From assembly GCA_022709525.1 (NCBI GenBank), contig JAKLIQ010000003.1, forward strand, positions 1,771 through 65,770: 64,000 bases of DNA, read 5' to 3'. Positions within the stretch are counted from its first letter, which is position 1. Every line of letters begins with the position of its first letter. The DNA comes from Candidatus Omnitrophota bacterium. GTDB taxonomy: Bacteria; Omnitrophota; Omnitrophia; Omnitrophales; Aquincolibacteriaceae. A model generated the notes under the pieces. It worked only from the letters and a program-made list of their open reading frames with translations, was not told the DNA's origin and ran no database searches. Shown one piece after another: positions 1 to 64,000 of this stretch. Position numbers and translations under genes: made by a program.

Positions 1-65
1 TCGGGTCGCAACCGCCGAGCAACCGTTTTAAATCCGTCGGCTCTCCCGACCCGGATCTTCACCCG

Positions 66-1139
66 TTGATTTTAGGACAATGTCCGGACTGCGGCTTCTT
101 ACAGCTGATCAACCCGATGCCGCCGTCCATGGTCCGCTCGCGTTATCCGTGGCTCATCTACCGCGAACCCGAAGAACATCTCGATGTCTTGGTCCGGCGC
201 CTTGCCGTTTCTCTTAGCAAGGATTCACTGATCATCGGCTTTACCGCGCAAGATGACCCCATGCTCGATCGTTTTAAAAAACTGGGGTATAAAAAGGCGT
301 TTTGCTGTGATAGAAAGGCCGACCTCGGCATTAGTGATCCTTGCGCCGGGCTGGAAACGATCCAGGAAACGTTCAACGATGCCGCGGCGGACCGTCTTAC
401 CGCAAAGCACGGTAAAGCGGATCTTTTGATCGCGCGTTATGCTTTAGAGCATGCCCACGCTCCCGTGAGTTTTTTAAAAACATTGAACCGCGTTCTTGCG
501 CCTTCCGGAAGGCTTGTTTTAGAAGTGCCCGATTGCCGGAAATTCATTGCCGCAGGCGATTACAGTTTTATCTGGGAAGAGCACATCAGTTATTTCTCAC
601 CGCAAACAGCGGCTGAACTAATCCGCCGCAATCACTTGGGAAAAGCGGGAATATCGGTCTATGCCCGCACGCTCGAGGATTCGCTGGTTATTATTATTCA
701 ACCAGACGGGGATCCCGCAGGACCTGCCGCAAGACCTTTTCAAGACCTTGAGTTTAAAACAATCCAACAATTTGCCGCCGGCTTCGATCCTGCCCGTTCG
801 GCTTTCCGGAATCACCTTAGCTTGCTGCAAAAAAGAGGAAAGCGGACCGCTCTTTTCGGAGCAGGGCATCTGGCGGTAAAATTTTTGAACTTCTTTGACT
901 TAAAAGGGCTCGTGGACTATGTTATTGATGACGATCCTCATAAACAAGGCTTAGCCATGCCGGGTTCGGGAATACCGATCGTTAATGCAGCATATTTACG
1001 GGAAATCGATCTGTGTTTATTGTCGCTTAATCCTGAGAACGAAAAGAAAGTCATTGCCAAACAACAAGTCAATGCGAAAAAGGGATGTTGTTTCGCCTCG
1101 ATCTTTAAGCGAAGCCCTCTTGCGTTGAAGGTCATATGA
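66..1139 (+). CDS. Class I SAM-dependent methyltransferase. It has an N-terminal CxxC...C zinc-ribbon and a C-terminal C-methyltransferase-type domain (NDP-sugar C-methyltransferase-like, TylCIII/Methyltransf_13-14 architecture). The start is TTG and the gene may begin upstream of the window edge.
   Basis: N-terminal CPDCGFLQL zinc-binding motif. Central Rossmann methyltransferase region (LLIARYALEHAHAP, GRLVLEVPD). C-terminal VIDDDPHKQGLAMPGSGIPIV motif, which is shared with the paralog at 2475..3719. Confidence 0.7.
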   Translation: MILGQCPDCGFLQLINPMPPSMVRSRYPWLIYREPEEHLDVLVRRLAVSLSKDSLIIGFTAQDDPMLDRFKKLGYKKAFCCDRKADLGISDPCAGLETIQETFNDAAADRLTAKHGKADLLIARYALEHAHAPVSFLKTLNRVLAPSGRLVLEVPDCRKFIAAGDYSFIWEEHISYFSPQTAAELIRRNHLGKAGISVYARTLEDSLVIIIQPDGDPAGPAARPFQDLEFKTIQQFAAGFDPARSAFRNHLSLLQKRGKRTALFGAGHLAVKFLNFFDLKGLVDYVIDDDPHKQGLAMPGSGIPIVNAAYLREIDLCLLSLNPENEKKVIAKQQVNAKKGCCFASIFKRSPLALKVI

Positions 1140-1690
1140 AAAAAACCGCTTTCCGTAGAATCAACAACGAAATTTTTGTTGCGCAAGACCCGATCGTTAA
1201 GATCGGGTCCGCGGAAATAAACTTTCTTAAAAAACGGGCCGTAGCAAACAAGCGGCAGCGGGCCCGGATCTGCGTGCATAAAAGTGATCGGGACAAACTG
1301 CATGAAATGATGATCGCGATCACGGCGAAAAGCTACATTCATCCTCACAAACATCCCGGAAAATCGGAATCCTTCCACGTTATTCAGGGCGCTGTCGATG
1401 TCGCTATTTTTAATGACCGCGGAGATCTTATCAATGTGGTGGAGCTCGGCGACGCATCCACCGGCAAACCTTTCTTTTACCGTTTCGAAAAAGCCGCTTA
1501 TCACACACTGCTTCTTAAGACCCCCTTTCTGGTAGTCCATGAGATCACGAACGGACCGTTTGTCCGCAAAAAAACACCGCTTGCTTCTTGGGCGCCCCCG
1601 GAAAGCCGGTTTTTCGAAGCGAAACGGTACATGAAATCTGTCGCAAAGCTTGTCAAAAGATTCAAATCGACCGCTGGGCGCGGCAAATAA
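1136..1690 (+). CDS. Cupin-fold metalloprotein, WbuC-like family, associated with sugar modification. It overlaps the upstream gene by 4 nt.
   Basis: ICVHKSD...IHPHKHPGKSESFHVIQGAVDVAIFNDRGDL is a cupin beta-barrel signature of the WbuC type. The gene is co-directional and translationally coupled within the sugar-modification cluster. Confidence 0.5.
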   Translation: MKKTAFRRINNEIFVAQDPIVKIGSAEINFLKKRAVANKRQRARICVHKSDRDKLHEMMIAITAKSYIHPHKHPGKSESFHVIQGAVDVAIFNDRGDLINVVELGDASTGKPFFYRFEKAAYHTLLLKTPFLVVHEITNGPFVRKKTPLASWAPPESRFFEAKRYMKSVAKLVKRFKSTAGRGK

Positions 1691-1705
1691 GATAGAGGAG
1701 CAATC

Positions 1706-2446
1706 ATGGTTCATACCATAGTGGTTGGCGGTACGCGGGGGCTCGGACGCGAAGTTGCAAAAACGCTTGGCATTGCAGGCCATCGGATCTCCGTTCTTGG
1801 AAGGAAGGAACCGCCGCAAAAAGACGGGAATATTTTGGGTGCGCAATACTATCAATGCGACCTTGCTGATGAACGGTCTTTGAAAAAAAAGCTTGATAGT
1901 CTGGTCAAAACACAAGGCAAACCCAGTTATATCGTATTTTGTCAGCGTTACCGGGGCCAAGGGAGCGACTGGCAAGGGGAGCTCGGCGTTACCCTTACCG
2001 CGACCAAAACCATCATTGAGACCTTAGAAAATAAATTTACTCGTTCCGGGGATAAAGGTATTGTTATGGTAAGTTCCGTTTTTGCGGAACGCGTCGGCGA
2101 CGGCCAGCCTGTCGGTTATCATGTATGTAAAGCGGGGCTGAACCAAATGATGCGTTTTTTTGCCGTCAAGCTCGGCCCGAAAGGAATCCGCGTGAACGCC
2201 GTAACGCCGTTCACTTTTTTAAAAGAAGAATCCAAAGAATTTTATCTAAAGAACAAGCCCCTTCATGATCTTTACCGGAGAATGATTCCTCTCGGGCGTA
2301 TGGCCACGAGCGAGGATAGCGCTAAAGCAGTTGCATTTTTGTGCAGTTCCCAGGCAAGTTTTATCAGCGGTCAGAATCTTTATATCGACGGCGGATTGTC
2401 TTTGGTGTGGCCTGAAACGCTCGCCCGGAAAATAGCGGCTTTATGA
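1706..2446 (+). CDS. SDR-family NAD(P)-dependent oxidoreductase (short-chain dehydrogenase/reductase).
   Basis: N-terminal VVGGTRGLGREVAK glycine-rich dinucleotide motif. An S...YxxxK catalytic region (YHVCKAGL). Length 246 aa. Confidence 0.85.
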   Translation: MVHTIVVGGTRGLGREVAKTLGIAGHRISVLGRKEPPQKDGNILGAQYYQCDLADERSLKKKLDSLVKTQGKPSYIVFCQRYRGQGSDWQGELGVTLTATKTIIETLENKFTRSGDKGIVMVSSVFAERVGDGQPVGYHVCKAGLNQMMRFFAVKLGPKGIRVNAVTPFTFLKEESKEFYLKNKPLHDLYRRMIPLGRMATSEDSAKAVAFLCSSQASFISGQNLYIDGGLSLVWPETLARKIAAL

Positions 2447-2474
2447 AAATTTCATTTTCATCCGGGAATCCTTT

Positions 2475-3719
2475 ATGATGCAAACCCTTCACCGCCGGGA
2501 ATGCTGCCGTTTGTGCGGCAGCCGCCGGCTCGAACTCGCTCTTCCGATGAAAGCATCTCCCATCGGGGATGCCTATGTGCCGGCGTCGCGCCTCAATGAG
2601 CCGCAAGATCTTTATCCATTGGACCTTTATCTCTGCGGGGATTGCGGTCATGTGCAGAATCTGGATATCGTAGACCCCGAAAGTCTATTCCGCGATTATC
2701 TTTTTACAACAAACAGTTCGAGCGGGCTTGTTGAGCATTTCCGTGCCTATGCCGAGGATGTGCTGTCTCGCCTGAAACCCAGGCCCGGCTCGCTCGTAGC
2801 CGAGATCGGCAGCAATGACGGCTCGCTTCTCAGATTTTTTAAAGACAAAGGCATGCGCGTCCTCGGCGTTGATCCCGCGCGCGATATCGCCAAACAAGCA
2901 ACGGCCTCGGGGATAGAAACCCTCCCGGAATTTTTTACTTCCGAGCTTGCTGCACAGATTCGGAAAAAGCATGGTCCGGCCGCTGTTTTTTGCGCCAATA
3001 ATGTTTTTGCGCATATCGACAATTTGACCGATATTGTGTTCGGCATCCGCGATCTTCTGGCCCAAGATGGGGTTTTTGTTTTTGAAGTTTCATACCTTGT
3101 GGATATCGTTGACCGATTTTTGTTTGACACGATCTACCATGAACATGTTTCGCATCATTCGATCGCGCCGCTCGCCAAATTTTTTGAAAAAACAGGTATG
3201 CAATTAATCGATGTGCAGCGGAATATGAGCAAGGGAGGTTCTATTCGCGGGTTTGCCCAGCGATTGGAAGGAAAACGCCCCGTCCAGCCTATTGTCAATG
3301 AGTTGATCGCGGCGGAAAAAACGAGAGGTTTTGACAGATTGCCACTTTACCGGGATTATGCCGCAAGGATTGAACGGCTTCGGGCGGCAGCCAATTCTTT
3401 TATTGATAACGAAATAGCTCGTGGCAAAACGGTCGCGGGATACGGCGCTTCGACCACCACCACCACCCTTATGTGGAGTTTTGATCTTGCCGGCAAGCTC
3501 GCTTTTGTTGCCGACGACAATCCAAAAAAACAAGGGCTTTTCTGCCCGGCCTGTCATATTCCGGTCTTGCCGTCCGCGGAACTTTACACACGACGGCCTG
3601 ATTATACGGTGATCCTTGCCTGGCAGTATGCCGACGCTATCCTGAAAAAACATGAACGCTTTATGAAGGAAGGCGGGAAATTCATCCTTCCGCTTCCGGC
3701 GCTGAAGATTTTTCCATAA
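2475..3719 (+). CDS. Class I SAM-dependent methyltransferase with an N-terminal zinc ribbon and a C-terminal C-methyltransferase domain. It is a paralog of the gene at 66..1139.
   Basis: CCRLCGS...CGDCGHVQN zinc-ribbon motif. Methyltransferase core (LVAEIGSNDGSLL, VFCANNVFAHIDN). C-terminal FVADDNPKKQGLFCPACHIPV motif. Confidence 0.8.
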   Translation: MMQTLHRRECCRLCGSRRLELALPMKASPIGDAYVPASRLNEPQDLYPLDLYLCGDCGHVQNLDIVDPESLFRDYLFTTNSSSGLVEHFRAYAEDVLSRLKPRPGSLVAEIGSNDGSLLRFFKDKGMRVLGVDPARDIAKQATASGIETLPEFFTSELAAQIRKKHGPAAVFCANNVFAHIDNLTDIVFGIRDLLAQDGVFVFEVSYLVDIVDRFLFDTIYHEHVSHHSIAPLAKFFEKTGMQLIDVQRNMSKGGSIRGFAQRLEGKRPVQPIVNELIAAEKTRGFDRLPLYRDYAARIERLRAAANSFIDNEIARGKTVAGYGASTTTTTLMWSFDLAGKLAFVADDNPKKQGLFCPACHIPVLPSAELYTRRPDYTVILAWQYADAILKKHERFMKEGGKFILPLPALKIFP

Positions 3720-3766
3720 AGCAACAAAAAACTTTACGCCTATCCGGTAAATTAGGATAAATCGCC

Positions 3767-4660
3767 ATGGATCAAAACAAGCCTCGTTTAATTCTTCATG
3801 TTGGGACCCCAAAGACGGGAACGACAACGCTGCAACAAAGCCTAAACGCCTCACAGAGCCGTTTGTTAAGCAAAGGGATTTTCTATCCTAATATCGAACT
3901 TCATCCCAGGGGCAGGGATAGCTGGATAGTTCATTGTTTGCTGAAAAACGATTTGGACAAACTCCGGAAAAACATCCGGGAAATAGCCGCAAAAGCGCGC
4001 CAAATCGGGGCGAAGCAGGTTGTGTTGTCCTGCGAAGGCATCTATACCCGTTTCCCGAATTTTTCTCGCGAAGCAAAAGAAGCGCTTCGTGAATTTGAAA
4101 AACATTTCACCGTCACCTTATGGTGTATTTTTCGAGAACCTGTTTCTTTCGCGATGTCGCTTTTTTCCCAACCTGTAAAGCATGCGCCGTGCGCCCTTTC
4201 ATCTTGCCACGGCACGTCGGAGCCACCGGAAATCGTGGCCGAACACCCGTGGTTTCAGGAGCGGCTTAACTATAAGGGCTTTATTCAGAACATCGAAGGC
4301 TTATTTTCATCTTCTGTTGTTTTGGCGACCCAATATGAACCGGGCGGCACCATTGAACAGGCAAGAAGCTTGCTGGGCGTTGATGCGGCGATCCTTTGCA
4401 GCGCGCCCGACGCTAACGTGTCCCTTAGCGCCTTAAGCGTTTATCTCATGCGTCGCTTGAATCGATTAACTCTGAAACCAAAAATGCATCGGAAACTTGT
4501 TTCAATCGTAAAAAAAATGGACAAATTTTTGAATAAAATAAGCCCTCCGTTAAGAGCATCCGATGCGATGAAAAGAAAAGTACAAGCCGTCTCTCAAAAA
4601 AGCGAAGAATTTCTCAAGAAAAAATTTGGGATTTGCTGGGATGAGGGGCTCAAATCTTAA
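3767..4660 (+). CDS. Sulfotransferase-family protein (PAPS-dependent).
   Basis: N-terminal LILHVGTPKTGTTTLQ matches the 5'-phosphosulfate-binding PKxGTT loop. A downstream REPVSFAMS-type 3'-phosphate-binding region is present. The gene lies 5 kb upstream of a cysD/cysNC PAPS-synthesis module. Confidence 0.65.
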   Translation: MDQNKPRLILHVGTPKTGTTTLQQSLNASQSRLLSKGIFYPNIELHPRGRDSWIVHCLLKNDLDKLRKNIREIAAKARQIGAKQVVLSCEGIYTRFPNFSREAKEALREFEKHFTVTLWCIFREPVSFAMSLFSQPVKHAPCALSSCHGTSEPPEIVAEHPWFQERLNYKGFIQNIEGLFSSSVVLATQYEPGGTIEQARSLLGVDAAILCSAPDANVSLSALSVYLMRRLNRLTLKPKMHRKLVSIVKKMDKFLNKISPPLRASDAMKRKVQAVSQKSEEFLKKKFGICWDEGLKS

Positions 4661-4689
4661 AGTTTGAAGGGTTTTTGGGGAGTTTCTAA

Positions 4690-5943
4690 ATGCGAGCGCA
4701 CCTCGAAGCTTTTTATTATGTGATTTTGGAACGGTGGAGACAAAAGGGATGGGCCTGGTTTTTCTCGGGGCTTGCCAGGCGCGTTGTCATTGAATTATTG
4801 TGGCTTGTTTTTTTACCCGTCAGTCTTTTGGGTCACCTGTTGGGCTATCGCTGGCTTTACGCGCAGACATGGCACATCGGACATCTGGCCGCAGACATCG
4901 ATACTTTTCTAAAAGAAAGCCGTCTCGGCCTCTTGTCTAAACGCCGCTGGTTTCTTACCGCGCCTGACCGCCTGACCGCCAATGTCCATTTGCTGCGGTA
5001 TTGGCGCGAGTTCATCCCTGTTGTTTCAGATCCTCTAACGGCTTTTGCGCTCGAATTGATCTCATGGCGATGGTTCATGAAAGAAGACCTGACGCGCTAT
5101 ATTTCAAAACACTTCGGGACGCAAGATATTTACCGGATCAACCGTCTCTGGGGCGACCGTTCTCCCATCCTCCGCCTCAACAAAGAAGATCATGCCTGGG
5201 TTCGGGAAGAGCTGGAAAGCCTCGGTTTAAAAAAAGATCAATGGTTTGTTTGTGTCCATGTTCGCGAGGGCAGTTACTTTCCTAAAAATGAGCCTATCCA
5301 GTCACACCGTAACGCCAGTATTATGAATACCGTATTAGCCATGAAAGAGATCGTTCGCCGGGGAGGGGCATGTATCCGTATGGGCGACCCGGGAATGACC
5401 CCTTTGCCGCCCATTGAAGGGGTGATCGATTATGCGCATCATTCCGCGAAATCCGAGCGGTTGGATATCGCGCTTTGCGCCCAAGCGCGTTTTTTTCTTG
5501 GCTGCACCTCAGGGCTGTCTTTTGTCAGCGCAGCTTTTGGCGTTCCGGTGGCGTTCGCCAATATGATCCCTGTCGAAACGCTCGGCATTCGAAGACACGA
5601 TCTGAGCATGCCAAAACTTCTTTGGAGCGAACCGCTGAACCGTCATCTTCGCTTCGATGAAATTTTTAATTCGAAGGCCAGCGGGTATTTTTTCACGTAT
5701 CAGTATCAAAAAGCCGGCATTCTTCCGGAGGAGAACAGTCCGGAGGATATTTACGACATAACCGTTGAAATGTTGGACCGTCTTGACGGTTGTTTTTATG
5801 AAAAACCCGAAGATCATCGCTTGCAAGCAGCCTATAAGGCGTTTTTTAAACCGGGACATTACAGCTACGGTTCGGATGCCAATGTTTGCGCCGGTTTTCT
5901 CAAGCGACATAAAGATCTTTTCGGCAATAACCCAACGCTTTAA
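4690..5943 (+). CDS. Hypothetical protein, possibly a GT-B-like glycosyltransferase (TIGR04372-like). It has an N-terminal hydrophobic segment.
   Basis: Long uninterrupted ORF with codon usage typical of neighbouring genes. The C-terminal FVCVHVREGS...GD...LGCTSGLSFVSAAFGVP pattern resembles nucleotide-sugar transferase folds. No firm family assignment is possible by eye. Confidence 0.35.
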   Translation: MRAHLEAFYYVILERWRQKGWAWFFSGLARRVVIELLWLVFLPVSLLGHLLGYRWLYAQTWHIGHLAADIDTFLKESRLGLLSKRRWFLTAPDRLTANVHLLRYWREFIPVVSDPLTAFALELISWRWFMKEDLTRYISKHFGTQDIYRINRLWGDRSPILRLNKEDHAWVREELESLGLKKDQWFVCVHVREGSYFPKNEPIQSHRNASIMNTVLAMKEIVRRGGACIRMGDPGMTPLPPIEGVIDYAHHSAKSERLDIALCAQARFFLGCTSGLSFVSAAFGVPVAFANMIPVETLGIRRHDLSMPKLLWSEPLNRHLRFDEIFNSKASGYFFTYQYQKAGILPEENSPEDIYDITVEMLDRLDGCFYEKPEDHRLQAAYKAFFKPGHYSYGSDANVCAGFLKRHKDLFGNNPTL

Positions 5944-6023
5944 GACGAACAAGTTGAAATTTTTCACGATTTAGTGTATTTCTAAAACATATAAGACCAG
6001 ACAACCCTTAAGGGTGGAAAATT

Positions 6024-7034
6024 TTGGATAGAAATCCTTCACAAAAGATCAAGCTTAGCGTTGTGATCGTTAACTGCGATACGGCCGAGATGACCCTTGG
6101 CTGCCTCCGCTCCGTTTATCAGTATAAGCCCGCCTGCTCTTTTGAAGTGATCCTGGTCAATAACGGCTCAAACGGCATCGCCCCGGAAGAGCTTGAAGAT
6201 TTTCCGCAGACCAGGATGATCAAAACCGGGAAGAATCTCGGATTCAGCAAGGCGAACAATCTCGGTATTTATAACAGTTACGGGGATTTTTTAGTTCTTC
6301 TTAATAGCGATACTAAATTGATTGATTACAGCTTCGACAAAATGATCGCTTATATGGAACAGAACGAACACGTCGGCGCTTTAGGCCCCAGGGAAGTGGA
6401 CGGGGAGCGGCGGTATCGCTTATCTTGCGGGCGTTTTCCAACCTTTTTTTCCGAACTTGCGCGCAAGATATGGCATTACCGGCTTTCAGTCAATGATTAT
6501 AGTTTTCGCGATTATCTTGATTCGAAACACGCCATGGTTAAAGACGTTGATTGGGTTTCCGGTTATTGTCTGATGCTTCGCCGGTCCGTGCTTTTGGAAA
6601 CGGGTCTTTTGGATGAGAATTTCTTCCTTTATTTTGAGGACATCGACCTTTGCACCCGTTTTTGGGAAAAAAAATGGGAGGTCCATTATTTTCCGGAAAC
6701 CAGCGTGATTCATTATGGAGGGGGATCGGCGCGACGGAATTTGATGCTCGCGATGACAGAATACCGCCGCAGCGAGATCTATTTTGCGAAAAAATATTAC
6801 GGCGCGCTTGGCGGGATCGGCATCCGCATTTTTCTGTTCTTGAAATACATCACTTATTTTTTAACCTGGACCCCCGTTTTGATTTTTCAAAAGATCATAG
6901 GCAAAGACACAAACCGGGCCTATACCATCGCGCTTCTTTCTAAGAAAGTCATTCAAATGGTTTTTACCATTTCGCATCCCGAACCGGTCGAACCCGCTTT
7001 GAACAAAAACGCGGCCAACCGGTCTTCCCCATAG
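6024..7034 (+). CDS. Family 2 glycosyltransferase (GT-A fold).
   Basis: LSVVIVNCDTAEMTLGCLRSV...ILVNNGSNG...LLNSDT (DXD-type) motifs typical of GT2. Confidence 0.85.
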   Translation: MDRNPSQKIKLSVVIVNCDTAEMTLGCLRSVYQYKPACSFEVILVNNGSNGIAPEELEDFPQTRMIKTGKNLGFSKANNLGIYNSYGDFLVLLNSDTKLIDYSFDKMIAYMEQNEHVGALGPREVDGERRYRLSCGRFPTFFSELARKIWHYRLSVNDYSFRDYLDSKHAMVKDVDWVSGYCLMLRRSVLLETGLLDENFFLYFEDIDLCTRFWEKKWEVHYFPETSVIHYGGGSARRNLMLAMTEYRRSEIYFAKKYYGALGGIGIRIFLFLKYITYFLTWTPVLIFQKIIGKDTNRAYTIALLSKKVIQMVFTISHPEPVEPALNKNAANRSSP

Positions 7035-7119
7035 TTTTTATCCGTTGAATCGATGATAAATATGGACAAAAACGCTATCGTATTTAATAATCCTACATTT
7101 CATGTAGGAGATAGATAAT

Positions 7120-7521
7120 ATGAAACTCACCACTCACAGCGAATACGGTCTTTTGGCGTTACTTTATATCTGCCGTTCAAAACGGGGGAAAAACATTCCC
7201 CTATCCAAGATCGCAAAAGCTCAAGGACTTCCGATCAAGTACATGGAACACCTCATGCAGGCTATGTGTCGAGCCGGTTACCTGGCTAGCGCTAAAGGTA
7301 AATACGGAGGGTACCTTTTGAACCGGCCCGCGGAAAAGATCACGGTCGCGGAGATCGTCCGACTTTTCGATGGGGCGCTGGCGCCGACCGGATCCGCAAG
7401 CCGCTATTTTTATAAACCTACTCCGATCGAAAAAGAAAAAAAACTATTGAAGCTCATGCGGGAAATCCGCGACTTGATCGCGAAAAAATTGGAACACACG
7501 ACCATCGCCGATATGTGTTGA
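7120..7521 (+). CDS. Rrf2-family transcriptional regulator (IscR/CymR-like).
   Basis: MKLTTHSEYGLLALLYI...SKIAKAQGLPIKYMEHLMQAMCRAGYL is the Rrf2 winged-helix signature. Length 133 aa. The gene sits immediately upstream of the sulfate uptake/activation genes. Confidence 0.85.
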   Translation: MKLTTHSEYGLLALLYICRSKRGKNIPLSKIAKAQGLPIKYMEHLMQAMCRAGYLASAKGKYGGYLLNRPAEKITVAEIVRLFDGALAPTGSASRYFYKPTPIEKEKKLLKLMREIRDLIAKKLEHTTIADMC

Positions 7522-7580
7522 TTTTTTTTGAGTAAATATCCTACCAATAATATAGGAATTAAAAACAAGGAGAGAAGATT

Positions 7581-9020
7581 ATGGACGCAGGTAAATTTTT
7601 AATAGCAGGCATCTTAGGGACGTTTTTATTGACCGCATCGTTCCACCCTCAGGCTTTTGCAGGCGACGAAGAGCTTTTGAGTCTTATCAAAGAATTGCAG
7701 AGAAAAATAGAGGCGCAGGAACAGCGCATCCAGAAATTAGAAGCGCAAGAACCCAGGATCCAGAACGACGAACTTATCAAGGATGTCGAGCTGCTCAAAC
7801 GGCAAAGAGAGGTGGATCAGGAGATCATGCTTAAAAAAGAAAAAGAAACTCCTATTGTCATCTCGAGCAAAGACGGGTTTTCTCTCAAATCGAAGGACGG
7901 CGACTTTCAGATCAAGCTCAAAGGTCAGATTCAGGCCGATGGCAGGTTTTATGCCAATGACGGCGTTCAGGCGACCCCTAACACTTTCTTGATCCGGAAG
8001 GCTCGCCCGATCCTTGAAGGCACCGCATTTCGGTACTTTGATTTTAAACTCATGCCGGATTTCGGCAGCAATCAAGTCCAGATTGTGGACGCCTATATCG
8101 ATTTTAAATATTGGAAACAAGCGGTGCTTCGGGCCGGAAAATTCAAACCTCCCATGGGCCTCGAGCGTCTTCAGCCGGACGCATGGAACCTTTTCCCCGA
8201 ACTTTCACTTGCTTCCAACCTGTTGCCTAACCGCGATCTCGGGGTAGGGATTCACGGGGAATTGTTCGGGGGCATTGTGAATTATGGCTTCGGTATTTTT
8301 AATGGCTCCGTGGATAATAGCAGCAATGATATTGATACGCAGGATGATAAAGATTTCATGGCGAGAATTTTCGTACATCCTTTTAAAAATTTTGCGCAGG
8401 ATTGGCTTAACGGACTGGGGCTTGGCTTTGCCGGAAGCATCGGAACGGCCCATTCAAACCTATTGCCTCAATATAAAACGTTCGGCCAACAGACCTTTTT
8501 TTCCTATAACAGCACGACCGAGGCGGACGGAGCGCGATATCGTTTTACCCCTCAATTTTATTATTATTTCGGTCCTTTCGGCATGCTGGGCGAGCTTGTG
8601 GAATCCATCCAGGAACTTAATAAGACAAACGCCCCGCGCGGCAGCTCCGCGTTCAGAAATAATGCGGGACAGCTCGCGGTTTCTTACGTGGTGACGGGGG
8701 AGAACGCTTCTTATACCGGCGTTACTCCGCGGAATAATTTTGATCCTAGCAAAGGAACCTGGGGGGCTTTTGAAGTCACTTCACGCTTTGACTGGTTGAG
8801 CGCCGAAAAGGATAACCTGGCCCAGTTTGCCAATCTTGCCGCATCAGCGCAACGCGCGGCCGGGTGGGCGCTCGGGTTCAACTGGTATCTTAATAAGTTT
8901 TTGAAATTTTCAACCGCTTTTGAGCAGACATTCTTTGACGATGCCGGGATCACGAAATTCGGGACCTCGCGCCATCCCAAGGAGAACGCTTTCATCGGGC
9001 GGCTTCAAATCGCATTTTAA
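7581..9020 (+). CDS. OprO/OprP-family anion-selective outer-membrane porin (Porin_O_P).
   Basis: Signal peptide. N-terminal heptad coiled-coil (LQRKIEAQEQRIQKLEAQ). A beta-rich remainder ending in an aromatic C-terminal residue (AF), typical of outer-membrane beta-barrels. The gene is located in a sulfur-assimilation context. Confidence 0.65.
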   Translation: MDAGKFLIAGILGTFLLTASFHPQAFAGDEELLSLIKELQRKIEAQEQRIQKLEAQEPRIQNDELIKDVELLKRQREVDQEIMLKKEKETPIVISSKDGFSLKSKDGDFQIKLKGQIQADGRFYANDGVQATPNTFLIRKARPILEGTAFRYFDFKLMPDFGSNQVQIVDAYIDFKYWKQAVLRAGKFKPPMGLERLQPDAWNLFPELSLASNLLPNRDLGVGIHGELFGGIVNYGFGIFNGSVDNSSNDIDTQDDKDFMARIFVHPFKNFAQDWLNGLGLGFAGSIGTAHSNLLPQYKTFGQQTFFSYNSTTEADGARYRFTPQFYYYFGPFGMLGELVESIQELNKTNAPRGSSAFRNNAGQLAVSYVVTGENASYTGVTPRNNFDPSKGTWGAFEVTSRFDWLSAEKDNLAQFANLAASAQRAAGWALGFNWYLNKFLKFSTAFEQTFFDDAGITKFGTSRHPKENAFIGRLQIAF

Positions 9021-9057
9021 GTTTTAAAAACCAGACAACCTAAAAAAGGAGTTTCCT

Positions 9058-9918
9058 ATGCCGGACATGACGTGGCAGCTTATCATCGGGATCATGGTGA
9101 TCGCTTTTTTCTGTGAATACATGGATTCAACGCTCGGAATGGGATATGGCACCACCATGACACCCGTTCTGATGCTTTTTGGCTTTACGCCGCTTGAAAT
9201 TGTCCCATCGGTTTTACTCTCAGAGCTTTTGACGGGCATGCTTTCAGGTGTAATGCATCACCGCGAAGGGAATGTGAATTTTCATTTCAAGATCTTAAAT
9301 TTTCAAAGAATAAAAGACAGCCTTAAACTTCCCGAGCCGGTCAACCCCGATTACCACACCTACGGGATACAGGTTTCCGCCCATCTTAAAGTGGTGATCC
9401 TGCTTTTAACGGCGACGATCCTCGGGTCAAGCAGCGCCGTGTTCACCGCGCGGATTCTTCCCAAACAATGGACCTCTCTTTATATCAGCTTGATGGTGAT
9501 TGCGATGGGGATTTTGATTCTGGCTTGTTTTAACAAACAATTTAAATATTCCTGGAAGAAAATCATAGGCCTTGGGCTTCTCGCGTCCTTCAACAAAGGG
9601 CTTACGGGCGGAGGGTACGGCCCTCTCGTGGTCAGTGGACAAATGCTTTCAGGGGTCCAGGGCAAAAACGCCATCGGCATTACGTCCTTGGCCGAAGGAG
9701 TCACATGCGCTCTGGGCGTGTTGATTTATTTTCTTACCGCAAAAAGCGGCATCGATTGGCGGCTCGCTCCGATCATTGTTGCGGGAGCGGTTTGCTCCGT
9801 GCCTTTTTCGGTCAAAAGCGTCAAAGTCATGCACCCTAAACTCTTAAAGGTTCTCATCGCGGTTCTGACGATTATTTTGGGGATCGTGACGCTTCTTAAA
9901 ACACTGCGTAGCTTTTAA
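9058..9918 (+). CDS. TauE/SafE (TSUP, DUF81) family anion permease, a likely sulfate/sulfite transporter.
   Basis: Eight predicted TM segments built from two repeated 4-TM units. Glycine-rich motifs (GMGYGTT, LTGGGYGPL). Directly upstream of cysD. Confidence 0.7.
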   Translation: MPDMTWQLIIGIMVIAFFCEYMDSTLGMGYGTTMTPVLMLFGFTPLEIVPSVLLSELLTGMLSGVMHHREGNVNFHFKILNFQRIKDSLKLPEPVNPDYHTYGIQVSAHLKVVILLLTATILGSSSAVFTARILPKQWTSLYISLMVIAMGILILACFNKQFKYSWKKIIGLGLLASFNKGLTGGGYGPLVVSGQMLSGVQGKNAIGITSLAEGVTCALGVLIYFLTAKSGIDWRLAPIIVAGAVCSVPFSVKSVKVMHPKLLKVLIAVLTIILGIVTLLKTLRSF

Positions 9919-9945
9919 TCCGCGTTGCGGGTATTATAAAAGGCT

Positions 9946-10851
9946 ATGGAGAATTATCGTATAAGCAAGCTCCGCCTTCTTGAGGCGGAGAGCATCCATA
10001 TCCTCCGCGAAGTTGTCGCAACGTTTGAGCGACCGGTCATGCTCTATTCGGTCGGCAAAGATTCCTCGGTCATGGTCCGCTTGGCCCAGAAAGCCTTTTT
10101 TCCCGGGAAGATCCCCTTTCCTCTGCTTCATGTCGATACAGGCATGAAATTTAAAGAAATGTATGAATTCCGGGATTGCTACATACAGCAGATCGGAGCG
10201 GATCTCCGCGTTTACATCTACCGCGAAGCGTTGGAAAACGGAGCCAATCCTTGGGACCTCGGAACCGTCAAATGCTGTGCTTTTTTGAAAACGCAGGCTC
10301 TTCTGAACGCTCTCAAAGAAGGCCGTTACGACGCCGCTTTCGGAGGCGCTCGCCGGGATGAAGAAAAGTCCAGGGCCAAAGAGCGCATTTTTTCTTTTCG
10401 GGATGAACACGGGCAGTGGGATCCCAAAAACCAGCGGCCCGAGCTTTGGGGTCTTTATAATACCCTGGTTAACAAAGGTGAAAGTATCCGCGTCTTCCCT
10501 TTGTCTAACTGGACCGAGCTGGATGTTTGGGAATACATCCATCTTGAGAGGATCCCCGTAGTTCCCATGTATTTCGCCAAGGAGCGGGATATGGTCGTAA
10601 GGGAAGGGCGCCTGATCCCGCTTGACGGTCCCGTCCCTTTGAAAGAAAACGAAAAACCCCAAAAAATCCTCTGCCGTTTCCGGACGTTAGGCTGTTATCC
10701 CTGCACAGGGGCGGTAACATCTTCAGCCGCGACCGTGCCCGAGATTATTCGTGAAATCATGACCGTTAAGAACTCCGAACGGATCACCCGCTTAATCGAT
10801 CACGACCAAGATTCTTCCATGGAGCAAAAGAAAAAAGAAGGTTATTTCTAG
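9946..10851 (+). CDS. cysD: Sulfate adenylyltransferase subunit 2.
   Basis: PAPS-reductase-fold motifs [19 protein letters not shown]. Length 301 aa. Stop/start abuts cysN. Confidence 0.9.
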
Positions 10852-12774
10852 ATGGGGCAAAAGAATGACGCCGAAAAATTAATTCTGACTCGCAGCGAAG
10901 ACGCCGAACTGCTCCGCCTCGCGACCGCGGGAAGCGTTGATGACGGAAAATCCACGCTGATCGGGCGGTTGCTCTATGAGGCGAACGGTCTTTATGAGGA
11001 CCAGCTTGCTTCGGTCCGTCAGGATTCAGGAAGGTTTAAAAGGGAAGAGCTGGATCTTTCGCTTGTTATGGACGGATTAAAGGCGGAGCGGGAACAGGGG
11101 ATCACGATCGACGTGGCTTACCGCTATTTTTCGACCCCCAAAAGAAATTTCATTATCGCGGATACGCCGGGCCACGAACAATATACCCGGAACATGGCGA
11201 CCGGCGCTTCGACCGCCGATCTCGCCATCATTTTAATTGATGCCCGCCACGGCCTGCTTCCTCAGTCAAAACGGCACGCTTTTATCGCCTCGCTTCTCGG
11301 GATCCGGCATATGGTCGTCGCGGTCAATAAAATGGACCTTGTCCATTATTCGGAGGAAATTTTTAGAAAGATTGAAAAAGACTTCACTAATTTTTCTGAA
11401 AAATTACGGATCTCGGACCTTCTTTACATTCCGATCAGCGCTCTGAAAGGGGATAACGTAGTCCGCCGGAGCCCGAACATGCCGTGGTATGAAGGGCCGG
11501 CCCTTCTAAGCCATCTGGAGAACGTTCATGTGACGAGCGACCGCAACCTCATCGACCTCCGTTTGCCGGTCCAATACGTTCTTCGCCCTAACATGGATTT
11601 TCGGGGCTATTGCGGCCGTCTCGCCGGCGGCGTGATCCGCAAGGGAGATGAAATTCTTATCCTGCCTTCCCAGCAACGTTCCCGCGTAAAATCCCTTGTC
11701 ACTTATGAAAAAGAAGTCCCATACGCCTTTACGCCCCAATCGATCACAGTGACGTTGGAGGATAATGTCGATATCACGCGCGGCGATATGCTGGTCCACC
11801 CCGGCAATCTTCCCCAGATCCGCCGGGAAATAGAGGCGATCCTTGTATGGATGGACCAAAAACCGCTTCAGGCGGGGCGTATCTATTGGATCAAGCACAC
11901 CTCTCAGTTATTGAAGGGAAGCGTCACCCAGCTGCATTTTAAGATCAACCCCGAGGATCTAGGACGTCAAAAAACGAAAGATTTCAAACTTAACGAGATC
12001 GGCCGCGTGACGATCCAGCTTTTCCGGTCAATTTTTTGTGACGAATATACCAAAAACCGTGAAACCGGAAGTTTTATCATGATCGACCCGGTAACACACG
12101 CCACCGTTGCGGCCGGAACTCTTATCGAGCGCGGCCGTTTGCCCGCCGCCACGAAAGAAAAAAAACATAAAACAATCTCGTTGCACCGCCAGGAAGGATC
12201 CATTGCCCCCAAAGACCGCGAACGGATTCTAAAACAAAAACCGGCCACTCTTTGGCTGACGGGGTTAAGCGGCTCCGGGAAATCAAGCATCGCTTTTGCG
12301 CTGGAAAAACGCCTTATGGCCGAAGGCCATCTTTGTTATGTTCTGGACGGCGATAACGTCCGCCATGGGCTGAATAAAGATCTCGGTTTTTCGCCTCAAG
12401 ACCGCAGCGAAAATATACGCCGCGTTGCCGAAGTCGCAAATCTTTTCAATGATGCCGGCATTTTAGTGATGACCGCCTTTATTTCTCCTTATCGCGAGGA
12501 CCGCGAACAGGCAAAGCAGATCATCGGCGAAGACCGTTTTCTCGAAATATTTGTCGATGCTCCCGTTGAAGTTTGTAAAAAACGGGACCCTAAGCGGCTT
12601 TACGAAAAGGCCGAAGCGGGTCTTATTCCGGAATTTACGGGAGTCAACGCCCCTTATGAAGTGCCGCTCACGTCCGCCGTTCATCTCAAAACCGATCAAG
12701 AAGACCTGAACGCCTGCCTTCAAAAAATCCTGGATCTTTTAAGAAGCAGGGGTTTTTTAAAAGGGAAAGACTGA
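10852..12774 (+). CDS. cysNC: Bifunctional sulfate adenylyltransferase subunit 1 (GTPase) / adenylyl-sulfate kinase.
   Basis: N-terminal GTPase motifs (GSVDDGKSTLIGRL, DTPGHEQY, NKMD). C-terminal APS-kinase P-loop (LTGLSGSGKSSIA) and the region around DGDNVRHGL. Confidence 0.9.
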   Translation: MGQKNDAEKLILTRSEDAELLRLATAGSVDDGKSTLIGRLLYEANGLYEDQLASVRQDSGRFKREELDLSLVMDGLKAEREQGITIDVAYRYFSTPKRNFIIADTPGHEQYTRNMATGASTADLAIILIDARHGLLPQSKRHAFIASLLGIRHMVVAVNKMDLVHYSEEIFRKIEKDFTNFSEKLRISDLLYIPISALKGDNVVRRSPNMPWYEGPALLSHLENVHVTSDRNLIDLRLPVQYVLRPNMDFRGYCGRLAGGVIRKGDEILILPSQQRSRVKSLVTYEKEVPYAFTPQSITVTLEDNVDITRGDMLVHPGNLPQIRREIEAILVWMDQKPLQAGRIYWIKHTSQLLKGSVTQLHFKINPEDLGRQKTKDFKLNEIGRVTIQLFRSIFCDEYTKNRETGSFIMIDPVTHATVAAGTLIERGRLPAATKEKKHKTISLHRQEGSIAPKDRERILKQKPATLWLTGLSGSGKSSIAFALEKRLMAEGHLCYVLDGDNVRHGLNKDLGFSPQDRSENIRRVAEVANLFNDAGILVMTAFISPYREDREQAKQIIGEDRFLEIFVDAPVEVCKKRDPKRLYEKAEAGLIPEFTGVNAPYEVPLTSAVHLKTDQEDLNACLQKILDLLRSRGFLKGKD

Positions 12775-12854
12775 GCCTTTTTCGCCGCAAGACGAGTCCC
12801 CATAGCTTTTTTATTTTCTTCCAGAACGGAATATCCGAATCTCGCCGGGAGGCG

Positions 12855-12875
12855 CTAATCCTTATTGAGGATTAG
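12855..12875. promoter_or_regulatory. Perfect 8-bp-arm palindrome CTAATCCT-tattg-AGGATTAG, 24 bp upstream of the phosphatase gene. Candidate operator.
   Basis: Read directly from the sequence. Position is about 24 to 44 bp upstream of the start codon at 12899. Confidence 0.25.
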
Positions 12876-12898
12876 TGTGAAGAGAGCTAAAATACGGC

Positions 12899-14461
12899 AT
12901 GTTCAAAAGTTTCGCGGCGCGCCTTTCGATCGTTTTTTTTCTTTCCACAGCGCTTGTCCTTCTCGGCCTTTTTTCCTTCTTTTATTTCAAAGCCGCCAAG
13001 CTTCGCGATGACGCGTTCAAACAATACCTCGAAAACCTGACCGAAGCGAGCGCCAACCTAATCCCCGGCGAAGACGTCCGGGCGGTCCCGCTCGAGCCGG
13101 GATGCGAAACATCTTCCGACGGGCAGGCGCTTATCAAAAAACTTCAAAGTATCCGTTCGGTCGATAAAGACGTCTTTGACGTTTATATCATGGTCCCCGA
13201 TCCGGATCCCGGGTTTTTGCGCTTTGTGACGAATGCCGACCGTGAACGCACACCGGTTGGCTGCGGGGAACGGTATGATATCCGCGAAGATCCCGGAATG
13301 CGGGCGGGCTTTATGAGTTCTTATGCGGATATGGTTCCCGGGACGGACAAATGGGGGACTTGGGTGTCAGCTTACGCCCCTTTAAAGACCCGCGCGGGAG
13401 AAACGGTCGGCATTCTCGGGATCGATATCGCTCAGCAAACCGTCGCTGAGATCCGGGGGGAGTTTTTCGGCCTTTTTCTTTTATCCATGGGCGTCTGTCT
13501 TGGGCTTTCGCTCGCCACCGGCCTTTTGTGTTCTTTTTGGCTCACGAAACCCATCCGTCAAACTGTCAAAGGCATGGAGATCGTCGCGGGCGGGAACATC
13601 GAGCACAAACTCGAACACTTCGCGGAAGCGGAGTTCGAACGCATGTCCGGCATTTTCAACCGCATGACGGATTCGCTCAAACGCATGATGCACGAACTGG
13701 CCGAGACTGTGCGCGAGAATGAACGCGTCAAGCGCGAGCTTGAGATCGCCTCCGAGATCCAGGAGTCCATTTTCCCCGCGCGTCCGCCCGAGGTCGAAGG
13801 CCTCGAGATCGAGGCCCGGAGCGTCCCGGCCAAAGAAGTGGGAGGCGATTATTTTGATTTTCTTCCCGTGCCGTCCAAAGACCAGACGGGCTTTATTATC
13901 GCCGACGCCTCCGGCAAAGGGCTTCCCGGCACCTTGTACATGACCCGCTCGCGAAGCGTTTTCAGGGTCATCTCTTCTGAAGAAAGCAGCCCCGGAGAAA
14001 CCCTGAACCGCTCGAATAATTACATCGCCGCGGACGCTTCATCAGGCAAAGGCATGTTCATCACGGTTCTTTATCTGATCTATGACAAGGATAAAAAACA
14101 GATGCGATACGCCAATGCGGGCCATTACCACCCGCTTTGGTACAAGGGCAAAGAAAGGACCTTCGCTGATTCTGAGATAAGCGGTATCCCCCTAGGCATT
14201 GTCTCCGGACAGACCTACCTTGAGGAGACGATCCAGCTCGCCTCCCAGGACCTGCTCGTTCTTTACACGGATGGCGTGATCGAAGCGAAGGCAGAGGACG
14301 GCCGGATGTTCGGCGTCGAAAAACTGAAAAAGATCATTGAAGAGAACAGCTCGCTCGGCGCACATGATCTTTTCGCGAAGATCGAAGCGGGGATCAAAGA
14401 GTTCATCGGAAAAGCGCCGCCTTTTGATGATCTGACTTTGATCGTGATCCGGGTAAAATAA
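12899..14461 (+). CDS. Membrane-bound PP2C-type serine phosphatase (SpoIIE/RsbU family) with an N-terminal extracytoplasmic sensor region and a HAMP domain.
   Basis: Two TM segments flank a roughly 170 aa periplasmic region. A HAMP-like linker follows (IRQTVKGMEIVAGGNIEHKLEHF...FNRMTDSLKRM). The PP2C core has metal-binding motifs (GGDYFDF, IADASGKG, DGV). Confidence 0.8.
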   Translation: MFKSFAARLSIVFFLSTALVLLGLFSFFYFKAAKLRDDAFKQYLENLTEASANLIPGEDVRAVPLEPGCETSSDGQALIKKLQSIRSVDKDVFDVYIMVPDPDPGFLRFVTNADRERTPVGCGERYDIREDPGMRAGFMSSYADMVPGTDKWGTWVSAYAPLKTRAGETVGILGIDIAQQTVAEIRGEFFGLFLLSMGVCLGLSLATGLLCSFWLTKPIRQTVKGMEIVAGGNIEHKLEHFAEAEFERMSGIFNRMTDSLKRMMHELAETVRENERVKRELEIASEIQESIFPARPPEVEGLEIEARSVPAKEVGGDYFDFLPVPSKDQTGFIIADASGKGLPGTLYMTRSRSVFRVISSEESSPGETLNRSNNYIAADASSGKGMFITVLYLIYDKDKKQMRYANAGHYHPLWYKGKERTFADSEISGIPLGIVSGQTYLEETIQLASQDLLVLYTDGVIEAKAEDGRMFGVEKLKKIIEENSSLGAHDLFAKIEAGIKEFIGKAPPFDDLTLIVIRVK

Positions 14462-14531
14462 GGCACGCAAGCGGGCTTTTTTGTGATGAAAGCCCTCCGA
14501 AAACCCCTATAATAAGCCCTCTTATTCATTT

Positions 14532-15038
14532 ATGGAAAAACCACATCACGAACATTTCATGAAAGAAGCGCTGAAACAAGCCGCGATCGCGCTTGAAAAA
14601 GGCGAGGTGCCGGTGGGCGCCGTGGTGGTGTGGAAGCAAAAGATCGTTGCGCGGGCTTACAATCAAATGGAAATGCTCAAAGACCCGACCGCGCACGCCG
14701 AAATGATCGCCCTGACACAAGCTTCGGAAACCTTAAGCCAGACGCCGGAGGCAAAACCGGCCGTCGGCCGGGAACACCGGGGGTCGCTTGAAGGAGCGAC
14801 GCTTTATGTGACGCTAGAGCCGTGCCCCATGTGCGCCGGGGCGCTTGTCATGACCAAATGCACGAGCCTTGTTTACGGCGCGCAGGACCCGAAGGCGGGC
14901 GCGTGCCGCAGTCTTTACCGGATCACCGAGGACGACCGGCTGAACCATCGCCTTAAGGTCACGGGCGGCGTGATGGCGGATGATGCGAAATTCCTCTTGT
15001 CGGAATTTTTTAAAAATCTAAGAAAAGAGAAACGGTAA
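14532..15038 (+). CDS. tadA: tRNA adenosine(34) deaminase.
   Basis: CMP/dCMP deaminase zinc motifs HAEMIAL and [10 protein letters not shown]. Confidence 0.9.
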
Positions 15039-15043
15039 AACGC

Positions 15044-15079
15044 GGAGAGGTGCCAGAGCGGTTGAATGGGGCAGTCTTG
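15044..15079 (+). pseudogene. 5' half of a tRNA-Ser(UGA)-type gene. It runs from acceptor GGAGAGG through the D-arm to anticodon-loop ...CAGTCTTG, and is interrupted after anticodon position 35.
   Basis: Near-identical to the first 36 nt of the intact tRNA-Ser at 15394..15481. The acceptor GGAGAGG is complementary to CCTCTCC in the 3' half at 15598..15604. Confidence 0.6.
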
Positions 15080-15129
15080 CCACCGCCTGCGAAGCGGCGG
15101 GGTCCCGCCTCTTTTCGGGCGGGAAAAAC
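15080..15129 (+). repeat. Copy 1 of a 50-nt double GC-hairpin element: CCACCGCCTGCGAAGCGGCGGGGTCCCGCCTCTTTTCGGGCGGGAAAAAC.
   Basis: Two stem-loops (CCGCC/GGCGG and CCCGCC/GGCGGG) followed by an A-run. Near-identical copies are at 15509..15558 and 60511..60559. Confidence 0.8.
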
Positions 15130-15145
15130 CAGTTGGGAAAACAAC

Positions 15146-15415
15146 ATGTGGTATGTTTATATTCTCAAGAGCCTGAAAACGGGGCGATATTATGTGGGGT
15201 ATGCAGAAGACCTCGAAAAAAGACTTGAGCAACACAATAGTGGAAAAACGAGATTGTTGAAATCCCATTTGCCACTAGCGCTCATTTATAATGAAAAATA
15301 TGCAAGCAAGTCCGAAGCTTATTTAAGAGAAAAGAAAATCAAGAGTTATAAAAGCGGAGAAGCGTTTAGGCGATTGATACGCAATCAAAATTTGGAGGCG
15401 TGCCAGAGCGGTTGA
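15146..15415 (+). CDS. GIY-YIG nuclease-family protein, small YhbQ/UPF0213 type, 89 aa.
   Basis: MWYVYILKS...GRYYVGYAEDLEKRLEQHNSGK is the GIY-YIG motif. The 15050..15415 ORF in the provided track starts inside the tRNA fragment. The first ATG with spacing from the A-rich leader is 15146. The stop codon lies inside the downstream tRNA gene. Confidence 0.8.
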   Translation: MWYVYILKSLKTGRYYVGYAEDLEKRLEQHNSGKTRLLKSHLPLALIYNEKYASKSEAYLREKKIKSYKSGEAFRRLIRNQNLEACQSG

Positions 15416-15481
15416 ATGGGGCAGTCTTGAAAACTGCTAAGGTCCTTGTGGCCTTCAGAGGTTCGAATCCTCTCGCCTCCG
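15394..15481 (+). tRNA. tRNA-Ser (anticodon UGA), intact, no encoded CCA.
   Basis: Acceptor GGAGGCG/CGCCTCC. 3-bp D-stem. Anticodon stem GCAGT/ACTGC with loop CTTGAAA. Long variable arm. T-arm AGAGG-TTCGAAT-CCTCT. Discriminator G. Confidence 0.8.
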
Positions 15482-15508
15482 ATTCATTTTGATTGCGGAG
15501 CGGTCTTG

Positions 15509-15558
15509 CCACCGCCTGCGAAGCGGCGGGGTCCCGCCTCTTTTCGGGCGGGAAAAAC
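15509..15558 (+). repeat. Copy 2 of the 50-nt double-hairpin element. It is preceded by a 14-nt remnant of a tRNA 5' half (GCGGAGCGGTCTTG).
   Basis: Identical to copy 1. The flanking 5' remnant matches the end of a tRNA-Ser 5' half. Confidence 0.8.
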
Positions 15559-15608
15559 TGCTAAGGTCCTTGTGGCCTTCAGAGGTTCGAATCCCTCCCT
15601 CTCCGCCA
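15554..15608 (+). pseudogene. 3' half of a tRNA-Ser(UGA)-type gene with encoded CCA. It runs from anticodon-loop AAAACTGC through the variable and T arms to acceptor CCTCTCC-G-CCA. Its T-stem is imperfect, so it is probably a decayed remnant.
   Basis: Matches the 3' portion of the intact tRNA. The acceptor pairs with the displaced 5' half at 15044. The T-stem 3' strand CCCTC does not pair well with AGAGG. Confidence 0.5.
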
Positions 15609-15610
15609 TG
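15588..15610 (+). repeat. 23-bp direct repeat, copy 1: CGAATCCCTCCCTCTCCGCCATG. This is the tRNA 3' end and candidate attL-like site.
   Basis: A perfect second copy lies at 15791..15813. Confidence 0.7.
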
Positions 15611-15635
15611 TTTTCATTATGATTCCAAGGAGAAC

Positions 15636-15779
15636 ATGACGACCTTATCGTCAAGATATAGAGAAATCTTGTACGATAAGGCCGTAAACTTTGGGGAGGA
15701 TTCGAAGGGAGCACTGATTGGAAATATGACAGATGTCATATTTACAGTGCGGGTGGCCGACCTGAAGCGAATGAAATGA
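15636..15779 (+). CDS. Small hypothetical ORF of 47 aa between the 23-bp direct repeats.
   Basis: ATG preceded by AAGGAG at 15626. The 15489..15779 ORF in the track starts inside repeat sequence. Weak support overall. Confidence 0.25.
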   Translation: MTTLSSRYREILYDKAVNFGEDSKGALIGNMTDVIFTVRVADLKRMK

Positions 15780-15790
15780 GCGGAAGGCGC

Positions 15791-15813
15791 CGAATCCCTC
15801 CCTCTCCGCCATG
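15791..15813 (+). repeat. 23-bp direct repeat, copy 2 (attR-like).
   Basis: Identical to 15588..15610. Confidence 0.7.
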
Positions 15814-15928
15814 ATTTTCTTTGATTTTTTGAATGGGAAATCCTGACGGTCCTGGCTACCGTTAAATTTTAATCAAAGTCAGGGACGTTTTGCTTGTGTA
15901 AAACAGCGGATTGACAGCGGAGGAAAAA

Positions 15929-16666
15929 ATGAAAAAAAACGCATGGATCGTTCTGGTTGTTTTTGGGTTTGCGGCGCTTTTTATGAGCGGCTGTACGCGA
16001 GATGCCGGTTATGGCCAAAGACTTGAAGACAGCGTTCCCACCCTTAGCGTTCAAGGGCAAGGCAAAGTAGAGATCGTTCCGGATGAAGCTACGGTGCGGT
16101 TCGGCGTTGTCAGCGATGAAAAAACGCTGTCGAAGGCCTATCAGGACAATACGGGCAAAATGAACAGGGCCATCGCGGCCGTTAAAGCGATGGGGATAGC
16201 CGACAAGGACATCCGGACATCTTCTTATAATGTTAGGCCTGTTTACGCTCAAGATGAAAGAGGGTATACCCTTCCGGGCAAACCCGTATCGTTCCAGGTC
16301 AGCCAGCAATTAACGGTTGTTGTCCGGGACCTTTTGAAGACCGGCGCCATGATCGACCAAGTGATCACCGGAGGCGTGAATACGTTCGACGGGATCCAGT
16401 TTACCTCGAGCAGGATCGACGACGTTGAGAAGGAAGCGAAATTAAAAGCGGCCCAGAACGCGAAAGAAAAAGCGCAGCTCCTTGCCAAAGGGCTGGGCGT
16501 CAAGGTCGGCAGGGTATTAAAGGCGGGCGAAGCGACGGTGTATCCGTCGCCGACGCCTATGCGCATGATGGCGTTTGACGCGGCGTCGGTCAAATCCAGT
16601 CCCGAGATCGAAGGCGGCTCCATAGAAATAAACGCCAGTTGCAGCGTCATTTATGAGATCGCTTGA
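15929..16666 (+). CDS. SIMPL-domain (DUF541) periplasmic lipoprotein.
   Basis: Start moved to the ATG after a GGAGGA RBS. Lipobox FMSGC. The N-terminal region has the pattern of the 26 kDa periplasmic immunogenic protein family. Confidence 0.6.
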   Translation: MKKNAWIVLVVFGFAALFMSGCTRDAGYGQRLEDSVPTLSVQGQGKVEIVPDEATVRFGVVSDEKTLSKAYQDNTGKMNRAIAAVKAMGIADKDIRTSSYNVRPVYAQDERGYTLPGKPVSFQVSQQLTVVVRDLLKTGAMIDQVITGGVNTFDGIQFTSSRIDDVEKEAKLKAAQNAKEKAQLLAKGLGVKVGRVLKAGEATVYPSPTPMRMMAFDAASVKSSPEIEGGSIEINASCSVIYEIA

Positions 16667-16684
16667 TCTCCGAAACGCGATGAT

Positions 16685-18361
16685 ATGAGTCTTCTTTTTT
16701 TGGTCCTTAGTTCGATCGCCGCCCTGATAACTGGGTACCGGCTCTACGGGGGTTTCTTAAGCCGCATGCTCAAACTCCGGGATGATATCCCCACTCCCGC
16801 TTGCGCGTTGCGCGACGACGTCGACTTTGTCCCCGCGGGGAAATGGTATCTGCTAGGGCAGCATTTTTCGGCGATCGCGGCGGCCGGCCCCATCGTCGGT
16901 CCCATCCTTGCCGGCATGTGGTTCGGCTGGCTTCCGACGCTTCTCTGGATCCTTTTAGGAGGCATCTTCATCGGCGGCGTTCATGATATGCTGACCGTCG
17001 CGGCTTCGGTCCGTCATCAGGGCCGCTCGATCGCCGAGATCCTCCGCGAATATATGAGCAAACGCGCCTACGTCCTTTTTCTGCTTTTTCTCTGGTTTTC
17101 GCTCATTTATATCATCACGACTTTCATGGATATTACAGCGGGAACCTTTACCGATCCGGTAAGGGGCGCGGGCGTCGCTTCTTCTTCCATGATGTATCTC
17201 GCGCTTGCCTTCGTGATGGGGATCGTTTTAAAACGGTTCAACCCGCCGCTCGGGGTTACCACGCTTATTTTTTTACCGCTTGTATTCGCGGCCGTTTTTT
17301 TAGGGCCGCATTTTCCTCTCACGATGCCGGCCTGGGGCGGTCATGATCCCCGGACGCTTTGGAACGGGGCCCTTCTTTTCTATTGTTTCGCCGCCGCAGT
17401 GATCCCTATGTGGCTTTTATTGCAGCCAAGAGGGTACTTGGGGGGATTCTTCCTTACCCTTATGGCCGGCTCAAGCCTGATTGGAATCGTCGTCGGGAGT
17501 TTTTTGCAGCCTCTCGCGATCCGTTACCCCGCTTTTACGGGCTGGGTCAGCCCGGGAGGGTTTCCGCTTCTTCCGCTTCTTTTTACGACCGTGGCCTGCG
17601 GGGCCTGCTCGGGGTTTCACGCGATGGTCTCTTCGGGTACGACATCCAAACAGGTCGCTAAAGAAAGCGACATCAAGCTGATTGGGTACGGAGGGCTTTT
17701 GCTGGAAAGCTTTGTCGCGGTCATCGCGCTTGCGACAGTCCTGATCCTGACAACAACAGGCGCGCGCGATCTGCAGGACCCCAACCAGGTCTTTGCGCAC
17801 GGCGTCAGCGCGTTTTTGTCGCGCCTCGGAGTCCCGGGCGAATTCGCCCTTAATTTCGCATTGCTCGCTTTTGCCACTTTCGTTTATGATACGCTGGATG
17901 TGGCGACGAGGCTCGGCCGCTACATTTTTGAAGAGCTGACGGGATGGCGCGGAAAATGGAGCCCCTACGCGGCATCGCTCATTACGTTGATCTTGCCCGC
18001 GATCTTTGTAACCACAAAGATGACGGATGCCCAGGGACAGGTGATCCCGGCGTGGAAAATGTTCTGGGCCGTGTTCGGTTCGAGCAATCAGCTTTTGGCG
18101 GCGCTCGTGCTTTTGGCCGCCGGGCTCTGGCTTTTTAAAAACAAAATGCGTTCCAGCGTCGCGCTTTGGCCTTCTTTTTTTATGATGGCTGTCGCGCTAT
18201 GCTCGCTTTTTTTCATTTTAAAGCCCTGGATCGCCGAGATGGTCTCGCAGCGGACGTTCCTGATGAACCCCATGGGGATCACCGGCGTTCTTCTGGCGGG
18301 GCTGGCTCTTTTGCTTCTAACGGAAGGCATTTCGATCTTCGTTAAAACGCGAAGATCTTGA
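16685..18361 (+). CDS. cstA: Carbon starvation protein A (peptide/pyruvate transporter family).
   Basis: Multi-TM protein of 558 aa with conserved CstA N-terminal motifs (YLLGQHFSAIAAAGPIVGPILA, GGVHDM). Confidence 0.85.
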   Translation: MSLLFLVLSSIAALITGYRLYGGFLSRMLKLRDDIPTPACALRDDVDFVPAGKWYLLGQHFSAIAAAGPIVGPILAGMWFGWLPTLLWILLGGIFIGGVHDMLTVAASVRHQGRSIAEILREYMSKRAYVLFLLFLWFSLIYIITTFMDITAGTFTDPVRGAGVASSSMMYLALAFVMGIVLKRFNPPLGVTTLIFLPLVFAAVFLGPHFPLTMPAWGGHDPRTLWNGALLFYCFAAAVIPMWLLLQPRGYLGGFFLTLMAGSSLIGIVVGSFLQPLAIRYPAFTGWVSPGGFPLLPLLFTTVACGACSGFHAMVSSGTTSKQVAKESDIKLIGYGGLLLESFVAVIALATVLILTTTGARDLQDPNQVFAHGVSAFLSRLGVPGEFALNFALLAFATFVYDTLDVATRLGRYIFEELTGWRGKWSPYAASLITLILPAIFVTTKMTDAQGQVIPAWKMFWAVFGSSNQLLAALVLLAAGLWLFKNKMRSSVALWPSFFMMAVALCSLFFILKPWIAEMVSQRTFLMNPMGITGVLLAGLALLLLTEGISIFVKTRRS

Positions 18362-18400
18362 CCCAAACCGTTCTTATACGGACCCACAAGGAGAGCGCTT

Positions 18401-18778
18401 ATGGCCAAGGAAAGCAAAAAACTCAAAGAAGGGTTTAGAGAGCGGAGAAAATTCGTCCGAGCGGATCTTTACGCCGTTACCCGGTACTTTTGCCCCTTGC
18501 GTGATAAAGAGGTCGGGGTTCACACCCGCATTTCCAATATCTCGGAAGGCGGGGCGCTGCTTGTGACCTTTGTCGAGGGAGTGCCGGTGGGGACATCGAT
18601 CGAAATGAGCTTTTTATTGCCGGGCGATAACCAAGGGCTTATTACCGTAAAAGGAGAGGTCCGGCACACACATATTTTTGAAAAAGGCCTTTGCCGTTCC
18701 GGCGTTGAATTTTCCAAGATCAAGGAAAAAGACCTTTTGGCCATCCGTAAATACGTCGCCTCGGCCGAGAAAAAATAA
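18401..18778 (+). CDS. PilZ-domain protein (c-di-GMP receptor).
   Basis: RERRKFVR (RxxxR) and ISNISEGG (D/NxSxGG) motifs with PilZ spacing. Confidence 0.7.
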   Translation: MAKESKKLKEGFRERRKFVRADLYAVTRYFCPLRDKEVGVHTRISNISEGGALLVTFVEGVPVGTSIEMSFLLPGDNQGLITVKGEVRHTHIFEKGLCRSGVEFSKIKEKDLLAIRKYVASAEKK

Positions 18779-18802
18779 CGCCCGCACGAACGAGGGGACG
18801 TT

Positions 18803-19171
18803 TTAAGGCTTTCCGATCAGATCCACCACGAACTGATGAAGCAGCGTTTCCAGGTTGATCGGCTTCGTCAGGTATTCGCAGGCGCCCAAAGACCCCATTT
18901 TTTTGACCGTTTCGGCGTCTTTGTGCCCGGTAAGGATGACGACGGGCAGGGAAGGGAATTCTTCGTGGATCAGCCGCATGACCTCGATCCCGTCCATTCC
19001 CGGGAGGCCGATATCAAGCAGCACAAGGGACGGCAGGTCTTTTTTGATCATCGCGAGGCCGTCCGGCCCGTTGAGTGCGTAGGAGGCCGTGTATCCCGCG
19101 TCAAAAAGGAACTCGGTCACCATTTTACAGATCTCGGGTTCATCATCGATCATCAGGATCTTTTTCGCCAT
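18803..19171 (-). CDS. Single-domain response regulator (CheY-like receiver).
   Basis: MAKKILMIDDEPE...LLDIGLPGMDG...LTKP receiver motifs. Start trimmed to the ATG with GGAGAG RBS. The upstream extension in the ORF track lacks an RBS. Confidence 0.85.
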   Translation of the reverse strand: MAKKILMIDDEPEICKMVTEFLFDAGYTASYALNGPDGLAMIKKDLPSLVLLDIGLPGMDGIEVMRLIHEEFPSLPVVILTGHKDAETVKKMGSLGACEYLTKPINLETLLHQFVVDLIGKP

Positions 19172-19315
19172 AGCACTCTCCGCTTGTTTCTTATTATAAA
19201 GCAATTTCCTTTCCGCCACCAAGAGCATTCGCTGTCCGGCCCGTTCGTTTTTTTGTGTCGCCAATCCGCCGGAGGATTGATAAGATAATCCCGTCTTGGA
19301 ACAGGAGCGTTTCCT

Positions 19316-20296
19316 ATGATCACAAGTTTTTACTATAAAAAGGGCGGGCAGGTCGAGACCAATCTTTCGAGGGCGCGGCTTTTTTCCGCGCTAGGCGAAA
19401 AAGACGGTCTTTTATGGGTCGACTTTGAAGCGCCCACCGAATTCGAGAGCGACATGCTCGTCGAGATCTTCAATTTTCACCCCCTTGCCGTCGAAGATTG
19501 CATTACCGATCATTCCGAACCGAAGGTGGATGACTACGAGGAATATCTTTTTCTGGTCGTGCACGCCCTTACCATGGTCCAGAACAACGGGCAAAAAGAG
19601 CTTTCAACGATCGAGCTCAACGTCTTTTTGGGGCCGAATTATGTGGTCACCTTTCATAAAGCGCCGGTCGAAAGCGTGGCGCAGGACCTTCTTAAGACCC
19701 AGCAGAAACCCGCCGGCATGATGAGCGCGGGCCCGGACCTTTTGGTGCACACGATCCTGGACCACCTTGTGGACCGCTATCTTCCGGCGCTCCATCAGTA
19801 TGAAGAGAAAGTCGATTTGCTCGAAAAAGACATTTTCAGCAAAAGCCCTTCGCGGGAAAAGCTCGCGACGCTTCTTCAACTGAAACAGGATATTTCCACG
19901 CTGCGGCGGATCGTCGGCCCCCAACGCGACACCATCCATTTTTTAACGCGCAACGCCGGCCATCTTATCAAGGCAAAACATTTGATCTATTTCCGGGATA
20001 TCAGCGACCATCTTTTCCGGATCTCCTCGCTGGCGAACGGGATGCACGACCACTTGACCAGCATGCTTGAGGTTTATTTCTCCTACCTTTCAAGCGAACT
20101 CAACGTGGTCATGAAACGCTTAACCGTCGTAGCTACCCTTGCGATGCCCGCCGTGATGATCGCCAGCATTTACGGGATGAACTTCAGGGTCATTCCCTGG
20201 TCGACCCACGAATATGGCTTCTGGGCCGTCGTGATCCTGACGGCCGCCGTGACCGCGGGAATGTTCTTCTGGATGCGGGTCAAGAAGTGGATGTAG
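19316..20296 (+). CDS. corA: Magnesium/cobalt transporter CorA.
   Basis: C-terminal two TM segments with the YGMNF signature. Confidence 0.85.
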   Translation: MITSFYYKKGGQVETNLSRARLFSALGEKDGLLWVDFEAPTEFESDMLVEIFNFHPLAVEDCITDHSEPKVDDYEEYLFLVVHALTMVQNNGQKELSTIELNVFLGPNYVVTFHKAPVESVAQDLLKTQQKPAGMMSAGPDLLVHTILDHLVDRYLPALHQYEEKVDLLEKDIFSKSPSREKLATLLQLKQDISTLRRIVGPQRDTIHFLTRNAGHLIKAKHLIYFRDISDHLFRISSLANGMHDHLTSMLEVYFSYLSSELNVVMKRLTVVATLAMPAVMIASIYGMNFRVIPWSTHEYGFWAVVILTAAVTAGMFFWMRVKKWM

Positions 20297-20315
20297 TTTT
20301 TTCAAAAACCCTTTC

Positions 20316-21398
20316 ATGAAAACCCTCTACGGCTTGACCGACAAAGAGGTTTTGGAGCTTGTCGGGAGCCTAGGCCTTCCTAAATACCGCGCGGCGCAAC
20401 TTCTTGGGTGGGTCTATCAAAAAAACGCCCTGGCGTGGGAAGAGATTAAAAATCTACCCAAAGCCGCTCTTCAGGAGCTTTCTAAAGTAACGGCCCTTGT
20501 CTCGCTCGAGCCCTTCGAAGAAAAAAGATCCGCCGACGGGAGTTCTGTAAAATTTCTTTTCAAGACCCGCGACGGGCACCTTCTTGAAAGCGTTCTGATC
20601 TCAAACAAGGACCGGCAGACTGTTTGCGTTTCAACGCAGTTGGGTTGCAAGATCCGCTGCGCTTTTTGCGCGAGCGGGCAGGGGGGGTTTGTCCGTGACC
20701 TGACCGCGGGCGAGATCGTCGAACAGGTCGCCCGCGTCAGCCGCATGACGGGAAAAAAGATCACCAATGTCGTCTTTATGGGGATGGGGGAACCTCTCGA
20801 TAATTTTGACGCGACGTTCAAAGCAGTCCATATCTTGATCGAACCCTGGGGATTTGCTTTTGGCGCGCGCCGGGTGACCGTTTCAACTTCGGGGATCGTC
20901 CCTAAAATACTCGATTTCGTGAAATCGGTCGATGGCCGCGTCCGGCTCTCCGTATCGCTTCATTCAAGCATCGAGGAAGTGCGCACCAAGCTTGTCCCGA
21001 TCAATAAACGTTACCCGCTCAAGGAGCTTTTAAGCGCCTTGCGGAAGGTCAATCAGGGCTTGAAACGCGAGATCACTTTTGAATACACGCTTATTGCCGG
21101 TGTTAACGATTCGGACGAAGAAGCCGAGGGCGTCGCCATGCTGGCGAGGCCGCTTCATGCCAAGATCAACATTATTCCCTACAATCCGGTCGCCGAATTT
21201 GATCATAAGGCGCCTTCGCCCGAAGCCGCAGAACATTTCTGCGCCCATCTTAAAAAGCTCGGCTTACACGTGACGCTTCGGCAGACCGAGGGAAAAGAGA
21301 TCGATGCGGCGTGCGGACAATTGCGGCTTGATCGCGCACAAAGCGCAGAACGGTCACTTAACACTGCAAGGGACTCGGGACTCGTTCCTCGGGACTAG
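20316..21398 (+). CDS. rlmN: 23S rRNA (A2503-C2)/tRNA (A37-C2) methyltransferase, a radical-SAM enzyme.
   Basis: CVSTQLGCKIRCAFCASG radical-SAM cysteine motif and RlmN-type N-terminus. The last roughly 10 codons and the stop codon lie inside an inverted-repeat element. Confidence 0.9.
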   Translation: MKTLYGLTDKEVLELVGSLGLPKYRAAQLLGWVYQKNALAWEEIKNLPKAALQELSKVTALVSLEPFEEKRSADGSSVKFLFKTRDGHLLESVLISNKDRQTVCVSTQLGCKIRCAFCASGQGGFVRDLTAGEIVEQVARVSRMTGKKITNVVFMGMGEPLDNFDATFKAVHILIEPWGFAFGARRVTVSTSGIVPKILDFVKSVDGRVRLSVSLHSSIEEVRTKLVPINKRYPLKELLSALRKVNQGLKREITFEYTLIAGVNDSDEEAEGVAMLARPLHAKINIIPYNPVAEFDHKAPSPEAAEHFCAHLKKLGLHVTLRQTEGKEIDAACGQLRLDRAQSAERSLNTARDSGLVPRD

Positions 21399-21810
21399 CT
21401 TTCTTTTTAAAATTCTTACGCTCTGCGATCGAGGCCTCGATTTTTTCAAGCAATTTTCTGATCATACGCGATTCATGGTTAATTTTATTCGCGATCTTTT
21501 GAACGTTATTAGCATCTAACATTTGAAGAGCAAGAACAATCTCTAGTTGAGTATCCAACTCACCGCAGGAGCCCAGCGCCGTAAACAGAAAACGTTTATA
21601 ATCGCTCGAATATTTTCTATTGAATCCCTCTGCGATATTGCTCGGAATTGAAACGGCGGCGCGGCGCATTTGATCTGCTAAACCAAACTTTTCCTCTTGC
21701 GGGAACAATTTCGTGAGACGGTAAATATCTACAACCAGTTCCTTACCCGTTTTCCATATAACCAGATCCTTAAAGTTAGAAATCGCTTTCAGCTTATTTT
21801 CTTCCGTCAT
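21358..21810 (-). CDS. Four-helix-bundle protein (23S rRNA intervening-sequence protein family).
   Basis: AAVSIPSNIAEGFNR and four predicted helices, about 150 aa. Lies inside the inverted-repeat-bounded cassette. Confidence 0.7.
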   Translation of the reverse strand: MTEENKLKAISNFKDLVIWKTGKELVVDIYRLTKLFPQEEKFGLADQMRRAAVSIPSNIAEGFNRKYSSDYKRFLFTALGSCGELDTQLEIVLALQMLDANNVQKIANKINHESRMIRKLLEKIEASIAERKNFKKKASPEERVPSPLQC

Positions 21811-21877
21811 AACCTCTCCTTGTTCATGCTGTTGGTTTTTCGTTCAATTCGAGTCCCGAGGAGCGAGTCCCGAGTCC
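21369..21877. mobile_element. Roughly 510 bp cassette bounded by 27-29 bp terminal inverted repeats (GGGACTCGGGACTCGTTCCTCGGGACTAG ... GAGTCCCGAGGAGCGAGTCCCGAGTCC). It carries a four-helix-bundle protein gene. Putative MITE/IVS-like mobile cassette.
   Basis: The reverse complement of the right end matches the left end with 1 mismatch in 26. Solo copies of the same inverted-repeat pair with short interiors occur at 52201..52252 and 60408..60465. Confidence 0.45.
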
Positions 21878-23538
21878 AAGGCGCCATCCTTCTGTTGAAA
21901 CTCCCACAATTGATTGAACTCGGGTTTTTCGTTATAGACCCGCTCCAGCCGCTTTGAAAAAAATCCGTCTGTCATGCCGTCCAAGAGCATGGTGAGTTCA
22001 TCCATGCGGACAAGCGATTCAAGAAATTCCTGCTCGGAGGCCGGAGGCGAAAAAACAAGACTGATCTGAAGACGGCGGCGTTCGTAATAAATGCGCGTTG
22101 CCTCGGAAAGCAGGTCATTGCGGAGTTCCACCATGAGCTTTTCCCGCGAATCGATCGAAGTTTGGTCGGAGCTGTAGATCATGTCGCCTAGATGCCAGCT
22201 TACATCCGCGTTCCATCCTTTGCTTCTGTCTTCCGGGCCAAGAATATAACGGTCAGCATCCGTCGTGCTGCCGCGGTCCAGATCGATCGAAGTTCCGGTC
22301 GAATAATCCTTTCCGAAAGACAGCGTTGGAAGCATTCCCGCCACCCTTGAGGCGGCATGCCACCGTTTGATCTTTCCGTTCGAAACATTGGCGTATTTGA
22401 TCACATGTTTTTGGACCTCGCGGGCGGAGGGCTCCAAAGCAAAAAGCTCCTTGAGGAGGACAAGCGTTTTCTCATCCGGCTGATAAATCCTCAAAGGCGG
22501 CGGCGCTTCTGGTCCCAGAAAGGCGAGAGGCGATTCGACAAACCCTTCTTCCGTGATTGCTAGTAATTTTTCATGATTTAAAACAGCGATACCTCGCACG
22601 TCATTTTGGGCCAACCCGTCAAAAAGTCCGCTCCATTTCGACTTTAAAGCGTCGTATTTGTAAGCACCTCGAGGCGTGGCGGCATAAAGACAGTCGGCAT
22701 AGGCCAGTTGGAACACCTCGGGGTTTTGTAAGCCGCTTTTCGGAAGGGCCGTCCAGCGGTAACCGCGATCCAAGCTTTGAAAAACACCGTTTCGCGTCGC
22801 TAAAAAAAGAACCGGAGAAGGATTTTTTGAAAAGATGAGGTCGTGGATCTTAAAAAGAAAAAAATGATTTTCCTCGTTTATGTCATCCAACTCGTCTTCT
22901 GTGAAATCCCGTTCGCCGGCAGGCATGGAGAACACGCGTTCGGCGGGCCTTCCGGCCAGTGACAGGTAAAGAGCGTTTTCAGTTGCTACAAAAAGCCGGG
23001 CTTCCTCCGAGAAAAGAACCGCAACGGGAACCGAGGGACGAAACACAGAAGAAGGAGACCATGTTTTTCCGGCGTTGCAGGTTTCCCAAAGCCCTTTTTG
23101 CGTCCCGAGGAACCAGCGGTTTGCGTTCTGAGCATCGACCGAAAAAGAGAGAGGCCGCCGGTCGGAATGCTCATAGATCTTTTGCCATGAAAGGTCCTGC
23201 AAGTTCCCGGCGAATAAGCTGTCGTTTGCCAGGACGAAAACAGCGCCCGGTAAAGCGCTAAAAGAAAAGATTTTTCTGATCCCCGCGGCCGACTCCGTAT
23301 GCGACCAAAGCTCTTTCCAGCGGCTTTCTTCTCCGCCTTCAAAAATATTTCTTTCGGAAGCAAGGAGGAATTTGGCCGGATCAAGCGGATGAGCCGCGAG
23401 GCAGGTAAGCGGCCCTCCGGACAGAGAAGGCTGCAATGGTTTTTGCCACTCAGCTTTTACGGGGCCCTGGACGCTCAGCATAGAGCCCAGCAGGAAAATA
23501 AAAATTCTTTTTGCTGCTTTGCTATTTGATCTGTCCAT
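21844..23538 (-). CDS. Secreted hypothetical protein, possibly a beta-propeller/BNR-like fold.
   Basis: Start set at the ATG after a GGAGGA RBS (MDRSNSKAAKRIFIFLLGSM signal peptide). Repeated W/G-rich segments. The last 11 codons and the stop lie within the right inverted repeat of the neighbouring cassette. Confidence 0.5.
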   Translation of the reverse strand: MDRSNSKAAKRIFIFLLGSMLSVQGPVKAEWQKPLQPSLSGGPLTCLAAHPLDPAKFLLASERNIFEGGEESRWKELWSHTESAAGIRKIFSFSALPGAVFVLANDSLFAGNLQDLSWQKIYEHSDRRPLSFSVDAQNANRWFLGTQKGLWETCNAGKTWSPSSVFRPSVPVAVLFSEEARLFVATENALYLSLAGRPAERVFSMPAGERDFTEDELDDINEENHFFLFKIHDLIFSKNPSPVLFLATRNGVFQSLDRGYRWTALPKSGLQNPEVFQLAYADCLYAATPRGAYKYDALKSKWSGLFDGLAQNDVRGIAVLNHEKLLAITEEGFVESPLAFLGPEAPPPLRIYQPDEKTLVLLKELFALEPSAREVQKHVIKYANVSNGKIKRWHAASRVAGMLPTLSFGKDYSTGTSIDLDRGSTTDADRYILGPEDRSKGWNADVSWHLGDMIYSSDQTSIDSREKLMVELRNDLLSEATRIYYERRRLQISLVFSPPASEQEFLESLVRMDELTMLLDGMTDGFFSKRLERVYNEKPEFNQLWEFQQKDGALDSGLAPRDSN

Positions 23539-23831
23539 TGAACAGTCCTCCTTAATATTCATATTTATCATAAAATATATTCATTATTTAAAATAATGTC
23601 AATAATTAATTTAGTTTTCTGAAAACCTCCTATACAAAATCTTGATTTAACGAGGAAAGGAGATCCAAAGAAACCCATTTAAAAAGTCGAAAATTGACTA
23701 TTTAACCCTTTCATAATAAGTAAGCCAGCAGGCTTAGAGAGCCGATGCCCGCGATATTTTCGGACATACGTTCCATGAAAATCAGGCGCGTGTTGTGCCC
23801 TTGTGATTTTTTTGGTATAGTGCGGCTCATT

Positions 23832-24926
23832 ATGGGTTTTAAATGCGGCATTGTCGGCCTTCCCAACGTAGGCAAATCCACCATTTTTAACGCGATCGCC
23901 AAGGCGCACGCGGCGGCTTCGAATTATCCTTTTTGCACCATTGAACCGAATGTCGGCATGGTCCCCGTCCCGGATTCGCGCCTTTGGGATCTCAGCAAGC
24001 TTTACAATCCCCAGAAGACCACTCCGACCACCGTGGAATTTTACGACATCGCCGGCCTCGTTGCCGGCGCTTCCAAAGGGGAAGGTCTGGGGAACCAGTT
24101 CCTGGGTCACATCAAGGAAGTCGAGGCGATCCTTCACGTTGTCCGTTGTTTTGAAGATCCCAACATCGTTCATGTTTCAGGCAATATCGATCCCGACCGC
24201 GACATCGATGTGATCGATACGGAGCTGTGTCTCAAAGATCTGGACACCATCAATGCCCGGTACGATAAAACGGAAAAACTCGCGAAGACCGGAGACAAGG
24301 AGGCCAAAGAAAAAATGCCGGCCTATGAAAAAGCAAAAAAAGCGCTTGAAGCCGGAACACCGCTTCGCCGGGCCGGTTTTACGGAGGAAGAAAAAAAACT
24401 CGTTAAAGACATGGCTTTTTTGACGCTTAAAACCGTGCTCTATTGCGCGAACGTCGCGGAAAAAGACCTTCCGGGCGGTGGCCCGTTCGCCGATCTTTTG
24501 CGTCAACGCGCGGCCAAGGAAGGCGCCGAAGCCGTTGTTATCTCCGGCAAAGTCGAATCCGAACTGATCGATCTCTCGGAGGAGGACCAAAAAGTTTTTT
24601 TAAAAGATCTCAACCTCGAAGAGCCGGGGCTTAACTCTCTTATCCGGGCTGGCTACACGGCGCTTCAACTCATCACTTATTTCACGGCAGGGGAAAAAGA
24701 AGTGCGGGCCTGGACTGTGCGGAAAGGCTCCAAGGCGCCGCAAGCTGCCGGGGTGATCCATTCTGATTTTGAGAGGGGATTCATTCGAGCGGAAGTCATG
24801 CGGTATGAAGACCTTCTGAAATACGGTTCCCAGCTTGCCGTGAAGGAAAAAGGTCTATTGCGGATCGAGGGCAAGGACTACGAGGTCCGCGACGGCGATG
24901 TGATGCTTTTCCGCTTCAGCGTTTAA
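23832..24926 (+). CDS. ychF: Redox-regulated ribosome-associated ATPase YchF (Obg-family GTPase fold).
   Basis: GIVGLPNVGKSTIFNA P-loop and C-terminal TGS domain. 364 aa after trimming the track ORF to the conserved start. Confidence 0.9.
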   Translation: MGFKCGIVGLPNVGKSTIFNAIAKAHAAASNYPFCTIEPNVGMVPVPDSRLWDLSKLYNPQKTTPTTVEFYDIAGLVAGASKGEGLGNQFLGHIKEVEAILHVVRCFEDPNIVHVSGNIDPDRDIDVIDTELCLKDLDTINARYDKTEKLAKTGDKEAKEKMPAYEKAKKALEAGTPLRRAGFTEEEKKLVKDMAFLTLKTVLYCANVAEKDLPGGGPFADLLRQRAAKEGAEAVVISGKVESELIDLSEEDQKVFLKDLNLEEPGLNSLIRAGYTALQLITYFTAGEKEVRAWTVRKGSKAPQAAGVIHSDFERGFIRAEVMRYEDLLKYGSQLAVKEKGLLRIEGKDYEVRDGDVMLFRFSV

Positions 24927-24989
24927 GGAATCCCAGCCTTTTTGGTTTGATTGACCAACCCCGCATAATCTGAAATAATACCTCCCGTT

Positions 24990-25664
24990 ATGAAAAACCC
25001 TTTCTATTCCGTTTATCGTGATTTTAAAGCTTGCTTTGAACGCGATCCGGCCGCCAGAACGCCGCTCGGGGCTCTTGAAGTTCTTTTTCTTTATCCGGGA
25101 TTCCACGCGATACTTTTCTACCGCTTCGCGCATGTGTTGTATGTATTAAGGATCCCTTTTATTCCGCGGCTGATTTCCCAGATCGCGCGGTTTCTGACCG
25201 GGGTGGAGATCCACCCGGGAGCGAAGATCGCCCCAGGATTTTTCATCGACCACGGCATGGGTGTTGTGATCGGAGAAACCACGGAGATCGGTGAGAATGT
25301 GACGATCTATCAGGGCGTGACGCTCGGCGGGACCGGAAAAGAACGGGGCAAAAGACACCCGACTTTGGGGCATAATGTCGTAGTGGGCGTCGGCGCCAAG
25401 GTCCTCGGCAACATCAAGATCGGGGACCATGTGAAGATCGGCGGCGGGTCCGTCGTCATTCACTCCGTACCGGATCACTGCACGGTGGTCGGAGTGCCGG
25501 CCGAGATCGTGCGGATCGACGGCAAAAAGGTGGATGATGTCGATTTGGATCACGGCGACCTGCCGGATCCGGTCAAAGAACTGAAGAATCGCGTCCGCGA
25601 GCTTCAAAAAGAAGTCGAATCCCTGGAAGCTTTTCACAAAGGTCAGAACCTTAAAAAGAGCTGA
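24990..25664 (+). CDS. cysE: Serine O-acetyltransferase.
   Basis: SATase N-terminal helical domain ([33 protein letters not shown]) and hexapeptide-repeat left-handed beta-helix ([24 protein letters not shown]). Confidence 0.85.
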
Positions 25665-25681
25665 CGCGTCGCGTCGAGATC

Positions 25682-26095
25682 ATGAAAAAAGCGAAAATAT
25701 ATTCCGACGGCGGTGCGCGGGGGAATCCCGGCCCCGCGGCGGTCGGCGTGCTGGTTTGCGACGAAAAAGACCACAAGCTAGCCGACCACGGCGAAACGAT
25801 TGGCGAAACAACCAATAATGTCGCGGAGTACACGGCGGTGATCCGGGGCCTTACGCTGGCGGCGGAACTGGGGATTTCGGAGGCGGACTATTTTCTTGAT
25901 AGCGAACTTGTGGCGCGTCAGCTCTCGGGGATCTATAAACTGAAAGCGGAGCATCTCAAAACGCTTTTTGCGGAAGTGAAAAGTCTCGAGAAAAAATTTA
26001 AACGCGTTTCTTATTTTCATCTGCCCCGGGAACATGCGAAGATCAAGCACGTCGACAAGCTTGTCAATATCGCCCTCAACCGGGCGGGACATTAA
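25682..26095 (+). CDS. rnhA: Ribonuclease HI.
   Basis: YSDGGARGNPGPAAVGV...VAEYTAVIRGL, with the DEDD catalytic pattern of type 1 RNase H. Confidence 0.85.
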   Translation: MKKAKIYSDGGARGNPGPAAVGVLVCDEKDHKLADHGETIGETTNNVAEYTAVIRGLTLAAELGISEADYFLDSELVARQLSGIYKLKAEHLKTLFAEVKSLEKKFKRVSYFHLPREHAKIKHVDKLVNIALNRAGH

Positions 26096-26107
26096 AGAGA
26101 ACAAAAA

Positions 26108-26461
26108 ATGGCCATTGCTTTGATCGGTGTTTTAGGCGGTTTTTTGGGAGGGCTTTTCGGTGTCGGAGGCGGCACTGTTTTTGTGCCTCTTTTGGTATTT
26201 CTAAAAGGCTTCGATATCCACCGCGCGATCGGAACCTCCCTTTTGATCATCATTTTTACGGCGATTGCCGGAGCTATTTTCCACGGCAGGGCGGGGATGG
26301 TGGATTGGAAGGCAGCCGTTGTGCTCGGGATCTTCAGCATGCTCGGCGTTTGGCTCGGAACGAAGCTGTCGCTGAAGCTGGAGACCGTCATGCTTCAGCG
26401 CGCCTTCGCGGTATTTCTTATCTTGATGGCGATCAAATTGTTCTTCGATAAGCAAGCATAA
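26108..26461 (+). CDS. Half-size TauE/SafE (TSUP) family membrane protein: a single 4-TM repeat, 117 aa.
   Basis: GGFLGGLFGVGGGTVFVPLL canonical TSUP motif. Only four hydrophobic segments are present. Full-length TSUPs have eight. Confidence 0.5.
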   Translation: MAIALIGVLGGFLGGLFGVGGGTVFVPLLVFLKGFDIHRAIGTSLLIIIFTAIAGAIFHGRAGMVDWKAAVVLGIFSMLGVWLGTKLSLKLETVMLQRAFAVFLILMAIKLFFDKQA

Positions 26462-26480
26462 GCTTTTATAAGGAGGATCC

Positions 26481-28004
26481 ATGAAAGTTTCATTGGCGGG
26501 TTTGACCAAGTCTCCAAGCAAAGCGGACCTTTTTGTGGTCGGTTGTTTTAAGGGAGAAAAAGATCTTAAAGCGATCAAAAAGATCGATCCTGCGTTTGCC
26601 AAAGTGGCGGAAGCGGCTATTTCCAAAAAACGTTTCGAAGGAAAAGCGGGCGAGACCTTCAGTTCCTATCAAGCCGGTTACCGTCAAGCATCGGAAATAT
26701 TGCTCATAGGGCTCGGCGAAAGAAAGGATTTCAAACCCGAATCGTTGCGAAAAGCCGTTGGCACGATGATCGCGGCCGCGAATGCGCGCAAGGCCCTCAA
26801 AGTCCGGGTATTCGCCGACTCTTTTGTGGGCGGCGATCTTCCCGCAGGGGAGATCGCGAAGACATTTACGGAGATCTCTTTTTTAGCGGCCTACCGGTTC
26901 ACGCCTTATAAGACCCGGAAAAAAGACGATCCGCCGCCGGCGCCGGACTCCGTCGAGCTTGTGACGGAAGCCAAAGAACTTTTCCCTTTAGTTCGACCTG
27001 TCATGGCGCACGCCGAGAAAGTCGCTAAGGCGGTTCTTTTTGCGAGGGATCTCAACAACGAGCCGGGGAACGTCATGAACCCTCCGCGTCTCGCGCAGGA
27101 AGCCAAAAAACTTGCCGCGGAAAAAAAATTAAAATGCCGCGTTCTAGGTCTCGCGGAACTTAAAAAAATGGGCATGAACGGCATTCTTGCGGTTAATCGC
27201 GGTAGCGTCACGTCGCCGGCCCTGATCATTATGGAATACGGGCAAGGATATAAAAGCAACGGAACAGTCTGTCTTGTGGGGAAGGGCGTCACTTTCGATA
27301 CGGGCGGCATTTCCATCAAGCCCTCAAAAGGAATGGAAGAAATGAAATACGACAAGTCGGGCGCTATCGCCGTGATCGCGACGATGGGGCTTGTGGCGGA
27401 TTTGAAATTACCGCTTCACATTGTGGGACTTGTGCCGGCCGTGGAAAATAATGTGGCCAATGATCCTCAAAGACCCGGCGATATCATCCGGATGTACAAC
27501 GGGAAGACCGTCGAAGTGATGAATACGGACGCCGAGGGCCGACTTATTTTAGCCGACGCGCTTTCTTTTTGCGCGGAATATAAACCCGCCGCCATCATCG
27601 ATGCCGCGACGCTGACAGGAATGTGCCACCATACTTTTGGCGATAAAACCTGCGGCATTCTCGGCACGGACCAGAAATTGGTCGACGCGTTGATGGAGGC
27701 CGGGCAGAAAACCGGCGAACGGTGCTGGCAGTTGCCGCTTTGGGATGAATACGGGGAGTGCATCAAATCGCACCACTCCGACCTGAAGAACGTGGGAGAC
27801 GGTTATGCCGGAACGATTACGGCCGCGATGTTCCTTAAAGAATTTGTCCCGGCAAAAACGCCTTGGGTTCATCTGGATATCGCTGGAACGGCGTATTGTT
27901 CGCAAAACCGGTTCGATTGCCAAAAAGGGGCCACGGGATTCGGTGTGCGACTGTTCGCCGAGGCGCTTTCGAACTGGAGTTCGGAGAGCATTTCAGCGGC
28001 CTAA
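26481..28004 (+). CDS. pepA: Leucyl aminopeptidase (M17 family).
   Basis: NTDAEGRLILADAL signature plus GKGVTFDTGG. Confidence 0.85.
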   Translation: MKVSLAGLTKSPSKADLFVVGCFKGEKDLKAIKKIDPAFAKVAEAAISKKRFEGKAGETFSSYQAGYRQASEILLIGLGERKDFKPESLRKAVGTMIAAANARKALKVRVFADSFVGGDLPAGEIAKTFTEISFLAAYRFTPYKTRKKDDPPPAPDSVELVTEAKELFPLVRPVMAHAEKVAKAVLFARDLNNEPGNVMNPPRLAQEAKKLAAEKKLKCRVLGLAELKKMGMNGILAVNRGSVTSPALIIMEYGQGYKSNGTVCLVGKGVTFDTGGISIKPSKGMEEMKYDKSGAIAVIATMGLVADLKLPLHIVGLVPAVENNVANDPQRPGDIIRMYNGKTVEVMNTDAEGRLILADALSFCAEYKPAAIIDAATLTGMCHHTFGDKTCGILGTDQKLVDALMEAGQKTGERCWQLPLWDEYGECIKSHHSDLKNVGDGYAGTITAAMFLKEFVPAKTPWVHLDIAGTAYCSQNRFDCQKGATGFGVRLFAEALSNWSSESISAA

Positions 28005-28080
28005 CGCCGGAAGTAAAGATTTCTTTGCGGAAGCCGTTAGACTAGACGGTAGAAAAATCACCTATTGAAGGAGAGGAACC

Positions 28081-28518
28081 ATGAAAAAAACCTTTTCTTG
28101 CTTGCTCGCTTTTTTGATGATCTTCGCGTCCGTATCCGCGCCGGCTTTTGCCGCAGGAGGCAAGGAGTTCGGAGCTTCGCTCCTTCTGCCGACTACGGGC
28201 CAAGCCATGAACGGAGAGATCGGGGCTACGAAAACCAAGATCATGGCCGGCATTGAAGTGGCCGCCGTGACCACCACGATCCTTTTGGCCACGCTGACGA
28301 CCGGCGGTGTTTTTTGGGCGGGTCTCGGGCCCTTGATCGCGAATCACGCTTGGAGCGCTTTTGACGCTTTCAAGACCGCGCGAAGCAACAATAATGATCC
28401 CTATGTCCAGCAGCAGCTTGCCGCAGCCCAGAGGACTTTGGATGTTTCCCGTCAGAACCGTTTTGACCGGGAGTCCGATATTCGGCAGAGGATCTTAAGA
28501 GCCGGCGAACAGGCCTGA
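28081..28518 (+). CDS. Secreted hypothetical protein.
   Basis: Signal peptide ending AFAAGG. RBS GGAGAGG upstream. No recognisable domain. Confidence 0.45.
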   Translation: MKKTFSCLLAFLMIFASVSAPAFAAGGKEFGASLLLPTTGQAMNGEIGATKTKIMAGIEVAAVTTTILLATLTTGGVFWAGLGPLIANHAWSAFDAFKTARSNNNDPYVQQQLAAAQRTLDVSRQNRFDRESDIRQRILRAGEQA

Positions 28519-28599
28519 TCCTCAAGCGCCTATTTTTAAAGTTCAGAAAGGCCTGATCATTAACGATCAGGCCTTCTTCTTTTAACCCTCGGCGGTTTC

Positions 28600-29910
28600 A
28601 TGAAAGACAATCAAAAACGGCTTATCCTTTCCCAACTTCGCATGGCGGCCGAAGTGTGGCGCGGGATCGAAAAAGATCCGCTGCCGGCCGACCGGTGGCT
28701 CGCGCGTTATTTTTTCCAGAACAGGAAAAAGGTCGGCTCCCGCGACAGGAAATTCCTTTCTGAAACGACTTACGCGGCCTTCCGGCACAAAAGCTTCCTT
28801 GAAGCATGGGTTGAAAAAGCCAAGCCGCGGCCGGTCGTAAGCGATGCCGAAAAAGCGGAATCGCTTTGTCTTTTTGCGGCCGTCAAAGAAGGCTTTGTGA
28901 CGTCTGAGGATTTCCGCGAAGTTTTTGGATACGGCGAAAAACTTTACAAGGCCCTCCGCGAGCACTTGCCTCCCGAAGGCGGAGAAAAAAAATCCAAAGA
29001 AGAAATGATGGCGTTTCTTTACTCGTTTCCTCTTTGGCTTGTGCAAAGGTGGGCTCAAGCGTTCGGCATCCGCGAAACCGAACACCTACTCGGATTTTTC
29101 CAGCAAAGGCCGTTTCTGGTGCTTCGCGCCAACACGCTTAAGATCAGCCGGAAAAAACTTGTGGATATGTTCCGCCGGCTCGGCGTTGAAGCGAATCAGA
29201 CCGAAAGGTCCTATTTCGGCTTGATCCTGAAAGAACGGCGCAATGTTTTCGATACCCCGGCTTTTCGCGACGGATGGTTCGAAGTCCAGGATGAAGGCAG
29301 TCAGATGATCTGCCAGAAGATGGACCCGAAGCCGGGCGAAAATATCTGGGACGTCTGCGCCGGCGGGGGAGGGAAGAGCCTGCTTCTTGCCGCCATGATG
29401 GAAAACAAAGGGCGCATTGTAGCGACGGATCTCCGGTCTTTTAAACTCGAAGAGCTCAAAAAGCGCGCCAAGCGCGCCGGTGTTTTTAATATATTCCCCG
29501 CCGAGTTGGAACGCCTGGCGGAATTGAAGGTGGCGCGAAAAGGATTCGATAAGATCCTGGTCGACGCTCCTTGTTCCGGTACAGGGACGCTTGGGCGTAA
29601 TCCCGACGCCAAATGGAAGTTGGCCCCTTCGTGGTTTGAAGCGCTTCCCGTCGAACAGCTTGCGATCCTCGAAAAAGCTTTGCCATATCTCGCGAAAAAC
29701 GGCAAACTATACTACGCCACCTGCTCCGTCGAGGCGGCTGAAAATGAAAAGGTCGTTGAGAAATTCCTTTCAGCCCATCCGGAATTGAGAACGATTCCCT
29801 GCGGAGAAAAGGGCGACCCTTTTTTCAAGTTGTGGCCTCCCGAGACCGGGACGGACGGTTTTTTTCTCGCAGTTTTTGAAAAACAAATAAGCTCCAATAA
29901 CGGAGAATAG
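28600..29910 (+). CDS. rsmB: 16S rRNA m5C methyltransferase of the RsmB/Sun (NOL1/NOP2) family.
   Basis: NusB-like N-terminus. SAM-binding DVCAGGGGKS. Catalytic DAPCSGTG and a second cysteine motif. Confidence 0.8.
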   Translation: MKDNQKRLILSQLRMAAEVWRGIEKDPLPADRWLARYFFQNRKKVGSRDRKFLSETTYAAFRHKSFLEAWVEKAKPRPVVSDAEKAESLCLFAAVKEGFVTSEDFREVFGYGEKLYKALREHLPPEGGEKKSKEEMMAFLYSFPLWLVQRWAQAFGIRETEHLLGFFQQRPFLVLRANTLKISRKKLVDMFRRLGVEANQTERSYFGLILKERRNVFDTPAFRDGWFEVQDEGSQMICQKMDPKPGENIWDVCAGGGGKSLLLAAMMENKGRIVATDLRSFKLEELKKRAKRAGVFNIFPAELERLAELKVARKGFDKILVDAPCSGTGTLGRNPDAKWKLAPSWFEALPVEQLAILEKALPYLAKNGKLYYATCSVEAAENEKVVEKFLSAHPELRTIPCGEKGDPFFKLWPPETGTDGFFLAVFEKQISSNNGE

Positions 29911-29913
29911 CCC

Positions 29914-30279
29914 ATGAAAAAAATAGCTTTTTTCTTTCTCGTCAGCATTTTGTTTTCAGGCGGTGCGGCCCTTTTTGCCGCGGAAACCGGAGAAAAAACC
30001 AGCGGTTTGAAGCAGATCCTCGAGATCGAAAAACGCGGATGGATGAATTTCTTCACTTTCGGCGGCGAAACCGTGAATGTCTACAAAATGGACAAAAAGG
30101 ACCACCCGAAGGCCTGGCCGGCCATGTATATCCCTCATATGTTCGCCAATCTTACCATGCGCCTCGCTTCCGGCATTCATGACATCGGCATGCTGCCATG
30201 GTACGCGGGGATCATTAACGATTCAACGCCCCTGACGCGGCATTTCGATATGCCGGATTACGTTTGGGAAAAAGAATAA
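29914..30279 (+). CDS. Secreted hypothetical protein.
   Basis: Signal peptide, 121 aa, no recognisable motif. Confidence 0.4.
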   Translation: MKKIAFFFLVSILFSGGAALFAAETGEKTSGLKQILEIEKRGWMNFFTFGGETVNVYKMDKKDHPKAWPAMYIPHMFANLTMRLASGIHDIGMLPWYAGIINDSTPLTRHFDMPDYVWEKE

Positions 30280-30310
30280 TCCCAAAACCACCTCTCCTTT
30301 CGGGCTTTTC

Positions 30311-31027
30311 ATGAAACAAGAGAACATCGTCACAATACTCGTTTCTCCCGAAAACTCCGACAATATCGGCGCCGCCGCGCGCGCCATCAAGAATATGGGT
30401 TTTTCCGAATTAAGGCTGGTGCGGCCTCCGCGCGGGTGGAGGGGAAAGGCCAAGAAGATGGCTATGTCGGCCGGTGACATCCTTCAAGCAGCCGCGACTT
30501 TCTCCTCCCTGTCTCAAGCCGTCCGGGATTTAAGCCTTGTGGTGGGGACAACGCGGCGCATCGGAGGGCATCGCGGAAGTTTTCTGTCGTTTGACGCAGC
30601 GCTTGTAAAAATAAAAAAAGATTCTTTAAAACAGAAAGTTGGTATCGTTTTCGGCCGGGAATCCAAAGGCCTGGCCAACAATGAAAGCGCCTTATGCGAT
30701 CACCTGATAATCATTCCTACCGGAGCAAGTTATCCTTCGATCAACCTGGCCCAGGCCGTCATGATCCTCTCGTTCGCTCTTTCACGGGGCCGCCGAGGAT
30801 CCGACGAAAAAAGGGAAAAATTTTTAAACAAAAAAGAAACCGAACAGACGATCGCGTGTTTTGAGAACGCGCTTAAGGCCCTGGGCTATAAAAAAGGCGG
30901 AGCCGATCTTCTGCCAAGGATCCTCAAGACCTTTCGCGGGCTTTTGAAGCGGAGCGGTCTTTTACGGGCCGAGGCTCAAATGATCAAAGGACTTTCCCGG
31001 AAAATCCGAGAAAAGGTTTTGAGTTGA
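30311..31027 (+). CDS. SpoU/TrmH-family tRNA 2'-O-methyltransferase (TrmJ-like).
   Basis: SPOUT motifs ILVSPENSDNIGAAARAIKNMG, VFGRESKGL and SINLAQAVMI. Confidence 0.75.
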   Translation: MKQENIVTILVSPENSDNIGAAARAIKNMGFSELRLVRPPRGWRGKAKKMAMSAGDILQAAATFSSLSQAVRDLSLVVGTTRRIGGHRGSFLSFDAALVKIKKDSLKQKVGIVFGRESKGLANNESALCDHLIIIPTGASYPSINLAQAVMILSFALSRGRRGSDEKREKFLNKKETEQTIACFENALKALGYKKGGADLLPRILKTFRGLLKRSGLLRAEAQMIKGLSRKIREKVLS

Positions 31028-31071
31028 ATGCTGAGCGCGAGTAGAATAACCCGCAAAGGAGTTATCAGATC

Positions 31072-31617
31072 ATGGATGAACAAACACTGAAAGAATCTTT
31101 ACTTAAGGCCATCCAGGAAAAGGCTGTTGTGCGCGGCGAACGCAAACTCGCTTCGGGAAAGATCTCGCAATACTATATTGACGGCAAGCAGGTCACGCTC
31201 GACCCGCAAGGCCTTTTCCTCACGGCCAAGATCATTCTTCATATGGCGCAGGCGGCGGGGGCTGATGCCGTCGGCGGGCCGACGCTCGGCGCCGATCCTA
31301 TCGCAGCCGCTGTATCGCTTTTGAGTTCCCAAAGCGGGAAGCCGCTTAAGGCCTTCATTGTTCGCAAGGAAGCCAAGGACCACGGGATGCAGAAAATGAT
31401 CGAAGGGCCTGCCTTGGCCCCGGGAGATAAAGTCGTCATGCTCGAGGATGTCATTACAACGGGGGGATCAGTCCTTAAGGCTATTCAGGAGGTCGAAAAG
31501 CTTGGAGCTAAAGTGATCAAGACGGTCTGCCTTGTGGACCGCAACGAAGGAGCCGCGGAAACGCTCACCAATTACAATTACTCGCCGATCTTTACGCTTC
31601 GAGATCTCGGTTTGTAA
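31072..31617 (+). CDS. pyrE: Orotate phosphoribosyltransferase.
   Basis: PRPP-binding motif VVMLEDVITTGGS. Length 181 aa. Confidence 0.85.
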   Translation: MDEQTLKESLLKAIQEKAVVRGERKLASGKISQYYIDGKQVTLDPQGLFLTAKIILHMAQAAGADAVGGPTLGADPIAAAVSLLSSQSGKPLKAFIVRKEAKDHGMQKMIEGPALAPGDKVVMLEDVITTGGSVLKAIQEVEKLGAKVIKTVCLVDRNEGAAETLTNYNYSPIFTLRDLGL

Positions 31618-31654
31618 TGTTCCGTTAGAGACCCGAAGACCTCCCAATAAAAAA

Positions 31655-31684
31655 AGCGCCTTACTTTTTGGTAAGGCGCTTTTT
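31655..31684. terminator. Bidirectional rho-independent terminator. Stem AGCGCCTTAC/GTAAGGCGCT with loop TTTTTG, an A-run upstream and a T-run downstream.
   Basis: Perfect 10-bp stem between convergent pyrE (+) and the 31702..32214 gene (-), flanked by AAAAA and TTTT. Confidence 0.8.
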
Positions 31685-31701
31685 GTTTTAAAGCCGAACG
31701 T

Positions 31702-32214
31702 TTATTTCTTTACGTAATCGTAAGCGTTGTGTTTTTTCACAACATGTTTCTGGACCGGAGCGGACTGTGTTTCCGTTACCGTCACGATCGGTTGAGGCGC
31801 AGCTTCTGAAATGTAAGAAGAGACGGGAGCTTGAACTGTTTCCGGAACAGAGGAAGGCTCTTCCAGGCAGTTATCGTAAGACTTGGCCACGGGGAAACCG
31901 TTAAATCCGGGAACCCAGAACAAGGCGACATCCACGATGCCGGAGCTCGCGCGAAGCGCGGTGCAGCCAAGGCCTCCTGCCATACCGGTCAAAGTTCCGA
32001 CGAGCGGGGGCCCATCCTTGGTCCTGTTTACGGTTTGAACAAAAATATCCACGGGGCTTGTCGCGGCATTGACGAAACCGCGGCCTAACATCCCGCCCAT
32101 TTTTTCTTTATAAACGTCGGATTGAGCATTTTCCCAAACATCCCCCGCGAAGCCCGCCGGAGCCAATAAAAAAGCGCAGATCACGAGAGCCGCGAGCATC
32201 TTTGCTTTCTTCAT
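31702..32214 (-). CDS. Small secreted protein. It is a paralog of 34041..34376.
   Basis: Start set at MKKAK with GGGAGG RBS. Signal peptide present. Shares the G-x-x-N-x...D-x-F...GM...VGG-x-I-x-L-V pattern with the 34041 gene. Confidence 0.55.
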   Translation of the reverse strand: MKKAKMLAALVICAFLLAPAGFAGDVWENAQSDVYKEKMGGMLGRGFVNAATSPVDIFVQTVNRTKDGPPLVGTLTGMAGGLGCTALRASSGIVDVALFWVPGFNGFPVAKSYDNCLEEPSSVPETVQAPVSSYISEAAPQPIVTVTETQSAPVQKHVVKKHNAYDYVKK

Positions 32215-32496
32215 GAACAACCTCCCTTTTAATTTTGAAGACGGCCAATGGGCCGAGAACATTGCCTCAGAAGCGAACAGGCGATGATGATACAATGAAT
32301 AAAAAAAACAAGCAATAATATTTTTATTTTAAGCCCCAATTTTTTGTAAGCACAATAAATCCAATGAGTTACAAAAACATAAGAAAATCGTAAAAACTAG
32401 CAACTATTGACAATTTATAGTATATAGGATAGGTTATGTTGTAGTATATAGCTATAGTTATCTCAAAAATAGCAATAATAAACAAGGAGCGTTAAG

Positions 32497-32718
32497 ATGG
32501 AACAGGCAAAAGAACAGGGCCAGGAGTACCAGTATCCTAAAAAAGAAAGGACCCAGATCATGACGCCCAAGGAAGCGGCGAAGTATCTTGGGTTCCATCT
32601 TGTCACGATCTACCGTCTGCTGAAGAAGGGCGAAGTCCCGGCAACGAAGATCGGCGGACAGTGGCGTTTCAAAAAAGACGTCTTGGATGCTTGGTTAACT
32701 GACCGCATGAATCAATAA
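32497..32718 (+). CDS. Excisionase/MerR-type helix-turn-helix DNA-binding protein, 73 aa.
   Basis: MTPKEAAKYLGFHLVTIYRLLKKGEVPATKIGGQWRFKKDVLDAWL matches the excisionase-family HTH pattern. Preceded by an AAGGAG RBS. Confidence 0.65.
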   Translation: MEQAKEQGQEYQYPKKERTQIMTPKEAAKYLGFHLVTIYRLLKKGEVPATKIGGQWRFKKDVLDAWLTDRMNQ

Positions 32719-32799
32719 AGGCTGCCTGGGCTCGCAAAAACAAAATTAATCGGTGAGTCGAGCCCGTCGCCTCCTTTTGAAGGGCTACGATCAGCGCTT

Positions 32800-33846
32800 T
32801 TACCGGTTTGCGAGAAAATCCGCGATCTTTCTGTGAGGAGAGGGAAGCGCAAGCCGGGATGACCCGGCGACAGAAAACCATTTTCCGCGCTTTTTCTTCG
32901 AAAAAGGACCTTTTAAAAAAAACGATGCTTCGTAAACTTCAAGCGTGATCCTGTATTTTGTAAAGGCGTGCCCTACTTTTAACAAGAAAACAGGCTTTGA
33001 GCAAACCCCGCTTATTTCCGAAAGCATATCTTTCTGACTCGTCCAGAAAGGGAACATCCATAATCCTCCCCAACGGGTATGTTCAACCCGCTTTTCAAGC
33101 CAAACCTCTTTTTTTGCATTTCTGACCACCAAAGCCGCCATTTGTAATTTTTCGTATTTATTTTTTGAGGATCTGACCGGAAAAGAAATCTCACGGCGTT
33201 TTCGATGAGCAAAGCAGATTTTTTTTACGGGGCACCGGCCGCATTGAGGATTAAGAGGAAAACAGACCGTCGCGCCTAATTCCATAAGCGCCTGGTTAAG
33301 ATCACCTGGGCTTTTGTCGGGTAGAAGCGCCGCCGAGATCTTCCAAAGACGCTCGAGCGTTGCGGGACGATCGATGCTTTGAGGCACGGCAAAGATCCTT
33401 GTGAGGATGCGGATCACGTTACCGTCCAGAACAGGCGTTTTTTCGCCGAAAGCGATGCTTGCGACCGCTCCAGCCGTGTAACGTCCGATCCCCGGAAGCT
33501 TTCTTAACGCCTCGGCCGTCTGGGGGACCCTACCTTTGAATTCCTTCATGACCCGACGAGCCGCCTCATGGAACATCCGGGCCCGGCGGTAATAACCCAA
33601 TCCGGCCCAATACCGCAAGGCTTTCGAAAGGGGAGCTTTTGCGAAGGCGGAAAGAGATGGAAAAATCTTGAGCCACCGTTTGTAATAAGGAATAACCGTA
33701 GCCACCTGGGTTTGCTGAAGCATGATCTCGGAGACCCAGATCCTGTACGGGTCGCGGGTCCGCCTCCAGGGGAGGTCGCGCTTAGAAAGCGCATACCAAC
33801 GCAAGATCTTTTGCCGGATTTTCGGGAAAATCAAAGGGTTGACCAT
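32800..33846 (-). CDS. mutY: A/G-specific adenine DNA glycosylase.
   Basis: HhH-GPD motifs (VSEIMLQQTQV, LPGIGRYTAGAVASIAFG). A 4Fe-4S cysteine cluster (CxxxxxxCxxCPxxxxC) and a NUDIX-like C-terminal domain. Confidence 0.85.
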   Translation of the reverse strand: MVNPLIFPKIRQKILRWYALSKRDLPWRRTRDPYRIWVSEIMLQQTQVATVIPYYKRWLKIFPSLSAFAKAPLSKALRYWAGLGYYRRARMFHEAARRVMKEFKGRVPQTAEALRKLPGIGRYTAGAVASIAFGEKTPVLDGNVIRILTRIFAVPQSIDRPATLERLWKISAALLPDKSPGDLNQALMELGATVCFPLNPQCGRCPVKKICFAHRKRREISFPVRSSKNKYEKLQMAALVVRNAKKEVWLEKRVEHTRWGGLWMFPFWTSQKDMLSEISGVCSKPVFLLKVGHAFTKYRITLEVYEASFFLKGPFSKKKRGKWFSVAGSSRLALPSPHRKIADFLANR

Positions 33847-34040
33847 GCGCGTATCATATCGGGTCAGAGGAGGGGCAGCAAGGGTCTGATAAAAATTGAT
33901 AAAAAACGATAAAGGAAATACTTCTAAGGACGATAACTTCCAGGAATATTAGAAGTTGTCGAAGGCGTCAAGTTATGGCACAATGCAATTACGTAAATGA
34001 CGCTGTATCAAGGCTTACAAAACAACAGGGAGGAAAAGCA

Positions 34041-34376
34041 ATGAAGAAAATTCTGAGCTTAGCAGTGGTTCTCTCCATGCTTCTCGCGCCGATGGCTTTC
34101 GCTACGCCGAGTGCTTGGACCGAAGAGAAGAACTACGGGGACAGAGTGTCCGGCAAGCTGCAGTTCGGGCTTACCAACACCCTTCTCGGCTGGATCGACC
34201 TCTTCGCTGAACCCAACAAGTTTGCCAATGAAGGCAAGAATGTTTGGTCCGGCGTTGGAAAAGGCATGGTAGATAGCGTTGTCAACACTGTTGGCGGCGC
34301 GATTCATCTCGTGACCTTCCCGATCCCAGCAGATCTTCCGCTTCCGGATGGTGGCGTGGATCTCGGCGGGAAATAA
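34041..34376 (+). CDS. Small secreted protein. It is a paralog of 31702..32214.
   Basis: Start at MKKILS with GGGAGG RBS. Signal peptide present. Conserved C-terminal VGGAIHLVTFP region. Confidence 0.55.
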   Translation: MKKILSLAVVLSMLLAPMAFATPSAWTEEKNYGDRVSGKLQFGLTNTLLGWIDLFAEPNKFANEGKNVWSGVGKGMVDSVVNTVGGAIHLVTFPIPADLPLPDGGVDLGGK

Positions 34377-34399
34377 GAGCCGAATCTCTGTTTTTCACG

Positions 34400-34434
34400 A
34401 AAATGCCCCGCTACAAAGCGGGGCATTTTTGTTT
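34400..34434. terminator. Bidirectional rho-independent terminator. Stem AAATGCCCCGC/GCGGGGCATTT with loop TACAAA.
   Basis: Perfect 11-bp stem followed by TTTGTTTT. Located between convergent genes. Confidence 0.8.
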
Positions 34435-34454
34435 TCAGCCCTGTCAAATCCTGG

Positions 34455-34604
34455 TTAATTTAAAAGCCCATTCTCCCAACCCTCGTCGGTTTTTTTGAGG
34501 GCTTTCCGGTCGTAGTTTTTCTTGGAAGGTTTTACGCGCGTTTTGGGGTTGATCGCCCAAACATGGCGCGGTTTGGGGTCCTTGGCGGGTTTTTTCTTTT
34601 TCAT
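34455..34604 (-). CDS. Small lysine-rich hypothetical protein, about 49 aa.
   Basis: ATG with an upstream purine-rich RBS. Very basic, low-complexity sequence. Weak support. Confidence 0.25.
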   Translation of the reverse strand: MKKKKPAKDPKPRHVWAINPKTRVKPSKKNYDRKALKKTDEGWENGLLN

Positions 34605-34626
34605 CGCGGCACCTCTTTTGAAGCGA

Positions 34627-35415
34627 TCACCCGAGGCGTTTAAAAGGCTCAAGCGATCTTAACATTTCTTCGTGGATCAAGCCGTTCGTGGCGAGGTTTT
34701 GAACGCTTTCAAGCGTTAAAGGATTCCCTGAAAAATCCGTGAGTTTTCCCCCCGCTTCTTCAACCAGGAGCATGCCCGCCGCCTTATCCCAGGGGTTCAG
34801 CTTCATTTCATAGTACCCGTCAAAGCGGCCGCAGGCGACATAACAGAGGTCGATCGCGGCGGATCCCGTGCGGCGAATGCATTGGACCTGGGTCAAAAAA
34901 GCCCGGAGCAGGGAAAGATAATGGTCGGGATCCTGTTTTCGGTCGTAGGGGAACCCCGTCACCACAAGAGAATCGGTAAGGGTCTTGGCTTTTGAAACAT
35001 GGATCCGCTTGCCGTTTAAAAAAGCGCCTTTGCCTCTTTCGGCAAAGAAAAGTTCGCCGCGCGTAGGATCCAAAACCCCGCCCATTTCGAGCCGCCCGTT
35101 TTGTTCAAATCCTATCGAAACGGAAACGATCGGGAACCCATGGGCAAAATTGGTCGTACCATCAATAGGGTCGATGATCCAGCGGCATTCCGAGCCTGTG
35201 ACGGCAGGGGATTCTTCAGCCAGGATCGAATGGCCGGGAAACCGTTTTAAAATCAGGTCGACGACGGCTTTTTCCGAGGCCTTGTCGATCTCGGTCACGA
35301 GGTTGAATTCGCCCTTTTTTGTGATCTTTTGTTCTTTGCCGAAATGGGAGCGGATGATCTTGCCGGCTTTGGCGAGCGCTTCCAAGAGCGTTCTTTTAAT
35401 TTTGTCGTTCTTCAT
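34627..35415 (-). CDS. Inositol monophosphatase family protein (SuhB/ImpA-like).
   Basis: WIIDPIDGTTNF and metal-binding motifs of the IMPase/FBPase superfamily. Confidence 0.85.
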   Translation of the reverse strand: MKNDKIKRTLLEALAKAGKIIRSHFGKEQKITKKGEFNLVTEIDKASEKAVVDLILKRFPGHSILAEESPAVTGSECRWIIDPIDGTTNFAHGFPIVSVSIGFEQNGRLEMGGVLDPTRGELFFAERGKGAFLNGKRIHVSKAKTLTDSLVVTGFPYDRKQDPDHYLSLLRAFLTQVQCIRRTGSAAIDLCYVACGRFDGYYEMKLNPWDKAAGMLLVEEAGGKLTDFSGNPLTLESVQNLATNGLIHEEMLRSLEPFKRLG

Positions 35416-35530
35416 ATAGTATAGAGACCCTTTTGATGAACCCGCTTGCGGGATGAGGCATTCTATCCGAAGGCGCTTTGACCCGCAATGTTCTCATTGG
35501 AACCAATAACCCTTAAAATCGAGGCATTTC

Positions 35531-36616
35531 ATGAAATCCTATTCTGTCACGCTGATCCCCGGCGACGGCGTCGGGCCCGAGCTCGCAAAAGTCACCCAGG
35601 CATGCCTGGAAGCCACCGGAGTGAAATTCAACTGGGACATCCAGACGGCCGGCACAGACGTGATGGCCAGCGAAGGGACACCGCTTCCGGATCGCGTGTT
35701 GGAGTCCATCCGCAAGAATAAGATCGCCATTAAGGCCCCCATCACGACGCCCGTCGGGACCGGTTTCCGTTCCGTGAATGTCGCGCTCCGTAAAGAGCTC
35801 GATCTTTACGCCTGTTTAAGACCCTGCAAATCTTATGAGGGGGTTCGGTCGCGTTACAAGAATATCGATCTTATCGTGGTGCGCGAGAACACCGAAGATC
35901 TTTACGCGGGCATTGAATTTCAAAAAGGGACCGCCGAGGCCAGCGAGCTTATCCGGGAGATCGAAAAGCTTTCCAATCGGAAGATCCGGCCGGATTCCGG
36001 CGTGAGCATCAAACCCATTTCCGTCGCAGGCAGCGAGCGTATCGTCAAGTTCGCATTTGATTATGCGCGGCAATATAGACGCAAAAAAGTAACGGCCGTC
36101 CACAAAGCGAACATCATGAAATTTTCAGACGGGCTTTTTCTTGAGGTTGCGCGCGAAGTCGCTAAAAAATATTCCGATATCGAATTTGAGGACCGTATCG
36201 TGGATAACATGTGCATGCAGCTTGTCCAAAAGCCCGAGCTTTATGATGTCATCGTCCTGCCGAACCTTTACGGAGACATCCTTTCGGATCTCTGCGCGGG
36301 GCTCATAGGCGGTTTAGGAGTGGCTCCGGGCGCCAATATCGGGACGAACGGCGCTCTTTTTGAAGCGACGCACGGTTCCGCGCCAAAATATAAGGGACTT
36401 AACAAAGTCAACCCTGTCGCGATGATCCTCTCCGGCGTTCTGATGCTACGGCACCTTGGTGAAACGCAAGCGGCCGACAAGCTTGAAAAGGCCGTTGCCG
36501 ATGTGATCCGCGAAGGCAGGCAAGTTACCTACGATCTTAAAGCGGACCGTAATGACCCAACAGCCGTCGGGACCAAAGAAATGGGCGAAGCGATCATTAA
36601 GAAGATGGGGAAATGA
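35531..36616 (+). CDS. icd: Isocitrate/isopropylmalate dehydrogenase family enzyme, most likely NAD(P)-dependent isocitrate dehydrogenase given the TCA neighbours.
   Basis: [29 protein letters not shown] and [10 protein letters not shown] motifs. First gene of a contiguous icd-mdh-acnA-gltA block. Confidence 0.7.
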
Positions 36617-36617
36617 C

Positions 36618-37547
36618 ATGAAAAAAGCGAAAGTCACTGTCGTCGGCGCGGGATTTGTCGGCGCGACCGCGGCTCAGAGGATCGTCGAAAAAGATCTCGC
36701 CGATGTGGTTTTGATCGATATCGTCGAAGGCCTGCCCCAAGGAAAAGCCCTCGATATGATGGAATCCGCGCCGGTGGAAGAATTTTCCTCCAAGATCCTC
36801 GGCACCAACCGCTATGAAGATACGGCCGGTTCGGATGTGATCGTCATTACGGCAGGCCTTGCGCGGAAGCCCGGCATGAGTCGTGACGACCTTCTTTTCA
36901 AGAACGCCGAGATCGTCGGGGGGATCGTGGACGCATGCGCGAAACATTCTCCGGACGCTGTGATCGTAATGGTCACGAACCCTCTCGATGTGATGACCTG
37001 GCTTGCCCAGAAAAGATCCGGATTTCCCGCGGAGCGGGTGATCGGTATGGCGGGAGAACTTGATTCCGCGCGGTATGCTTATTTCATTTCCGAAAAACTG
37101 GGGTGTAAGCCGGGCGATGTCAAAGCCATGGTGCTTGGCGGTCACGGCGATCAAATGGTGCCTGTTCCGCAAGAGACCAAAGTTAAAGGAAAACCCATCA
37201 CCAAACTTTTGGATACTCCGGCCATCGAAACTATCAACCAGCGGACACGCGACGGCGGAGCGGAGATCGTTAAGCTTCTTAAGACTGGGAGCGCTTATTA
37301 CGCGCCATCTTCTTCAGCCGTCAAAATGGTGCGCGCGATCCTCAAAAACACGGGCGAAACGATCCCGTCCTGCGTTTATCTCAAAGGCTCATACGGTTTG
37401 GCGGACGTTTATTGCGGTGTCCCAGCCAAGATCGGCCGCGGCGGTGTTCAAAAAATTGTCGAGATCTCCCTCACCGGTCAAGAGCGTCAAGAGCTTCACC
37501 GGTCAGCCGAGGATGTACGGCAAAATTTCCAAAAACTCAAGATCTAG
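36618..37547 (+). CDS. mdh: Malate dehydrogenase (LDH-like MDH type).
   Basis: KVTVVGAGFVGATAA Rossmann motif. The LDH/MDH catalytic region includes GGHGD. Start set at the ATG 2 nt after the icd stop. Confidence 0.85.
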   Translation: MKKAKVTVVGAGFVGATAAQRIVEKDLADVVLIDIVEGLPQGKALDMMESAPVEEFSSKILGTNRYEDTAGSDVIVITAGLARKPGMSRDDLLFKNAEIVGGIVDACAKHSPDAVIVMVTNPLDVMTWLAQKRSGFPAERVIGMAGELDSARYAYFISEKLGCKPGDVKAMVLGGHGDQMVPVPQETKVKGKPITKLLDTPAIETINQRTRDGGAEIVKLLKTGSAYYAPSSSAVKMVRAILKNTGETIPSCVYLKGSYGLADVYCGVPAKIGRGGVQKIVEISLTGQERQELHRSAEDVRQNFQKLKI

Positions 37548-37556
37548 GGTCTTTTC

Positions 37557-40268
37557 ATGAGCCTTCTTAATAGCTTTGGCAGCAAGGTAACGCTTCGGAT
37601 CGGGGGGATGGATTACACCATCTATCGTCTGCGCGCTCTTCAGGAATGCGGCGTTGCAAAGGTTCTCCGCCTGCCTTATTCGATCCGGGTGCTTCTTGAG
37701 AACTTGCTCCGCAACGAGGACGGAAAGAATGTCACCCGTCACGATATCGAGAATCTCGCGAACTGGGATCCCAAAAAAAAGAGCGAATACGAGATCGCCT
37801 TTACTCCCGCGCGGGTCCTTTTGCAGGATTTTACGGGCGTTCCGGCTGTGGTCGACCTTGCGGCTATGCGCGAAGCGATGGTTAAAATGGGCGGCGACCC
37901 CAAAAAGATCAACCCTCTTCAGCCCGTCGATCTTGTGATCGACCATTCGGTGCAAACGGATTTTTATGGAACCCCCGAAGCGTTCGGAAAAAATATCGCC
38001 AAGGAGTTCGAGCGCAACAAAGAACGCTATCAGTTCCTTAAATGGGGGCAGAAGGCTTTCAATAATTTCCGCGTGGTACCGCCGGCGACGGGCATTATCC
38101 ACCAGGTGAACCTTGAATATCTTTCCCCGGTGATCTTCAGCCGCAAAGAAGGCGGAAAAACATTCCTTTATCCGGATACGCTTGTGGGAACCGATTCGCA
38201 TACGACCATGATCAACGGGCTTGGCGTGCTCGGGTGGGGCGTGGGCGGGATCGAAGCGGAAGCGGCCATGCTCGGGCAGCCGGTTTCCATGCTGATCCCC
38301 GAGGTTGTTGGTTTTCGTTTCACAGGAAAATTAAAAGAAGGCGTGACGGCGACGGATCTCGTCCTGACTGTCACGCAAATGTTGCGCAAAAAAGGCGTGG
38401 TCGGAAAATTCGTTGAATTCTTCGGCTCCGGCGTGACAGAACTTTCACTTGCCGACCGCGCGGTTGTTGCGAACATGGCCCCTGAATATGGCGCCACCGC
38501 CGGATTTTTCCCCGTGGACCAGGAAACCCTCGCTTTTCTCAAATTGACCGGCCGAAGTGAAGAACAGATCAAGCTCGCGGAAACCTATTTGAAAGAACAA
38601 GGGCTTTTCCGCGAAAGCGGCGAAGACCGCATTCTCTATTCGGATACGCTCGAACTCGATCTTTCGGACGTGACCCCGAGCCTTGCCGGGCCCAAACGGC
38701 CCCAGGACCGCGTTACCCTTAAAGAAGCGGCGCCTTCTTTTAAAAAAATGCTGGCTGAAACGGTAAAAAATAAAAAAGATCTTGCCAAAAAAGCCCCTCT
38801 TGAGATCGCCGGCGAAAAGTGCGAGCTGGAGCAAGGCTCTGTCGTGATCGCTTCGATCACAAGCTGTACGAACACTTCAAGCCCTTCCGTGATGCTGGCG
38901 GCGGGGATCCTTGCAAAAAAAGCGATTCAAAAAGGATTAACGGTCAAACCGTGGGTCAAAACCAGTCTTGCGCCGGGCTCGCAGGTCGTAACCGATTATT
39001 TGGCGGCAAGCGGGCTTCTTTCCTGCCTTGAAGTGCTGAAGTTTAATCTCGTAGGTTACGGTTGTATGACCTGCATCGGAAATTCCGGACCCTTGCCCGA
39101 ACCGGTCGCAAAAGCAATCAAGGAGAAAGATCTTGTCGTGGCTTCAGTCCTTTCGGGAAATCGGAATTTCGAAGGGCGCGTGCATTCCCAGGTTCGGGCT
39201 AATTATTTGGCCTCACCGCCGCTGGTGGTGGCTTATGCGATCGCCGGAACGATCATGATCGATCTTGAAAAAGATCCTCTCGGCAAAGGAAAGAACGGCA
39301 AACCCGTTTTTCTGAAAGACATCTGGCCAAGCTCAGCCGAGATCCGCGAGGCTTTAAAAAGCGTCGATGCGGCCATGTTCCGGAAACGGTATAAAAATGT
39401 TTTTGAAGGGAACGAATCCTGGAAAGCCCTGACGGCGCCTTCGGGCGACACCTTTTCTTGGGACAAAAAATCCGCTTACGTCAAACAGCCGCCTTATTTT
39501 AAAAAAATGCCGGCATTACCGCAGGAACTTAAAAATATCAAAAACGCCCGCGTCCTGGCCATGCTCGGAGATTCCATTACGACGGATCACATTTCTCCGG
39601 CCGGCCACATCGCTCCGGCAAGCTCCGCCGGGAAATACTTGATCGAGCGGGGGATCGAGCCAAAAGATTTTAATTCTTACGGGGCAAGGCGCGGCAACCA
39701 CGAGGTCATGATGCGCGGAACTTTTGCGAACATCCGCCTCCGGAACCTTCTTGTGCCTGGGATTGAAGGCGGCATGACAAAATATTTTTCAGAGAAAAGC
39801 CTGCCTGCCGGCAGGCAGGGAAAGCCCGCCGTTATGTCGATCTTTGACGCCGCGATGGCCTATCAGGAAGAAGATCGTCCGCTCGTGATCCTTGCCGGCA
39901 AAGAATACGGTTCCGGTTCATCGCGGGACTGGGCGGCCAAGGGTCCTGCGCTTTTAGGGGTTCGCGCGGTCATTGCCGAAGGTTACGAAAGGATCCACCG
40001 CAGCAATCTGATCGGAATGGGTATCCTTCCGCTCCAGTTTTTCCAAGGACAAAACGCCGCTTCTTTTAAATTAACGGGAGAGGAGACCTATTCGATCGAA
40101 GGGATCTCAAAAGGGTTGAAACCGGGAAAGATCCTGACGGTAAGGGCCTTCGCCGGGGGCAAGGAGAAGGTTTTTGAAGTGGTTTGCCGTATTGATACGC
40201 CGGTCGAACTGGAATATTACAGGCACGGCGGCATCCTTCCTTATGTCTTGCGGCAGCTTTTGAAATAA
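37557..40268 (+). CDS. acnA: Aconitate hydratase A.
   Basis: 903 aa with Fe-S ligand motifs ([15 protein letters not shown]) and the C-terminal swivel domain. Confidence 0.9.
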
Positions 40269-40344
40269 AAGACAGTTCCTGTTTTTTCCGCTTCGAGTAT
40301 AATAACCGCATTCGTTCATCCGACAATCATTCAGGGATCATAAA

Positions 40345-41502
40345 ATGCCTCACAAAATAAAAAAAGAACCTTCAAGCGCTTCAAAACTGGTCAAGGGTCT
40401 GGAAGGGGTCGTCGCCGCTCAAACATCCTTAAGCGATGTGGATGGCGAGAACGGCCGGCTTCTCTATCGCGGTATTCCGATCGGGGAATTGGTCGAAAAA
40501 TCCCACTTTGAAGAGGTGGCTTATCTTCTCTGGTACGGAAAACTTCCGACCGCCACAGAACTCGATGATTTTAAAAACACTCTCAAGGTCCAGCGGCCTC
40601 TTTCTGACAGGGCCTTGGAGGTTTTAAAACTTATCCCGACCACAACGCATCCGATGAGCGCGCTGCGCACCATGTGTTCGCTGATGGGCAGCCTGGACCC
40701 CAGGGCGCATATCGTCAATCCCGAAGAATCCCTGCGCAAGGCGTATCATCTGACCGGCGTTTTCCCGACGATCATCGCCGCTTTTTACCGGCTTCGTGAA
40801 GGCAAAGAACCCATCGCTCCCGACATGAGCCTTTCTCACGCGGCAAACTTTCTTTACATGATGCACGGCAATAAGCCGACCCCTGAAATGGAAAAAGCGC
40901 TCGATGCTTACCTGATCCTTTTAGCCGATCACGGGCTTAACGCTTCAACCTTCGCAGCTCGCGTAACAACGGGAACATTATCCAATCTTTACTCGGCGGT
41001 TACTTCCGCCGTCGGGACCCTGGCCGGCGAACTGCACGGCGCGGCCAACCAATATGCCATGGAAATGATCCTTGAGATCGGTTCTCCGAAGAACGCCGCG
41101 GCGTATGTGAACAAACTTTTGGATGAGAAAAAGAAAGTCATGGGTTTTGGACACCGGATTTACAAGACCCGCGATCCGCGCGCCGAAGCTTTCCGCCAGA
41201 TCGCCCGCAACCTTTGTGTCAAAGCCGGAAAAACAGAATGGCTTGAGATCGCGGATCAAGTCGAAAAAGTGATGATGGAGCGGAAGAACATTCCTTGCAA
41301 CGTCGACTTTTTTTCGGCGCCGGTCCTTTATGTCCTGGGGTTTCCCCCGGACTTTTTTACCACCGTTTTTGCCGCAAGCCGCGTTGCCGGGTGGAGCGGG
41401 CATATCATCGAGCAGCAGCTTGACAACCGTCTTATCCGTCCGCTGGCGGAATACATCGGTCCGCAGGAGCAATATTATATTCCGCGCGAAGAGCGGAAGT
41501 AA
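40345..41502 (+). CDS. gltA: Citrate synthase (small, 385 aa type).
   Basis: Citrate synthase active-site regions GFGHRIYKTRDPRA and HIIEQQ. Confidence 0.85.
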   Translation: MPHKIKKEPSSASKLVKGLEGVVAAQTSLSDVDGENGRLLYRGIPIGELVEKSHFEEVAYLLWYGKLPTATELDDFKNTLKVQRPLSDRALEVLKLIPTTTHPMSALRTMCSLMGSLDPRAHIVNPEESLRKAYHLTGVFPTIIAAFYRLREGKEPIAPDMSLSHAANFLYMMHGNKPTPEMEKALDAYLILLADHGLNASTFAARVTTGTLSNLYSAVTSAVGTLAGELHGAANQYAMEMILEIGSPKNAAAYVNKLLDEKKKVMGFGHRIYKTRDPRAEAFRQIARNLCVKAGKTEWLEIADQVEKVMMERKNIPCNVDFFSAPVLYVLGFPPDFFTTVFAASRVAGWSGHIIEQQLDNRLIRPLAEYIGPQEQYYIPREERK

Positions 41503-41544
41503 CCGGACCCCTACTGAACGAAGCACCTACAATCCGGGCTGGCC

Positions 41545-42909
41545 ATGACCGCGAACGTTGATTACGCGTATGATCAATATCTAAAGGCCCACGAAGCGCA
41601 AGCCGTCCCCGCCATCCTCCGCTTCAAGGAAAAGCTCAAGGGGCCCTCTTTTTCTTACGGCCGGTTCTCCGTTCCCGCTTTTTACAAAGGATATTTCGTT
41701 TCTTCCAGGCAGCAGCGGCTTCTTAAGCGCGTTTCGTCGGCTTTTTCCGAGATCATGAATAAGACCGCCCGCCTTTATTTTGAAGAAGCCCAGATGAAAA
41801 CACACTTCCGCCTCTCGCCCGAAGCCGAAGAGCTGATCCGGATCGATCCGGGCTATTCGCGTTATGTGGTCTTCAGCCGTTTTGACGCTCTTATGGAAGG
41901 GGAAAGCCTGAAACTTCTGGAATTCAACAGCGACGCTCCCACGGGCGCTTCCTACACCGATCAGCTTGAGTCGGCCTTTCTTTCCGAAGAACTGGTATGG
42001 CCTTTCGCCGGCGAACATCATTTGGCCGCCAGCGAACGCGTCCAAGGGATCCTTTCGACCTTATTGTCCGTTTATGAAGAATTCGGCGGCTACGAGACGC
42101 CGCAGATCGCGATCGTGGACTGGCGTCATGCCAAAACGGCCGCTGAATTTGAACATATGAAAGGACATTTTGAATCCAAGGGATATAAAACCACCATCGC
42201 CGATCCACGCGAGCTTCAATACAAAGGCGGCAAGCTTTATCACAAAGGTTTCCGGGTGCACCTTATTTACCGTTGCGTGGCTTTTGATGAGCTTGTGGAG
42301 CGGCTTGACGAGGTCCAGGATCTTTTGCGCGCTTATAAGGACAAAGCGGTGTGCATGGTCAATCCCTTAAGATCGCGGCTTGCGTCCAGCAAATCGGCTT
42401 TTTCTCTTTTAACGACGCCGGAGTTTGACCGGTTCTTTACGGAAAATGAAAATGAGATCAAACGCCAACATCTTCCGTGGACCCGCTGCCTTTCCGCCGC
42501 GGAGGATTTTTACGGCCACCGGAAAGTTTTTCTGATCGATTTTTTAAAAGACGAAAAGGAGACCGTTGTCTTAAAACCTTCCGGTTCCAGCCATGGCGCC
42601 AGGAATGTCGCGATCGGAAGGGAAACGCCCGACAGCGATTGGAACGCGGTCGTGGACAGGGCGCTCAAAGAGGAAGATTGGGTGATCCAGGAATATGTTT
42701 CGGTCCCCGCCATGACCGTTCCTGAGGTCGTGAACCAAAAACTGGATTTTATTTACAAAAAATACAATTTTAATCTCCTGGTTTTCGGCGGAAAATACGC
42801 CGGGGGTTTTGCAAGATTGAGCGATGAGAGCGTGATCAACGTGGCGACCGGCGGCGGCTTGATGCCGGCCATCTGGTCCGATGTCGCGCCGGAACATTTT
42901 GGGACTTGA
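41545..42909 (+). CDS. Glutathionylspermidine-synthase-like / circularly permuted ATP-grasp family protein.
   Basis: LEFNSDAPTGASY resembles the pre-ATP-grasp EnNaDtPT motif of the YgiC/Gsp family. The C-terminal portion is ATP-grasp-like. Confidence 0.45.
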   Translation: MTANVDYAYDQYLKAHEAQAVPAILRFKEKLKGPSFSYGRFSVPAFYKGYFVSSRQQRLLKRVSSAFSEIMNKTARLYFEEAQMKTHFRLSPEAEELIRIDPGYSRYVVFSRFDALMEGESLKLLEFNSDAPTGASYTDQLESAFLSEELVWPFAGEHHLAASERVQGILSTLLSVYEEFGGYETPQIAIVDWRHAKTAAEFEHMKGHFESKGYKTTIADPRELQYKGGKLYHKGFRVHLIYRCVAFDELVERLDEVQDLLRAYKDKAVCMVNPLRSRLASSKSAFSLLTTPEFDRFFTENENEIKRQHLPWTRCLSAAEDFYGHRKVFLIDFLKDEKETVVLKPSGSSHGARNVAIGRETPDSDWNAVVDRALKEEDWVIQEYVSVPAMTVPEVVNQKLDFIYKKYNFNLLVFGGKYAGGFARLSDESVINVATGGGLMPAIWSDVAPEHFGT

Positions 42910-42940
42910 AGCTTCGGAAAACGAGGTGTAGTTTAGTAGC

Positions 42941-43414
42941 GTGCATCATCCGGAGGCGGCTGTGAAGCCAACAAAAAAAAGACGCGTTTTTTCAAAAGAA
43001 GAAGCCGACGCCCTGGTGCCGGAGCTTGAAAAACGCCTTAGAAACCTCCGCGAAAAAAAAGAATCTTACAGCCGCACTCACGACTCCCTTTTCATGCACG
43101 AGCTGGTCTGCGCCGCCGAACGCTCCAACGGCCTCCCTGAAGAACGCGACGATCTCGAGGCCGGTATTCACGCCCTTGAAGAAGCGATCGAAGAACTCGC
43201 CAAAGACATCGAAGGCATTTTTGCGATAGGGTGTTTTCTTCGCGACATCGAGACCGGTTATGTCGAGTTCCTCGGCCTTTACGACGGGCAAGAAGTTTAT
43301 TTTTCCTGGCGGCTGGGAGAGCCCGGCGTTGCTCACTACCGGCTTATGAACGGGAAAAGACACGACCGCATTCCCTTAAGCGGCGAAAAAACCGCGAATA
43401 AGAAAAGCAAGTAA
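42941..43414 (+). CDS. Hypothetical protein.
   Basis: ORF with local codon usage. Acidic helical N-terminus. No recognisable domain. Confidence 0.4.
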   Translation: MHHPEAAVKPTKKRRVFSKEEADALVPELEKRLRNLREKKESYSRTHDSLFMHELVCAAERSNGLPEERDDLEAGIHALEEAIEELAKDIEGIFAIGCFLRDIETGYVEFLGLYDGQEVYFSWRLGEPGVAHYRLMNGKRHDRIPLSGEKTANKKSK

Positions 43415-43430
43415 CACCCTCCCCACAAAC

Positions 43431-44507
43431 TCAAGCGACGGAAGGCTCTAAGGAAGGGTCGAGACTGTCCGAATCTTCGGAGCTCGAGAGCGAGGCGGCT
43501 TCCGGCTGGTTTTCCAGGGAAATATCCGCGTCTTTTTCAGGCTCTGTCTTCTGGAGAGGAAGGGGAGTTTCTTTTTTGGGACGGCCAGTCGCAGGAAGCG
43601 CCTCCGCCCGGGAAGGGATTTCTGCAAAGGCCTTCGTTTTTGAAGGTTTTTCACCTGGTCTGAATTGCCGCATCATGAAGCGCGGGTCTTTTTCATCCAG
43701 GAAAATCTCTTTAGTCCCGTAAGGTACCCTCAAGATAAATTCCAGAGGATCGATAACGTCCAAAGCATCCACTTGAGTAAAAAAGATCGCGCTTCCTTTT
43801 TTTGTTTCGGGAGAAGCGATCGTGATCTTCTTGGGAAAAATCACCGGGCCGAAAGCGCCGCCGCGGTCCGGAAGTTTTTTAAAATCATACCGCCGGATCT
43901 CGGTCATGGGGCGCCCCTTGGGATCGTAAAAAATTTCTCCGCGGACATCGCCTTCCGGGGTCAAATAAAGTTTTCGCGTGAGCGTTTCCTCCCCGTCCCT
44001 TTTCCCGTATACATCCAGGCTTGTCACGATTGCATTTGCCCTCTCAACTTTTGTCCGCCGCGGGTCGACGGCCATGGGCTTTAAGGCCCGGTAAAGATCG
44101 CGGGCTTTCAGATGGCTTTCGATCTCGGGGGAATCCTCCAGGTCGAAGATCGAGCCGTGGTAAACGGTATTTTGTGCAGGAAGGTAAAGGTCGAAGCGCC
44201 GGTCAAGCGTCCGGAAGGCGAAGACGAGCTCGCTTTGACTGTCGACGCAGGCAAGGAAGAGTCTCTCCTCCAGCCGCTGGTAAAGAAGTTCTCCGCCGCA
44301 CATGGCCCGGGAGCCTTCCGCCGTCGCAAAGAAAAGAAGCACATCCGCCCTGATCGCGATCCAGCGGTAATGCCTGTCCTCGATCTTGCGGAGGATCCCT
44401 TCAAGCTCTCCGCCGGGGGCGGAGGCCGCGAAAATGCGGCAGGAAAAACCAAGGCAAAAAAAGGCCAGGAAAAAAATCAAGATCTGCGAGCGCGGGATGC
44501 GGCTCAT
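43431..44507 (-). CDS. Secreted or membrane-anchored hypothetical protein with a proline/serine-rich acidic C-terminus.
   Basis: N-terminal signal peptide (ILIFFLAFFCLGFSCRIFAASA). Abuts the downstream phosphatidyltransferase gene, so it is likely co-transcribed. Confidence 0.5.
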   Translation of the reverse strand: MSRIPRSQILIFFLAFFCLGFSCRIFAASAPGGELEGILRKIEDRHYRWIAIRADVLLFFATAEGSRAMCGGELLYQRLEERLFLACVDSQSELVFAFRTLDRRFDLYLPAQNTVYHGSIFDLEDSPEIESHLKARDLYRALKPMAVDPRRTKVERANAIVTSLDVYGKRDGEETLTRKLYLTPEGDVRGEIFYDPKGRPMTEIRRYDFKKLPDRGGAFGPVIFPKKITIASPETKKGSAIFFTQVDALDVIDPLEFILRVPYGTKEIFLDEKDPRFMMRQFRPGEKPSKTKAFAEIPSRAEALPATGRPKKETPLPLQKTEPEKDADISLENQPEAASLSSSEDSDSLDPSLEPSVA

Positions 44508-45104
44508 TTAGCTTTTCGGGGCTTCTTCGAGGGTCTTTTTTGCGTGGAGGATGCGCTGGACAGCGTTGACATGGGTGCCGATGAGAAGGACAAGCAAGGA
44601 AAGCTTCAGCAGGGGGAAAAAGATCGTGCCTGCCGCTAAAATAAAGATCCGCTCCGCCCTGCCGAACATCCCGACACCGCAATGCTTGATGAAATTCTCT
44701 GCCCGGGCTTTTGTATAGCTAACTGCAAAGGTTCCGAGCAGGATGCCGAGCGAGACGATGAACCAAAAAATATCGCCGCCCCGGACGAAAAAGACGGCCA
44801 AGCCGGCAAAGATAAAAAAATCTGAATAACGGTCCACCGAAGAATCCAAAAAGGCCCCGAAGGGGCTTGTTTTTCCCGTCGCGCGAGCCAGGGGACCGTC
44901 CAGCAGGTCTCCCAATCCGGCCACTAGCAGCATGATCCCGCCCAGGAAAAGAAAACCTTTCGCGTAGATAATGCCGGTCAAAAAATTAAGCGCCGCGCCG
45001 GCAAACGTCAATTGGTTTGGAGAAATACCCTGCGCGCTCAAAAAAGCGACGATCTTAGCGATCGCCGGCTCGAATTTAGGGTAAAGACTTTCGCGCAAGG
45101 CCAT
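44508..45104 (-). CDS. CDP-alcohol phosphatidyltransferase family protein. Candidate phosphatidylinositol-phosphate synthase.
   Basis: D-G-x2-A-R-x8-G-x3-D-x3-D motif (GDLLDGPLARATGKTSPFGAFLDSSVDRYSD). Multi-TM protein. Located immediately downstream of the myo-inositol-1-phosphate synthase gene. Confidence 0.8.
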   Translation of the reverse strand: MALRESLYPKFEPAIAKIVAFLSAQGISPNQLTFAGAALNFLTGIIYAKGFLFLGGIMLLVAGLGDLLDGPLARATGKTSPFGAFLDSSVDRYSDFFIFAGLAVFFVRGGDIFWFIVSLGILLGTFAVSYTKARAENFIKHCGVGMFGRAERIFILAAGTIFFPLLKLSLLVLLIGTHVNAVQRILHAKKTLEEAPKS

Positions 45105-45110
45105 GATGTC

Positions 45111-46226
45111 CTAGCGGGGGCAGGTGCCCTGGATGAACTTGCGAACAAGCTCTTTAGCTTCGTAGTCCACGATCTGTTTGGGCGGATGCTTCATTGTGTA
45201 AGCCGATATGGAGATCAACGGTCCGCCGATCTTGCGGTCCCGGGCGATCCGGCAGGCCCGTATAGCATCAATGGAACAACCGGCGCTGTTCGGGGAATCT
45301 TCGACTGAAAGGCGCATTTCCGCTGTCACGGGAAAACCGCCGAAGCCGCGGCCTTCGATCCGAAGGTAGCAGACCTTGTTGTCGTTTTGCCAGGGAACAT
45401 AATCCGAAGGGCCGATGTGGATATTGTCTTCCTCCAAAGGCGCATCAAGCTGGCTTTGGACGGCGGAAGTTTTCGAGATCTTTTTTGACTCCAATCGCGA
45501 GCGGTTCAGCATATTCAAGAAATCCGTGTTGCCGCCCGTATTAAGCTGGTAAGTGCGGTCGATCTTCACGCCCCGATCCATGAAAAGTTTCGCGAGCGTC
45601 CGGTGAGTGACCGTGGCGCCGATCTGCGCTTTGATGTCGTCACCGACGCAGGGGATCCGTTTTGTTTCGAAGCGTTTCGCCCAGGCGGGGTTGGACACGA
45701 TAAAAACCGGCATGCAATTGATAAGACTGACACCCGTTTTTAGGCAAGCTTCAGCGTAGAACTCAGTGGCTTTCTGGGATCCGACCGGAAGATAATTAAT
45801 GAGGATCTCCGCGCCGCTTTCTTTCAGCACCTTCTCGACGTTACAGGGTTTTTTGCTCGCAGGGACAAAGGTGCGGTCTTCCTTATAATTCGCCATGTGT
45901 TCGGAAACACCGTCCAAAATATTCCCCATCTCCACTTTTACCTTGCTTTTGGAGACCGCCCCGATCGGCCAGACACAGTTGGGTTTGGCGTTAAGCGCCA
46001 CATCTAAGCGCTCGCCGACCTTGCGCTTATCAATATCAAAAGCGGCGACGACCTCGATATCCTGGGGGAAATAGCCGCCCATGTCATAATTCATCAGGCC
46101 GAAACAATCGATCGGCTTATCTTTGCTTGATTTTTGGTTAGCCAGGCCCCGGTAATGCTCAATGCCCTGCACAAGCGATGCCGCGCAGTTCCCGGCGCCG
46201 ACGATGGCGATCTTGATCTTGCTCAT
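45111..46226 (-). CDS. ino1: myo-Inositol-1-phosphate synthase.
   Basis: KIAIVGAGNCAASLVQG Rossmann motif and MIPS-family pattern. Start set at the ATG with GGGAGGAG RBS. Confidence 0.85.
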   Translation of the reverse strand: MSKIKIAIVGAGNCAASLVQGIEHYRGLANQKSSKDKPIDCFGLMNYDMGGYFPQDIEVVAAFDIDKRKVGERLDVALNAKPNCVWPIGAVSKSKVKVEMGNILDGVSEHMANYKEDRTFVPASKKPCNVEKVLKESGAEILINYLPVGSQKATEFYAEACLKTGVSLINCMPVFIVSNPAWAKRFETKRIPCVGDDIKAQIGATVTHRTLAKLFMDRGVKIDRTYQLNTGGNTDFLNMLNRSRLESKKISKTSAVQSQLDAPLEEDNIHIGPSDYVPWQNDNKVCYLRIEGRGFGGFPVTAEMRLSVEDSPNSAGCSIDAIRACRIARDRKIGGPLISISAYTMKHPPKQIVDYEAKELVRKFIQGTCPR

Positions 46227-46483
46227 TGACTCCTCCCGGTTGATCATGATGAAGACAAAAAGGGGATCTATTTAGCAGATGGCCGAGTATCATAACAGCA
46301 AACGGGCGAAAATCAAGGAAAACAAGGCGCTTCTAAGCGTTTTTGCCAGATGAAGTTACGTTTTATACGTCCGATAACCCTAAAAATCATGATTTCTATC
46401 GAGCCCCAAAGGTTTTATGCTACAATGCGTTGCTTTGAAAAAAACAGTCTATTAAGTCCGATAACTCTTGGAGGAAAGAGCAA

Positions 46484-46804
46484 ATGGCGTCTTATGAGGA
46501 TTTTCAAAAACTAGAGATCAAAATCGCCCAGGTTGAGGCCGTCGAACCGCATCCCAACGCGGACCGGCTTTACGTCCTTAAGATCAAGGTCGGGGAAGTG
46601 CACAAACAGATCGTGGCGGGCATCAAAGCCCATTATACCCCCGAAGAATTACAAGGGAAAAAGATCGTCATTATTGATAATTTGGACCCCGCCGTGATCC
46701 GGGGAGTGGAATCGAACGGAATGCTTTTAGCCGCTTCTGACCCCACAACATTAACGCTCGTTGTTCCCGAACGTCCCATTCCCGATGGCGCAAAGGTCAA
46801 ATAA
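46484..46804 (+). CDS. csaA: tRNA-binding protein (CsaA/EMAP-II-like OB fold).
   Basis: KIAQVEAVEPHPNADRLYVLKIKVGE...IVAGI pattern of the Myf/CsaA tRNA-binding domain. Confidence 0.7.
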   Translation: MASYEDFQKLEIKIAQVEAVEPHPNADRLYVLKIKVGEVHKQIVAGIKAHYTPEELQGKKIVIIDNLDPAVIRGVESNGMLLAASDPTTLTLVVPERPIPDGAKVK

Positions 46805-46867
46805 GGGTCGGTTTTTAAAAAGCAAACGGCAAAGAACAATACGCCCGATTCTTTTTTGCCGCTCTTA

Positions 46868-46896
46868 TTGTCAAAGACCATGCCGCGTGCTATCAT
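46868..46896 (+). promoter_or_regulatory. Sigma70-like promoter: TTGTCA-17 nt-TATCAT. It is upstream of a roughly 110 nt leader for the DUF1015 gene.
   Basis: The -35 and -10 hexamers have optimal 17-nt spacing. Located downstream of a csaA terminator-like hairpin. Confidence 0.35.
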
Positions 46897-47016
46897 CCCG
46901 TCTCTATGAACCTCGTTAGATCTCTGGTTTGAGATTGCATGAGGAACTTTCGGGAAAAATGAAATTATGGGATTTTCTTAAATCTCAGAACCCAAGCGAA
47001 AAGGAGATCTAACGGG

Positions 47017-48351
47017 GTGAAAGACCTGCGCGGGTCCCTCAACAAAACAAAATATCTGGATTTCCAGCCCTTTAAGGCGTGGCGGTATGACACCCAGCGG
47101 GTGGATGTTTCTACCGTTCTGGCTCCTCCTTATGACGTGATCTCCCAGGAGAAACAGCAGAAGCTTTACGACCGCTCCGCCTACAACTGTATCCGTCTTA
47201 TTTTAAATAAGAAAAATCCCAACGATACAGATCAGAATAACGCCTACACGCGCGCCAGGGACGCTTTTCAGCATTGGCAGAAAGAAGGCATCCTTATCAG
47301 GGAAAAAGAACCCTGCTACTACGTTTATCGCCAAACTTTTAAAGACCCCGTGACCGGTTCCATTAAAAATCGCTTCGCGTTGCTCGGGCGCGTACGCCTT
47401 GAGCCTTTTGAAAAAGGGATCATCGTTCCTCATGAAAAGACCCTTCGCGGGCCTAAAGAGGACCGCATGAAACTTTTAAGGACCGTCCAGACTAATTTTT
47501 CTCCCGTTTTCGGTCTTTATAAGGACAAGGAATTTACGATTCGCGGCATCATCCAGGACCCCATGAACTCTAGGCCGATCTTTGAGGCCGAGGACGACGA
47601 CAAGATCGTGCACACGCTTTGGGCGATCGAGGACGTCGACATTATTGCCAAAGTCCAAAAAGCCCTTCTTTCGCAAAAAGTCTATATCGCCGACGGGCAT
47701 CATCGCTACGAAACCGCGCTGGAGTATGCCCGGCATCAAAGGGAAGAGGAAAGGTCCTCCGATCTTGTGCTTTTCCCCTACGATTATATGTACATGGCGC
47801 TCGTGAGCTTTGACGATCCCGGTTTTATCGTGCTTCCCACGCACCGCATCGTGACCAAGCTGGGCATGGAGAACGGAGAGATCATCCGCCGTCTTGAAGA
47901 GTATTTTAAGGTGGAAAAAGTTCCCCTCGAGAAACTCAAGCAAATGACCGCCGCTTATGATAGCGCCGGGAAGACCTTCGGGCTCGTCATGGAAGAGGGG
48001 AGTTTTCTCCTGACCATGATCGATAAAGAAAAGGCCAGAAAAAAGATCGCCCAGCAAAAGCCCGCCATCTGGTACGACCTGAACGTGAATATCCTTGGCC
48101 ATCTGATCTTCGCCGAATTGCTTGATCTCAAAGAGGACCGGTGGGAGGCGACGCTTAAATTTGAGCATACGGTCGACGGCGCTGTAGCGCCGGTTCAAAG
48201 AGGCGAGGCGCAAGCCGCTTTTCTTTTACAGCCGCCCAAGGTGGAGATGCTTGAAAAAATGGGCGTTGTCAACGAGCGCATGCCCCAGAAATCCACCTAT
48301 TTTTATCCCAAGCTCGCGAGCGGGCTCGTTTTTTATTCGCATAAAGAATAA
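47017..48351 (+). CDS. DUF1015-domain protein (GTG start).
   Basis: N-terminal F-x-A-W-R-Y motif (PFKAWRYD) and the overall 444 aa length typical of DUF1015 proteins. AAGGAG RBS upstream. Confidence 0.65.
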   Translation: MKDLRGSLNKTKYLDFQPFKAWRYDTQRVDVSTVLAPPYDVISQEKQQKLYDRSAYNCIRLILNKKNPNDTDQNNAYTRARDAFQHWQKEGILIREKEPCYYVYRQTFKDPVTGSIKNRFALLGRVRLEPFEKGIIVPHEKTLRGPKEDRMKLLRTVQTNFSPVFGLYKDKEFTIRGIIQDPMNSRPIFEAEDDDKIVHTLWAIEDVDIIAKVQKALLSQKVYIADGHHRYETALEYARHQREEERSSDLVLFPYDYMYMALVSFDDPGFIVLPTHRIVTKLGMENGEIIRRLEEYFKVEKVPLEKLKQMTAAYDSAGKTFGLVMEEGSFLLTMIDKEKARKKIAQQKPAIWYDLNVNILGHLIFAELLDLKEDRWEATLKFEHTVDGAVAPVQRGEAQAAFLLQPPKVEMLEKMGVVNERMPQKSTYFYPKLASGLVFYSHKE

Positions 48352-48387
48352 TTGTTAGACCTGGACCGGCCTTTTCGCCGGCGACCT

Positions 48388-49746
48388 ATGCCTCTTAAGA
48401 TCGAAACCATTCGGTCCTCTCAAACCCCTTGGGAAATTTTTCAAGCCGTTCACGCCGTTTCTCAAACCTGTTTTTTTCTGGACAGCCCCCGCTACGCGCC
48501 GCCTAACCAGGTTTATTCCTACATCGGCATGGATCCTGTCCTTGAAATGCGGCTTGATAAAAGAACGGTCCGGATCCGCGGCCTCGAAAATAAAAACTAT
48601 CCGGCCGGACAATTATTCCGTGTCCTAAAAGAAATCTTTCAAAAACACCGGGACCGCGCCGTCAATACGCGCCCCTTTTTTACAGGCGGATTTGTCGGCT
48701 ATTTCGGGTACGAAACGGCCGAGTTCTGTGACAAGATAAAATTCCGGGCCAAGCCCTTGCCAAAGACACCGCAGCTTTTCTTCGGGCTTTTTACGAAGAT
48801 CATCGTCTTTGATCACAAAAAACAGATGTACTATCTCGTTTCCAGGGGCCGAAGCGCCGAAGAAATAAAAAAATATTTCCGGCAAACCTCTCTTAAGCCG
48901 GACCGGCGGTTCAAACTTATAAAATTCATTCCCGAAATGAAAAAAGCCCGTTTTAAGGCCATGGTTTTAAAAGCCAAGGAATACATTGCAGCGGGCGATA
49001 TTTATCAGGCCAACCTTTCCCAGCGTTTTGCCTTTGATTATCAAGGATCACCGCTGGAACTTTACGGCAGGCTTCGCGCGATCAACCCGTCGCCTTTTTC
49101 ATGTTTTTTAAAAGCGGGGGATCTTGAGATCGTCAGCGCCTCTCCCGAAAGACTGATCCAAAAAAAAGGCCGCATTTGCGAAACCCGGCCGATCGCCGGT
49201 ACCTGTCCGGCCCGCGGCCCGAAGGCCCGGCTCAAGGAATGGCGCCGGAAACTTCTTCAAAATGAAAAAGAAAAAGCGGAACATTTGATGCTGGTGGATC
49301 TTGAGCGTAATGATCTCGGCCGCGTTTGCCATTACCGCTCCGTTCAAGTGAAAGAATTCATGACGCTTGAGAAATATTCGCATGTGGTGCATATCGTTTC
49401 GAAGATTTGCGGGTCTCTTAAGAAAAGTAAAGACGCCTTTGACCTCATCAAGGCGATGTTCCCGGGCGGGACGATCACAGGTTGTCCGAAGATCCGTTGT
49501 ATGGAGATCATTGATGAACTGGAACCTGTTCATCGCGGCATTTATACCGGTTCGCTCGGTTATATCGATCTTTATGGCGATATGGATCTTAACATTGTGA
49601 TCCGGACCATGCTGCTTAAGAAAGGAAAAGGCCATCTTCAGGTGGGCGCGGGGATCGTGTATGATTCCAATCCTGAAAAAGAATATTACGAAACTCTTCA
49701 CAAAGCCCGGGCGCTTGTTCAAGCGCTTCGGGAAGCGGGCGCTTAA
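48388..49746 (+). CDS. pabB: Aminodeoxychorismate synthase component I (chorismate-binding enzyme, PabB/TrpE family).
   Basis: GDIYQANLSQRF and the C-terminal chorismate-binding signature (GGTITGCPK...YTGSLGY). Followed by a class IV aminotransferase. Confidence 0.8.
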   Translation: MPLKIETIRSSQTPWEIFQAVHAVSQTCFFLDSPRYAPPNQVYSYIGMDPVLEMRLDKRTVRIRGLENKNYPAGQLFRVLKEIFQKHRDRAVNTRPFFTGGFVGYFGYETAEFCDKIKFRAKPLPKTPQLFFGLFTKIIVFDHKKQMYYLVSRGRSAEEIKKYFRQTSLKPDRRFKLIKFIPEMKKARFKAMVLKAKEYIAAGDIYQANLSQRFAFDYQGSPLELYGRLRAINPSPFSCFLKAGDLEIVSASPERLIQKKGRICETRPIAGTCPARGPKARLKEWRRKLLQNEKEKAEHLMLVDLERNDLGRVCHYRSVQVKEFMTLEKYSHVVHIVSKICGSLKKSKDAFDLIKAMFPGGTITGCPKIRCMEIIDELEPVHRGIYTGSLGYIDLYGDMDLNIVIRTMLLKKGKGHLQVGAGIVYDSNPEKEYYETLHKARALVQALREAGA

Positions 49747-49750
49747 GATC

Positions 49751-50650
49751 ATGGAGTATCGCGTCTATTCAGGCGGTCAAGAAATAAACGGGGAGATCCC
49801 TTTCGATCTTATGCGGACGGAAGCCGCAGGCATTTTTGAAAGCATGCGAGCTTATCGCGGCAAGATCTTCCTTGAGGAAGAGCATCTTTCACGTCTTTTG
49901 GAATCGGCCAAAACAATAGGCTACAAGCCGGCGCCAAAGATCCCCGAGCTTCGCCGGGAATTGGCCCTCGCCCTCCGTTCTTATGGACGCCAGGAATGCT
50001 ATGCCCGGCTGACTTTATGGGAAGGCCGGACCTTTGTGATCATAGGGTCGCGCGAACACGCCAAGGAGCTTTATCAAAAAGGCGTTGCGCTTAAAACAGC
50101 GTCTTTTCCGCGCGGCGGGCCCAATACTTTTCCCTGGCAGGCAAAAGCGTCCGCTTATCAGCAGGCGATCTTAGCCAGCACCGAACCTCATCCGGACAAG
50201 ATCTACGAATGGGTTTTTCTGGATCAACAGGGCTGTCTTACCGAAACCCGTACCGGAAACTTTTTTATCATTAAAAACCCTTTCAGAGATCGGGTCTCAG
50301 CCGATGCAGAGACTCGGTCTCTGCGGATGAAAGGCGCGGTTTTGCTTACGCCGCCCGAGCGTCTAATCTTGAATGGAGTGACCCGCCGGTTTGTGATAAA
50401 ATGCGCCCTCGACCTCGGATTTCAGGTCCAAGAGGTTCCGCTGACCCGACACGAGTTTTTCAGTGCGGATGAGGCTTTTCTTTCCAATACTTCCTGGGAG
50501 ATTCTGCCCGTTCGCGAACTGGATGCCCGTTCGATCGGGGCGGGAAAACCGGGTCCCGCAACTTTGAAACTGCACCGCTTTTTTAAAAGGAGGGTTCAAC
50601 AAGATGTCGCGTCATACCGTTCGCAGGGCACTGATCAGCGTTTCCGATAA
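49751..50650 (+). CDS. pabC: Class IV aminotransferase-fold protein, a likely 4-amino-4-deoxychorismate lyase.
   Basis: PLP fold-type IV pattern. Stop/start adjacent to pabB. The track ORF 49661.. starts inside pabB, so the start is trimmed to the ATG after the pabB stop. Confidence 0.7.
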   Translation: MEYRVYSGGQEINGEIPFDLMRTEAAGIFESMRAYRGKIFLEEEHLSRLLESAKTIGYKPAPKIPELRRELALALRSYGRQECYARLTLWEGRTFVIIGSREHAKELYQKGVALKTASFPRGGPNTFPWQAKASAYQQAILASTEPHPDKIYEWVFLDQQGCLTETRTGNFFIIKNPFRDRVSADAETRSLRMKGAVLLTPPERLILNGVTRRFVIKCALDLGFQVQEVPLTRHEFFSADEAFLSNTSWEILPVRELDARSIGAGKPGPATLKLHRFFKRRVQQDVASYRSQGTDQRFR

Positions 50651-52181
50651 AAACGGCCTTATTCCTTTCGCTAAAACTTTACACAAACACGGGGTGGAAA
50701 TTCTCTCCACCGGCGGCACGCTAAAGGCGTTAAAACAAGCCCGGGTGCCGGCCATCGCCGTGGAAGATTACACAGGATTTCCCGAAATGCTCGACGGCCG
50801 CGTAAAGACCCTGCACCCGAAGATCCACGGCGGGCTTTTATTCCTTCGTCATAAGAAAAGCCATCAAAAACAGGTCAAAGCGCACGGGATCAAACCGATC
50901 GATCTCGTCGTTGTGAACCTCTATCCCTTCGAAGAGGTTACAAGCAAGGGGAATCTGAACATGGACGGGGCCAAAGAGTTCATCGATATCGGCGGACCTT
51001 CCATGTTGCGTTCCGCAGCAAAGAACTACGAGTCTGTGACGGTCATTACCGATGTTGCCGACTATGAACGCGTCGCTAAAGAGCTGGACGAACATAAAGG
51101 GAGCGTAACCGATGAGACCCGTTTCGCGCTCTCCCAGAAGGTTTTCGAAAGAACCTCGGCTTATGACGCTGTCATCAGCCAATTCATGGCGAAACACAAG
51201 AAAAAAACAGAAACCGAAGCCGCGCTCCCGCCCCAATTTGTTTTCCATTTCAAAAAATCACAGGATTTGCGTTACGGCGAGAATCCTCACCAGAAGGCCG
51301 CTTTTTATATCCCGACCACGCACAAAGCGTCTGTTTCCTGGACGCAGCTTCACGGCAAAGAACTTTCCTTTAATAATCTTATGGATGTTGATGCCACGTT
51401 GGACGTGCTCGCCGAATTCAACGCGCCGGCGGCGTGCGTGATCAAACACAATAACCCTTGCGGCATTGCGCAGGACACGCAAGCGCTTGTGGCGGTCGAG
51501 AAAGCGATCGACGGAGATCCTCTCTCGGCTTTTGGCGGGATTGTGGGCGTCAACCGCTGCTGCGACCGGAAGATCGCCGAGAAGATCCTTGAGAAGCTCG
51601 CCTTTTTTGAAGTTCTGGTAGCGCCTTCCTTTAAACCGGGGGCTTTGAAACTTTTAAAAGCCCGAAAGAACCTCCGGTTGATCGAAGTCCATCAATTCCG
51701 CGACGAAAACCTCTACGATGTGAAATTCCTGCGCACCGGTATTCTTGTTCAGGAAAAGGACCGGCCCATTAAAGACCACATGGCGGAACTTAAAAAGAAA
51801 CTCCATTTTGTGACGAAAACAAAACTTTCCGAGACCGAGATCGACGAGCTGCTCTTTGCGTTCCAGTGCTCCAAGGTCGTCAAATCGAACGCGATCGTGT
51901 TGACCCAAGGGAAACGCACCGTCGGGATCGGGGCGGGGCAGATGTCGCGGGTGGACTCGGTGCAGATCGCGATGCAAAAGGCCGGCTATCTCGCTGAAGG
52001 CGCCATGCTCGGCAGCGACGCTTTTTTTCCGATGCCCGACTCCATCGAGATCGCGGCTCAGCACAAGATCAAGGCCATCATCCAGCCCGGTGGCTCGATC
52101 CGGGACGCCGATGTGATCGCGGCTTGCGACCAGGCCGGTATCGCGATGGCTTTTACCGGCGAGCGGCATTTCAAACATTAA
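50604..52181 (+). CDS. purH: Bifunctional AICAR transformylase / IMP cyclohydrolase.
   Basis: MGS-like N-terminus ([11 protein letters not shown]) and AICARFT C-terminal domain. 525 aa. Confidence 0.9.
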
Positions 52182-52200
52182 AAACAGGGGCCTGTAGCCC

Positions 52201-52252
52201 GGGACTCGCCCCTCGTAAAAGCGGGGCATCCAAACGAGTCCCGAGTCCCGAG
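52201..52252. repeat. Solo miniature copy of the GGGACTCG...CGAGTCCCGAG inverted-repeat element: GGGACTCG, a 26-nt interior containing its own small hairpin, then CGAGTCCCGAGTCCCGAG.
   Basis: Same terminal motifs as the inverted repeats at 21369 and 21851. Fills the purH-folC intergenic spacer. Confidence 0.6.
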
Positions 52253-52254
52253 CA

Positions 52255-53505
52255 ATGAACTACACCCAAGCTCTTCATTATCTTGATTCCTTTTTGAATC
52301 TCGAAAAATTAAGCCGCTTTCCGGCGAATCCTTTCTTTAATCTCAAGCGGATGGAGTATTTGCTTCAAGCGGGAGGTCATCCCGAAAGAAGTTTTTTCCC
52401 TATCCTGATCGCAGGGACGACGGGTAAAGGATCGACGGGTTTTTTCCTTGAGTCGATCCTTAAAGCCAACCATCTTCGCGTTGGCTATTATCATTCTCCT
52501 CATGTTGAAGACCCGCGCGAAAGAATTCGCGTCCAGGGGTGCATGGCCTCCCGGACAATGTGGGCTCAAGGGCTCTCCGAGATCCGAAAACTTCTTCGGT
52601 CCGGGCCCATGCCAAAAAAACTGGGAGTTCTGACTTATTTTGAGATCCTGACGTTCCTTGCCATATGGATCTTCTCAAAGCTGGATGTGAAGATCGGTAT
52701 TTTTGAGATCGGTCTCGGCGGCCGGCTTGACGCAACCAACGTTCTTCGGGCGCCGCTTGTGATCCTGACGCCTATTCATCTGGATCACGAAGCGTTTTTA
52801 GGCAATACGGTCGCTAAGATCGCGGCGGAAAAAGCGGGCATTATCAAATCCCACGCTCATGTGGTGACGGGAAAACAATACCCGGAAGCATTCCGGGTGA
52901 TCCAACGCGCCGTCAAAAAGAACCGCGGAGTCCTATGGCGCACCAAACCGGTTTCGGGCATACCGCTCGGGCTTGCGGGGGATTTCCAAAAAATGAATGC
53001 CGGCGCAGCCTGGAAAGCCGCGGAGATATTAAAAACGCATTTTGGTTATCCGATATCTTCCGAACAGGCGAAAAAAGGATTACAGGACGGGAACTGGAAA
53101 GGCCGGATGGAAAAATTCCAGCGGAATGGACGACAAGTCATCCTGGACGGCGCGCACAATCCTCTTTCGGTCCGGGAACTTGTCCGGTCGCTTAAAAAAG
53201 AAAAGATCAAAGATCCCTGGCTTTTATTCGGCGCCATGAATGATAAGAACAGCCGTGAAATGCTCAAGGTTTTAAGCGGGTATTTTTCCAGAGCGATCTT
53301 AACAGGCATCGAGGGCAATCGCGCCAAATCCGTCGGGGAACTTGTCGAAGAAGCCAAAGGGCTTTTCAAATACGTTCTAACGGCTCAGAATATCAGGGAA
53401 GCATTTTTTATGACCGAAAAATTTTTAGAGCCGGGAAAATGCGCCGTCATCACGGGATCGTTTTATCTGGTCGGAGCGGCGCGGAGGATCCTTACTCATG
53501 TCTAG
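52255..53505 (+). CDS. folC: Folylpolyglutamate synthase / dihydrofolate synthase.
   Basis: Mur-ligase P-loop IAGTTGKGST and the FolC middle and C-terminal domains. Confidence 0.85.
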   Translation: MNYTQALHYLDSFLNLEKLSRFPANPFFNLKRMEYLLQAGGHPERSFFPILIAGTTGKGSTGFFLESILKANHLRVGYYHSPHVEDPRERIRVQGCMASRTMWAQGLSEIRKLLRSGPMPKKLGVLTYFEILTFLAIWIFSKLDVKIGIFEIGLGGRLDATNVLRAPLVILTPIHLDHEAFLGNTVAKIAAEKAGIIKSHAHVVTGKQYPEAFRVIQRAVKKNRGVLWRTKPVSGIPLGLAGDFQKMNAGAAWKAAEILKTHFGYPISSEQAKKGLQDGNWKGRMEKFQRNGRQVILDGAHNPLSVRELVRSLKKEKIKDPWLLFGAMNDKNSREMLKVLSGYFSRAILTGIEGNRAKSVGELVEEAKGLFKYVLTAQNIREAFFMTEKFLEPGKCAVITGSFYLVGAARRILTHV

Positions 53506-54889
53506 ATTCGAGCTCGACGACACCATCGCAGCAATCGCGACCCCCGCGGGGGAAGGCGGCATCGCGGTGATCCGTGTGTCCGGCCCCGGCGTTTTTGATG
53601 CGGTCGATCCTTTTTTTATTTCTCATGAAAATAAAAAACTTCGGGACCGCTCCGCCAACACGATCCATTGGGGAAAATTTACCGATCCCTCCGGGCTTGC
53701 CGTGGATCAAGTGCTTGTCAGTATTTTTAAAGCCCCGCAATCCTATACCGGCCAGGATGTGATCGAGATCAGCTGCCACGGCGGCCTTGCCGTCACAAGA
53801 AAGATCCTCGGTGTTCTTCTTGAAAAAGGAGTCCGTCACGCCGAACCGGGGGAATTCACCCGCCGCGCGTTCCTCGCGGGCAAGATCGACCTTACGCAGG
53901 CGGAGGCGGTACTGGATCTTATCCGCGCCAAAAGCGACCGCTCGCTTGAGATCGCCGCTTGCCAGCTTTCAGGGTCGCTTTCCCGCGCTTTCAAGGAGTT
54001 AAAAGAAAAGATCCTGCGGCTTTTGGCGCATATGGAGGCCTATCTTGATTTTCCGGAGGAAGACCTGGAGGTCGACGTGAAGGCCGGCATGCAAAAACAG
54101 TTCACGGAGATTTTGGAAAAAATCCGTTCGCTTCTTTCCGGATTCGAACGCAACGCGCGTCTTCGCGAAGGAATCGTTGTGGCGCTTGCGGGAAAACCCA
54201 ATGTCGGAAAATCCTCCATCTTTAATGCGCTTTTGGAACGTGACAGAGCGATCGTTTCGGAATTGCCGCACACGACACGCGATCATTTGGAAGAGCCGCT
54301 TGAGATCGGCGGCGTTTATCTTCGTTTACGGGACACGGCCGGGCTTATTTCCACGCCGGAACATCCGCTGGACAAGATCGGCATGGACCGGACACTTGAA
54401 ACGCTGCAGGAAAGCTATTTGATTCTTGATGTGATCGATGGATCCGCGCCGCTCGATGAAACAGACAAGCATGTTCTCTCCCAAGTGCCCGAAAACAAGA
54501 AGAAGGTCATCCTCGTTAATAAATCTGATCTGCCGCTGCGCATCAAAATGGTCGAACTTAAGGCCTTTGCAGGAAAACAACCCCTGATCCGCCTTTCAGC
54601 AAAGACGCGGGAAGGGTTCAAGGAACTCGAAGAGAGCATCACAAGACTTTTGGAACGTGGCGCAGGCAGTGAAGGAGAACAGATCACGCGATTGCGGCAT
54701 CAAAAAGCTTTGGAGGCAACGCTTGACGCCTTGCTTCGCGCCGAAAGCTCTTTTCGGAAGAAAACATCATTTGAATTCATCACACCGGATCTTCATGTAG
54801 CCCTTGGATCGGTCAAAGAGCTTATCGGGGAAGTTTATTCAGAGGATCTTCTCGATGTGATCTTCTCGGAATTCTGCATTGGCAAATAA
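53498..54889 (+). CDS. mnmE: tRNA uridine-5-carboxymethylaminomethyl modification GTPase.
   Basis: N-terminal IAAIATPAGEGGIAVIRVSG. G-domain GKPNVGKSS. C-terminal CIGK tetrapeptide. Confidence 0.9.
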   Translation: MSRFELDDTIAAIATPAGEGGIAVIRVSGPGVFDAVDPFFISHENKKLRDRSANTIHWGKFTDPSGLAVDQVLVSIFKAPQSYTGQDVIEISCHGGLAVTRKILGVLLEKGVRHAEPGEFTRRAFLAGKIDLTQAEAVLDLIRAKSDRSLEIAACQLSGSLSRAFKELKEKILRLLAHMEAYLDFPEEDLEVDVKAGMQKQFTEILEKIRSLLSGFERNARLREGIVVALAGKPNVGKSSIFNALLERDRAIVSELPHTTRDHLEEPLEIGGVYLRLRDTAGLISTPEHPLDKIGMDRTLETLQESYLILDVIDGSAPLDETDKHVLSQVPENKKKVILVNKSDLPLRIKMVELKAFAGKQPLIRLSAKTREGFKELEESITRLLERGAGSEGEQITRLRHQKALEATLDALLRAESSFRKKTSFEFITPDLHVALGSVKELIGEVYSEDLLDVIFSEFCIGK

Positions 54890-55258
54890 TTTTTTCAGGG
54901 AATCCGAAAAAAAATTCAATTTGCGTTTGACTTCGGAACTTTCTTTGCTATCCTTGTCTGGAATTTATTTCTAAATGGTTGACAAGGATTGCCCCCAATT
55001 TCAATTTTATTGAAATTGATAGGTATTGGGACTAAAATCCCTTTCGTTAAAGATTGCTGGAAGAAAAATCTTTAGAAAAAAGAATTTATAAATCTTAACA
55101 GTGAACGCAAGAAGCGTTCGAAATGTCTTATTCAATTTGAGCGACCCTAGCAGCTGTTTTTGAAACAATAAAAAAGGGGTTAGGGCGACACGAACTGCAA
55201 AAAGCGATACTTAAGGGAAAAATCACCTGTCATGCAAGAAGTAAAAATTTCAAACCGA

Positions 55259-55308
55259 ATACTATATATAGTATGTGCTTTTAATAACCTCACCTACATA
55301 TAGTAATA
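55259..55308. promoter_or_regulatory. Two tandem NrdR-box-like palindromes upstream of nrdJ: atACTATATATAGTat and ccTACATATAGTAat. Their centres are about 33 bp apart.
   Basis: Core CTATATATAG matches the published NrdR box consensus acaCwAtATaTwGtgt. Tandem spacing of about three helical turns is typical. The pair lies 40-90 bp upstream of the GTG start. Confidence 0.45.
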
Positions 55309-55349
55309 TTTAATAAGCTTTTAAAAAGTTTATCGGGAGAATACAAAGC

Positions 55350-58523
<3,174 letters not shown>

Positions 58524-58576
58524 CGGCCCTTTCCTTCTCTGGCTCTTTGTAGGGAAATACGGTAAAATTTTCTCCT

Positions 58577-60349
58577 ATGAATTCCCATGAACCCATCGAA
58601 GCGACAGAGAAACTTTTCACGCGCACCCGTTCGCGCGATTACCGTGACTGGGCTCATTTCGGCATCTTTTTCCTGATCATCGCCGTTTTTACCCTTTTGC
58701 TGGCGACCCATCGGCTCGACCGCTTGGAAGATCTGGTTCGTGACGGATTTCTCAAGCATGCGGCCTGGAAACAGACCCATTCCGATATCGCTCTGGTCGA
58801 AATATCCGAGGCCGCCATCGACGAAATAGGCCCTTGGCCGTGGCCAAGAAGTTATCATGCGATCATCGCGCGGCTTCTAAGCGAATGGAAAGCGGCCGCC
58901 CTTGTTTTTGATCTGGACCTTTCTGAAACAACGGACCCCAAGAACGATTCGGACCTCGCGCAAGCGCTTTCGAGGATCGAAGCGCCCTTTTATTTCCCCG
59001 CGGACCTTCGGCCGCAAAAAGAAAAGAAATTCTGGGTGCATGGCATCCCGGTGGTCCTCGATACGGGGGAAGGAAAACGAAGCTGGGTCCACGTTCTTCC
59101 GGAATTCGAAAAACAGGCCCAAGGCGTGGGGCACGGCTATCTTTCGCCGGATCCCGACGGGGTTTTAAGGCGCTTTGATCCGGTGGTGAAGGACGGAAAG
59201 GAGGAGCATCTCTTTCTTCCGTTGCGGGTCGCTTCCGATTACAAAAAAGACCCCGCTTTTGCTCCCCGGGATTGGAAGCCGCTCAAAGACAGCGGCGGCA
59301 AGATCCTCATTCCCTGGAATGAAAATCTTGGCTGGGAAATGACCCGTTATTCCTGCTCGGACCTGATCCACAGTTTTTACGCCCTTCAGAAGGGAGCCCG
59401 TCCGGTCATCGACCCGGGAAAGATCTCCGGGAAAATATGCCTGATCGGGCCGACGGCCTCCGGCGCCGCGGAACTTAAAACAACCCCCTTAGGCACCGCT
59501 TACCCTAAGGTCAATATTTACGCGCAGGTCCTGAACGCGGCGCTGACCGGGAACTGGATCCGGCCCGTTCCGTTCTGGGGGAATCTCCTGTGCCTTTTAG
59601 GTGTTGGTGCTCTGACGATGTTTCTTTTTGTGACGCTCCGGGGCGCGTGGTTTTTTATCGCAGGCCTTTCGCTCGCGGCGGGATGGTTCCTTTTTTGTTT
59701 CCTGGCTTTTACGCGCGGGCATCTCTGGTTTTACGCCGTTTACCCGGTCCTTCTCATCCTCTGCTTATTTATTTTCTCGGCGATCTATGTGCAGATCATA
59801 GCAACACGCGAGAAATCCCATCTTTTCCATCTCGCGACGCGCGACGGACTGACCGAACTTTACGTGATCCGTCATTTCCGGTTGATCATGAACCAGATCG
59901 TAAGGGAAGCGAGCCTGCGCAAGGAGCCTTTGTCCGTCATTTTGCTCGACATCGACAATTTTAAAAGCATCAATGATACTTACGGCCATCCGGCAGGGGA
60001 TATGGTGCTTAAAAAAACCGCTTCCATTATCTTGCATTTTATCCGCAAAAGGCGCCCCTTCCGGGAGATCGATTTTGCCGCCCGTTACGGAGGCGAGGAA
60101 TTCATCATCATGCTCCGGAAGGCGGGCCTTAGGGAGGCGGCTTCCGTTGCCGCGGAACGCATCCGGAAGAAGATCGAAGAAACAAGGTTTGAATGGGAGG
60201 GTAAGCTGATCCGCGTCACGGCCAGTCTCGGCGTCGCCTTCCTTCATCAGGGCGAGAACGTCCCGGACTCCATGGTCCACCGCGCGGACGCCGCGCTTTA
60301 TAAAGCCAAGGCCTCCGGAAAAAACCGGGTTTGCACCGAAAACCGCTGA
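58577..60349 (+). CDS. CHASE2-sensor diguanylate cyclase (GGDEF domain).
   Basis: N-terminal TM, periplasmic CHASE2-like region, three TM segments, then a GGDEF domain with RYGGEEF active site and RxxD-like I-site region. Confidence 0.85.
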   Translation: MNSHEPIEATEKLFTRTRSRDYRDWAHFGIFFLIIAVFTLLLATHRLDRLEDLVRDGFLKHAAWKQTHSDIALVEISEAAIDEIGPWPWPRSYHAIIARLLSEWKAAALVFDLDLSETTDPKNDSDLAQALSRIEAPFYFPADLRPQKEKKFWVHGIPVVLDTGEGKRSWVHVLPEFEKQAQGVGHGYLSPDPDGVLRRFDPVVKDGKEEHLFLPLRVASDYKKDPAFAPRDWKPLKDSGGKILIPWNENLGWEMTRYSCSDLIHSFYALQKGARPVIDPGKISGKICLIGPTASGAAELKTTPLGTAYPKVNIYAQVLNAALTGNWIRPVPFWGNLLCLLGVGALTMFLFVTLRGAWFFIAGLSLAAGWFLFCFLAFTRGHLWFYAVYPVLLILCLFIFSAIYVQIIATREKSHLFHLATRDGLTELYVIRHFRLIMNQIVREASLRKEPLSVILLDIDNFKSINDTYGHPAGDMVLKKTASIILHFIRKRRPFREIDFAARYGGEEFIIMLRKAGLREAASVAAERIRKKIEETRFEWEGKLIRVTASLGVAFLHQGENVPDSMVHRADAALYKAKASGKNRVCTENR

Positions 60350-60407
60350 TTTTTCGCGCCTTGACCGCAACGCCGCGAACACATAGACTTTAACGCGTTT
60401 TCACGCG

Positions 60408-60465
60408 CGGGACTCGTAAAGAACAAGAAACTAATACGAGTCCCTAGTCCCGAGGCGCGAGTCCC
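60408..60465. repeat. Solo copy of the GGGACTCG...CGAGTCCC inverted-repeat element, with extra GAGTCCC units.
   Basis: GGGACTCG-20 nt-CGAGTCCCTAGTCCCGAGGCGCGAGTCCC. Lies immediately upstream of the second tRNA/GIY-YIG locus. Confidence 0.6.
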
Positions 60466-60474
60466 TGATTAAAA

Positions 60475-60510
60475 GGAGAGGTGGCAGAGTGGTCGGATGC
60501 GGCGGTCTCG
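60475..60510 (+). pseudogene. Displaced 5' half of a tRNA-Ser-type gene: GGAGAGGTGGCAGAGTGGTCGGATGCGGCGGTCTCG. It ends in the anticodon loop after position 35.
   Basis: About 85% identical to the first 36 nt of the intact tRNA at 60831. Its acceptor GGAGAGG does not match that tRNA's 3' strand. Confidence 0.6.
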
Positions 60511-60559
60511 CCACCGCCTGCAAAGCGGCGGGGTCCCGCCTCTTTTGGGCGGGAAAAAC
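60511..60559 (+). repeat. Copy 3 of the double-hairpin element. It is 49 nt, with 2 differences from copies 1 and 2.
   Basis: CCACCGCCTGCAAAGCGGCGGGGTCCCGCCTCTTTTGGGCGGGAAAAAC. Confidence 0.8.
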
Positions 60560-60578
60560 TCAAAAATTTATTTGAATT

Positions 60579-60825
60579 ATGTGGTATGTTTATATTTTAA
60601 AAAGCGAAAAAAACAGGTCGGTATTATACCGGTTATACGGAAGTCCTCGAAAAACGTTTGAAGCAACACAATAGCGGAAAGACAAAATCGCTCAAAGCGC
60701 ATCTGCCAGTTCAAGCTGTTTATATTGAAAAATTTATAAGCAGGCGTGAAGCATTTCAAAGAGAGCGACAAATTAAAAACTACAAAGGCGGAAAAGCATT
60801 TAGACGGTTGATTGAGAAAGGCTGA
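60579..60825 (+). pseudogene. Second GIY-YIG (YhbQ-type) nuclease gene. It is interrupted by a +1 frameshift in an A7 homopolymer at 60607..60613.
   Basis: MWYVYILKSEK- then, in the +1 frame, -TGRYYTGYTEVLEKRLKQHNSGKTKSLKAHLPVQAVYIEKFISRREAFQRERQIKNYKGGKAFRRLIEKG. Its first 18 nt are identical to the 15146 gene. The stop lies 5 nt before the tRNA. Confidence 0.65.
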
Positions 60826-60830
60826 TTCGC

Positions 60831-60917
60831 GGAGGTGTGGCAGAGCGGTCGAATGCGGCAGTCTCGAAAACTGTTAACCGCGTAAGCGGTTCGGAGGTTC
60901 GAATCCTCCCGCCTCCG
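60831..60917 (+). tRNA. tRNA-Ser (anticodon CGA), no encoded CCA.
   Basis: Acceptor GGAGGTG/CGCCTCC with one G-U pair. 3-bp D-stem. Anticodon loop CTCGAAA. Long variable arm CCGCGTAAGCGG. T-arm GGAGG-TTCGAAT-CCTCC. Confidence 0.75.
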
Positions 60918-60958
60918 TATTATTTTTTAAGAAAGCAATAATTAAAGAAGGAAAAATT

Positions 60959-62632
60959 TTGGACTATTTAATTTTTGCCAGGAAATTCAGACCTCAAACC
61001 TTTGAGGAGATCGTTGGGCAGGGGACCATCACGACAACCCTGAAGAATGCGATCCGCCAGGAACGCGTGCCGCAAAGTTTTCTTTTTTCCGGCCCCCGCG
61101 GTGTGGGAAAAACCTCGACGGCGCGCATTCTCGCCAAAGCTCTCAATTGCAAAGAGGGTCCCACCGAAAAACCCTGCGGCAAATGCGTCTCCTGCAAAGA
61201 GATCGAACAGGGAAGCTCCATGGACGTTCTCGAGATCGACGGCGCGTCGAATCGCGGCATTGAAGAGATCCGCACACTGCGGGAAAACGTCAAATTCAAA
61301 CCTTCAGCGGGTCGTTACAAGATCTATATTATCGACGAAGTCCATTCCTTGACCGGCGACGCTTTTAACGCGCTCCTCAAGACCCTTGAAGAGCCGCCTG
61401 CCCATGTCAAATTCATTTTTGCCACGACCGAATCCCACAAAGTGCCGCTTACCATCCTGTCGCGCTGCCAGCGGCTTCAGTTCCAGCGGATCTCGGTTCC
61501 GGAAGCCGTCGAAAAGCTCGAAAAGATCGCGCAGAAAGAAAAATTAAAATACGAAAAGAACGCACTTTTTCTGATCGCCAAGAATACCGAAGGCGCGCTT
61601 CGCGATGCCGAAAGCCTTCTTGATCAACTGGCGAGTTTTTCGGAAGGAAAGATCAAAGAAGAGGATGTTCTGACGCTTTTAGGGCTCGCCTCGGAGGAGA
61701 CCTATCTTTCGGTCCTTGGGGCGATCCGAGCCAGAAAGGGCGAAGAAGTTTTTGAATTCGTCAAAAAGATCTACGCGGAAGGCGCCGATCTCGCGCAATT
61801 CGCCAAAGGGCTTTTCGAGACCTTCCGCAATCTTTTAATGCTCCAAACAGCGCCCGGCGCCAAATCCCTTATCGAAGCGAACCCTGAAACCATCTCCAAC
61901 CTTCAAAAACTGGCGGCCGGTTTTTCTCAAGGGGAATTGCTTTTGGGCCTTTCGATCCTTCAAAATCTCCAGGCCCAGTTGCGCCGACCGGTGGCGTCGC
62001 CCAAACTTCTTTTGGAAGCCGCGCTTCTCAAGCTTGTTTATATGGAAAACTTAAGACAGATCGATGAAGTCATTCGAGAGGGGGAAGCGGGCAAAAAGAG
62101 CAGCGAAGCGGTTTCGGTTGTGGAAAAAAAAACTCAAAAACCGGATATAATCGCCCCCGAAAATAAAACCAATCCAAAACCGCGAAAAATCCCCGAAGCG
62201 TCCGATGCCGGAATGTCGTCTGCGGCATCTTTGCAACCGGCGCCGAGCGGCGATCTGACGCTTAACGAGGTTGAAAAAGCTTGGCCTCAGGTGATCGAGC
62301 GCGTTAAGGCAAAACGCATGTCGACAAGTCTTTTCCTGGCGGAAGCCGAACCCGCGGAGGTCGAAGGATCCGTCATTATTTTAGGCCTGCCCTCGGAATT
62401 CCGTTTTCATAAAGAGACGCTCGAAAAAGATTCTAACAAACAGATCATCGAAGAGGCGTTCACTCAGGCGCTTGGGAAAAAAGTCCGCGTCCAATGCGTC
62501 GTGACCGAGCGCGAAGGCGCGGTCCAGGGAGCGCCTGAAGAAATTCCTCCCGTCAAAAATGAAGAAATGCCGGACATTGTTTCCAAGGCCCTTGAGATCT
62601 TTGACGGTTCCAAGGTGATCCGTAAAGACTGA
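60959..62632 (+). CDS. dnaX: DNA polymerase III subunits gamma/tau.
   Basis: AAA+ motifs GPRGVGKTS and DEVHSL. Zinc-module cysteines (CKEGPTEKPCGKCVSCK). Confidence 0.9.
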   Translation: MDYLIFARKFRPQTFEEIVGQGTITTTLKNAIRQERVPQSFLFSGPRGVGKTSTARILAKALNCKEGPTEKPCGKCVSCKEIEQGSSMDVLEIDGASNRGIEEIRTLRENVKFKPSAGRYKIYIIDEVHSLTGDAFNALLKTLEEPPAHVKFIFATTESHKVPLTILSRCQRLQFQRISVPEAVEKLEKIAQKEKLKYEKNALFLIAKNTEGALRDAESLLDQLASFSEGKIKEEDVLTLLGLASEETYLSVLGAIRARKGEEVFEFVKKIYAEGADLAQFAKGLFETFRNLLMLQTAPGAKSLIEANPETISNLQKLAAGFSQGELLLGLSILQNLQAQLRRPVASPKLLLEAALLKLVYMENLRQIDEVIREGEAGKKSSEAVSVVEKKTQKPDIIAPENKTNPKPRKIPEASDAGMSSAASLQPAPSGDLTLNEVEKAWPQVIERVKAKRMSTSLFLAEAEPAEVEGSVIILGLPSEFRFHKETLEKDSNKQIIEEAFTQALGKKVRVQCVVTEREGAVQGAPEEIPPVKNEEMPDIVSKALEIFDGSKVIRKD

Positions 62633-62651
62633 TTTTAAAGGAAGACCCGCC

Positions 62652-63254
62652 ATGAAAGCTTATTCGGAATTGATGACAAAGCTCGTGGAAGCGCTTTCTA
62701 AATTGCCCGGCATCGGGCGGCGCTCCGCCGAACGTATCGTTTTTTATCTTCTCAAAACCAAAAAGGAAGAAGCGCTTACGCTCGGCGAGCTCGTCAAGCA
62801 GCTCCGCGAAAGCGTGGTTTTCTGCGGTGTTTGCCATAATTTCTCCGATCAAAAAACCTGCCATATTTGTTCGGATCCCGGCCGCGATCAGGGGGTCATC
62901 TGTGTCGTAGAAGACCCTAAAGATGTTGTTGCGATCGAAAAGACAGGAAGCCATCCCGGCGTTTATCACGTGCTTCTCGGCGCGCTTTCGCCTCTCGACG
63001 GGATCGGTCCGGACCAGATCTGCATCCAGGATCTTTTGGAACGCGTAAAGCAAAAAAAGGTTCGTGAAGTGATCCTTGCGACCAATCCCAATACGGAAGG
63101 GGATGCGACCGCGCTTTATCTTGCCAAGGTCTTGACGCCGCTTAAAGTCAAAGTGACGCGCCTTGCGCGTGGCATCCCGGTCGGAAGCCACATCGAATAC
63201 ACCGATCAAGCCACGCTGTCCCGCGCGTTTTCTGGGCGCCATGACTTTCGTTAA
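62652..63254 (+). CDS. recR: Recombination protein RecR.
   Basis: HhH N-terminus (LPGIGRRSAERI), C4 zinc finger (CGVCHNFSDQKTCHIC) and Toprim domain. Confidence 0.9.
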   Translation: MKAYSELMTKLVEALSKLPGIGRRSAERIVFYLLKTKKEEALTLGELVKQLRESVVFCGVCHNFSDQKTCHICSDPGRDQGVICVVEDPKDVVAIEKTGSHPGVYHVLLGALSPLDGIGPDQICIQDLLERVKQKKVREVILATNPNTEGDATALYLAKVLTPLKVKVTRLARGIPVGSHIEYTDQATLSRAFSGRHDFR

Positions 63255-63277
63255 ATTAAAAAATCAATAAGGATGTC

Positions 63278-64000
63278 ATGACTGTCCAAGTCACCACAAA
63301 AGAAAAGAAAGTCAAGACTTGGGCGTCATCCCGCATGATGCGCTCGCTTCAAGGGATCACGGCGCTTGTGACGGGGGCTTCTTCCGGTATCGGAAAAGCC
63401 ATGGCGCGGGAACTTGCAAGTCATGGCGCCCATCTCATTCTAGTTTCCCGGAACGCTCAGCGCTTGGAACAGGAAGCCGAAGATCTCCGGATCCGTTTTG
63501 GCGTAGCCACCCATGTTTTTCCGGCGGACTTGAACCGTCCTGAAAAAAGACAAGAACTTTTTGACCGGATTCTTGCTCAAGGGTTTACCGTCGATCTTTT
63601 GGTCAACAATGCCGGTCTCGCTCACTATGGGCCTTTCGTCGGATCAAGCCTTGAAGAAACCGATGAGATGCTCACGCTGAACGTTCAGGCGCTCACACAC
63701 CTTACGAGACTGTTCCTTCCCGGCATGATTGAAAGGAAAAAAGGGGGTGTTTTAAACGTGGCGTCGACGGCGGGCTTCCAGCCCATACCCAATCTTTCGG
63801 TCTACGCCGCGACCAAAGCGTTCGTTCTTAATTTTTCCGAGGCGTTATGGGAAGAATGCAGAGGGTCCGGCGTCCGCATTTTTTGCCTTTGTCCCGGGAA
63901 TACCCTCACGCGTTTTCATCAGGCCGCGGGGATCGACCGGCAGAGGATGTTCTTCAGCGCGTCCGCCGCCGATGTGGCGCGTTTTGGTTTGAAAAAATTC
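63278..64000 (+). CDS. SDR-family oxidoreductase, 3'-truncated by the window end.
   Basis: TGASSGIGKA dinucleotide motif, NNAG and S...YAATK catalytic triad. The open frame continues to the last base of the window. It is not in the supplied ORF track because no stop is present. Confidence 0.75.
   Translation, partial: MTVQVTTKEKKVKTWASSRMMRSLQGITALVTGASSGIGKAMARELASHGAHLILVSRNAQRLEQEAEDLRIRFGVATHVFPADLNRPEKRQELFDRILAQGFTVDLLVNNAGLAHYGPFVGSSLEETDEMLTLNVQALTHLTRLFLPGMIERKKGGVLNVASTAGFQPIPNLSVYAATKAFVLNFSEALWEECRGSGVRIFCLCPGNTLTRFHQAAGIDRQRMFFSASAADVARFGLKKF

Follow-up and report, generated by a model that had tools for sequence, protein, structure and literature searches.

A predicted glycan-sulfation gene cluster with its own sulfate-uptake and PAPS-making genes in an uncultured Omnitrophota bacterium

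The window, that is, the whole 64 kb stretch of DNA analysed here, comes from an uncultured Omnitrophota bacterium, in which a gene cluster for sugar decoration, including several sulfotransferases, is joined to its own line for sulfate uptake and PAPS synthesis. The region studied makes up the 3′ half of a row of genes that all lie on one strand; the row is about 22 kb long and begins about 9 kb before the window. Every gene listed in an initial annotation was recovered, on the + strand throughout and with short gaps between genes. The range given there, 3767–12774, needs correction because the methyltransferases, the cupin, and the SDR lie at 1–3719, and a second glycosyltransferase (4690–5943, TIGR04372) had been missed. 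The genes are as follows.

1–1139, + strand: zinc-ribbon C-methyltransferase, 3′ part (matches inside the window: PF08484 and PF13489)
1136–1690, + strand: WbuC-family cupin (TIGR04366, 133 bits, cut-off 42)
1706–2446, + strand: short-chain dehydrogenase/reductase, SDR (PF13561, E = 6.5e-36)
2475–3719, + strand: second zinc-ribbon sugar C-methyltransferase (zinc-binding domain PF08421, 1.2e-18; PF08484, 7.7e-46)
3767–4660, + strand: predicted divergent sulfotransferase, 297 aa, from family-profile evidence (the 3767 protein)
4690–5943, + strand: TIGR04372-family glycosyltransferase (204.5 bits, cut-off 45; E = 1.2e-60)
6024–7034, + strand: family 2 glycosyltransferase, GT2 (PF00535, E = 6.4e-18)
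7120–7521, + strand: Rrf2-family regulator, CymR-like (PF02082, 1.1e-27)
7581–9020, + strand: OprP/OprO-fold outer-membrane anion porin, Porin_O_P (PF07396, E = 7.7e-30)
9058–9918, + strand: TSUP (TauE/SafE, DUF81) inner-membrane permease (PF01925, 1.3e-27)
9946–10851, + strand: CysD, ATP sulfurylase small subunit (TIGR02039, 448.9 bits, cut-off 396.6)
10852–12774, + strand: CysN-CysC fusion, ATP sulfurylase GTPase subunit and APS kinase (NF004035, 915.2 bits, cut-off 715)

The gene for the first C-methyltransferase has its start about 54 nt upstream of position 1, and its full 397-aa product carries PF08421 in other assemblies (L001 and L006). The start of the GT2 gene differs among gene callers (ATG at 6063 in others; 323 or 336 aa). 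CysD and the bifunctional CysNC both pass curated NCBIfam cut-offs, the APS kinase domain of the latter spanning residues 464–612. Upstream of position 1, other assemblies of the same contig encode a TylF O-methyltransferase, further methyltransferases, a 611-aa protein with two sulfotransferase domains, and a separate 306-aa PF00685 sulfotransferase. No CysQ-type PAP phosphatase gene was found in the cluster. A cysE gene lies elsewhere in the window (24990–25664). Judging all parts of the best explanation jointly, we consider it likely that the last five genes of the row (Rrf2, porin, TSUP, cysD, and cysNC) form a self-contained sulfate supply line.

PAPS genes and their link to sulfotransferases

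The cysD/cysNC clade of the window was found in three further loci (L012, L096, and L097; 82–88% and 72–78% identical), each with sulfotransferases nearby. In L012, cysD-cysNC is followed by a gene of the 3767 family, which overlaps the end of cysNC, and then by genes for a PMT_2 protein, an ABC exporter, a second 3767-family protein, and a Sulfotransfer_3 protein. The order in L096 is Wzy_C, TSUP, cysD, cysNC, Wzm, and Wzt, with a Sulfotransfer_3 protein further along, and that in L097 is TSUP, cysD, cysNC, and Sulfotransfer_3, followed by sugar N-acetyltransferases and a GT2. The cysD-cysNC pair also occurs near sulfotransferases in a fourth arrangement, the P0018 locus, which has four sulfotransferases, Wzx, and GT4, followed by Rrf2, porin, sbp-cysTWA, cysD, and cysNC; the clade comparison covered the other three loci. 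The gene pattern expected of a dedicated PAPS supply of the NodPQ or RaxPQ type, with cysD and cysNC accompanying sulfotransferase genes, thus recurs across lineages: in the window together with L006, in L012, L096, and L097, and in the P0018 locus. Because cysD/cysNC lie beside sulfotransferases in four other gene arrangements, the proposal of the initial annotation that PAPS is made in this cluster as a donor for glycan sulfation is well supported.

That annotation had also stated that no cysH, cysI, or cysJ follows the PAPS genes. This holds across the whole 64 kb window and also for the preceding 9 kb, as read in other assemblies of the same contig; upstream of position 1, where reductive genes had been looked for, two further sulfotransferase genes were found instead. 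The combination of PAPS/APS reductase and sulfite reductase genes that would mark an assimilatory operon was likewise not found in the cluster, with the 64 kb window and 9 kb upstream covered. It is nevertheless conceivable, if unlikely, that the five-gene module is an ordinary assimilatory sulfate operon that neighbours the glycan cluster by chance, and that its PAPS goes mainly to reductases encoded elsewhere, for cysteine. Such a role would agree with the membership of the porin clade and the Rrf2 gene in general sulfate-uptake operons, with the fact that, among the 80 genomes (best 80 loci), 13 have cysH and 9 have cysI no more than 10 kb from the porin-clade locus, with the CymR-like regulator, of a type typical of cysteine metabolism, and with the cysE gene of the window. 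Against it stand the lack of cysH, cysI, and cysJ over the range just given, the presence of the window's cysD/cysNC clade near sulfotransferases in three differently ordered clusters and of the cysD-cysNC pair in a fourth, and the overlap of a sulfotransferase-family gene with the end of cysNC in L012. Furthermore, the CysD proteins linked to cysH in other Omnitrophota belong to a separate clade, with 37–38% identity to the CysD of the window. PAPS may also be used for assimilation alongside sulfation.

Predicted sulfate uptake and its regulator

The porin matched PF07396 with 104.8 bits (cut-off 20.9), which places it in the same beta-barrel family as the phosphate and polyphosphate porins OprP and OprO of Pseudomonas. 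Its genomic company is different. Among the best 80 loci from a genome collection, which did not include this species and in which the closest porin was 67% identical to that of the window, Sbp came directly after the porin in 71 of the 80 species genomes and an Rrf2 gene was adjacent in 43, whereas PstS was near the porin in none and PhoU in one. The identities of Sbp and CysTWA were confirmed by NCBIfam on one locus (L095). Many basic residues are invariant in the porin clade, which fits anion selectivity. Because the clade is tied to Sbp/CysTWA and not to Pst, the likely substrate of the porin is sulfate or thiosulfate rather than phosphate; on the same counts, the pst/pho linkage that would point to phosphate uptake was not found in these loci. 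The porin clade is therefore tied to sulfate uptake, and from its link to sbp-cysTWA the porin itself would pass sulfate.

In many phyla, operons for sulfate ABC transporters commonly open with an Rrf2-porin pair. The description of the uptake arrangement as unusual in the initial annotation consequently does not apply to this pair; it does apply to the porin combined with TSUP in place of sbp-cysTWA, which was seen in none of the 80 porin loci and none of 35 TSUP loci. The new feature is this TSUP permease at the place where sbp-cysTWA usually sits, in combination with the porin. The permease matched PF01925 with 97.4 bits (cut-off 32.6). It occupies the slot that sbp-cysTWA has in the P0018 locus, between the porin and cysD, and its relatives (40–87% identity) adjoin cysD and cysN or a cognate Rrf2 gene; position and relatives together suggest that it imports sulfate. 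No other sulfate transporter was found in the window.

A genetic precedent for such a permease in a cys operon is CysZ, a DUF81/TSUP sulfate permease encoded in the fpr2-cysIXHDNYZ cluster of Corynebacterium glutamicum (PMC1266029). The two are compared here by family and gene context: in both, a TSUP-family permease gene lies near cysD and cysN, and CysZ is a sulfate importer that replaces an ABC system (PMC1266029). The C. glutamicum operon is reductive, with cysH and cysI and without sulfotransferases (PMC1266029), and the cluster of the window is the opposite on both counts; C. glutamicum is also monoderm and hence has no porin, unlike the window. Export of sulfite, a sulfonate, or a sulfated intermediate or product by the TSUP protein, with sulfate entering otherwise, appears improbable to us. 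The characterised TauE/SafE members are exporters of sulfite or sulfoacetate, according to the Pfam description, and the functions of TSUP proteins are poorly defined (PMC5840216), both of which count in favour of export; however, the protein fills the exact sbp-cysTWA slot of the related P0018 locus, its relatives lie beside cysD and cysN or a cognate Rrf2 gene, it would be the only sulfate transporter found in the window, and CysZ is genetically needed for the growth of C. glutamicum on sulfate (PMC1266029).

The regulator passed the Rrf2 superfamily model TIGR00738 (100.9 bits, cut-off 73.3). Its best NCBIfam equivalog was CymR (NF047409), with 75 bits (cut-off 195), and IscR scored 56 (cut-off 208). 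The C-x5-C-x5-C Fe-S ligand motif is absent from the protein, whose only cysteines are C18, C50, and C133. Membership in CymR, IscR, or NsrR was rejected because the equivalog cut-offs were missed and the three-cysteine ligands are absent; by its sequence, the regulator is assigned to the Rrf2 superfamily only, as a predicted cluster-less member. CymR of Bacillus subtilis is an Rrf2-family master regulator of cysteine metabolism. Like CymR, the regulator of the window is without the three-cysteine ligand motif and heads sulfur-acquisition genes; unlike CymR, it falls far below the equivalog cut-off and has a different candidate operator. The candidate control sites are listed below.

7063–7091, + strand: candidate sigma-70-like promoter upstream of rrf2 (TGGACA-17-AATAAT, 10/12 matches), a consensus match only, the number of such sites in the region being at chance level
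7092–7108, no strand assigned: CCTACATTTCATGTAGG, a perfect palindrome and candidate operator for Rrf2, located after the -10-like hexamer and before the rrf2 ribosome-binding site
7540–7556, + strand: second candidate operator copy CCTACCAATAATATAGG, upstream of the porin gene, with the same CCTAC-N8-TAGG pattern

Only these two sites in the 64 kb window carry the CCTAC-N8-TAGG pattern, the expected number being 0.05.

The 3767 protein and its family

The 3767 protein alone matched no Pfam or NCBIfam model; its scores lie below the Pfam gathering thresholds of PF00685 (Sulfotransfer_1; 12.0 bits, threshold 22) and PF13469 (Sulfotransfer_3; 14.8 bits, threshold 27). Members of its family do match PF00685 (down to 7.6e-8) and PF13469, the latter being reached, weakly, by 5 of 47 relatives. 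The protein thus reads as a superfamily relative outside these two Pfam families. When family profiles were compared with the PDB, one (A1) retrieved sulfotransferases only, with 3rnl at 6.2e-6 and heparan sulfate 3-OST at 0.16, and another (A3) retrieved the sulfotransferase 3rnl at 9e-4. In all, every significant sequence-profile match of the family was a sulfotransferase, and the profile searches retrieved no P-loop family of another kind. Two motifs were located.

3809–3826, + strand: PKTGTT, candidate 5′-phosphosulfate-binding (PSB) loop, residues 15–20, from alignment and conservation
4133–4159, + strand: R123-x7-S131 (REPVSFAMS), candidate 3′-phosphate-binding (3′-PB) motif, from conservation and alignment to RNPVDRAFS of 3rnl

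The PKTGTT loop, on which the initial annotation had based its sulfotransferase call, is real and aligns with KCGTSS of 3rnl in both the A1 and A3 profiles; the loop by itself is insufficient, and the protein is called a sulfotransferase because of the family-profile evidence. In an AF2 model (pLDDT 88.6), the loop sits between strand 7–13 and helix 19–28 (strand 1/helix 1), R123 ends strand 115–122, and S131 lies in helix 125–138. Across 47 homologs, H11, G13, T17, E90, and R123 are invariant and K16, G18, T19, H51, and S131 nearly so; E90 and H51 are candidate catalytic bases. The sequences thus support assignment of the protein to a divergent predicted sulfotransferase family in which both PAPS-binding motifs are conserved. 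This family has no Pfam or NCBIfam model and is very large: a cut-off of E ≤ 1e-10 gives about 17,900 cluster representatives.

A Foldseek search of the PDB gave weak matches (best E 1.7e-3, TM-scores 0.3–0.4), among which P-loop kinases and GPN GTPases appeared alongside sulfotransferases. Walker A motifs have the form GxxxxGK[ST], whereas the PSB loop of sulfotransferases has the lysine ahead of the glycine. There is little likelihood that the 3767 protein is another P-loop-like alpha/beta nucleotide-binding enzyme acting on the glycan, such as a kinase: although it matches nothing in Pfam or NCBIfam and GPN-loop GTPases, PFKFB kinase domains, and nucleoside kinases rank among the top Foldseek matches, scoring about as well as sulfotransferases, its K-T-G-T-T loop follows the PSB pattern and not Walker A, its conserved R-x7-S aligns with the 3′-PB motif of 3rnl, the significant sequence-profile matches are all sulfotransferases, and a gene of its family is linked to cysD-cysNC in L012.

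Proposed pathway and its meaning

Taken together, these genes suggest that the row probably builds a methylated and sulfated surface glycan supplied by a dedicated sulfate line. A cluster-less, CymR-like Rrf2 repressor would act at the two CCTAC-N8-TAGG sites to control the porin gene as well as its own promoter. Sulfate would then cross the outer membrane through the OprP-fold porin, as the sbp-cysTWA link of its clade suggests, and the inner membrane through the TSUP permease, as suggested by position and relatives. CysD and CysN, whose family assignments are established here together with that of CysC, would form APS, which the fused CysC would convert to PAPS. The PAPS would be used by the predicted 3767 sulfotransferase and at least two sulfotransferase proteins encoded just upstream of the window, and the acceptors would be sugars made or modified by the C- and O-methyltransferases, the WbuC cupin, the SDR, and the glycosyltransferases.

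In NodP/NodQ/NodH of Sinorhizobium meliloti and RaxP/RaxQ/RaxST of Xanthomonas oryzae, homologs of CysD and CysN-CysC feed PAPS to a neighbouring sulfotransferase, not to cysteine synthesis, and the genomes of both species keep housekeeping cys genes as well. The gene content of the window is alike in that CysD and CysNC are encoded beside sulfotransferase genes. The Nod and Rax systems sulfate a lipo-chitooligosaccharide and a peptide tyrosine rather than a polysaccharide, and neither is known to have a linked uptake module.

PAPS genes and sulfotransferases in one cluster are a published hallmark of sulfated polysaccharide synthesis, and Vibrio sp. KMM 8419 has a cluster for a sulfated capsular polysaccharide that contains second copies of cysC, cysN, and cysD with three sulfotransferases (PMC11641403). 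The window resembles it in having PAPS-synthesis genes inside a polysaccharide cluster with several sulfotransferases and glycosyltransferases, and differs in phylum and in sulfotransferase families (PMC11641403). The available part of that report describes no regulator, outer-membrane porin, or permease in the Vibrio module (PMC11641403), whereas the window has all three; it also gives a product structure solved by NMR, whereas the glycan of the window is predicted from genes. PAPS genes and sulfotransferases in one cluster are therefore already known, and the combination of uptake parts is new.

It is possible, though we advance it only tentatively, that this is a lineage without any reductive sulfate assimilation, which takes up sulfate for no purpose other than the sulfation of a methylated surface glycan, by the joint action of the porin clade, the Rrf2 sensor, and the sulfotransferase family. 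If so, the OprP-fold porin clade would be a widespread sulfate-specific outer-membrane channel that is misannotated as phosphate-selective across many phyla, the cluster-less Rrf2 protein would be a sulfur sensor, and the family of the 3767 protein would be a very large glycan sulfotransferase family that Pfam and NCBIfam do not yet model. Such organisms could then account for some of the sulfated polymers that have been reported from anaerobic granular sludge.

Gene row and its surroundings

To judge by the source organism given for identical proteins, the window belongs to an uncultured Candidatus Omnitrophota bacterium. The genes at window positions 1–12774 are all on the + strand, with intergenic gaps of 0–125 nt, and about 9 kb of DNA before position 1 was available from other assemblies of the same contig (L006–L009). 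The initial annotation had described a sulfotransferase together with a PAPS-synthesis and sulfate-uptake module; family scans bore out every gene that it listed, and a TIGR04372 glycosyltransferase had been overlooked.

Genes upstream of position 1, in order, and at window positions 1–12774. Window genes were assigned by family scans, with models and bit scores where given.
Upstream 1: TPR protein
Upstream 2: methyltransferase
Upstream 3: TylF-type O-methyltransferase
Upstream 4: 457-aa protein, function unassigned
Upstream 5: 611-aa protein combining an N-terminal (PF17784) and a C-terminal (PF00685) sulfotransferase domain (L006 5389–7224)
Upstream 6: 306-aa sulfotransferase (PF00685)
Upstream 7: another methyltransferase
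Upstream 8: C-methyltransferase cut by the window edge (the gene ending at 1139, next entry)
Ends at 1139, +: C-methyltransferase, starting about 54 nt before the window; full product 397 aa, with zinc-binding domain
1136–1690, +: WbuC cupin (TIGR04366, 133 bits versus 42)
1706–2446, +: SDR
2475–3719, +: zinc-ribbon C-methyltransferase (PF08421 and PF08484)
3767–4660, +: 297-aa protein (3767 protein), no family from the scans
4690–5943, +: TIGR04372 glycosyltransferase
6024–7034, +: GT2
7120–7521, +: Rrf2 regulator
7581–9020, +: Porin_O_P porin
9058–9918, +: TauE/TSUP permease
9946–10851, +: CysD
10852–12774, +: CysN-CysC fusion (NF004035, 915 bits versus 715)

No reductive sulfate genes were found in the approximately 9 kb upstream of position 1. 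The lack of such genes claimed in the initial annotation therefore extends to the adjacent DNA, which holds sulfotransferases and methyltransferases instead. Among the long ORFs of the gene rows in the 64 kb window, there was likewise no cysH, cysI, cysJ, or other sulfite reductase gene. The window does encode cysE (24990–25664; TIGR01172, 237 bits versus 211), so the cell would make O-acetylserine and probably fixes sulfide directly. Within 24990–26461, an RNase H-like gene comes after cysE, and next is a gene for a half-size TauE/TSUP protein (117 aa) with a weak best NCBIfam match to the MamO C-terminus.

Elsewhere in the window, a row of TCA-cycle genes (35531–41502) encodes isocitrate dehydrogenase, malate dehydrogenase, aconitase, and citrate synthase. 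A myo-inositol-1-phosphate synthase gene adjoins a CDP-alcohol phosphatidyltransferase gene (44508–46247, −), and an inositol monophosphatase-family gene lies at 34627–35415 (−), suggesting that an inositol lipid or an inositol-phosphate solute is made. The inositol monophosphatase-family protein has, in addition, a weak CysQ score and could therefore be the PAP phosphatase. Three ORFs, of 575 aa (21844–23571, −), 358 aa (43431–44507, −), and 197 aa (31702–32295, −), had no Pfam match at E ≤1e−5.

A probable sulfotransferase family beyond current domain models

As a single query, the 3767 protein retrieved nothing useful from Pfam, NCBIfam, or PDB. A word-indexed search yielded 13 relatives, one of which carries PF00685, and when the relatives were scanned singly, five to six of the 13 touched PF00685 or PF13469 (best E = 7.6e−8). 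The profile built from these relatives (A1) placed the bacterial sulfotransferase 3rnl first in PDB (E = 6.2e−6), followed by heparan sulfate 3-O-sulfotransferases (E = 0.16), with no enzyme class other than sulfotransferase among its PDB matches; the sulfotransferase call made in the initial annotation was supported. In the alignment with 3rnl, KCGTSS stands opposite PKTGTT, and RNPVDRAFS opposite REPLSFALS.

An exhaustive profile search returned 34,759 representatives of the family at E ≤1e−3 and 17,875 at E ≤1e−10. The domain is often C-terminal in proteins of about 600 aa with an unassigned N-terminal half, and it also occurs in proteins of 1,100–1,700 aa, where as many as four stretches match (P0145, P0149, and P0171 are examples). 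Across 47 diverse members, H11, G13, T17, Q23, E90, R123, and Y169 are invariant, with near-invariance at K16, G18, T19, H51, S88, and S131. PF13469 was reached by just 5 of the 47, and weakly, and the profile built from all 47 again had 3rnl as its top match (9e−4). In the AlphaFold model of the 3767 protein, a confident one (pLDDT 88.6), the PKTGTT loop follows strand 1 and precedes helix 1, and R123 and S131 sit at a strand–helix junction. Foldseek comparison of the model with PDB gave weak matches (E ≥1.7e−3, TM-scores 0.3–0.4), in which sulfotransferases were interleaved with P-loop kinases or GTPases. The loop reads K-T-G-T-T, with the lysine ahead of the glycine, which we take to be the sulfotransferase PSB pattern and not a Walker A loop. 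All told, the 3767 protein very probably is a PAPS-dependent sulfotransferase, and it represents a branch for which neither Pfam nor NCBIfam has a model.

The NCBI annotation of the gene (P0001) gives a 240-aa product without the first 57 residues, and hence without the PKTGTT loop; the full N-terminus is conserved in all homologs. In assembly GCA_035454205.1, the gene is broken into pieces of 212 aa and 47 aa (compare L008 12632–13536).

Proposed sulfate uptake by porin and permease under an Rrf2 regulator

To place the porin, we used the 80 best loci (L013–L092) from species-representative genomes encoding relatives at 38–67% identity; the phyla represented are Omnitrophota, Verrucomicrobiota, Acidobacteriota, Planctomycetota, Latescibacterota, Methylomirabilota, Gemmatimonadota, Proteobacteria, and others, and the window's own species is absent from the set. 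Searches with reference proteins within 10 kb of the porin found Sbp in 71 of the 80 loci, mostly directly after the porin, together with CysT (62), CysW (57), CysA (61), Rrf2 (43), and cysH (13). NCBIfam identifies the reference transporter as a sulfate system (TIGR00971, TIGR02139, and TIGR02140). Neither TSUP nor homologs of the three query sulfotransferases occurred within the same 10 kb in any of the 80. The clade is commonly annotated as “phosphate-selective porin OprO/OprP,” a reading that was rejected because PstS was adjacent in none of these loci (0/80 within 10 kb). Judged by gene neighborhood, this clade is predicted to head sulfate-uptake operons as their outer-membrane component, often with an Rrf2 regulator. 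Because Sbp follows the porin in most of the 80 loci and PstS accompanies it in none, the probable substrate of this OprP-fold clade, spread over many phyla, is sulfate or thiosulfate. A literature search of incomplete coverage found no previously described sulfate porin or Rrf2-sulfate operon, and porins go unmentioned in a review of sulfate transporters.

The TSUP gene of the window fills the exact slot that sbp-cysTWA occupies in the P0018 locus, which is known by gene annotation and encodes the closest long-contig relative of the window porin (64% identity). Relatives of the TSUP protein fall into three contexts, namely TSUP-cysD-cysNC (83–87% identity), cysD-TSUP-cysN (57–59%), and Rrf2-TSUP (about 55%), the last with an Rrf2 protein 45–49% identical to that of the window. 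In C. glutamicum, growth on sulfate genetically requires CysZ, a DUF81 permease (PMC1266029). From its position, the neighborhoods of its relatives, and the CysZ precedent, we infer that the window TSUP would act as a sulfate importer. The porin and TSUP occurred together in none of 115 sampled loci, this species' own contigs aside, and the window resembles a mosaic that joins porin-type and TSUP-type modules.

Just three cysteines, scattered and forming no Fe-S ligand motif, are present in the Rrf2 protein; its best equivalog model is CymR, with a score far under the cut-off. The 64 kb contain no more than two occurrences of the 17-nt pattern CCTAC-N8-TAGG, versus 0.05 expected. One copy (7092–7108) is a perfect palindrome directly preceded by a promoter-like TGGACA-17-AATAAT and followed by the rrf2 ribosome-binding site, and the other (7540–7556) lies ahead of the porin gene. 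These candidate sites suggest autoregulated repression of an rrf2-porin-TSUP-cysD-cysNC unit. A B. subtilis CymR-box consensus gave only a partial match and was set aside. A k-mer comparison of the sequences preceding the 80 porin genes gave no shared motif beyond what composition explains; on this comparison, CCTAC-N8-TAGG is specific to the window's lineage and absent from distant relatives. Upstream of rrf2 in three Rrf2-TSUP pairs (L111, L112, and L116) there is a different long palindrome, TTGTCTATAATATCTATAGACAAG, which overlaps a TATAAT-like box, so the Rrf2 operator, and the promoter that carries it, seem to differ from lineage to lineage.

Proposed PAPS supply for surface glycan sulfation

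PAPS genes stand beside sulfotransferase genes in other loci as well. The L012 row comprises cysD, cysNC, a 297-aa gene, a PMT_2-like gene, an ABC exporter, a 3767 homolog (55% identical), and a Sulfotransfer_3 gene; the 297-aa gene overlaps the end of cysNC and encodes a second member of the 3767 family (hhalign probability 100, 52% identity). The P0018 row begins with four sulfotransferases, Wzx, GT4, a methyltransferase, Rrf2, and the porin, and continues with Sbp, CysT, CysW, CysA fused to APS kinase, cysD, cysNC, and a PMT_2 gene. Relatives of the window TSUP at 83–87% identity stand in two rows, one with Wzy_C, TSUP, cysD, cysNC, Wzm, Wzt, and, farther on, a Sulfotransfer_3 gene (L096), and one with TSUP, cysD, cysNC, and Sulfotransfer_3 followed by KAS III, SDR, PglD-like acetyltransferases, and GT2 (L097). 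Compared among loci for which DNA was available, which leaves P0018 outside, L012, L096, L097, and close relatives form a tight clade with CysD 82–88% and CysNC 72–78% identical to those of the window, and CysD of two other Omnitrophota with cysH in the cluster (L022 and L054) is only 37–38% identical. Two further 3767-homolog contexts, without cys genes, are glycan clusters, one with Wzm, Wzt, and glycosyltransferases and the other with GT2, RmlC, and a C-methyltransferase. Together, these gene contexts support the view that PAPS is made for glycan sulfation, not necessarily as its sole use; the observation in the initial annotation was confirmed, and its interpretation was supported in part.

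The CysA-APS kinase fusion of the P0018 locus (14381–16036, 551 aa; ABC_tran, CysA_C_terminal, TOBE_3, and PF01583) lies directly upstream of cysD and the cysN-cysC fusion; the locus therefore has two APS kinase domains. Wzm and Wzt, the latter with a Wzt_C carbohydrate-binding domain, adjoin 3767-family members or TSUP-cysDNC (L010 9133–10891 and L096 13857–16187), and sulfate may therefore terminate the chain as a cap that an ABC-transporter-dependent O-antigen pathway recognizes.

The presence of PAPS genes and sulfotransferases in a polysaccharide cluster is a concept already known, and NodPQH and RaxPQ-ST are older cases of dedicated PAPS supply. A Vibrio capsule cluster contains second copies of cysC, cysN, and cysD with three sulfotransferases, a pairing that its authors termed a hallmark of sulfated polysaccharide synthesis (PMC11641403). 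New here are a single gene row with the whole supply chain (regulator, outer-membrane porin, inner-membrane permease, and activation), a TSUP permease replacing the ABC transporter, the host phylum Omnitrophota, and a sulfotransferase family without a Pfam or NCBIfam model. Sulfation is not mentioned in the main genomic survey of Omnitrophota (PMC10066038), and our literature search, with incomplete coverage, returned nothing relevant on sulfotransferases in this phylum. For anaerobic sludge, sulfated polymers without known producers have been described (discussion in PMC7356697). From this cluster, the uncultured phylum Omnitrophota emerges as a candidate new producer of surface glycans that are sulfated and methylated. 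The cluster also offers testable annotations for a clade of sulfate-operon porins now labeled “phosphate-selective,” for a TSUP clade that would act as the sulfate permease of PAPS modules, and for a large sulfotransferase family overlooked by current domain libraries.

Follow-up and report, generated by a model that had tools for sequence, protein, structure and literature searches.

A GIY-YIG nuclease cassette within a split tRNA-Ser gene of an Omnitrophota bacterium is likely a selfish element carrying a replacement tRNA

We describe a locus, in a 64,000-nt stretch of Candidatus Omnitrophota DNA (hereafter the window), that is best read as a resident tRNA-Ser(UGA) gene, normally located 3' of tadA in this lineage, which has been split by a small selfish cassette. 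The cassette is likely to be a free-standing homing-type GIY-YIG element that keeps its target tRNA functional through the replacement copy it carries. Its mobility is inferred from presence/absence among relatives and from its architecture.

The resident or "outer" tRNA-Ser(UGA) is interrupted between positions 35 and 36 by a 474-nt insert in which a double-hairpin element (E1), a GIY-YIG ORF, an intact tRNA-Ser(UGA) (tRNA B), a short stub and a second copy of the element (E2) follow one another (Table 1). The TGA stop codon of the ORF (15413-15415) lies within the inner tRNA, which is itself enclosed by an inverted repeat whose arms are 100% complementary and 94 nt apart. E1 and E2 flank the insert as 62-nt direct repeats covering the anticodon arm plus E. 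When the outer halves were joined in silico, ARAGORN called a tRNA-Ser(tga) of 91 nt with a 7-bp acceptor stem, the 3' end CCCTCCCTCTCCGCCA pairing with the acceptor strand of the 5' fragment, and only 3 of the 5 T-stem pairs were retained. Homologs of the stub (GGACGGTCTTG, GGTCTTG) are found 5' of the downstream E copies in the related loci L013, L014 and L015.

Table 1. Features of the two tRNA-Ser cassettes and their flanks in the 64-kb window
Feature	Position	Strand	Evidence
tadA (tRNA adenosine-34 deaminase)	14532..15038	+	NCBIfam NF008113, 147 bits; Pfam deaminase domains
5' fragment of resident tRNA-Ser(UGA), displaced, positions 1-35, GGAGAGGTGCCAGAGCGGTTGAATGGGGCAGTCTTG	15044..15079	+	Direct repeat; alignments to L093/L094 tRNAs and inner tRNA B
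E1, 45-nt double hairpin (CCACCGCC...GGCGGGA) followed by AAAAC	15080..15129	+	Identity with E2; covariance model R1
GIY-YIG nuclease ORF, 89 aa	15146..15415	+	Pfam PF01541
Inverted repeat around inner tRNA, left arm, 12 nt, perfect	15380..15391	+	Repeat search; right arm 15486-15497
Intact tRNA-Ser(UGA) "B" inside the cassette	15393..15482	+	ARAGORN; Rfam RF00005, 55 bits
14-nt stub, anticodon stem 5' strand and loop to position 35, GCGGAGCGGTCTTG	15495..15508	+	Sequence; abuts E2
E2, second double-hairpin copy and AAAAC	15509..15558	+	Identity with E1; model R1
3' fragment of resident tRNA-Ser(UGA), displaced, position 36 to end and CCA	15554..15610	+	Direct repeats; alignments; ARAGORN on joined halves
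Structured segment "X", ~180 nt, with the last 23 nt of the resident tRNA repeated at its end (15791-15813)	15611..15813	+	
5' fragment of tRNA-Ser(CGA), positions 1-35	60475..60510	+	Sequence
E3	60511..60559	+	Model R1, 52.7 bits, E = 2e-18
GIY-YIG ORF, frameshifted	60579..60825	+	Sequence
Intact tRNA-Ser(CGA)	60830..60918	+	ARAGORN

A first-pass annotation of the same DNA had described six consecutive parts at this locus, and all of them are present at the coordinates it gave. Its placement of the junction at 35/36, the decay of the outer T-stem and the complementarity of the outer acceptor strands were likewise confirmed, as was the identity of the two copies of a 50-nt element, of which the insert proper is 45 nt since AAAAC belongs to the tRNA. 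On the other hand, it had missed a third copy of the 3' end of the outer tRNA (15791-15813), the 12-nt inverted repeat and a further cassette at ~60.5 kb.

The tadA gene constitutes a conserved left anchor, its synteny being kept in L003, L005, L013-L015, L093, L094 and L097, and allows the occupied site to be compared with empty ones. In the three closest relatives, L097 (TadA 93% identical), L093 (91%) and L094-L096 (90%), tadA is followed by an intact, uninterrupted tRNA-Ser(UGA), and neither the GIY-YIG gene nor E, nor any scar, is present at this site. The outer halves in the window match the L093 and L094 tRNAs exactly in acceptor stem and 3' end. Homologous cassettes, with the order fragment, E, GIY-YIG ORF and tRNA, occupy the tadA site in L003/L004, L005/L006/L012, L013, L014 and L015, that is, in Omnitrophota more distant than the empty-site relatives. 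The full layout (fragment, E, ORF, tRNA, stub, E, 3' fragment) recurs in L013, L014 and L015, which are independent metagenome-assembled genomes (MAGs) of related species. Furthermore, over 10 kb no difference separates the contig L001 from the window, and L002, a contig from another sample, confirms the left part and stops precisely at inner-tRNA position 35.

tRNA B shares 90% identity with the cassette-linked tRNA of L005 versus 81-83% with the empty-site tRNAs; it thus differs in type from the latter and is probably foreign. The outer arms are instead mosaics, with resident-type outer ends and interiors identical to tRNA B: the acceptor strand of the 5' fragment (GGAGAGG) is of the empty-site type, and the 3' fragment follows tRNA B up to the T-loop, beyond which the resident-type end begins. 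Such arms might reflect co-conversion during break repair, and later gene conversion among the three tRNA copies could account for them equally well. A reading in which the 5' fragment travels with the cassette, suggested when the L005 fragment was first taken as donor-type, was dropped because the empty sites show that this fragment is of the resident type. The ORFs at tadA sites are 64-77% identical and their synonymous sites are saturated. The cassette is old at this site, which would also fit a long-resident and possibly useful gene.

The 89-aa ORF matches PF01541 with 55.9 bits against a cut-off of 22.6 (E = 5e-15), and a profile search places it closest to the UPF0213 proteins 1zg2 (3e-13) and 1ywl (4e-13) in the PDB, followed by SLX1 chains. 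The protein thus belongs to the GIY-YIG superfamily, in its minimal UPF0213/Slx1-like branch, nuclease activity being inferred. Residues Y5, Y16, G18, R26, H30, N31 and E62 are invariant in an alignment of 23 homologs. From general knowledge of the fold, we take the catalytic roles among them to be those of the Tyr of GIY, the Tyr of YIG, the Arg, the His and the metal-binding Glu. The nuclease consists of the catalytic core alone (80-89 aa in the family) with no accessory domain, and a domain search of the window ORF detected no DNA-binding/specificity domain of the kind found in I-TevI and Seg proteins. The model for group I intron endonucleases, TIGR01453, reached only 20 bits against a cut-off of 56 with this ORF, over residues 4-38 only. 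Defence-system models (PADLOC) gave merely marginal, partial matches (E >= 5e-4, ~25 residues), and a PHROGs search returned nothing useful. The ORF is under purifying selection, with dN/dS <= ~0.1. A bacterial Slx1-like GIY-YIG domain fused to a TrmH-type tRNA methyltransferase was described in an earlier survey, where an RNA role was suggested (PMC1564403).

E1 and E2 are identical at 50/50 positions, and no such match occurred in any shuffle of the window. Their last five bases, AAAAC, are tRNA positions 36-40, which sets the true insert between G35 and A36. E1 scores 52.3 bits with the covariance model R1 (E = 3e-18) and its folding is stable (-28.9 kcal/mol, z = -3.5). For the two-hairpin structure, 95% of cells are paired and 4 pairs are changed on both sides. 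We preferred this structure over a single long hairpin, the minimum-free-energy fold, because it is conserved and covarying across phyla. Moreover, the window and L003 agree at 50/50 positions of E despite saturated synonymous sites (pS ~0.7) in the adjacent ORF. Mismatches in the E stems (11 G-T vs 7 A-C in the top 70 sequences) do not discriminate between structure at the RNA and at the DNA level.

The position of E is equally constrained. It is always preceded by G and followed by AA, in a D-, anticodon- or T-loop, and in the regions around GIY-YIG loci strong R1 matches fall almost only <=70 nt upstream of the ORF or in downstream tRNA fragments. Upstream of the ORFs, GC hairpins are 14-fold enriched, and in some loci of the Candidate Phyla Radiation (CPR, Patescibacteria) E is found in both orientations. 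The 64-kb window holds three copies, each within a cassette. This distribution was sampled around GIY-YIG loci only and not genome-wide; searches for the exact E pattern returned 0 matches in GTDB genomes and only 1 in metagenomes, in the L005 species, the patterns being too strict for variable loops. With its precise ends and G^AA target in tRNA loops, E would be a cis element of the cassette, most likely the DNA recognition or immunity site of the nuclease, or an element end, its role being inferred. A promoter/terminator scan flagged the second hairpin as terminator-like, merely on account of its own T-rich loop; as the A-run comes after E, we rejected a terminator on either strand. In L003 and L005 the start of E could pair with the anticodon-stem strand of the 5' fragment, but this pairing is interrupted in the window copy and was not retained either.

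The cassette belongs to a large family of elements that nest with tRNA genes in many phyla. A scan of GTDB species genomes found 416 nuclease relatives, the best 80 of which were used for the architecture counts that follow. A co-oriented tRNA adjoins the ORF, on either side, at 74/80 loci, and at 61/80 it starts between -30 and +130 nt from the ORF end; 46 of these 61 loci also have an upstream copy of the tRNA 5' part, mostly 100% identical. On the opposite side of the ORF, ~54 loci also have a second, partial copy of the adjoining tRNA, disrupted by GC hairpins. The ORF overlaps the tRNA in many cases, and most related loci have the 5' fragment only, without a 3' half. There is also a mirror class in which an intact tRNA is followed by the ORF and then by the hairpin-disrupted copy, while at the Thr/L33 loci of CPR genomes CCCCGCC..GGCGGGG hairpins simply flank the ORF on both sides. 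Besides Ser, the tRNAs used are Tyr, Glu, Pro, Thr and Gly, and the family spans at least eight phyla. Cassettes are arranged in tandem in L024, L037, L038 and L052, and L010 contains decayed ORFs and tRNA debris. Tandem copies, decay, a foreign tRNA and the variety of tRNA species and phyla are hallmarks of selfish spread and decay. In viral contigs we found 5 distant relatives, none adjoining a tRNA or showing the E pattern, and phages are not an obvious vector.

The same genome provides a second, simpler cassette, in tRNA-Ser(CGA), which spans 60475-60918 (Table 1). A single substitution and a single deletion separate E3 from E1. The ORF is broken by an extra A in the A7 run at 60607-60613, and removal of one A in silico restores the reading frame MWYVYILKSEKTGRYYTGY...KAFRRLIEKG.

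Based on these findings, we propose that the nuclease would make a break in or near a tRNA-gene loop, and that the break would be repaired from the occupied allele with tRNA sequence serving as homology arms (homing). The resident halves would stay as flanking arms, their inner parts being overwritten by cassette tRNA sequence. Since the element carries a replacement tRNA part or a whole tRNA, decoding would be preserved and no splicing needed. The ORF appears to have no room for a promoter of its own and would most likely be transcribed from the tRNA promoter as fragment plus E, ORF and tRNA, with the tRNA released from this shared transcript by RNase P. The cleavage site, the homing pathway and the transcription and processing steps are all inferred. 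The presumptive target is kept in the intact tRNA adjacent to the ORF, and therefore simple target-site immunity fails to explain the layout. We also note that known GIY-YIG homing endonucleases owe their specificity to a DNA-binding domain, which this core of ~80 aa lacks; this speaks against homing. One may envisage a bolder reading, in which the GIY-YIG core and the double hairpin form a structure-guided mobile system specialised on tRNA genes. Specificity could then come from nucleic-acid structure, for example the E hairpins, DNA stem-loops of tRNA genes, or the fragment plus E transcript acting as guide or scaffold, and E might be an active end or recognition module and not a passive scar. 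These possibilities remain tentative.

Two other explanations retain some appeal, and we consider both unlikely. The cassette might be a hairpin-bounded transposon, its Slx1-like nuclease cutting and inserting structure-specifically at G^AA in tRNA-gene DNA stem-loops. E would then mark the ends, and staggered cutting around the structure formed by hairpin and anticodon stem would have left the duplicated tRNA segments behind. The ends of E are indeed precise, and the same G^AA target recurs in three tRNA loops and several tRNA species, which requires new insertions and not homology copying alone. The 62-nt direct repeats that bracket the insert, the hairpins on both sides of the CPR Thr/L33 ORFs, the occurrence of E in either orientation, a protein without a DNA-binding domain, and SLX1 structure-specific nucleases as nearest solved relatives after UPF0213 are also in its favour. 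However, transposase activity is not known for any GIY-YIG enzyme, recombination explains the mosaic arms and tandem arrays equally well, and the GT vs AC stem counts are not discriminating. Alternatively, the cassette may be a domesticated, non-mobile module that serves its host in tRNA-locus maintenance, tRNA-transcript processing or as a regulatory 5' leader, its patchiness being due to loss only. Strong purifying selection, retention of the same tadA site in species with saturated synonymous sites, the extreme conservation of E, an ORF co-oriented and overlapping with the tRNA, and the RNA role suggested for the TrmH-fused protein (PMC1564403) would fit such a module. It is disfavoured by the clean, intact tRNA genes without scar in the closest relatives, by the foreign type of the inner tRNA, by tandem cassettes, the frameshifted copy in the same genome and the debris in L010, and by the many tRNA species and phyla involved.

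The remaining explanations are very unlikely. A genuine intron or split tRNA would require that E or the whole 474-nt insert be removed from the transcript, in cis or in trans via E-E pairing, to give a functional outer tRNA-Ser. The joined halves do form a recognisable tRNA-Ser with a perfect acceptor stem, the insert lies in the anticodon loop and E is a stable hairpin structure. Nevertheless, Rfam returned no ribozyme of group I, group II or any other kind between 14500 and 16500 (E <= 10) and E is only 45 nt. The junction is at 35/36 and not 37/38, E1 and E2 are identical direct repeats and not complementary, the outer T-stem is decayed, an intact isoacceptor sits within the insert, most related loci lack a 3' half, and ARAGORN in intron mode did not call the outer tRNA. 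Other Rfam matches in this interval (sX4, tRNA-Sec, PreQ1 and others) were dismissed as sub-threshold tRNA-like noise, the inner tRNA alone being significant. It is similarly hard to regard the locus as remnants of an integrase island at a tRNA gene (att duplications) with a small nuclease gene present by chance. tRNA genes are common integration targets (bioRxiv 10.1101/2022.07.05.498093) and the tRNA 3' end is repeated in attR-like fashion 203 nt downstream; but empty sites carry this repeat and segment X as well, 15044-15813 contains neither a recombinase ORF nor such a domain, the cassette duplicates tRNA 5' parts, and a nuclease-tRNA linkage at 74 of 80 loci is at odds with chance. Lastly, an assembly artefact, with strain variants stitched at tRNA repeats, could be invoked for a MAG, all the more so as L002 ends exactly at inner tRNA position 35. 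We hold this to be improbable because the architecture is shared by L013, L014 and L015, MAGs of related species that other studies obtained independently; L001 moreover matches the window over 10 kb, and the repeats are short (<=65 nt).

Considering all the above results, the interpretations offered by the first-pass annotation fared unevenly. Its view of a GIY-YIG mobile cassette with a tRNA copy is supported by the empty sites, the foreign-type inner tRNA and recurrence in dozens of genomes, mobility itself being inferred, and its statement that there is no group I/II core held. The restriction it assumed to tRNA-Ser anticodon loops did not hold, given that E also occurs in D-loops and T-loops and in Tyr, Glu, Pro, Thr and Gly tRNAs. 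Neither did its alternative of an undescribed intron-like arrangement, in view of the missing ribozyme, the decayed outer T-stem and the general lack of 3' halves. RNase P / RNase Z processing of the nuclease transcript, which it had suggested, is a plausible inference because the ORF runs into the tRNA at many loci. Among the checks it proposed, the intron-permissive search did not call the outer tRNA, whose halves were called once joined in silico, and relatives without the insertion carry an intact tRNA-Ser at the orthologous locus.

A close parallel is offered by the mobile endonuclease ORFs (mORFs) of fungal mitochondria, such as those in Allomyces macrogynus atp6 and in Glomus atp6/atp9/cox2/nad3 (PMC3630166). 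There too, a conserved gene is interrupted by a free-standing gene for a homing-type endonuclease (of the LAGLIDADG type, or GIY-YIG in atp9), which brings along a new version of the gene end it displaces, the native end being left as a fragment; the replacement is of foreign type and the element is present or absent between close relatives. Unlike mORFs, the cassette resides on a bacterial chromosome and targets a tRNA gene instead of a protein gene, usually replaces a 5' part or, in the window, a whole tRNA, encodes only a core nuclease of ~80 aa and is accompanied by a conserved double hairpin. Phage T4 SegB, a homing endonuclease of the GIY-YIG type encoded within a cluster of tRNA genes (PMC2330249), shares with the cassette, as do other free-standing GIY-YIG homing endonucleases (PMC2330249, PMC2988022), a free-standing gene among tRNA genes. 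Enzymes of this type spread by cutting the allele that lacks them, with co-conversion of flanking markers (PMC2330249, PMC2988022). However, Seg proteins have DNA-binding regions and sit between genes, not inside a tRNA; their systems involve no tRNA duplication or hairpin element and are a phage phenomenon, whereas relatives of the cassette are rare in viral contigs.

E itself resembles in form the double-hairpin elements, or GC clusters, of fungal mitochondria (Paquin et al. 2000, as cited in PMC3787672), which are short, G+C-rich, made of two stem-loops, inserted at many sites and similar to mobile DNA in behaviour; unlike them, E is linked with a single nuclease family and with tRNA-copy loops. 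The mitochondrial elements may likewise have a connection with endonuclease ORFs. REP/RAYT and IS200/IS605 systems also combine a small nuclease/transposase gene with short conserved hairpins and sequence-specific targets tied to DNA stem-loops, but the cassette has no HUH/Y1 transposase, the GIY-YIG domain being in its only domain-bearing ORF, and REP elements occur dispersed, in hundreds of copies, whereas E is found within cassettes only (3 in 64 kb). Integrase islands and prophages land in tRNA genes, restore them with a carried partial copy and leave a partial duplicate, as the cassette does. They duplicate the 3' part, use a tyrosine/serine recombinase and measure kilobases, whereas the cassette duplicates mostly the 5' part, has no recombinase and measures ~0.3-0.5 kb. 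Finally, the nuclease shares its minimal domain with standalone UPF0213 / YhbQ / Slx1-like GIY-YIG proteins (PMC1564403; PDB 1zg2, 1ywl), and the UPF0213/YhbQ literature that we searched assigns no function to them and does not mention nesting in tRNA genes with hairpin-disrupted copies. More generally, no published description of this bacterial arrangement was found in the literature searched, which is no proof of absence.

One large branch of UPF0213/YhbQ, whose standalone GIY-YIG proteins are widespread among bacteria, may thus consist of selfish elements inside or beside tRNA genes, and the bolder reading, if true, would provide the first function for this large family. Because the element carries a spare copy of the part it disrupts, the host would stay viable without splicing; such a strategy is a compact alternative to introns, so far described mainly for fungal mitochondrial protein genes. 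How an 80-residue nuclease and a conserved double hairpin find tRNA genes in at least eight phyla is a question raised by this work. The partial, hairpin-disrupted tRNA copies left by these elements confuse tRNA annotation; in addition, the elements break metagenome assemblies and may move tRNA alleles between species.

Segment X, which follows the 3' fragment, has a conserved fold with 7 covarying pairs. It is also located 3' of the intact tRNA at the empty sites of L093 and L094, and we therefore regard X and its terminal repeat as a separate feature, older than the cassette.

We found that the cassette sits within the resident tRNA-Ser(UGA) gene and carries an intact tRNA of its own. All six parts listed in the first-pass annotation were found in the sequence (see the table), and its main reading, a GIY-YIG-associated mobile cassette in tRNA-Ser, was supported and the observation itself confirmed. 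When the outer halves, that is the 5' and 3' fragments of the resident gene, were joined in silico, they were called as tRNA-Ser(tga) with an acceptor stem of seven perfect pairs; the T-stem, described as decayed, indeed retained only 3 of its 5 pairs. The TGA stop of the nuclease ORF falls within the inner tRNA. Shuffles of the window yielded not one match comparable to the identity of E1 and E2, the two copies of the 50-nt double-hairpin element E. The last five bases of E, AAAAC, correspond to tRNA positions 36-40, which leaves a true insert of 45 nt, placed between G35 and A36. The 12-nt inverted repeat around the inner tRNA, whose left arm is the 3' end of the nuclease ORF, could be a processing stem or a recombination scar.

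Features of the two cassettes, their surroundings and related loci (window coordinates unless a related contig, L-number, is named; ^ marks the insertion point)
Feature	Location	Description
5' fragment	15044-15079	tRNA-Ser(UGA) positions 1-35
E1	15080-15129	50 nt
GIY-YIG ORF	15146-15415	89 aa; PF01541, 55.9 bits against a cut-off of 22.6
Inverted repeat	15380-15391 and 15486-15497	perfect, 12 nt, either side of the inner tRNA: CGCAATCAAAAT / ATTTTGATTGCG
Inner tRNA-Ser(UGA)	15393-15482	intact
Stub		14 nt, then E2, both 5' of the 3' fragment
E2	15509-15558	base-for-base copy of E1
3' fragment	15554-15610	matches inner tRNA exactly to the T-loop, then differs, ending CCCTCCCTCTCCGCCA
~180-nt segment after resident tRNA-Ser	15611-15813; L093 3144-3327; L094 3172-3341	in the window, 15611-15790 followed by a repeat of the outer tRNA's last 23 nt at 15791-15813
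Half-copy of unrelated double hairpin	15846-15887	upstream of the SIMPL gene
SIMPL (DUF541) and CstA genes	15911-18361	between the tRNA locus and PilZ / response-regulator / CorA genes
Second cassette	60475-60918	tRNA-Ser(CGA) positions 1-35, then E, GIY-YIG ORF, intact tRNA-Ser(CGA)
Third E	60511-60559	52.7 bits with R1, the covariance model of E
E insertion, D-loop		GGTTG^AATGC, GGCTG^AAACC
E insertion, anticodon loop		CTTG^AAAAC, CTCG^AAAAC, TTGG^AAAGG
E insertion, T-loop		GTTCG^AATCC
Unrelated double hairpin	L003 2713-2790; L005 2826-2903; L015 about 1380-1460	between GGCAG and GCAGAGCGG, D-loop region of 5' fragments
Multi-hairpin insert	L003 2815-2869	~55 nt (TCCGCC...GGCGGA)
Open-ended nuclease ORF	L014 1501-1935	144 codons
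GIY-YIG genes	L010 959-1237; 3330-3525	intact; decayed N-terminal piece with tRNA 3'-end remnant
Tandem 86-nt units	L049 about 1930-2850	eleven, downstream of tRNA-Tyr

The same site is empty in close relatives. The contigs closest to the window by TadA, namely L097 (93% identical), L093 (91%) and L094-L096 (90%), show tadA followed by one intact tRNA-Ser(UGA), and both the nuclease gene and E are absent from their tadA-tRNA-Ser site. The tRNAs of L093 and L094 match the outer halves exactly in the acceptor stem (GGAGAGG/CCTCTCC) and at the 3' end, which identifies the outer halves as the resident gene and the intervening 474 nt as an insertion. The inner tRNA differs in type from the tRNAs at the empty sites: it is 90% identical, distinctive variable arm included, to the cassette-linked tRNA of L005, a contig occupied at this site, and merely 81-83% identical to those at the empty sites. 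The arms are mosaics, with only their outermost parts of resident type and their interiors identical to the inner tRNA. This would fit co-conversion during break repair, but we cannot rule out later gene conversion, which would fit equally well.

Homologous nuclease ORFs, with 64-77% amino acid identity, occupy the tadA-linked tRNA-Ser(UGA) site in L003/L004, L005/L006/L012, L013, L014 and L015. Three of these, L013, L014 and L015, also have stub, E and 3' fragment as a downstream unit; in L013 and L015 this unit is present in tandem, and another E lies within the T-loop. We also observed that an extra upstream tRNA fragment of L003 holds a different multi-hairpin insert, which occupies the site between positions 35 and 36 too, again with AAAAC after it. 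In L014, the nuclease ORF has no stop before or within the tRNA and stays open into the downstream E, so that a full-length message would depend on transcript processing. The decayed GIY-YIG piece of L010 lies downstream of the cassette's tRNA-Ser(GGA), the intact second gene 2 kb upstream; several generations of the element have apparently accumulated at this locus.

The window derives from a Candidatus Omnitrophota MAG, and its assembly is backed by an identical contig (L001) and by a contig from another sample (L002). The latter, 734 nt from the independent sample ERZ27257500, is identical in sequence to the window and breaks off exactly behind the CTTG of the inner tRNA, at position 35, where the fragments carry their E; this hints that the population may contain alternative junctions.

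A profile of 23 homologues, searched against GTDB with one genome per species, recovered 416 relatives of the nuclease, in Omnitrophota, many Patescibacteria, Ignavibacteria, Bacteroidota, Planctomycetes, Terriglobia and others. The cassette architecture is general across this family, as counted on the best 80 loci. In 74 of them a tRNA flanks the ORF on at least one side, and in 61 a co-oriented tRNA starts at -30 to +130 nt relative to the end of the ORF. Ser tRNAs, with four anticodons, account for 39 of these 61 loci, Tyr for 9 and Glu for 5; the others are single cases. Many ORFs extend into the tRNA, giving protein tails such as ...ESWQSG. Moreover, 46 of the 61 loci carry a copy of the tRNA 5' part in the 500 nt upstream, mostly 100% identical, either as positions 1-36 in one block or as 1-14 or 1-21, an insert, and 22-36; at Glu and Gly loci the copy comprises 1-29 and 47-61, with a GC hairpin in place of the anticodon arm. 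A mirror class shows an intact tRNA, then the ORF, then a hairpin-disrupted tRNA copy. Tandem cassettes at four loci (L024, L037, L038 and L052) show that an intact tRNA is open to renewed invasion. Relatives in viral contigs were rare and distant, and none was tRNA-linked. Each of the tandem units in L049 has a weak E-like hairpin inside and the tRNA's last 23 nt at its end.

The nearest solved relatives of the nuclease are the UPF0213 proteins BH0048 and EF2693, then SLX1. Its catalytic residues are invariant in the family alignment and dN/dS of the ORF is at most about 0.1. No accessory domain is present, and PADLOC, PHROGs and NCBIfam contributed nothing.

Twenty E-like sequences from different phyla were aligned to build R1. 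The alignment fits two hairpins with GGTY between them and an A-run after them, with 95% of cells paired against 35-53% in slid controls and four pairs changed on both sides. Without exception, E follows a G, opens with CCACCGCC and closes with GGCGGGA before AA; its reverse complement occurs in some CPR (Candidate Phyla Radiation / Patescibacteria) loci. GC hairpins are denser immediately upstream of the ORFs (5.75 per kb) than in the background of these loci (0.41 per kb). Over the 326 kb scanned with R1, which falls short of a genome-wide survey, strong matches lay nearly all within 70 nt upstream of an ORF start or in downstream tRNA fragments. Between the window and L003, E is identical at 50/50 positions, although the neighbouring ORFs have reached saturation at synonymous sites (pS about 0.7) and the E-to-ATG spacer cannot be aligned. 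Therefore, E is either under very strong constraint or repeatedly exchanged. Acting as DNA or as RNA, it might serve as a recognition or immunity site, as an element end, or as a device penalising deletion. A second, unrelated double hairpin (CCTGnnn..nnnCAGG ACAGT CCTGnnn..nnnCAGG), with AT-rich loops and covarying stems, was seen in related contigs; beyond a half-copy, the window contains no further copies.

The window holds a second, simpler cassette, missed by the first-pass annotation, directly upstream of a dnaX-like gene and without a 3' fragment. Its E, the third in the window, differs from E1 by one substitution and one deletion. Its GIY-YIG ORF is out of frame owing to one extra A in the A7 run at 60607-60613, and deleting one A restores the full-length protein; a pseudogene, a homopolymer sequencing error or slippage could each account for this.

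We propose that the nuclease would break a tRNA gene in or near one of its loops, and that repair would copy the cassette from an occupied allele, the homology arms being the displaced tRNA fragment on one side and the tRNA or 3' fragment on the other. Using tRNA sequence as arms would allow the element to be carried into any tRNA gene that is similar enough, and splicing would be unneeded because a replacement is carried. E and the ATG are 10-25 nt apart, leaving no space for a promoter, so the ORF is probably transcribed from the tRNA promoter; RNase P would then separate its message from the tRNA. E is putatively a cis element of the cassette, and its precise ends and G^AA target in three kinds of loop would imply a specific insertion reaction, not mere copying.

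The cassette is most likely a variant of a free-standing homing-type endonuclease element. As to the mode of movement, a hairpin-bounded transposon mechanism remains a live, though much less likely, alternative. A domesticated, non-mobile function would agree with the purifying selection, but it is at odds with the clean empty sites, the foreign tRNA, the tandem arrays and the decayed copies, and we consider it unlikely. Specific results contradict a spliced intron or split tRNA, the remnants of an integrase-borne island, and an assembly artefact, all three of which are very improbable.

The closest described analogue of the cassette is a mobile endonuclease ORF of fungal mitochondria, which inserts into atp6, atp9, cox2 or nad3 and brings a replacement gene end, the native end remaining as a fragment (PMC3630166). 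Among GIY-YIG homing endonucleases, T4 SegB lies within a tRNA cluster (PMC2330249), and mobile double-hairpin elements occur in Allomyces mitochondria (cited in PMC3787672). In a 2006 superfamily survey, the minimal form is represented by standalone Slx1-like proteins of bacteria, and tRNA linkage is not mentioned (PMC1564403). The locus belongs to a widespread family of elements for which we found no description; our full-text literature search, which returned no account of the bacterial arrangement, was limited, and one may be published somewhere. The pairing of a minimal nuclease with a conserved double hairpin raises a mechanistic question worth pursuing.

The ~180-nt segment downstream of the resident tRNA, together with the 3'-end repeat after it, is also found at the empty sites with a conserved fold, and is an older feature separate from the cassette. 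An Rfam search with it gave no match. It closes with a repeat of the final 19-23 nt of the tRNA, and at the start of its conserved part the T-loop region is present in inverted form, GGGGAGGATTCGAAGGGAGC, and pairs with this terminal repeat; two internal hairpins and 7 covarying pairs were observed across three species. In L003, L093 and L097 the tRNA is immediately followed by the PilZ / response-regulator / CorA genes, and the SIMPL/CstA segment of the window is another insertion or deletion by which contigs differ at this hotspot.

Follow-up and report, generated by a model that had tools for sequence, protein, structure and literature searches.

An IVS-type gene cassette, bounded by inverted arrays of a 7-nt unit, lies where a protein-coding transcription unit ends (3′) in the 64-kb stretch of DNA analyzed here (the window). 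Its protein, hereafter IVP, is a four-helix-bundle protein of the 23S rRNA IVS protein family (PF05635), and a survey of related genes shows that inverted 7-nt arrays are the usual packaging of this family across many phyla. We propose, with moderate confidence, that the cassette would be transcribed by read-through, closed by an RNA stem and cut by RNase III, and that it encodes a protein that may act on the heptads.

The near-perfect terminal inverted repeats described by the first-pass annotation are real, as is the position of the unit between two convergent protein genes, an RlmN-like radical SAM gene on the plus strand and a 575-aa gene on the minus strand (Table 1). The paired parts of the two arms are 26 nt each and 96% complementary, with one mismatch, and lie 455 nt apart. 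By our own estimate, (1300^2/2) x 79 / 4^26, such an arm pair is expected by chance about 1e-8 times in a 1.3-kb region. Rather than being arbitrary sequence, each arm is an array of four 7-nt units with the pattern GGGACTC GGGACTC GNNCCTC GGGACTC. The left arm contains three GGG tracts and the right arm two. The outer span of the cassette is ~508 nt, with a terminal stem of 25-26 bp, and this arm-arm stem is predicted by the minimum-energy fold of a 524-nt RNA as well as by its centroid fold.

Table 1. Positions of the cassette, its neighbors and the ORF-less hairpins in the window.
Feature	Position	Strand	Basis	Sequence or remark
RlmN-like radical SAM gene, convergent	20316..21398	+	profile match, ORF	
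IVP gene, 150 aa, 23S rRNA IVS protein family	21358..21810	-	PF05635, TIGR02436	
3′ arm	21370..21398 (pairing part 21371-21396)	-	inverted-repeat comparison	plus-strand letters GGGACTC GGGACTC GTTCCTC GGGACTA G
Spacer, 5′ arm to start codon	21813..21851	-		RBS AAGGAG inside, 5 nt before ATG
5′ arm, in the sense of the enclosed IVP gene	21852..21877	-	inverted-repeat comparison	minus-strand letters GGACTC GGGACTC GCTCCTC GGGACT, continued by CG at 21850-21851
575-aa gene upstream of IVP, same orientation	21844..23571	-	faint BNR / PSII_BNR-like matches	
ORF-less hairpin 1	52198..52252			CCCGGGACTC GCCCCTC G ... CGAGTCCCGAGTCCCGAG
ORF-less hairpin 2	60405..60465	- as read		GGGACTC GCGCCTC GGGACTA GGGACTC G ... 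CGAGTCCCGCGC

The arms are translated as the tails of three different ORFs, and both convergent neighbors end within or just beyond the arms. The 5′ arm overlaps the final codons of the 575-aa gene, whose stop codon lies past the arm, 33 nt before the IVP start. The 3′ arm is coding on both strands: its minus strand yields ASPEERVPSP, the tail of IVP, its plus strand yields RDSGLVPRD, the tail of RlmN, and the last nine codons and the stop codon of RlmN fall within it. RlmN ends 20 residues past LRLDR here, compared to eight in a relative that lacks IVP. The inverted repeats thus bracket the IVP gene but do not contain all of it, as the first-pass annotation had assumed, since its 13 C-terminal codons run through the left (3′) arm to a stop codon outside (21358-21360).

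The assignment of the enclosed gene to the IVS-type proteins holds at the level of curated profiles. IVP matches PF05635 (23S_rRNA_IVP; E 1.1e-36, 125.7 bits, cut-off 33.8) and TIGR02436 ("four helix bundle protein"; E 2.3e-34, 117.9 bits, cut-off 24), and it matches a profile of PDB 2GSC (XCC0516) with an E of 5.6e-33. It carries the motif RRAAVSIPSNIAEG. The motif of the PF05635 family, given as GxxRxxxSxxxNxxE (PMC3936711), is present as R50-AAV-S54-IPS-N58-IA-E61-G, and R50, S54, N58 and E61 are invariant across a 25-sequence alignment. XCC0516 was crystallized with five chains, according to the account of Lin et al. 2006 given in PMC4990558, and PDB 2GSC and 4DWL are reported to be homologous (PMC10053308). 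By profile similarity, IVP is a homolog of the pentameric XCC0516 and, more distantly, of the DGR protein Avd.

To place the cassette among its relatives, we surveyed the flanks of 70 metagenome homologs. An inverted repeat scoring at least 12 flanks 53 of them, compared to 1/70 with shuffled flanks, 5/87 displaced windows and 14/70 when the repeats were sought in direct orientation. Flanks with a 7-nt period occur in 63/70 homologs, versus 0-2 of 70 at lags 4-6 and 8-11. The arrays have mostly 2-5 units, with four the commonest number, and the non-rRNA cassettes have a median outer span of 468 nt and a median arm of 30 nt. Of 61 cassettes, 55 have the same fixed arm polarity, and none has the opposite configuration. 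The upstream gene is co-oriented with IVP in 49/55 cassettes, versus 31/43 for the downstream gene. Examples come from Nostoc, Calothrix, Geminocystis, Riemerella, Gemmatirosa and a Lysobacterales genome, in which the cassette sits between hslV and hslU. A crude screen using 23S motifs placed none of 80 metagenome loci in 23S rRNA. In a search of the non-subscription literature, the Coxiella heptamers were the only case that connected heptamer inverted repeats with IVS or four-helix-bundle proteins; a prior description in subscription journals is possible.

The first-pass annotation had regarded the IVP gene as cargo. The survey and the selection on the protein (see below) speak otherwise: the gene is the constant content of these units, and IVP is their constant core.

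Solo versions of the unit, also noted at first pass, do occur elsewhere in the window, where a lag-7 scan of the 64 kb found GGGACTC-type heptad arrays at three sites only, the cassette and two ORF-less hairpins. One hairpin takes up the 73-nt spacer that separates purH from a folC-like gene, with a predicted fold of -29 to -33 kcal/mol (z -3.4 to -3.8). In the other, the unit order of the long arm matches that of a cassette arm. Both hairpins share the order GGGACTC-GNNCCTC-GGGACTA with the cassette. Allowing up to three mismatches, a 15-mer of the array occurs 11 times in the window compared to 2.06 expected, and 0/100 shuffles reach 11. These observations support the view that the cassette is one member of a dispersed family, of which the window also holds ORF-less copies. 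An exact 15-mer scan of genome contigs returned >119 loci, with an IVP gene near 3/119. As ~1100 single matches are expected by chance in 596 Gb (our own estimate), single matches are uninformative, and we relied on tandem arrays and inverted pairs alone. The remaining lag-7 segments in the window are two-unit matches of unrelated sequence, mostly coding. The STRR repeats of cyanobacteria are also heptamers and are grouped with the heptamers of Xanthomonas and Nostoc.

The unit had been called equivalent to an rRNA IVS, and its anatomy bears this out. The ORF-bearing 23S IVSs of Leptospira, Coxiella, Brucella, Xanthomonas and Azospirillum enclose the same protein family. In plasmid AZO_p2 of Azospirillum lipoferum, an IVP ORF lies inside a 23S rRNA (Rfam LSU, 1122 bits), bounded by heptad-periodic arms (GACGGAT/GACAGAG) with a span of 469 nt; this rRNA example came from a plasmid collection. 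The Coxiella IVS is 428-444 nt long with a 28-bp stem and has 2-3 GACAGAT heptamers, and RNase III makes the 5′ cut where the first of these repeats begins (PMC4990558). The cassette shares the 7-nt arm period of both and, like these IVSs, has terminal inverted repeats, a long predicted stem enclosing the whole unit and an ORF in the sense of the upstream gene. It is somewhat longer than the 428-469 nt of these 23S IVSs, within the IVS size range of about 430-760 nt.

The cassette differs from the 23S IVSs in its setting. It is flanked by protein genes, lying between one such gene and the 3′ end of the convergent rlmN, rather than inserted in a 23S rRNA helix (9, 25 or 45), and Rfam models find no rRNA in the 64-kb window, only two tRNAs. 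Its arms are translated as ORF tails, unlike those of the 23S IVSs. Purifying selection on IVP is strong, whereas decay is reported for the Coxiella ORF, whose protein is apparently not made in vivo (PMC4990558). RNase III excision has been shown for Coxiella and other rRNA IVSs (PMC4990558); for the cassette, we infer such processing by analogy.

The selection on IVP is strong and purifying, with dN/dS of 0.04-0.08 and pN of 0.04-0.17 in the core, while synonymous sites are near saturation (pS 0.57-0.89). Among sister species, the arms are nearly identical and keep their four-unit build, while the adjacent spacer is not conserved. The variable dinucleotide of the third unit is uncompensated between the arms. 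This conservation of arm sequence exceeds what pairing needs, which suggests that a protein recognizes the sequence or that the arms have a role at the DNA level. We found no slippage polymorphism in the arms, all contigs within each species being identical.

The cassette itself is identical in 10/10 contigs of the population, and it occupies the same site in sister Omnitrophota species in which the neighboring protein is only 57% identical; it is old at this locus. In one relative, L222, the same neighbors are separated by a 54-nt spacer that lacks an IVP gene, and this spacer shows homology to the 5′ arm region of the cassette in another relative, L223, where an IVP only 33% identical, with other heptads, is followed by a relic of a 3′ end of the window type. 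Comparison of these loci shows that cassettes have been gained, replaced and reduced to ORF-less hairpins over evolutionary time.

Based on this information, we consider how the cassette might work. The 575-aa gene is the likely source of read-through transcription into the cassette. A scan of 21200-22000 found no sigma-70-like promoter or terminator-like site, although it covered the sigma-70 consensus only and is weak evidence. The cassette would thus have no promoter of its own and would be carried on a read-through transcript of the 575-aa gene. In this RNA, the arms are predicted to pair into a ~25-bp stem that closes off the whole IVP message. As in rRNA IVSs, RNase III may then cut this stem and free an IVP mRNA that is capped by it. 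We speculate that IVP acts on heptad arrays, both those of its own arms and those of the ORF-less copies. The identity of the unit, its general layout, the link to rRNA IVSs, the predicted stem, the co-orientation with the upstream gene, the selection and the turnover at the locus support this IVS-type reading.

The position of the arms presents two difficulties. Both arms are translated, the 5′ arm as part of the upstream gene and the 3′ arm as part of the IVP ORF, and ribosomes would therefore melt the stem. Further, as the upstream stop codon lies past the 5′ arm, a cut by RNase III there would leave the upstream message without a stop. Other observations were counted against this working: the arm sequence is more conserved than pairing demands, arm mismatches in the survey carry no RNA-strand signature (67 of the G:U type versus 58 of the A:C type, p = 0.47), the third-unit dinucleotide is uncompensated, and the Coxiella IVS protein is apparently unmade (PMC4990558).

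The first-pass annotation suggested a mobile, MITE-like family. Dispersed copies and turnover at the locus agree with this; we found no recent mobility, no consistent target-site duplication and no transposase. In a full MITE-type reading, the cassette would be a DNA transposon whose arms are TIRs for a transposase encoded elsewhere, with IVP as a passenger and the ORF-less hairpins as non-autonomous copies. The fixed, TIR-like arm polarity would follow, as would the unit order common to the ORF-less copies and the presence of the cassette in some related species and its absence or replacement in others. Inverted GGGACTC arrays also occur 70-320 nt apart in many genomes, some with common subterminal sequences, and each Xanthomonas genome has 70-75 inverted GGGAATC pairs (PMC4692102). 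MITEs, REP/BIME and Correia elements are likewise short, dispersed and intergenic with inverted ends, and the heptad units share with MITE-type families an excess of ORF-less over ORF-bearing copies and a patchy distribution among relatives. The window holds three family sites in 64 kb, and polymorphism is seen among species and not within the population.

However, CTT stands at both ends of the cassette in the window, and nothing comparable is found at two other loci (L011 and L015). No transposase is present in the unit or within 10 kb of the cassette, and in every ORF-bearing unit examined, the sole ORF is IVP, a 120-150-aa helical-bundle protein without a known catalytic motif. The ends are 7-nt tandem arrays whose unit sequence differs greatly from taxon to taxon, in contrast to the TIRs of a single transposase family, and the cassette is fixed in the population and stable between species. 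We therefore consider a MITE-type transposon unlikely. The evidence supports the word "mobile" on evolutionary timescales only, and the mode of movement and action is one that we infer.

Somewhat less likely again is the hypothesis that IVP is a domesticated post-transcriptional regulator whose pentamer binds 7-nt RNA units, much as TRAP binds triplet repeats. The arms would then be operators rather than signals for mobility or processing, and the targets would be the IVP message itself and ORF-less hairpin transcripts such as that between purH and folC. The strong selection on IVP fits this hypothesis, as does the retention of arm sequence beyond pairing next to a scrambled spacer and scrambled synonymous sites. 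The usual array sizes are also consistent with the five chains reported for XCC0516. Further, IVPs with the same heptad type are more similar to each other (mean identity 0.672 versus 0.605; 0/500 label permutations reach the difference). Shared descent of whole cassettes explains this association equally well, so that we did not take it as evidence for specific recognition. The hypothesis finds just two extra candidate targets in 64 kb, and it leaves unexplained why the arms are always inverted and why equal units occur in rRNA.

We also weighed whether IVP is itself the Avd accessory protein of a DGR, which we regard as very improbable. Avd resembles IVP as a distant homolog with a four-helix-bundle fold, and it is a small, basic, nucleic-acid-binding cofactor. 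The similarity is weak, with 20 bits to bAvd (PF22296; E 0.00098) and 24.3 bits to the NCBIfam Avd model DivGenRetAVD, both far under the cut-offs of 40 and 80 bits, respectively. No reverse transcriptase gene was called within 10 kb on either side, and a scan of viral contigs with the IVP alignment and peptide patterns found no IVP relative. PADLOC defense models gave no match.

Heptamer repeats like those of the arms have been described by Rehm et al. 2015 (PMC4692102) as G-quadruplex elements, with GGGAATC / GGGANTN units in Xanthomonas and GGGGA(C/T)T in Nostoc. The cassette unit GGGACTC fits their (GGGANTN)n. Like the cassette arms, the Xanthomonas and Nostoc arrays lie directly after the upstream gene, often as convergent inverted pairs; here, the convergent pairs consist mainly of GGGACTC units with one GNNCCTC interrupting, and they abut or overlap gene 3′ ends. 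In row 15 of their table, an array covers the start of XCC0516, the crystallized IVP homolog, and a term search of the paper returned neither IVS nor four-helix-bundle proteins (PMC4692102). The cassette arms differ in having too few G tracts, at most three GGG per arm compared to the four needed for an intramolecular G-quadruplex, and most heptads around IVP genes are not G-rich (for example CGTGAAG, CGTATCT, TTAGCTG and AAGGTTC). That the arms are merely hairpin terminators of the convergent genes between which they lie, or chance G-quadruplex repeats unrelated to the IVP gene, is thus scarcely credible and is refuted for this locus by the terminator scan and the survey controls, given that neither arm is a hairpin alone, the arms are far apart and the association of heptad arms with IVP genes is far above the controls.

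Returning to the IVS-type cassette, the layout of an rRNA IVS is seen here in a non-rRNA setting, with a protein that is plainly under selection. The function of IVS proteins and the origin of rRNA IVSs have been questions since 1993, and an excess of heptamer repeats was noted in 2007 and 2015; the general layout ties together three separate literatures, on IVS proteins, on rRNA IVSs and on heptameric repeats. We tentatively raise the possibility, which we hold at less than even, that PF05635 proteins and inverted heptad arrays form one widespread and so far unrecognized class of elements, with autonomous and non-autonomous forms and units that the pentamer recognizes. If this is true, the autonomous, ORF-bearing units would comprise the classical 23S IVSs together with the four-helix-bundle genes found in operons, plasmids and cas loci. 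The ORF-less inverted pairs would be non-autonomous and would include the Xanthomonas heptamers, the two hairpins in the window and perhaps the cyanobacterial STRR repeats. The pentamer would read one 7-nt unit per subunit and would mediate the processing or spread of the units, perhaps by serving a nucleic-acid enzyme in trans as an Avd-like cofactor. The usual packaging also warns against taking IVP genes inside cas or other operons for functional partners of those operons.

The two arms of the cassette are 26 nt long, pair at all but one position and lie 455 nt apart; by our own estimate such a pair is expected by chance about 1e-8 times per 1.3-kb region. This agrees with the near-perfect terminal inverted repeats and the 23S rRNA intervening sequence (IVS)-type protein gene reported in the first-pass annotation. 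The encoded IVS protein (IVP) is related to the crystallised XCC0516 (PDB 2GSC; profile E 5.6e-33). That annotation had placed the gene inside the arms; the arms do bracket the ORF, but its final 13 codons pass through the left arm. Each arm consists of four 7-nt units (heptads), GGGACTC GGGACTC GNNCCTC GGGACT(C/A). Three protein C-terminal tails are encoded by the arms (21370-21398 and 21850-21877): RlmN ...RDSGLVPRD, the 575-aa protein ...LDSGLAPRDSN, and the IVP ...ASPEERVPSPLQC. RlmN is 12 residues shorter at its C-terminus in a relative without the cassette.

Features of the cassette and of the ORF-less hairpins in the window
Feature	Position	Strand	Remarks
RlmN gene	20316-21398	plus	Convergent neighbour; terminates in or just past an arm
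IVP gene	21358-21810	minus	150 aa; PF05635 E 1.1e-36, TIGR02436 E 2.3e-34
3′ (left) arm	21371-21396		
575-aa gene	21844-23571	minus	Convergent with RlmN; terminates in or just past an arm
5′ arm	21852-21877		
ORF-less hairpin	52198-52252		Cassette-type units; occupies the purH-folC spacer
ORF-less hairpin	60405-60465		Cassette-type units; 3′ of a CHASE2-GGDEF gene
tRNA-Ser 5′-half partial copy	60475-60512		Directly downstream of the ORF-less hairpin
Frameshifted GIY-YIG ORF	60579-60674 and 60658-60825		Follows the tRNA-Ser fragment; PF01541 E 9.8e-05
Intact tRNA-Ser(cga)	60830-60918		Follows the frameshifted ORF

We compared this layout with 80 metagenome loci encoding IVP relatives (42-89% identical). 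A flanking inverted repeat (best ungapped repeat between flanks, score 12 or more) was present at 53/70 IVP genes, compared to 1/70 after shuffling, 5/87 displaced windows and 14/70 in direct orientation. Flanks with a self-similarity score of at least 8 at lag 7 were found at 63/70 IVP genes, compared to 0-2/70 at lags 4-6 and 8-11 and 13/82 control windows. The units fall into several types, CGTGAAG (40 loci), CGTATCT (14), GTTGCT (5), GGCCAC-like (5) and GGGACT (4), which are often mixed within a single arm; arrays mostly have 2-5 units, and the median outer span of the cassettes is 468 nt. Read from the outside inwards, both ends carry the same unit strand in 55/61 cassettes and the opposite strand in none. 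By a crude ORF-based call, the upstream neighbor is co-oriented with the IVP gene in 49/55 cases and the downstream neighbor in 31/43. These comparisons show that the inverted heptad-array layout is general among IVP genes.

The same layout appears with other units in Nostoc punctiforme ((TCAGGAG)n, 28/28 paired), Geminocystis ((AAAGGGA)n), Calothrix ((TTAGCTG)n) and Riemerella ((AAGGTTY)n). GGGACTC arms surround an IVP gene in a Gemmatimonadaceae genome (44% identical over 77 aligned residues), and in a Lysobacterales MAG (L054, 900-2450) the position directly between hslV and hslU is taken by a cassette whose heptad arms are of the GTNAAAC type. The latter contig also holds an unrelated array of at least 12 GGGACTC units ∼800 nt from the cassette. 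The cassette on Gemmatirosa kalamazoonensis plasmid 1 (L233, 1006889-1008642) has inverted arms of an 8-nt unit, CTCCTGCC, rather than 7, with an inverted repeat score of 28 and a low lag-7 score. Nostoc PCC 7120 plasmids gamma (L227) and alpha (L228) carry identical IVP genes (WP_010994075.1) with a heptad array (CTTCTGC/CCTCTGC) only downstream and a transposase gene abutting the upstream side; one arm may have been lost through IS activity.

Within the window, a profile search found a single IVP gene, and a lag-7 scan found no GGGACTC-type array in the 64 kb beyond the cassette and the two ORF-less hairpins, its other matches being two-unit and of unrelated sequence. The solo versions reported earlier correspond to these hairpins. 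Their arms share the unit order GGGACTC-GNNCCTC-GGGACTA with the cassette, so they are copies of one family and not separately arisen simple repeats. The stretch at 60475-60918 resembles a GIY-YIG element that has inserted at a tRNA gene or been duplicated together with one. In L002, a contig of the same population, an 89-aa GIY-YIG gene is called at 9019-9288, between SIMPL and deaminase genes and beside tRNA-Ser(tga); no gene is called at this position in contigs L001 and L003, and the window ORF at the counterpart site (15489-15779, region ∼15393-15800) has no Pfam match.

The nearest known counterparts are 23S rRNA IVSs that carry an ORF and the heptamer repeats of Xanthomonas and Nostoc. 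On Azospirillum lipoferum 4B plasmid AZO_p2, an IVP ORF lies inside 23S rRNA (Rfam LSU, 1122 bits) between heptad-periodic arms, TCAGAGGACGGATGACAGAGGACGGAGGAC and GTCCTCTGTCTTCTGTCATCCGTCTTCTGA, with an outer span of 469 nt. By comparison of its flanks with the E. coli sequence, we take the insertion to be at the helix-45 position. The Coxiella IVS has a 28-bp terminal stem, is excised by RNase III, and carries 2-3 tandem GACAGAT heptamers at its 5′ end, their number differing among strains; the RNase III 5′ cut falls at the start of the first heptamer (PMC4990558). The window unit has the same anatomy as the ORF-bearing IVSs but lies outside rRNA, and so is not an rRNA IVS proper.

Rehm et al. 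described ∼185 (GGGANTN)n arrays in each Xanthomonas genome, of which 70-75 occur as convergent pairs just 3′ of genes, and interpreted them as quadruplex-forming repeats (PMC4692102). IVS proteins did not come up in a term search of that text; in its supplementary table, one array overlaps the start of XCC0516, the gene of the crystallised IVP. The window arms, by contrast, contain fewer G tracts than a quadruplex requires. In our genome scan, inverted GGGACTC arrays with 70-320 nt between them turned up in Xanthomonas, Lysobacter, Rhodanobacter, Gemmatimonadota and other taxa, and several of them have subterminal sequences in common. Several Gammaproteobacteria and Acidobacteriota MAGs (L104, L116, L072, L044) have contigs that end in pure GGGACTC tandem arrays of 11-12 or more units; long arrays of this kind may break assemblies.

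The source names of homologues assign the window to Candidatus Omnitrophota. At the window locus, 11 contigs from several metagenomes were read, and the identical IVP in the same context was found in all 10 places listed, each with identical arms. In sister species the cassette occupies the same site, in the order 575-aa gene, IVP, convergent RlmN. Their IVPs are 81%, 78% and 69% identical to that of the window, and the 575-aa protein, identified in the first two, is 57% identical. In the IVP core, synonymous sites are near saturation (pS 0.57-0.89) while pN is 0.04-0.17 (dN/dS 0.04-0.08, where computable). The spacer 5′ of the start codon is scrambled, whereas the four-unit arms are nearly constant, varying only at the NN positions of the third unit, with changes uncompensated between arms. 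Selection therefore acts on both the protein and the arm sequence, and the insertion is old. One sister-species contig (L015) has, at 1-2963 and upstream of the syntenic block, a called gene whose 7652-residue product has methyltransferase, PP2C, transglycosylase and transpeptidase domains.

Comparison of other relatives shows turnover at the site. L222, whose 575-aa orthologue is 61% identical, lacks an IVP gene; its 54-nt spacer contains heptads and shows homology to the 5′ arm region of the L223 cassette. In L223 (53%), the IVP shares only 33% identity with that of the window and has CCACAAG-type heptads; a relic of the window-type 3′ end, CGAGTCCCTTAAAATATTAA, comes after it. L225 (44%) has neither IVP nor cassette relic, and Pfam domains identify an HflX-like GTPase gene there.

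In predicted minimum-energy and centroid folds, the arms pair as a 25-bp stem closing a 524-nt RNA. A scan of 21200-22000 for sigma-70-type sites found nothing promoter-like, and the upstream genes are mostly co-oriented, suggesting expression by read-through from the upstream gene. By analogy with rRNA IVSs, RNase III would cleave the stem, and, more speculatively, an IVP pentamer may recognize the heptads. This scheme is complicated by both arms lying in ribosome-translated sequence in this clade and by a cut in the 5′ arm stripping the upstream gene of its stop codon. Arm mismatches show no RNA-strand bias, and arm conservation exceeds pairing needs. Given these points, the arms may instead act at the DNA level or be recognized by a protein. 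No consistent target-site duplication was found, which speaks against the MITE-like unit proposed in the first-pass annotation. The tests for Avd went against that identity for the cassette gene.

Published work describes IVP genes as "associated" with CRISPR-Cas loci, one example lying between cmr3 and cmr2 in Pleurocapsa (PMC3936711, PMC10910872). Because cassettes insert between co-oriented genes, these cases may reflect opportunistic insertion and not a functional link. The literature searched, with most subscription journals outside its coverage, contained no general link between the IVP family and inverted heptad arrays, and within it the prior record of IVS heptamers is Coxiella only. 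The IVP-heptad layout is a general pattern that merits a dedicated census.
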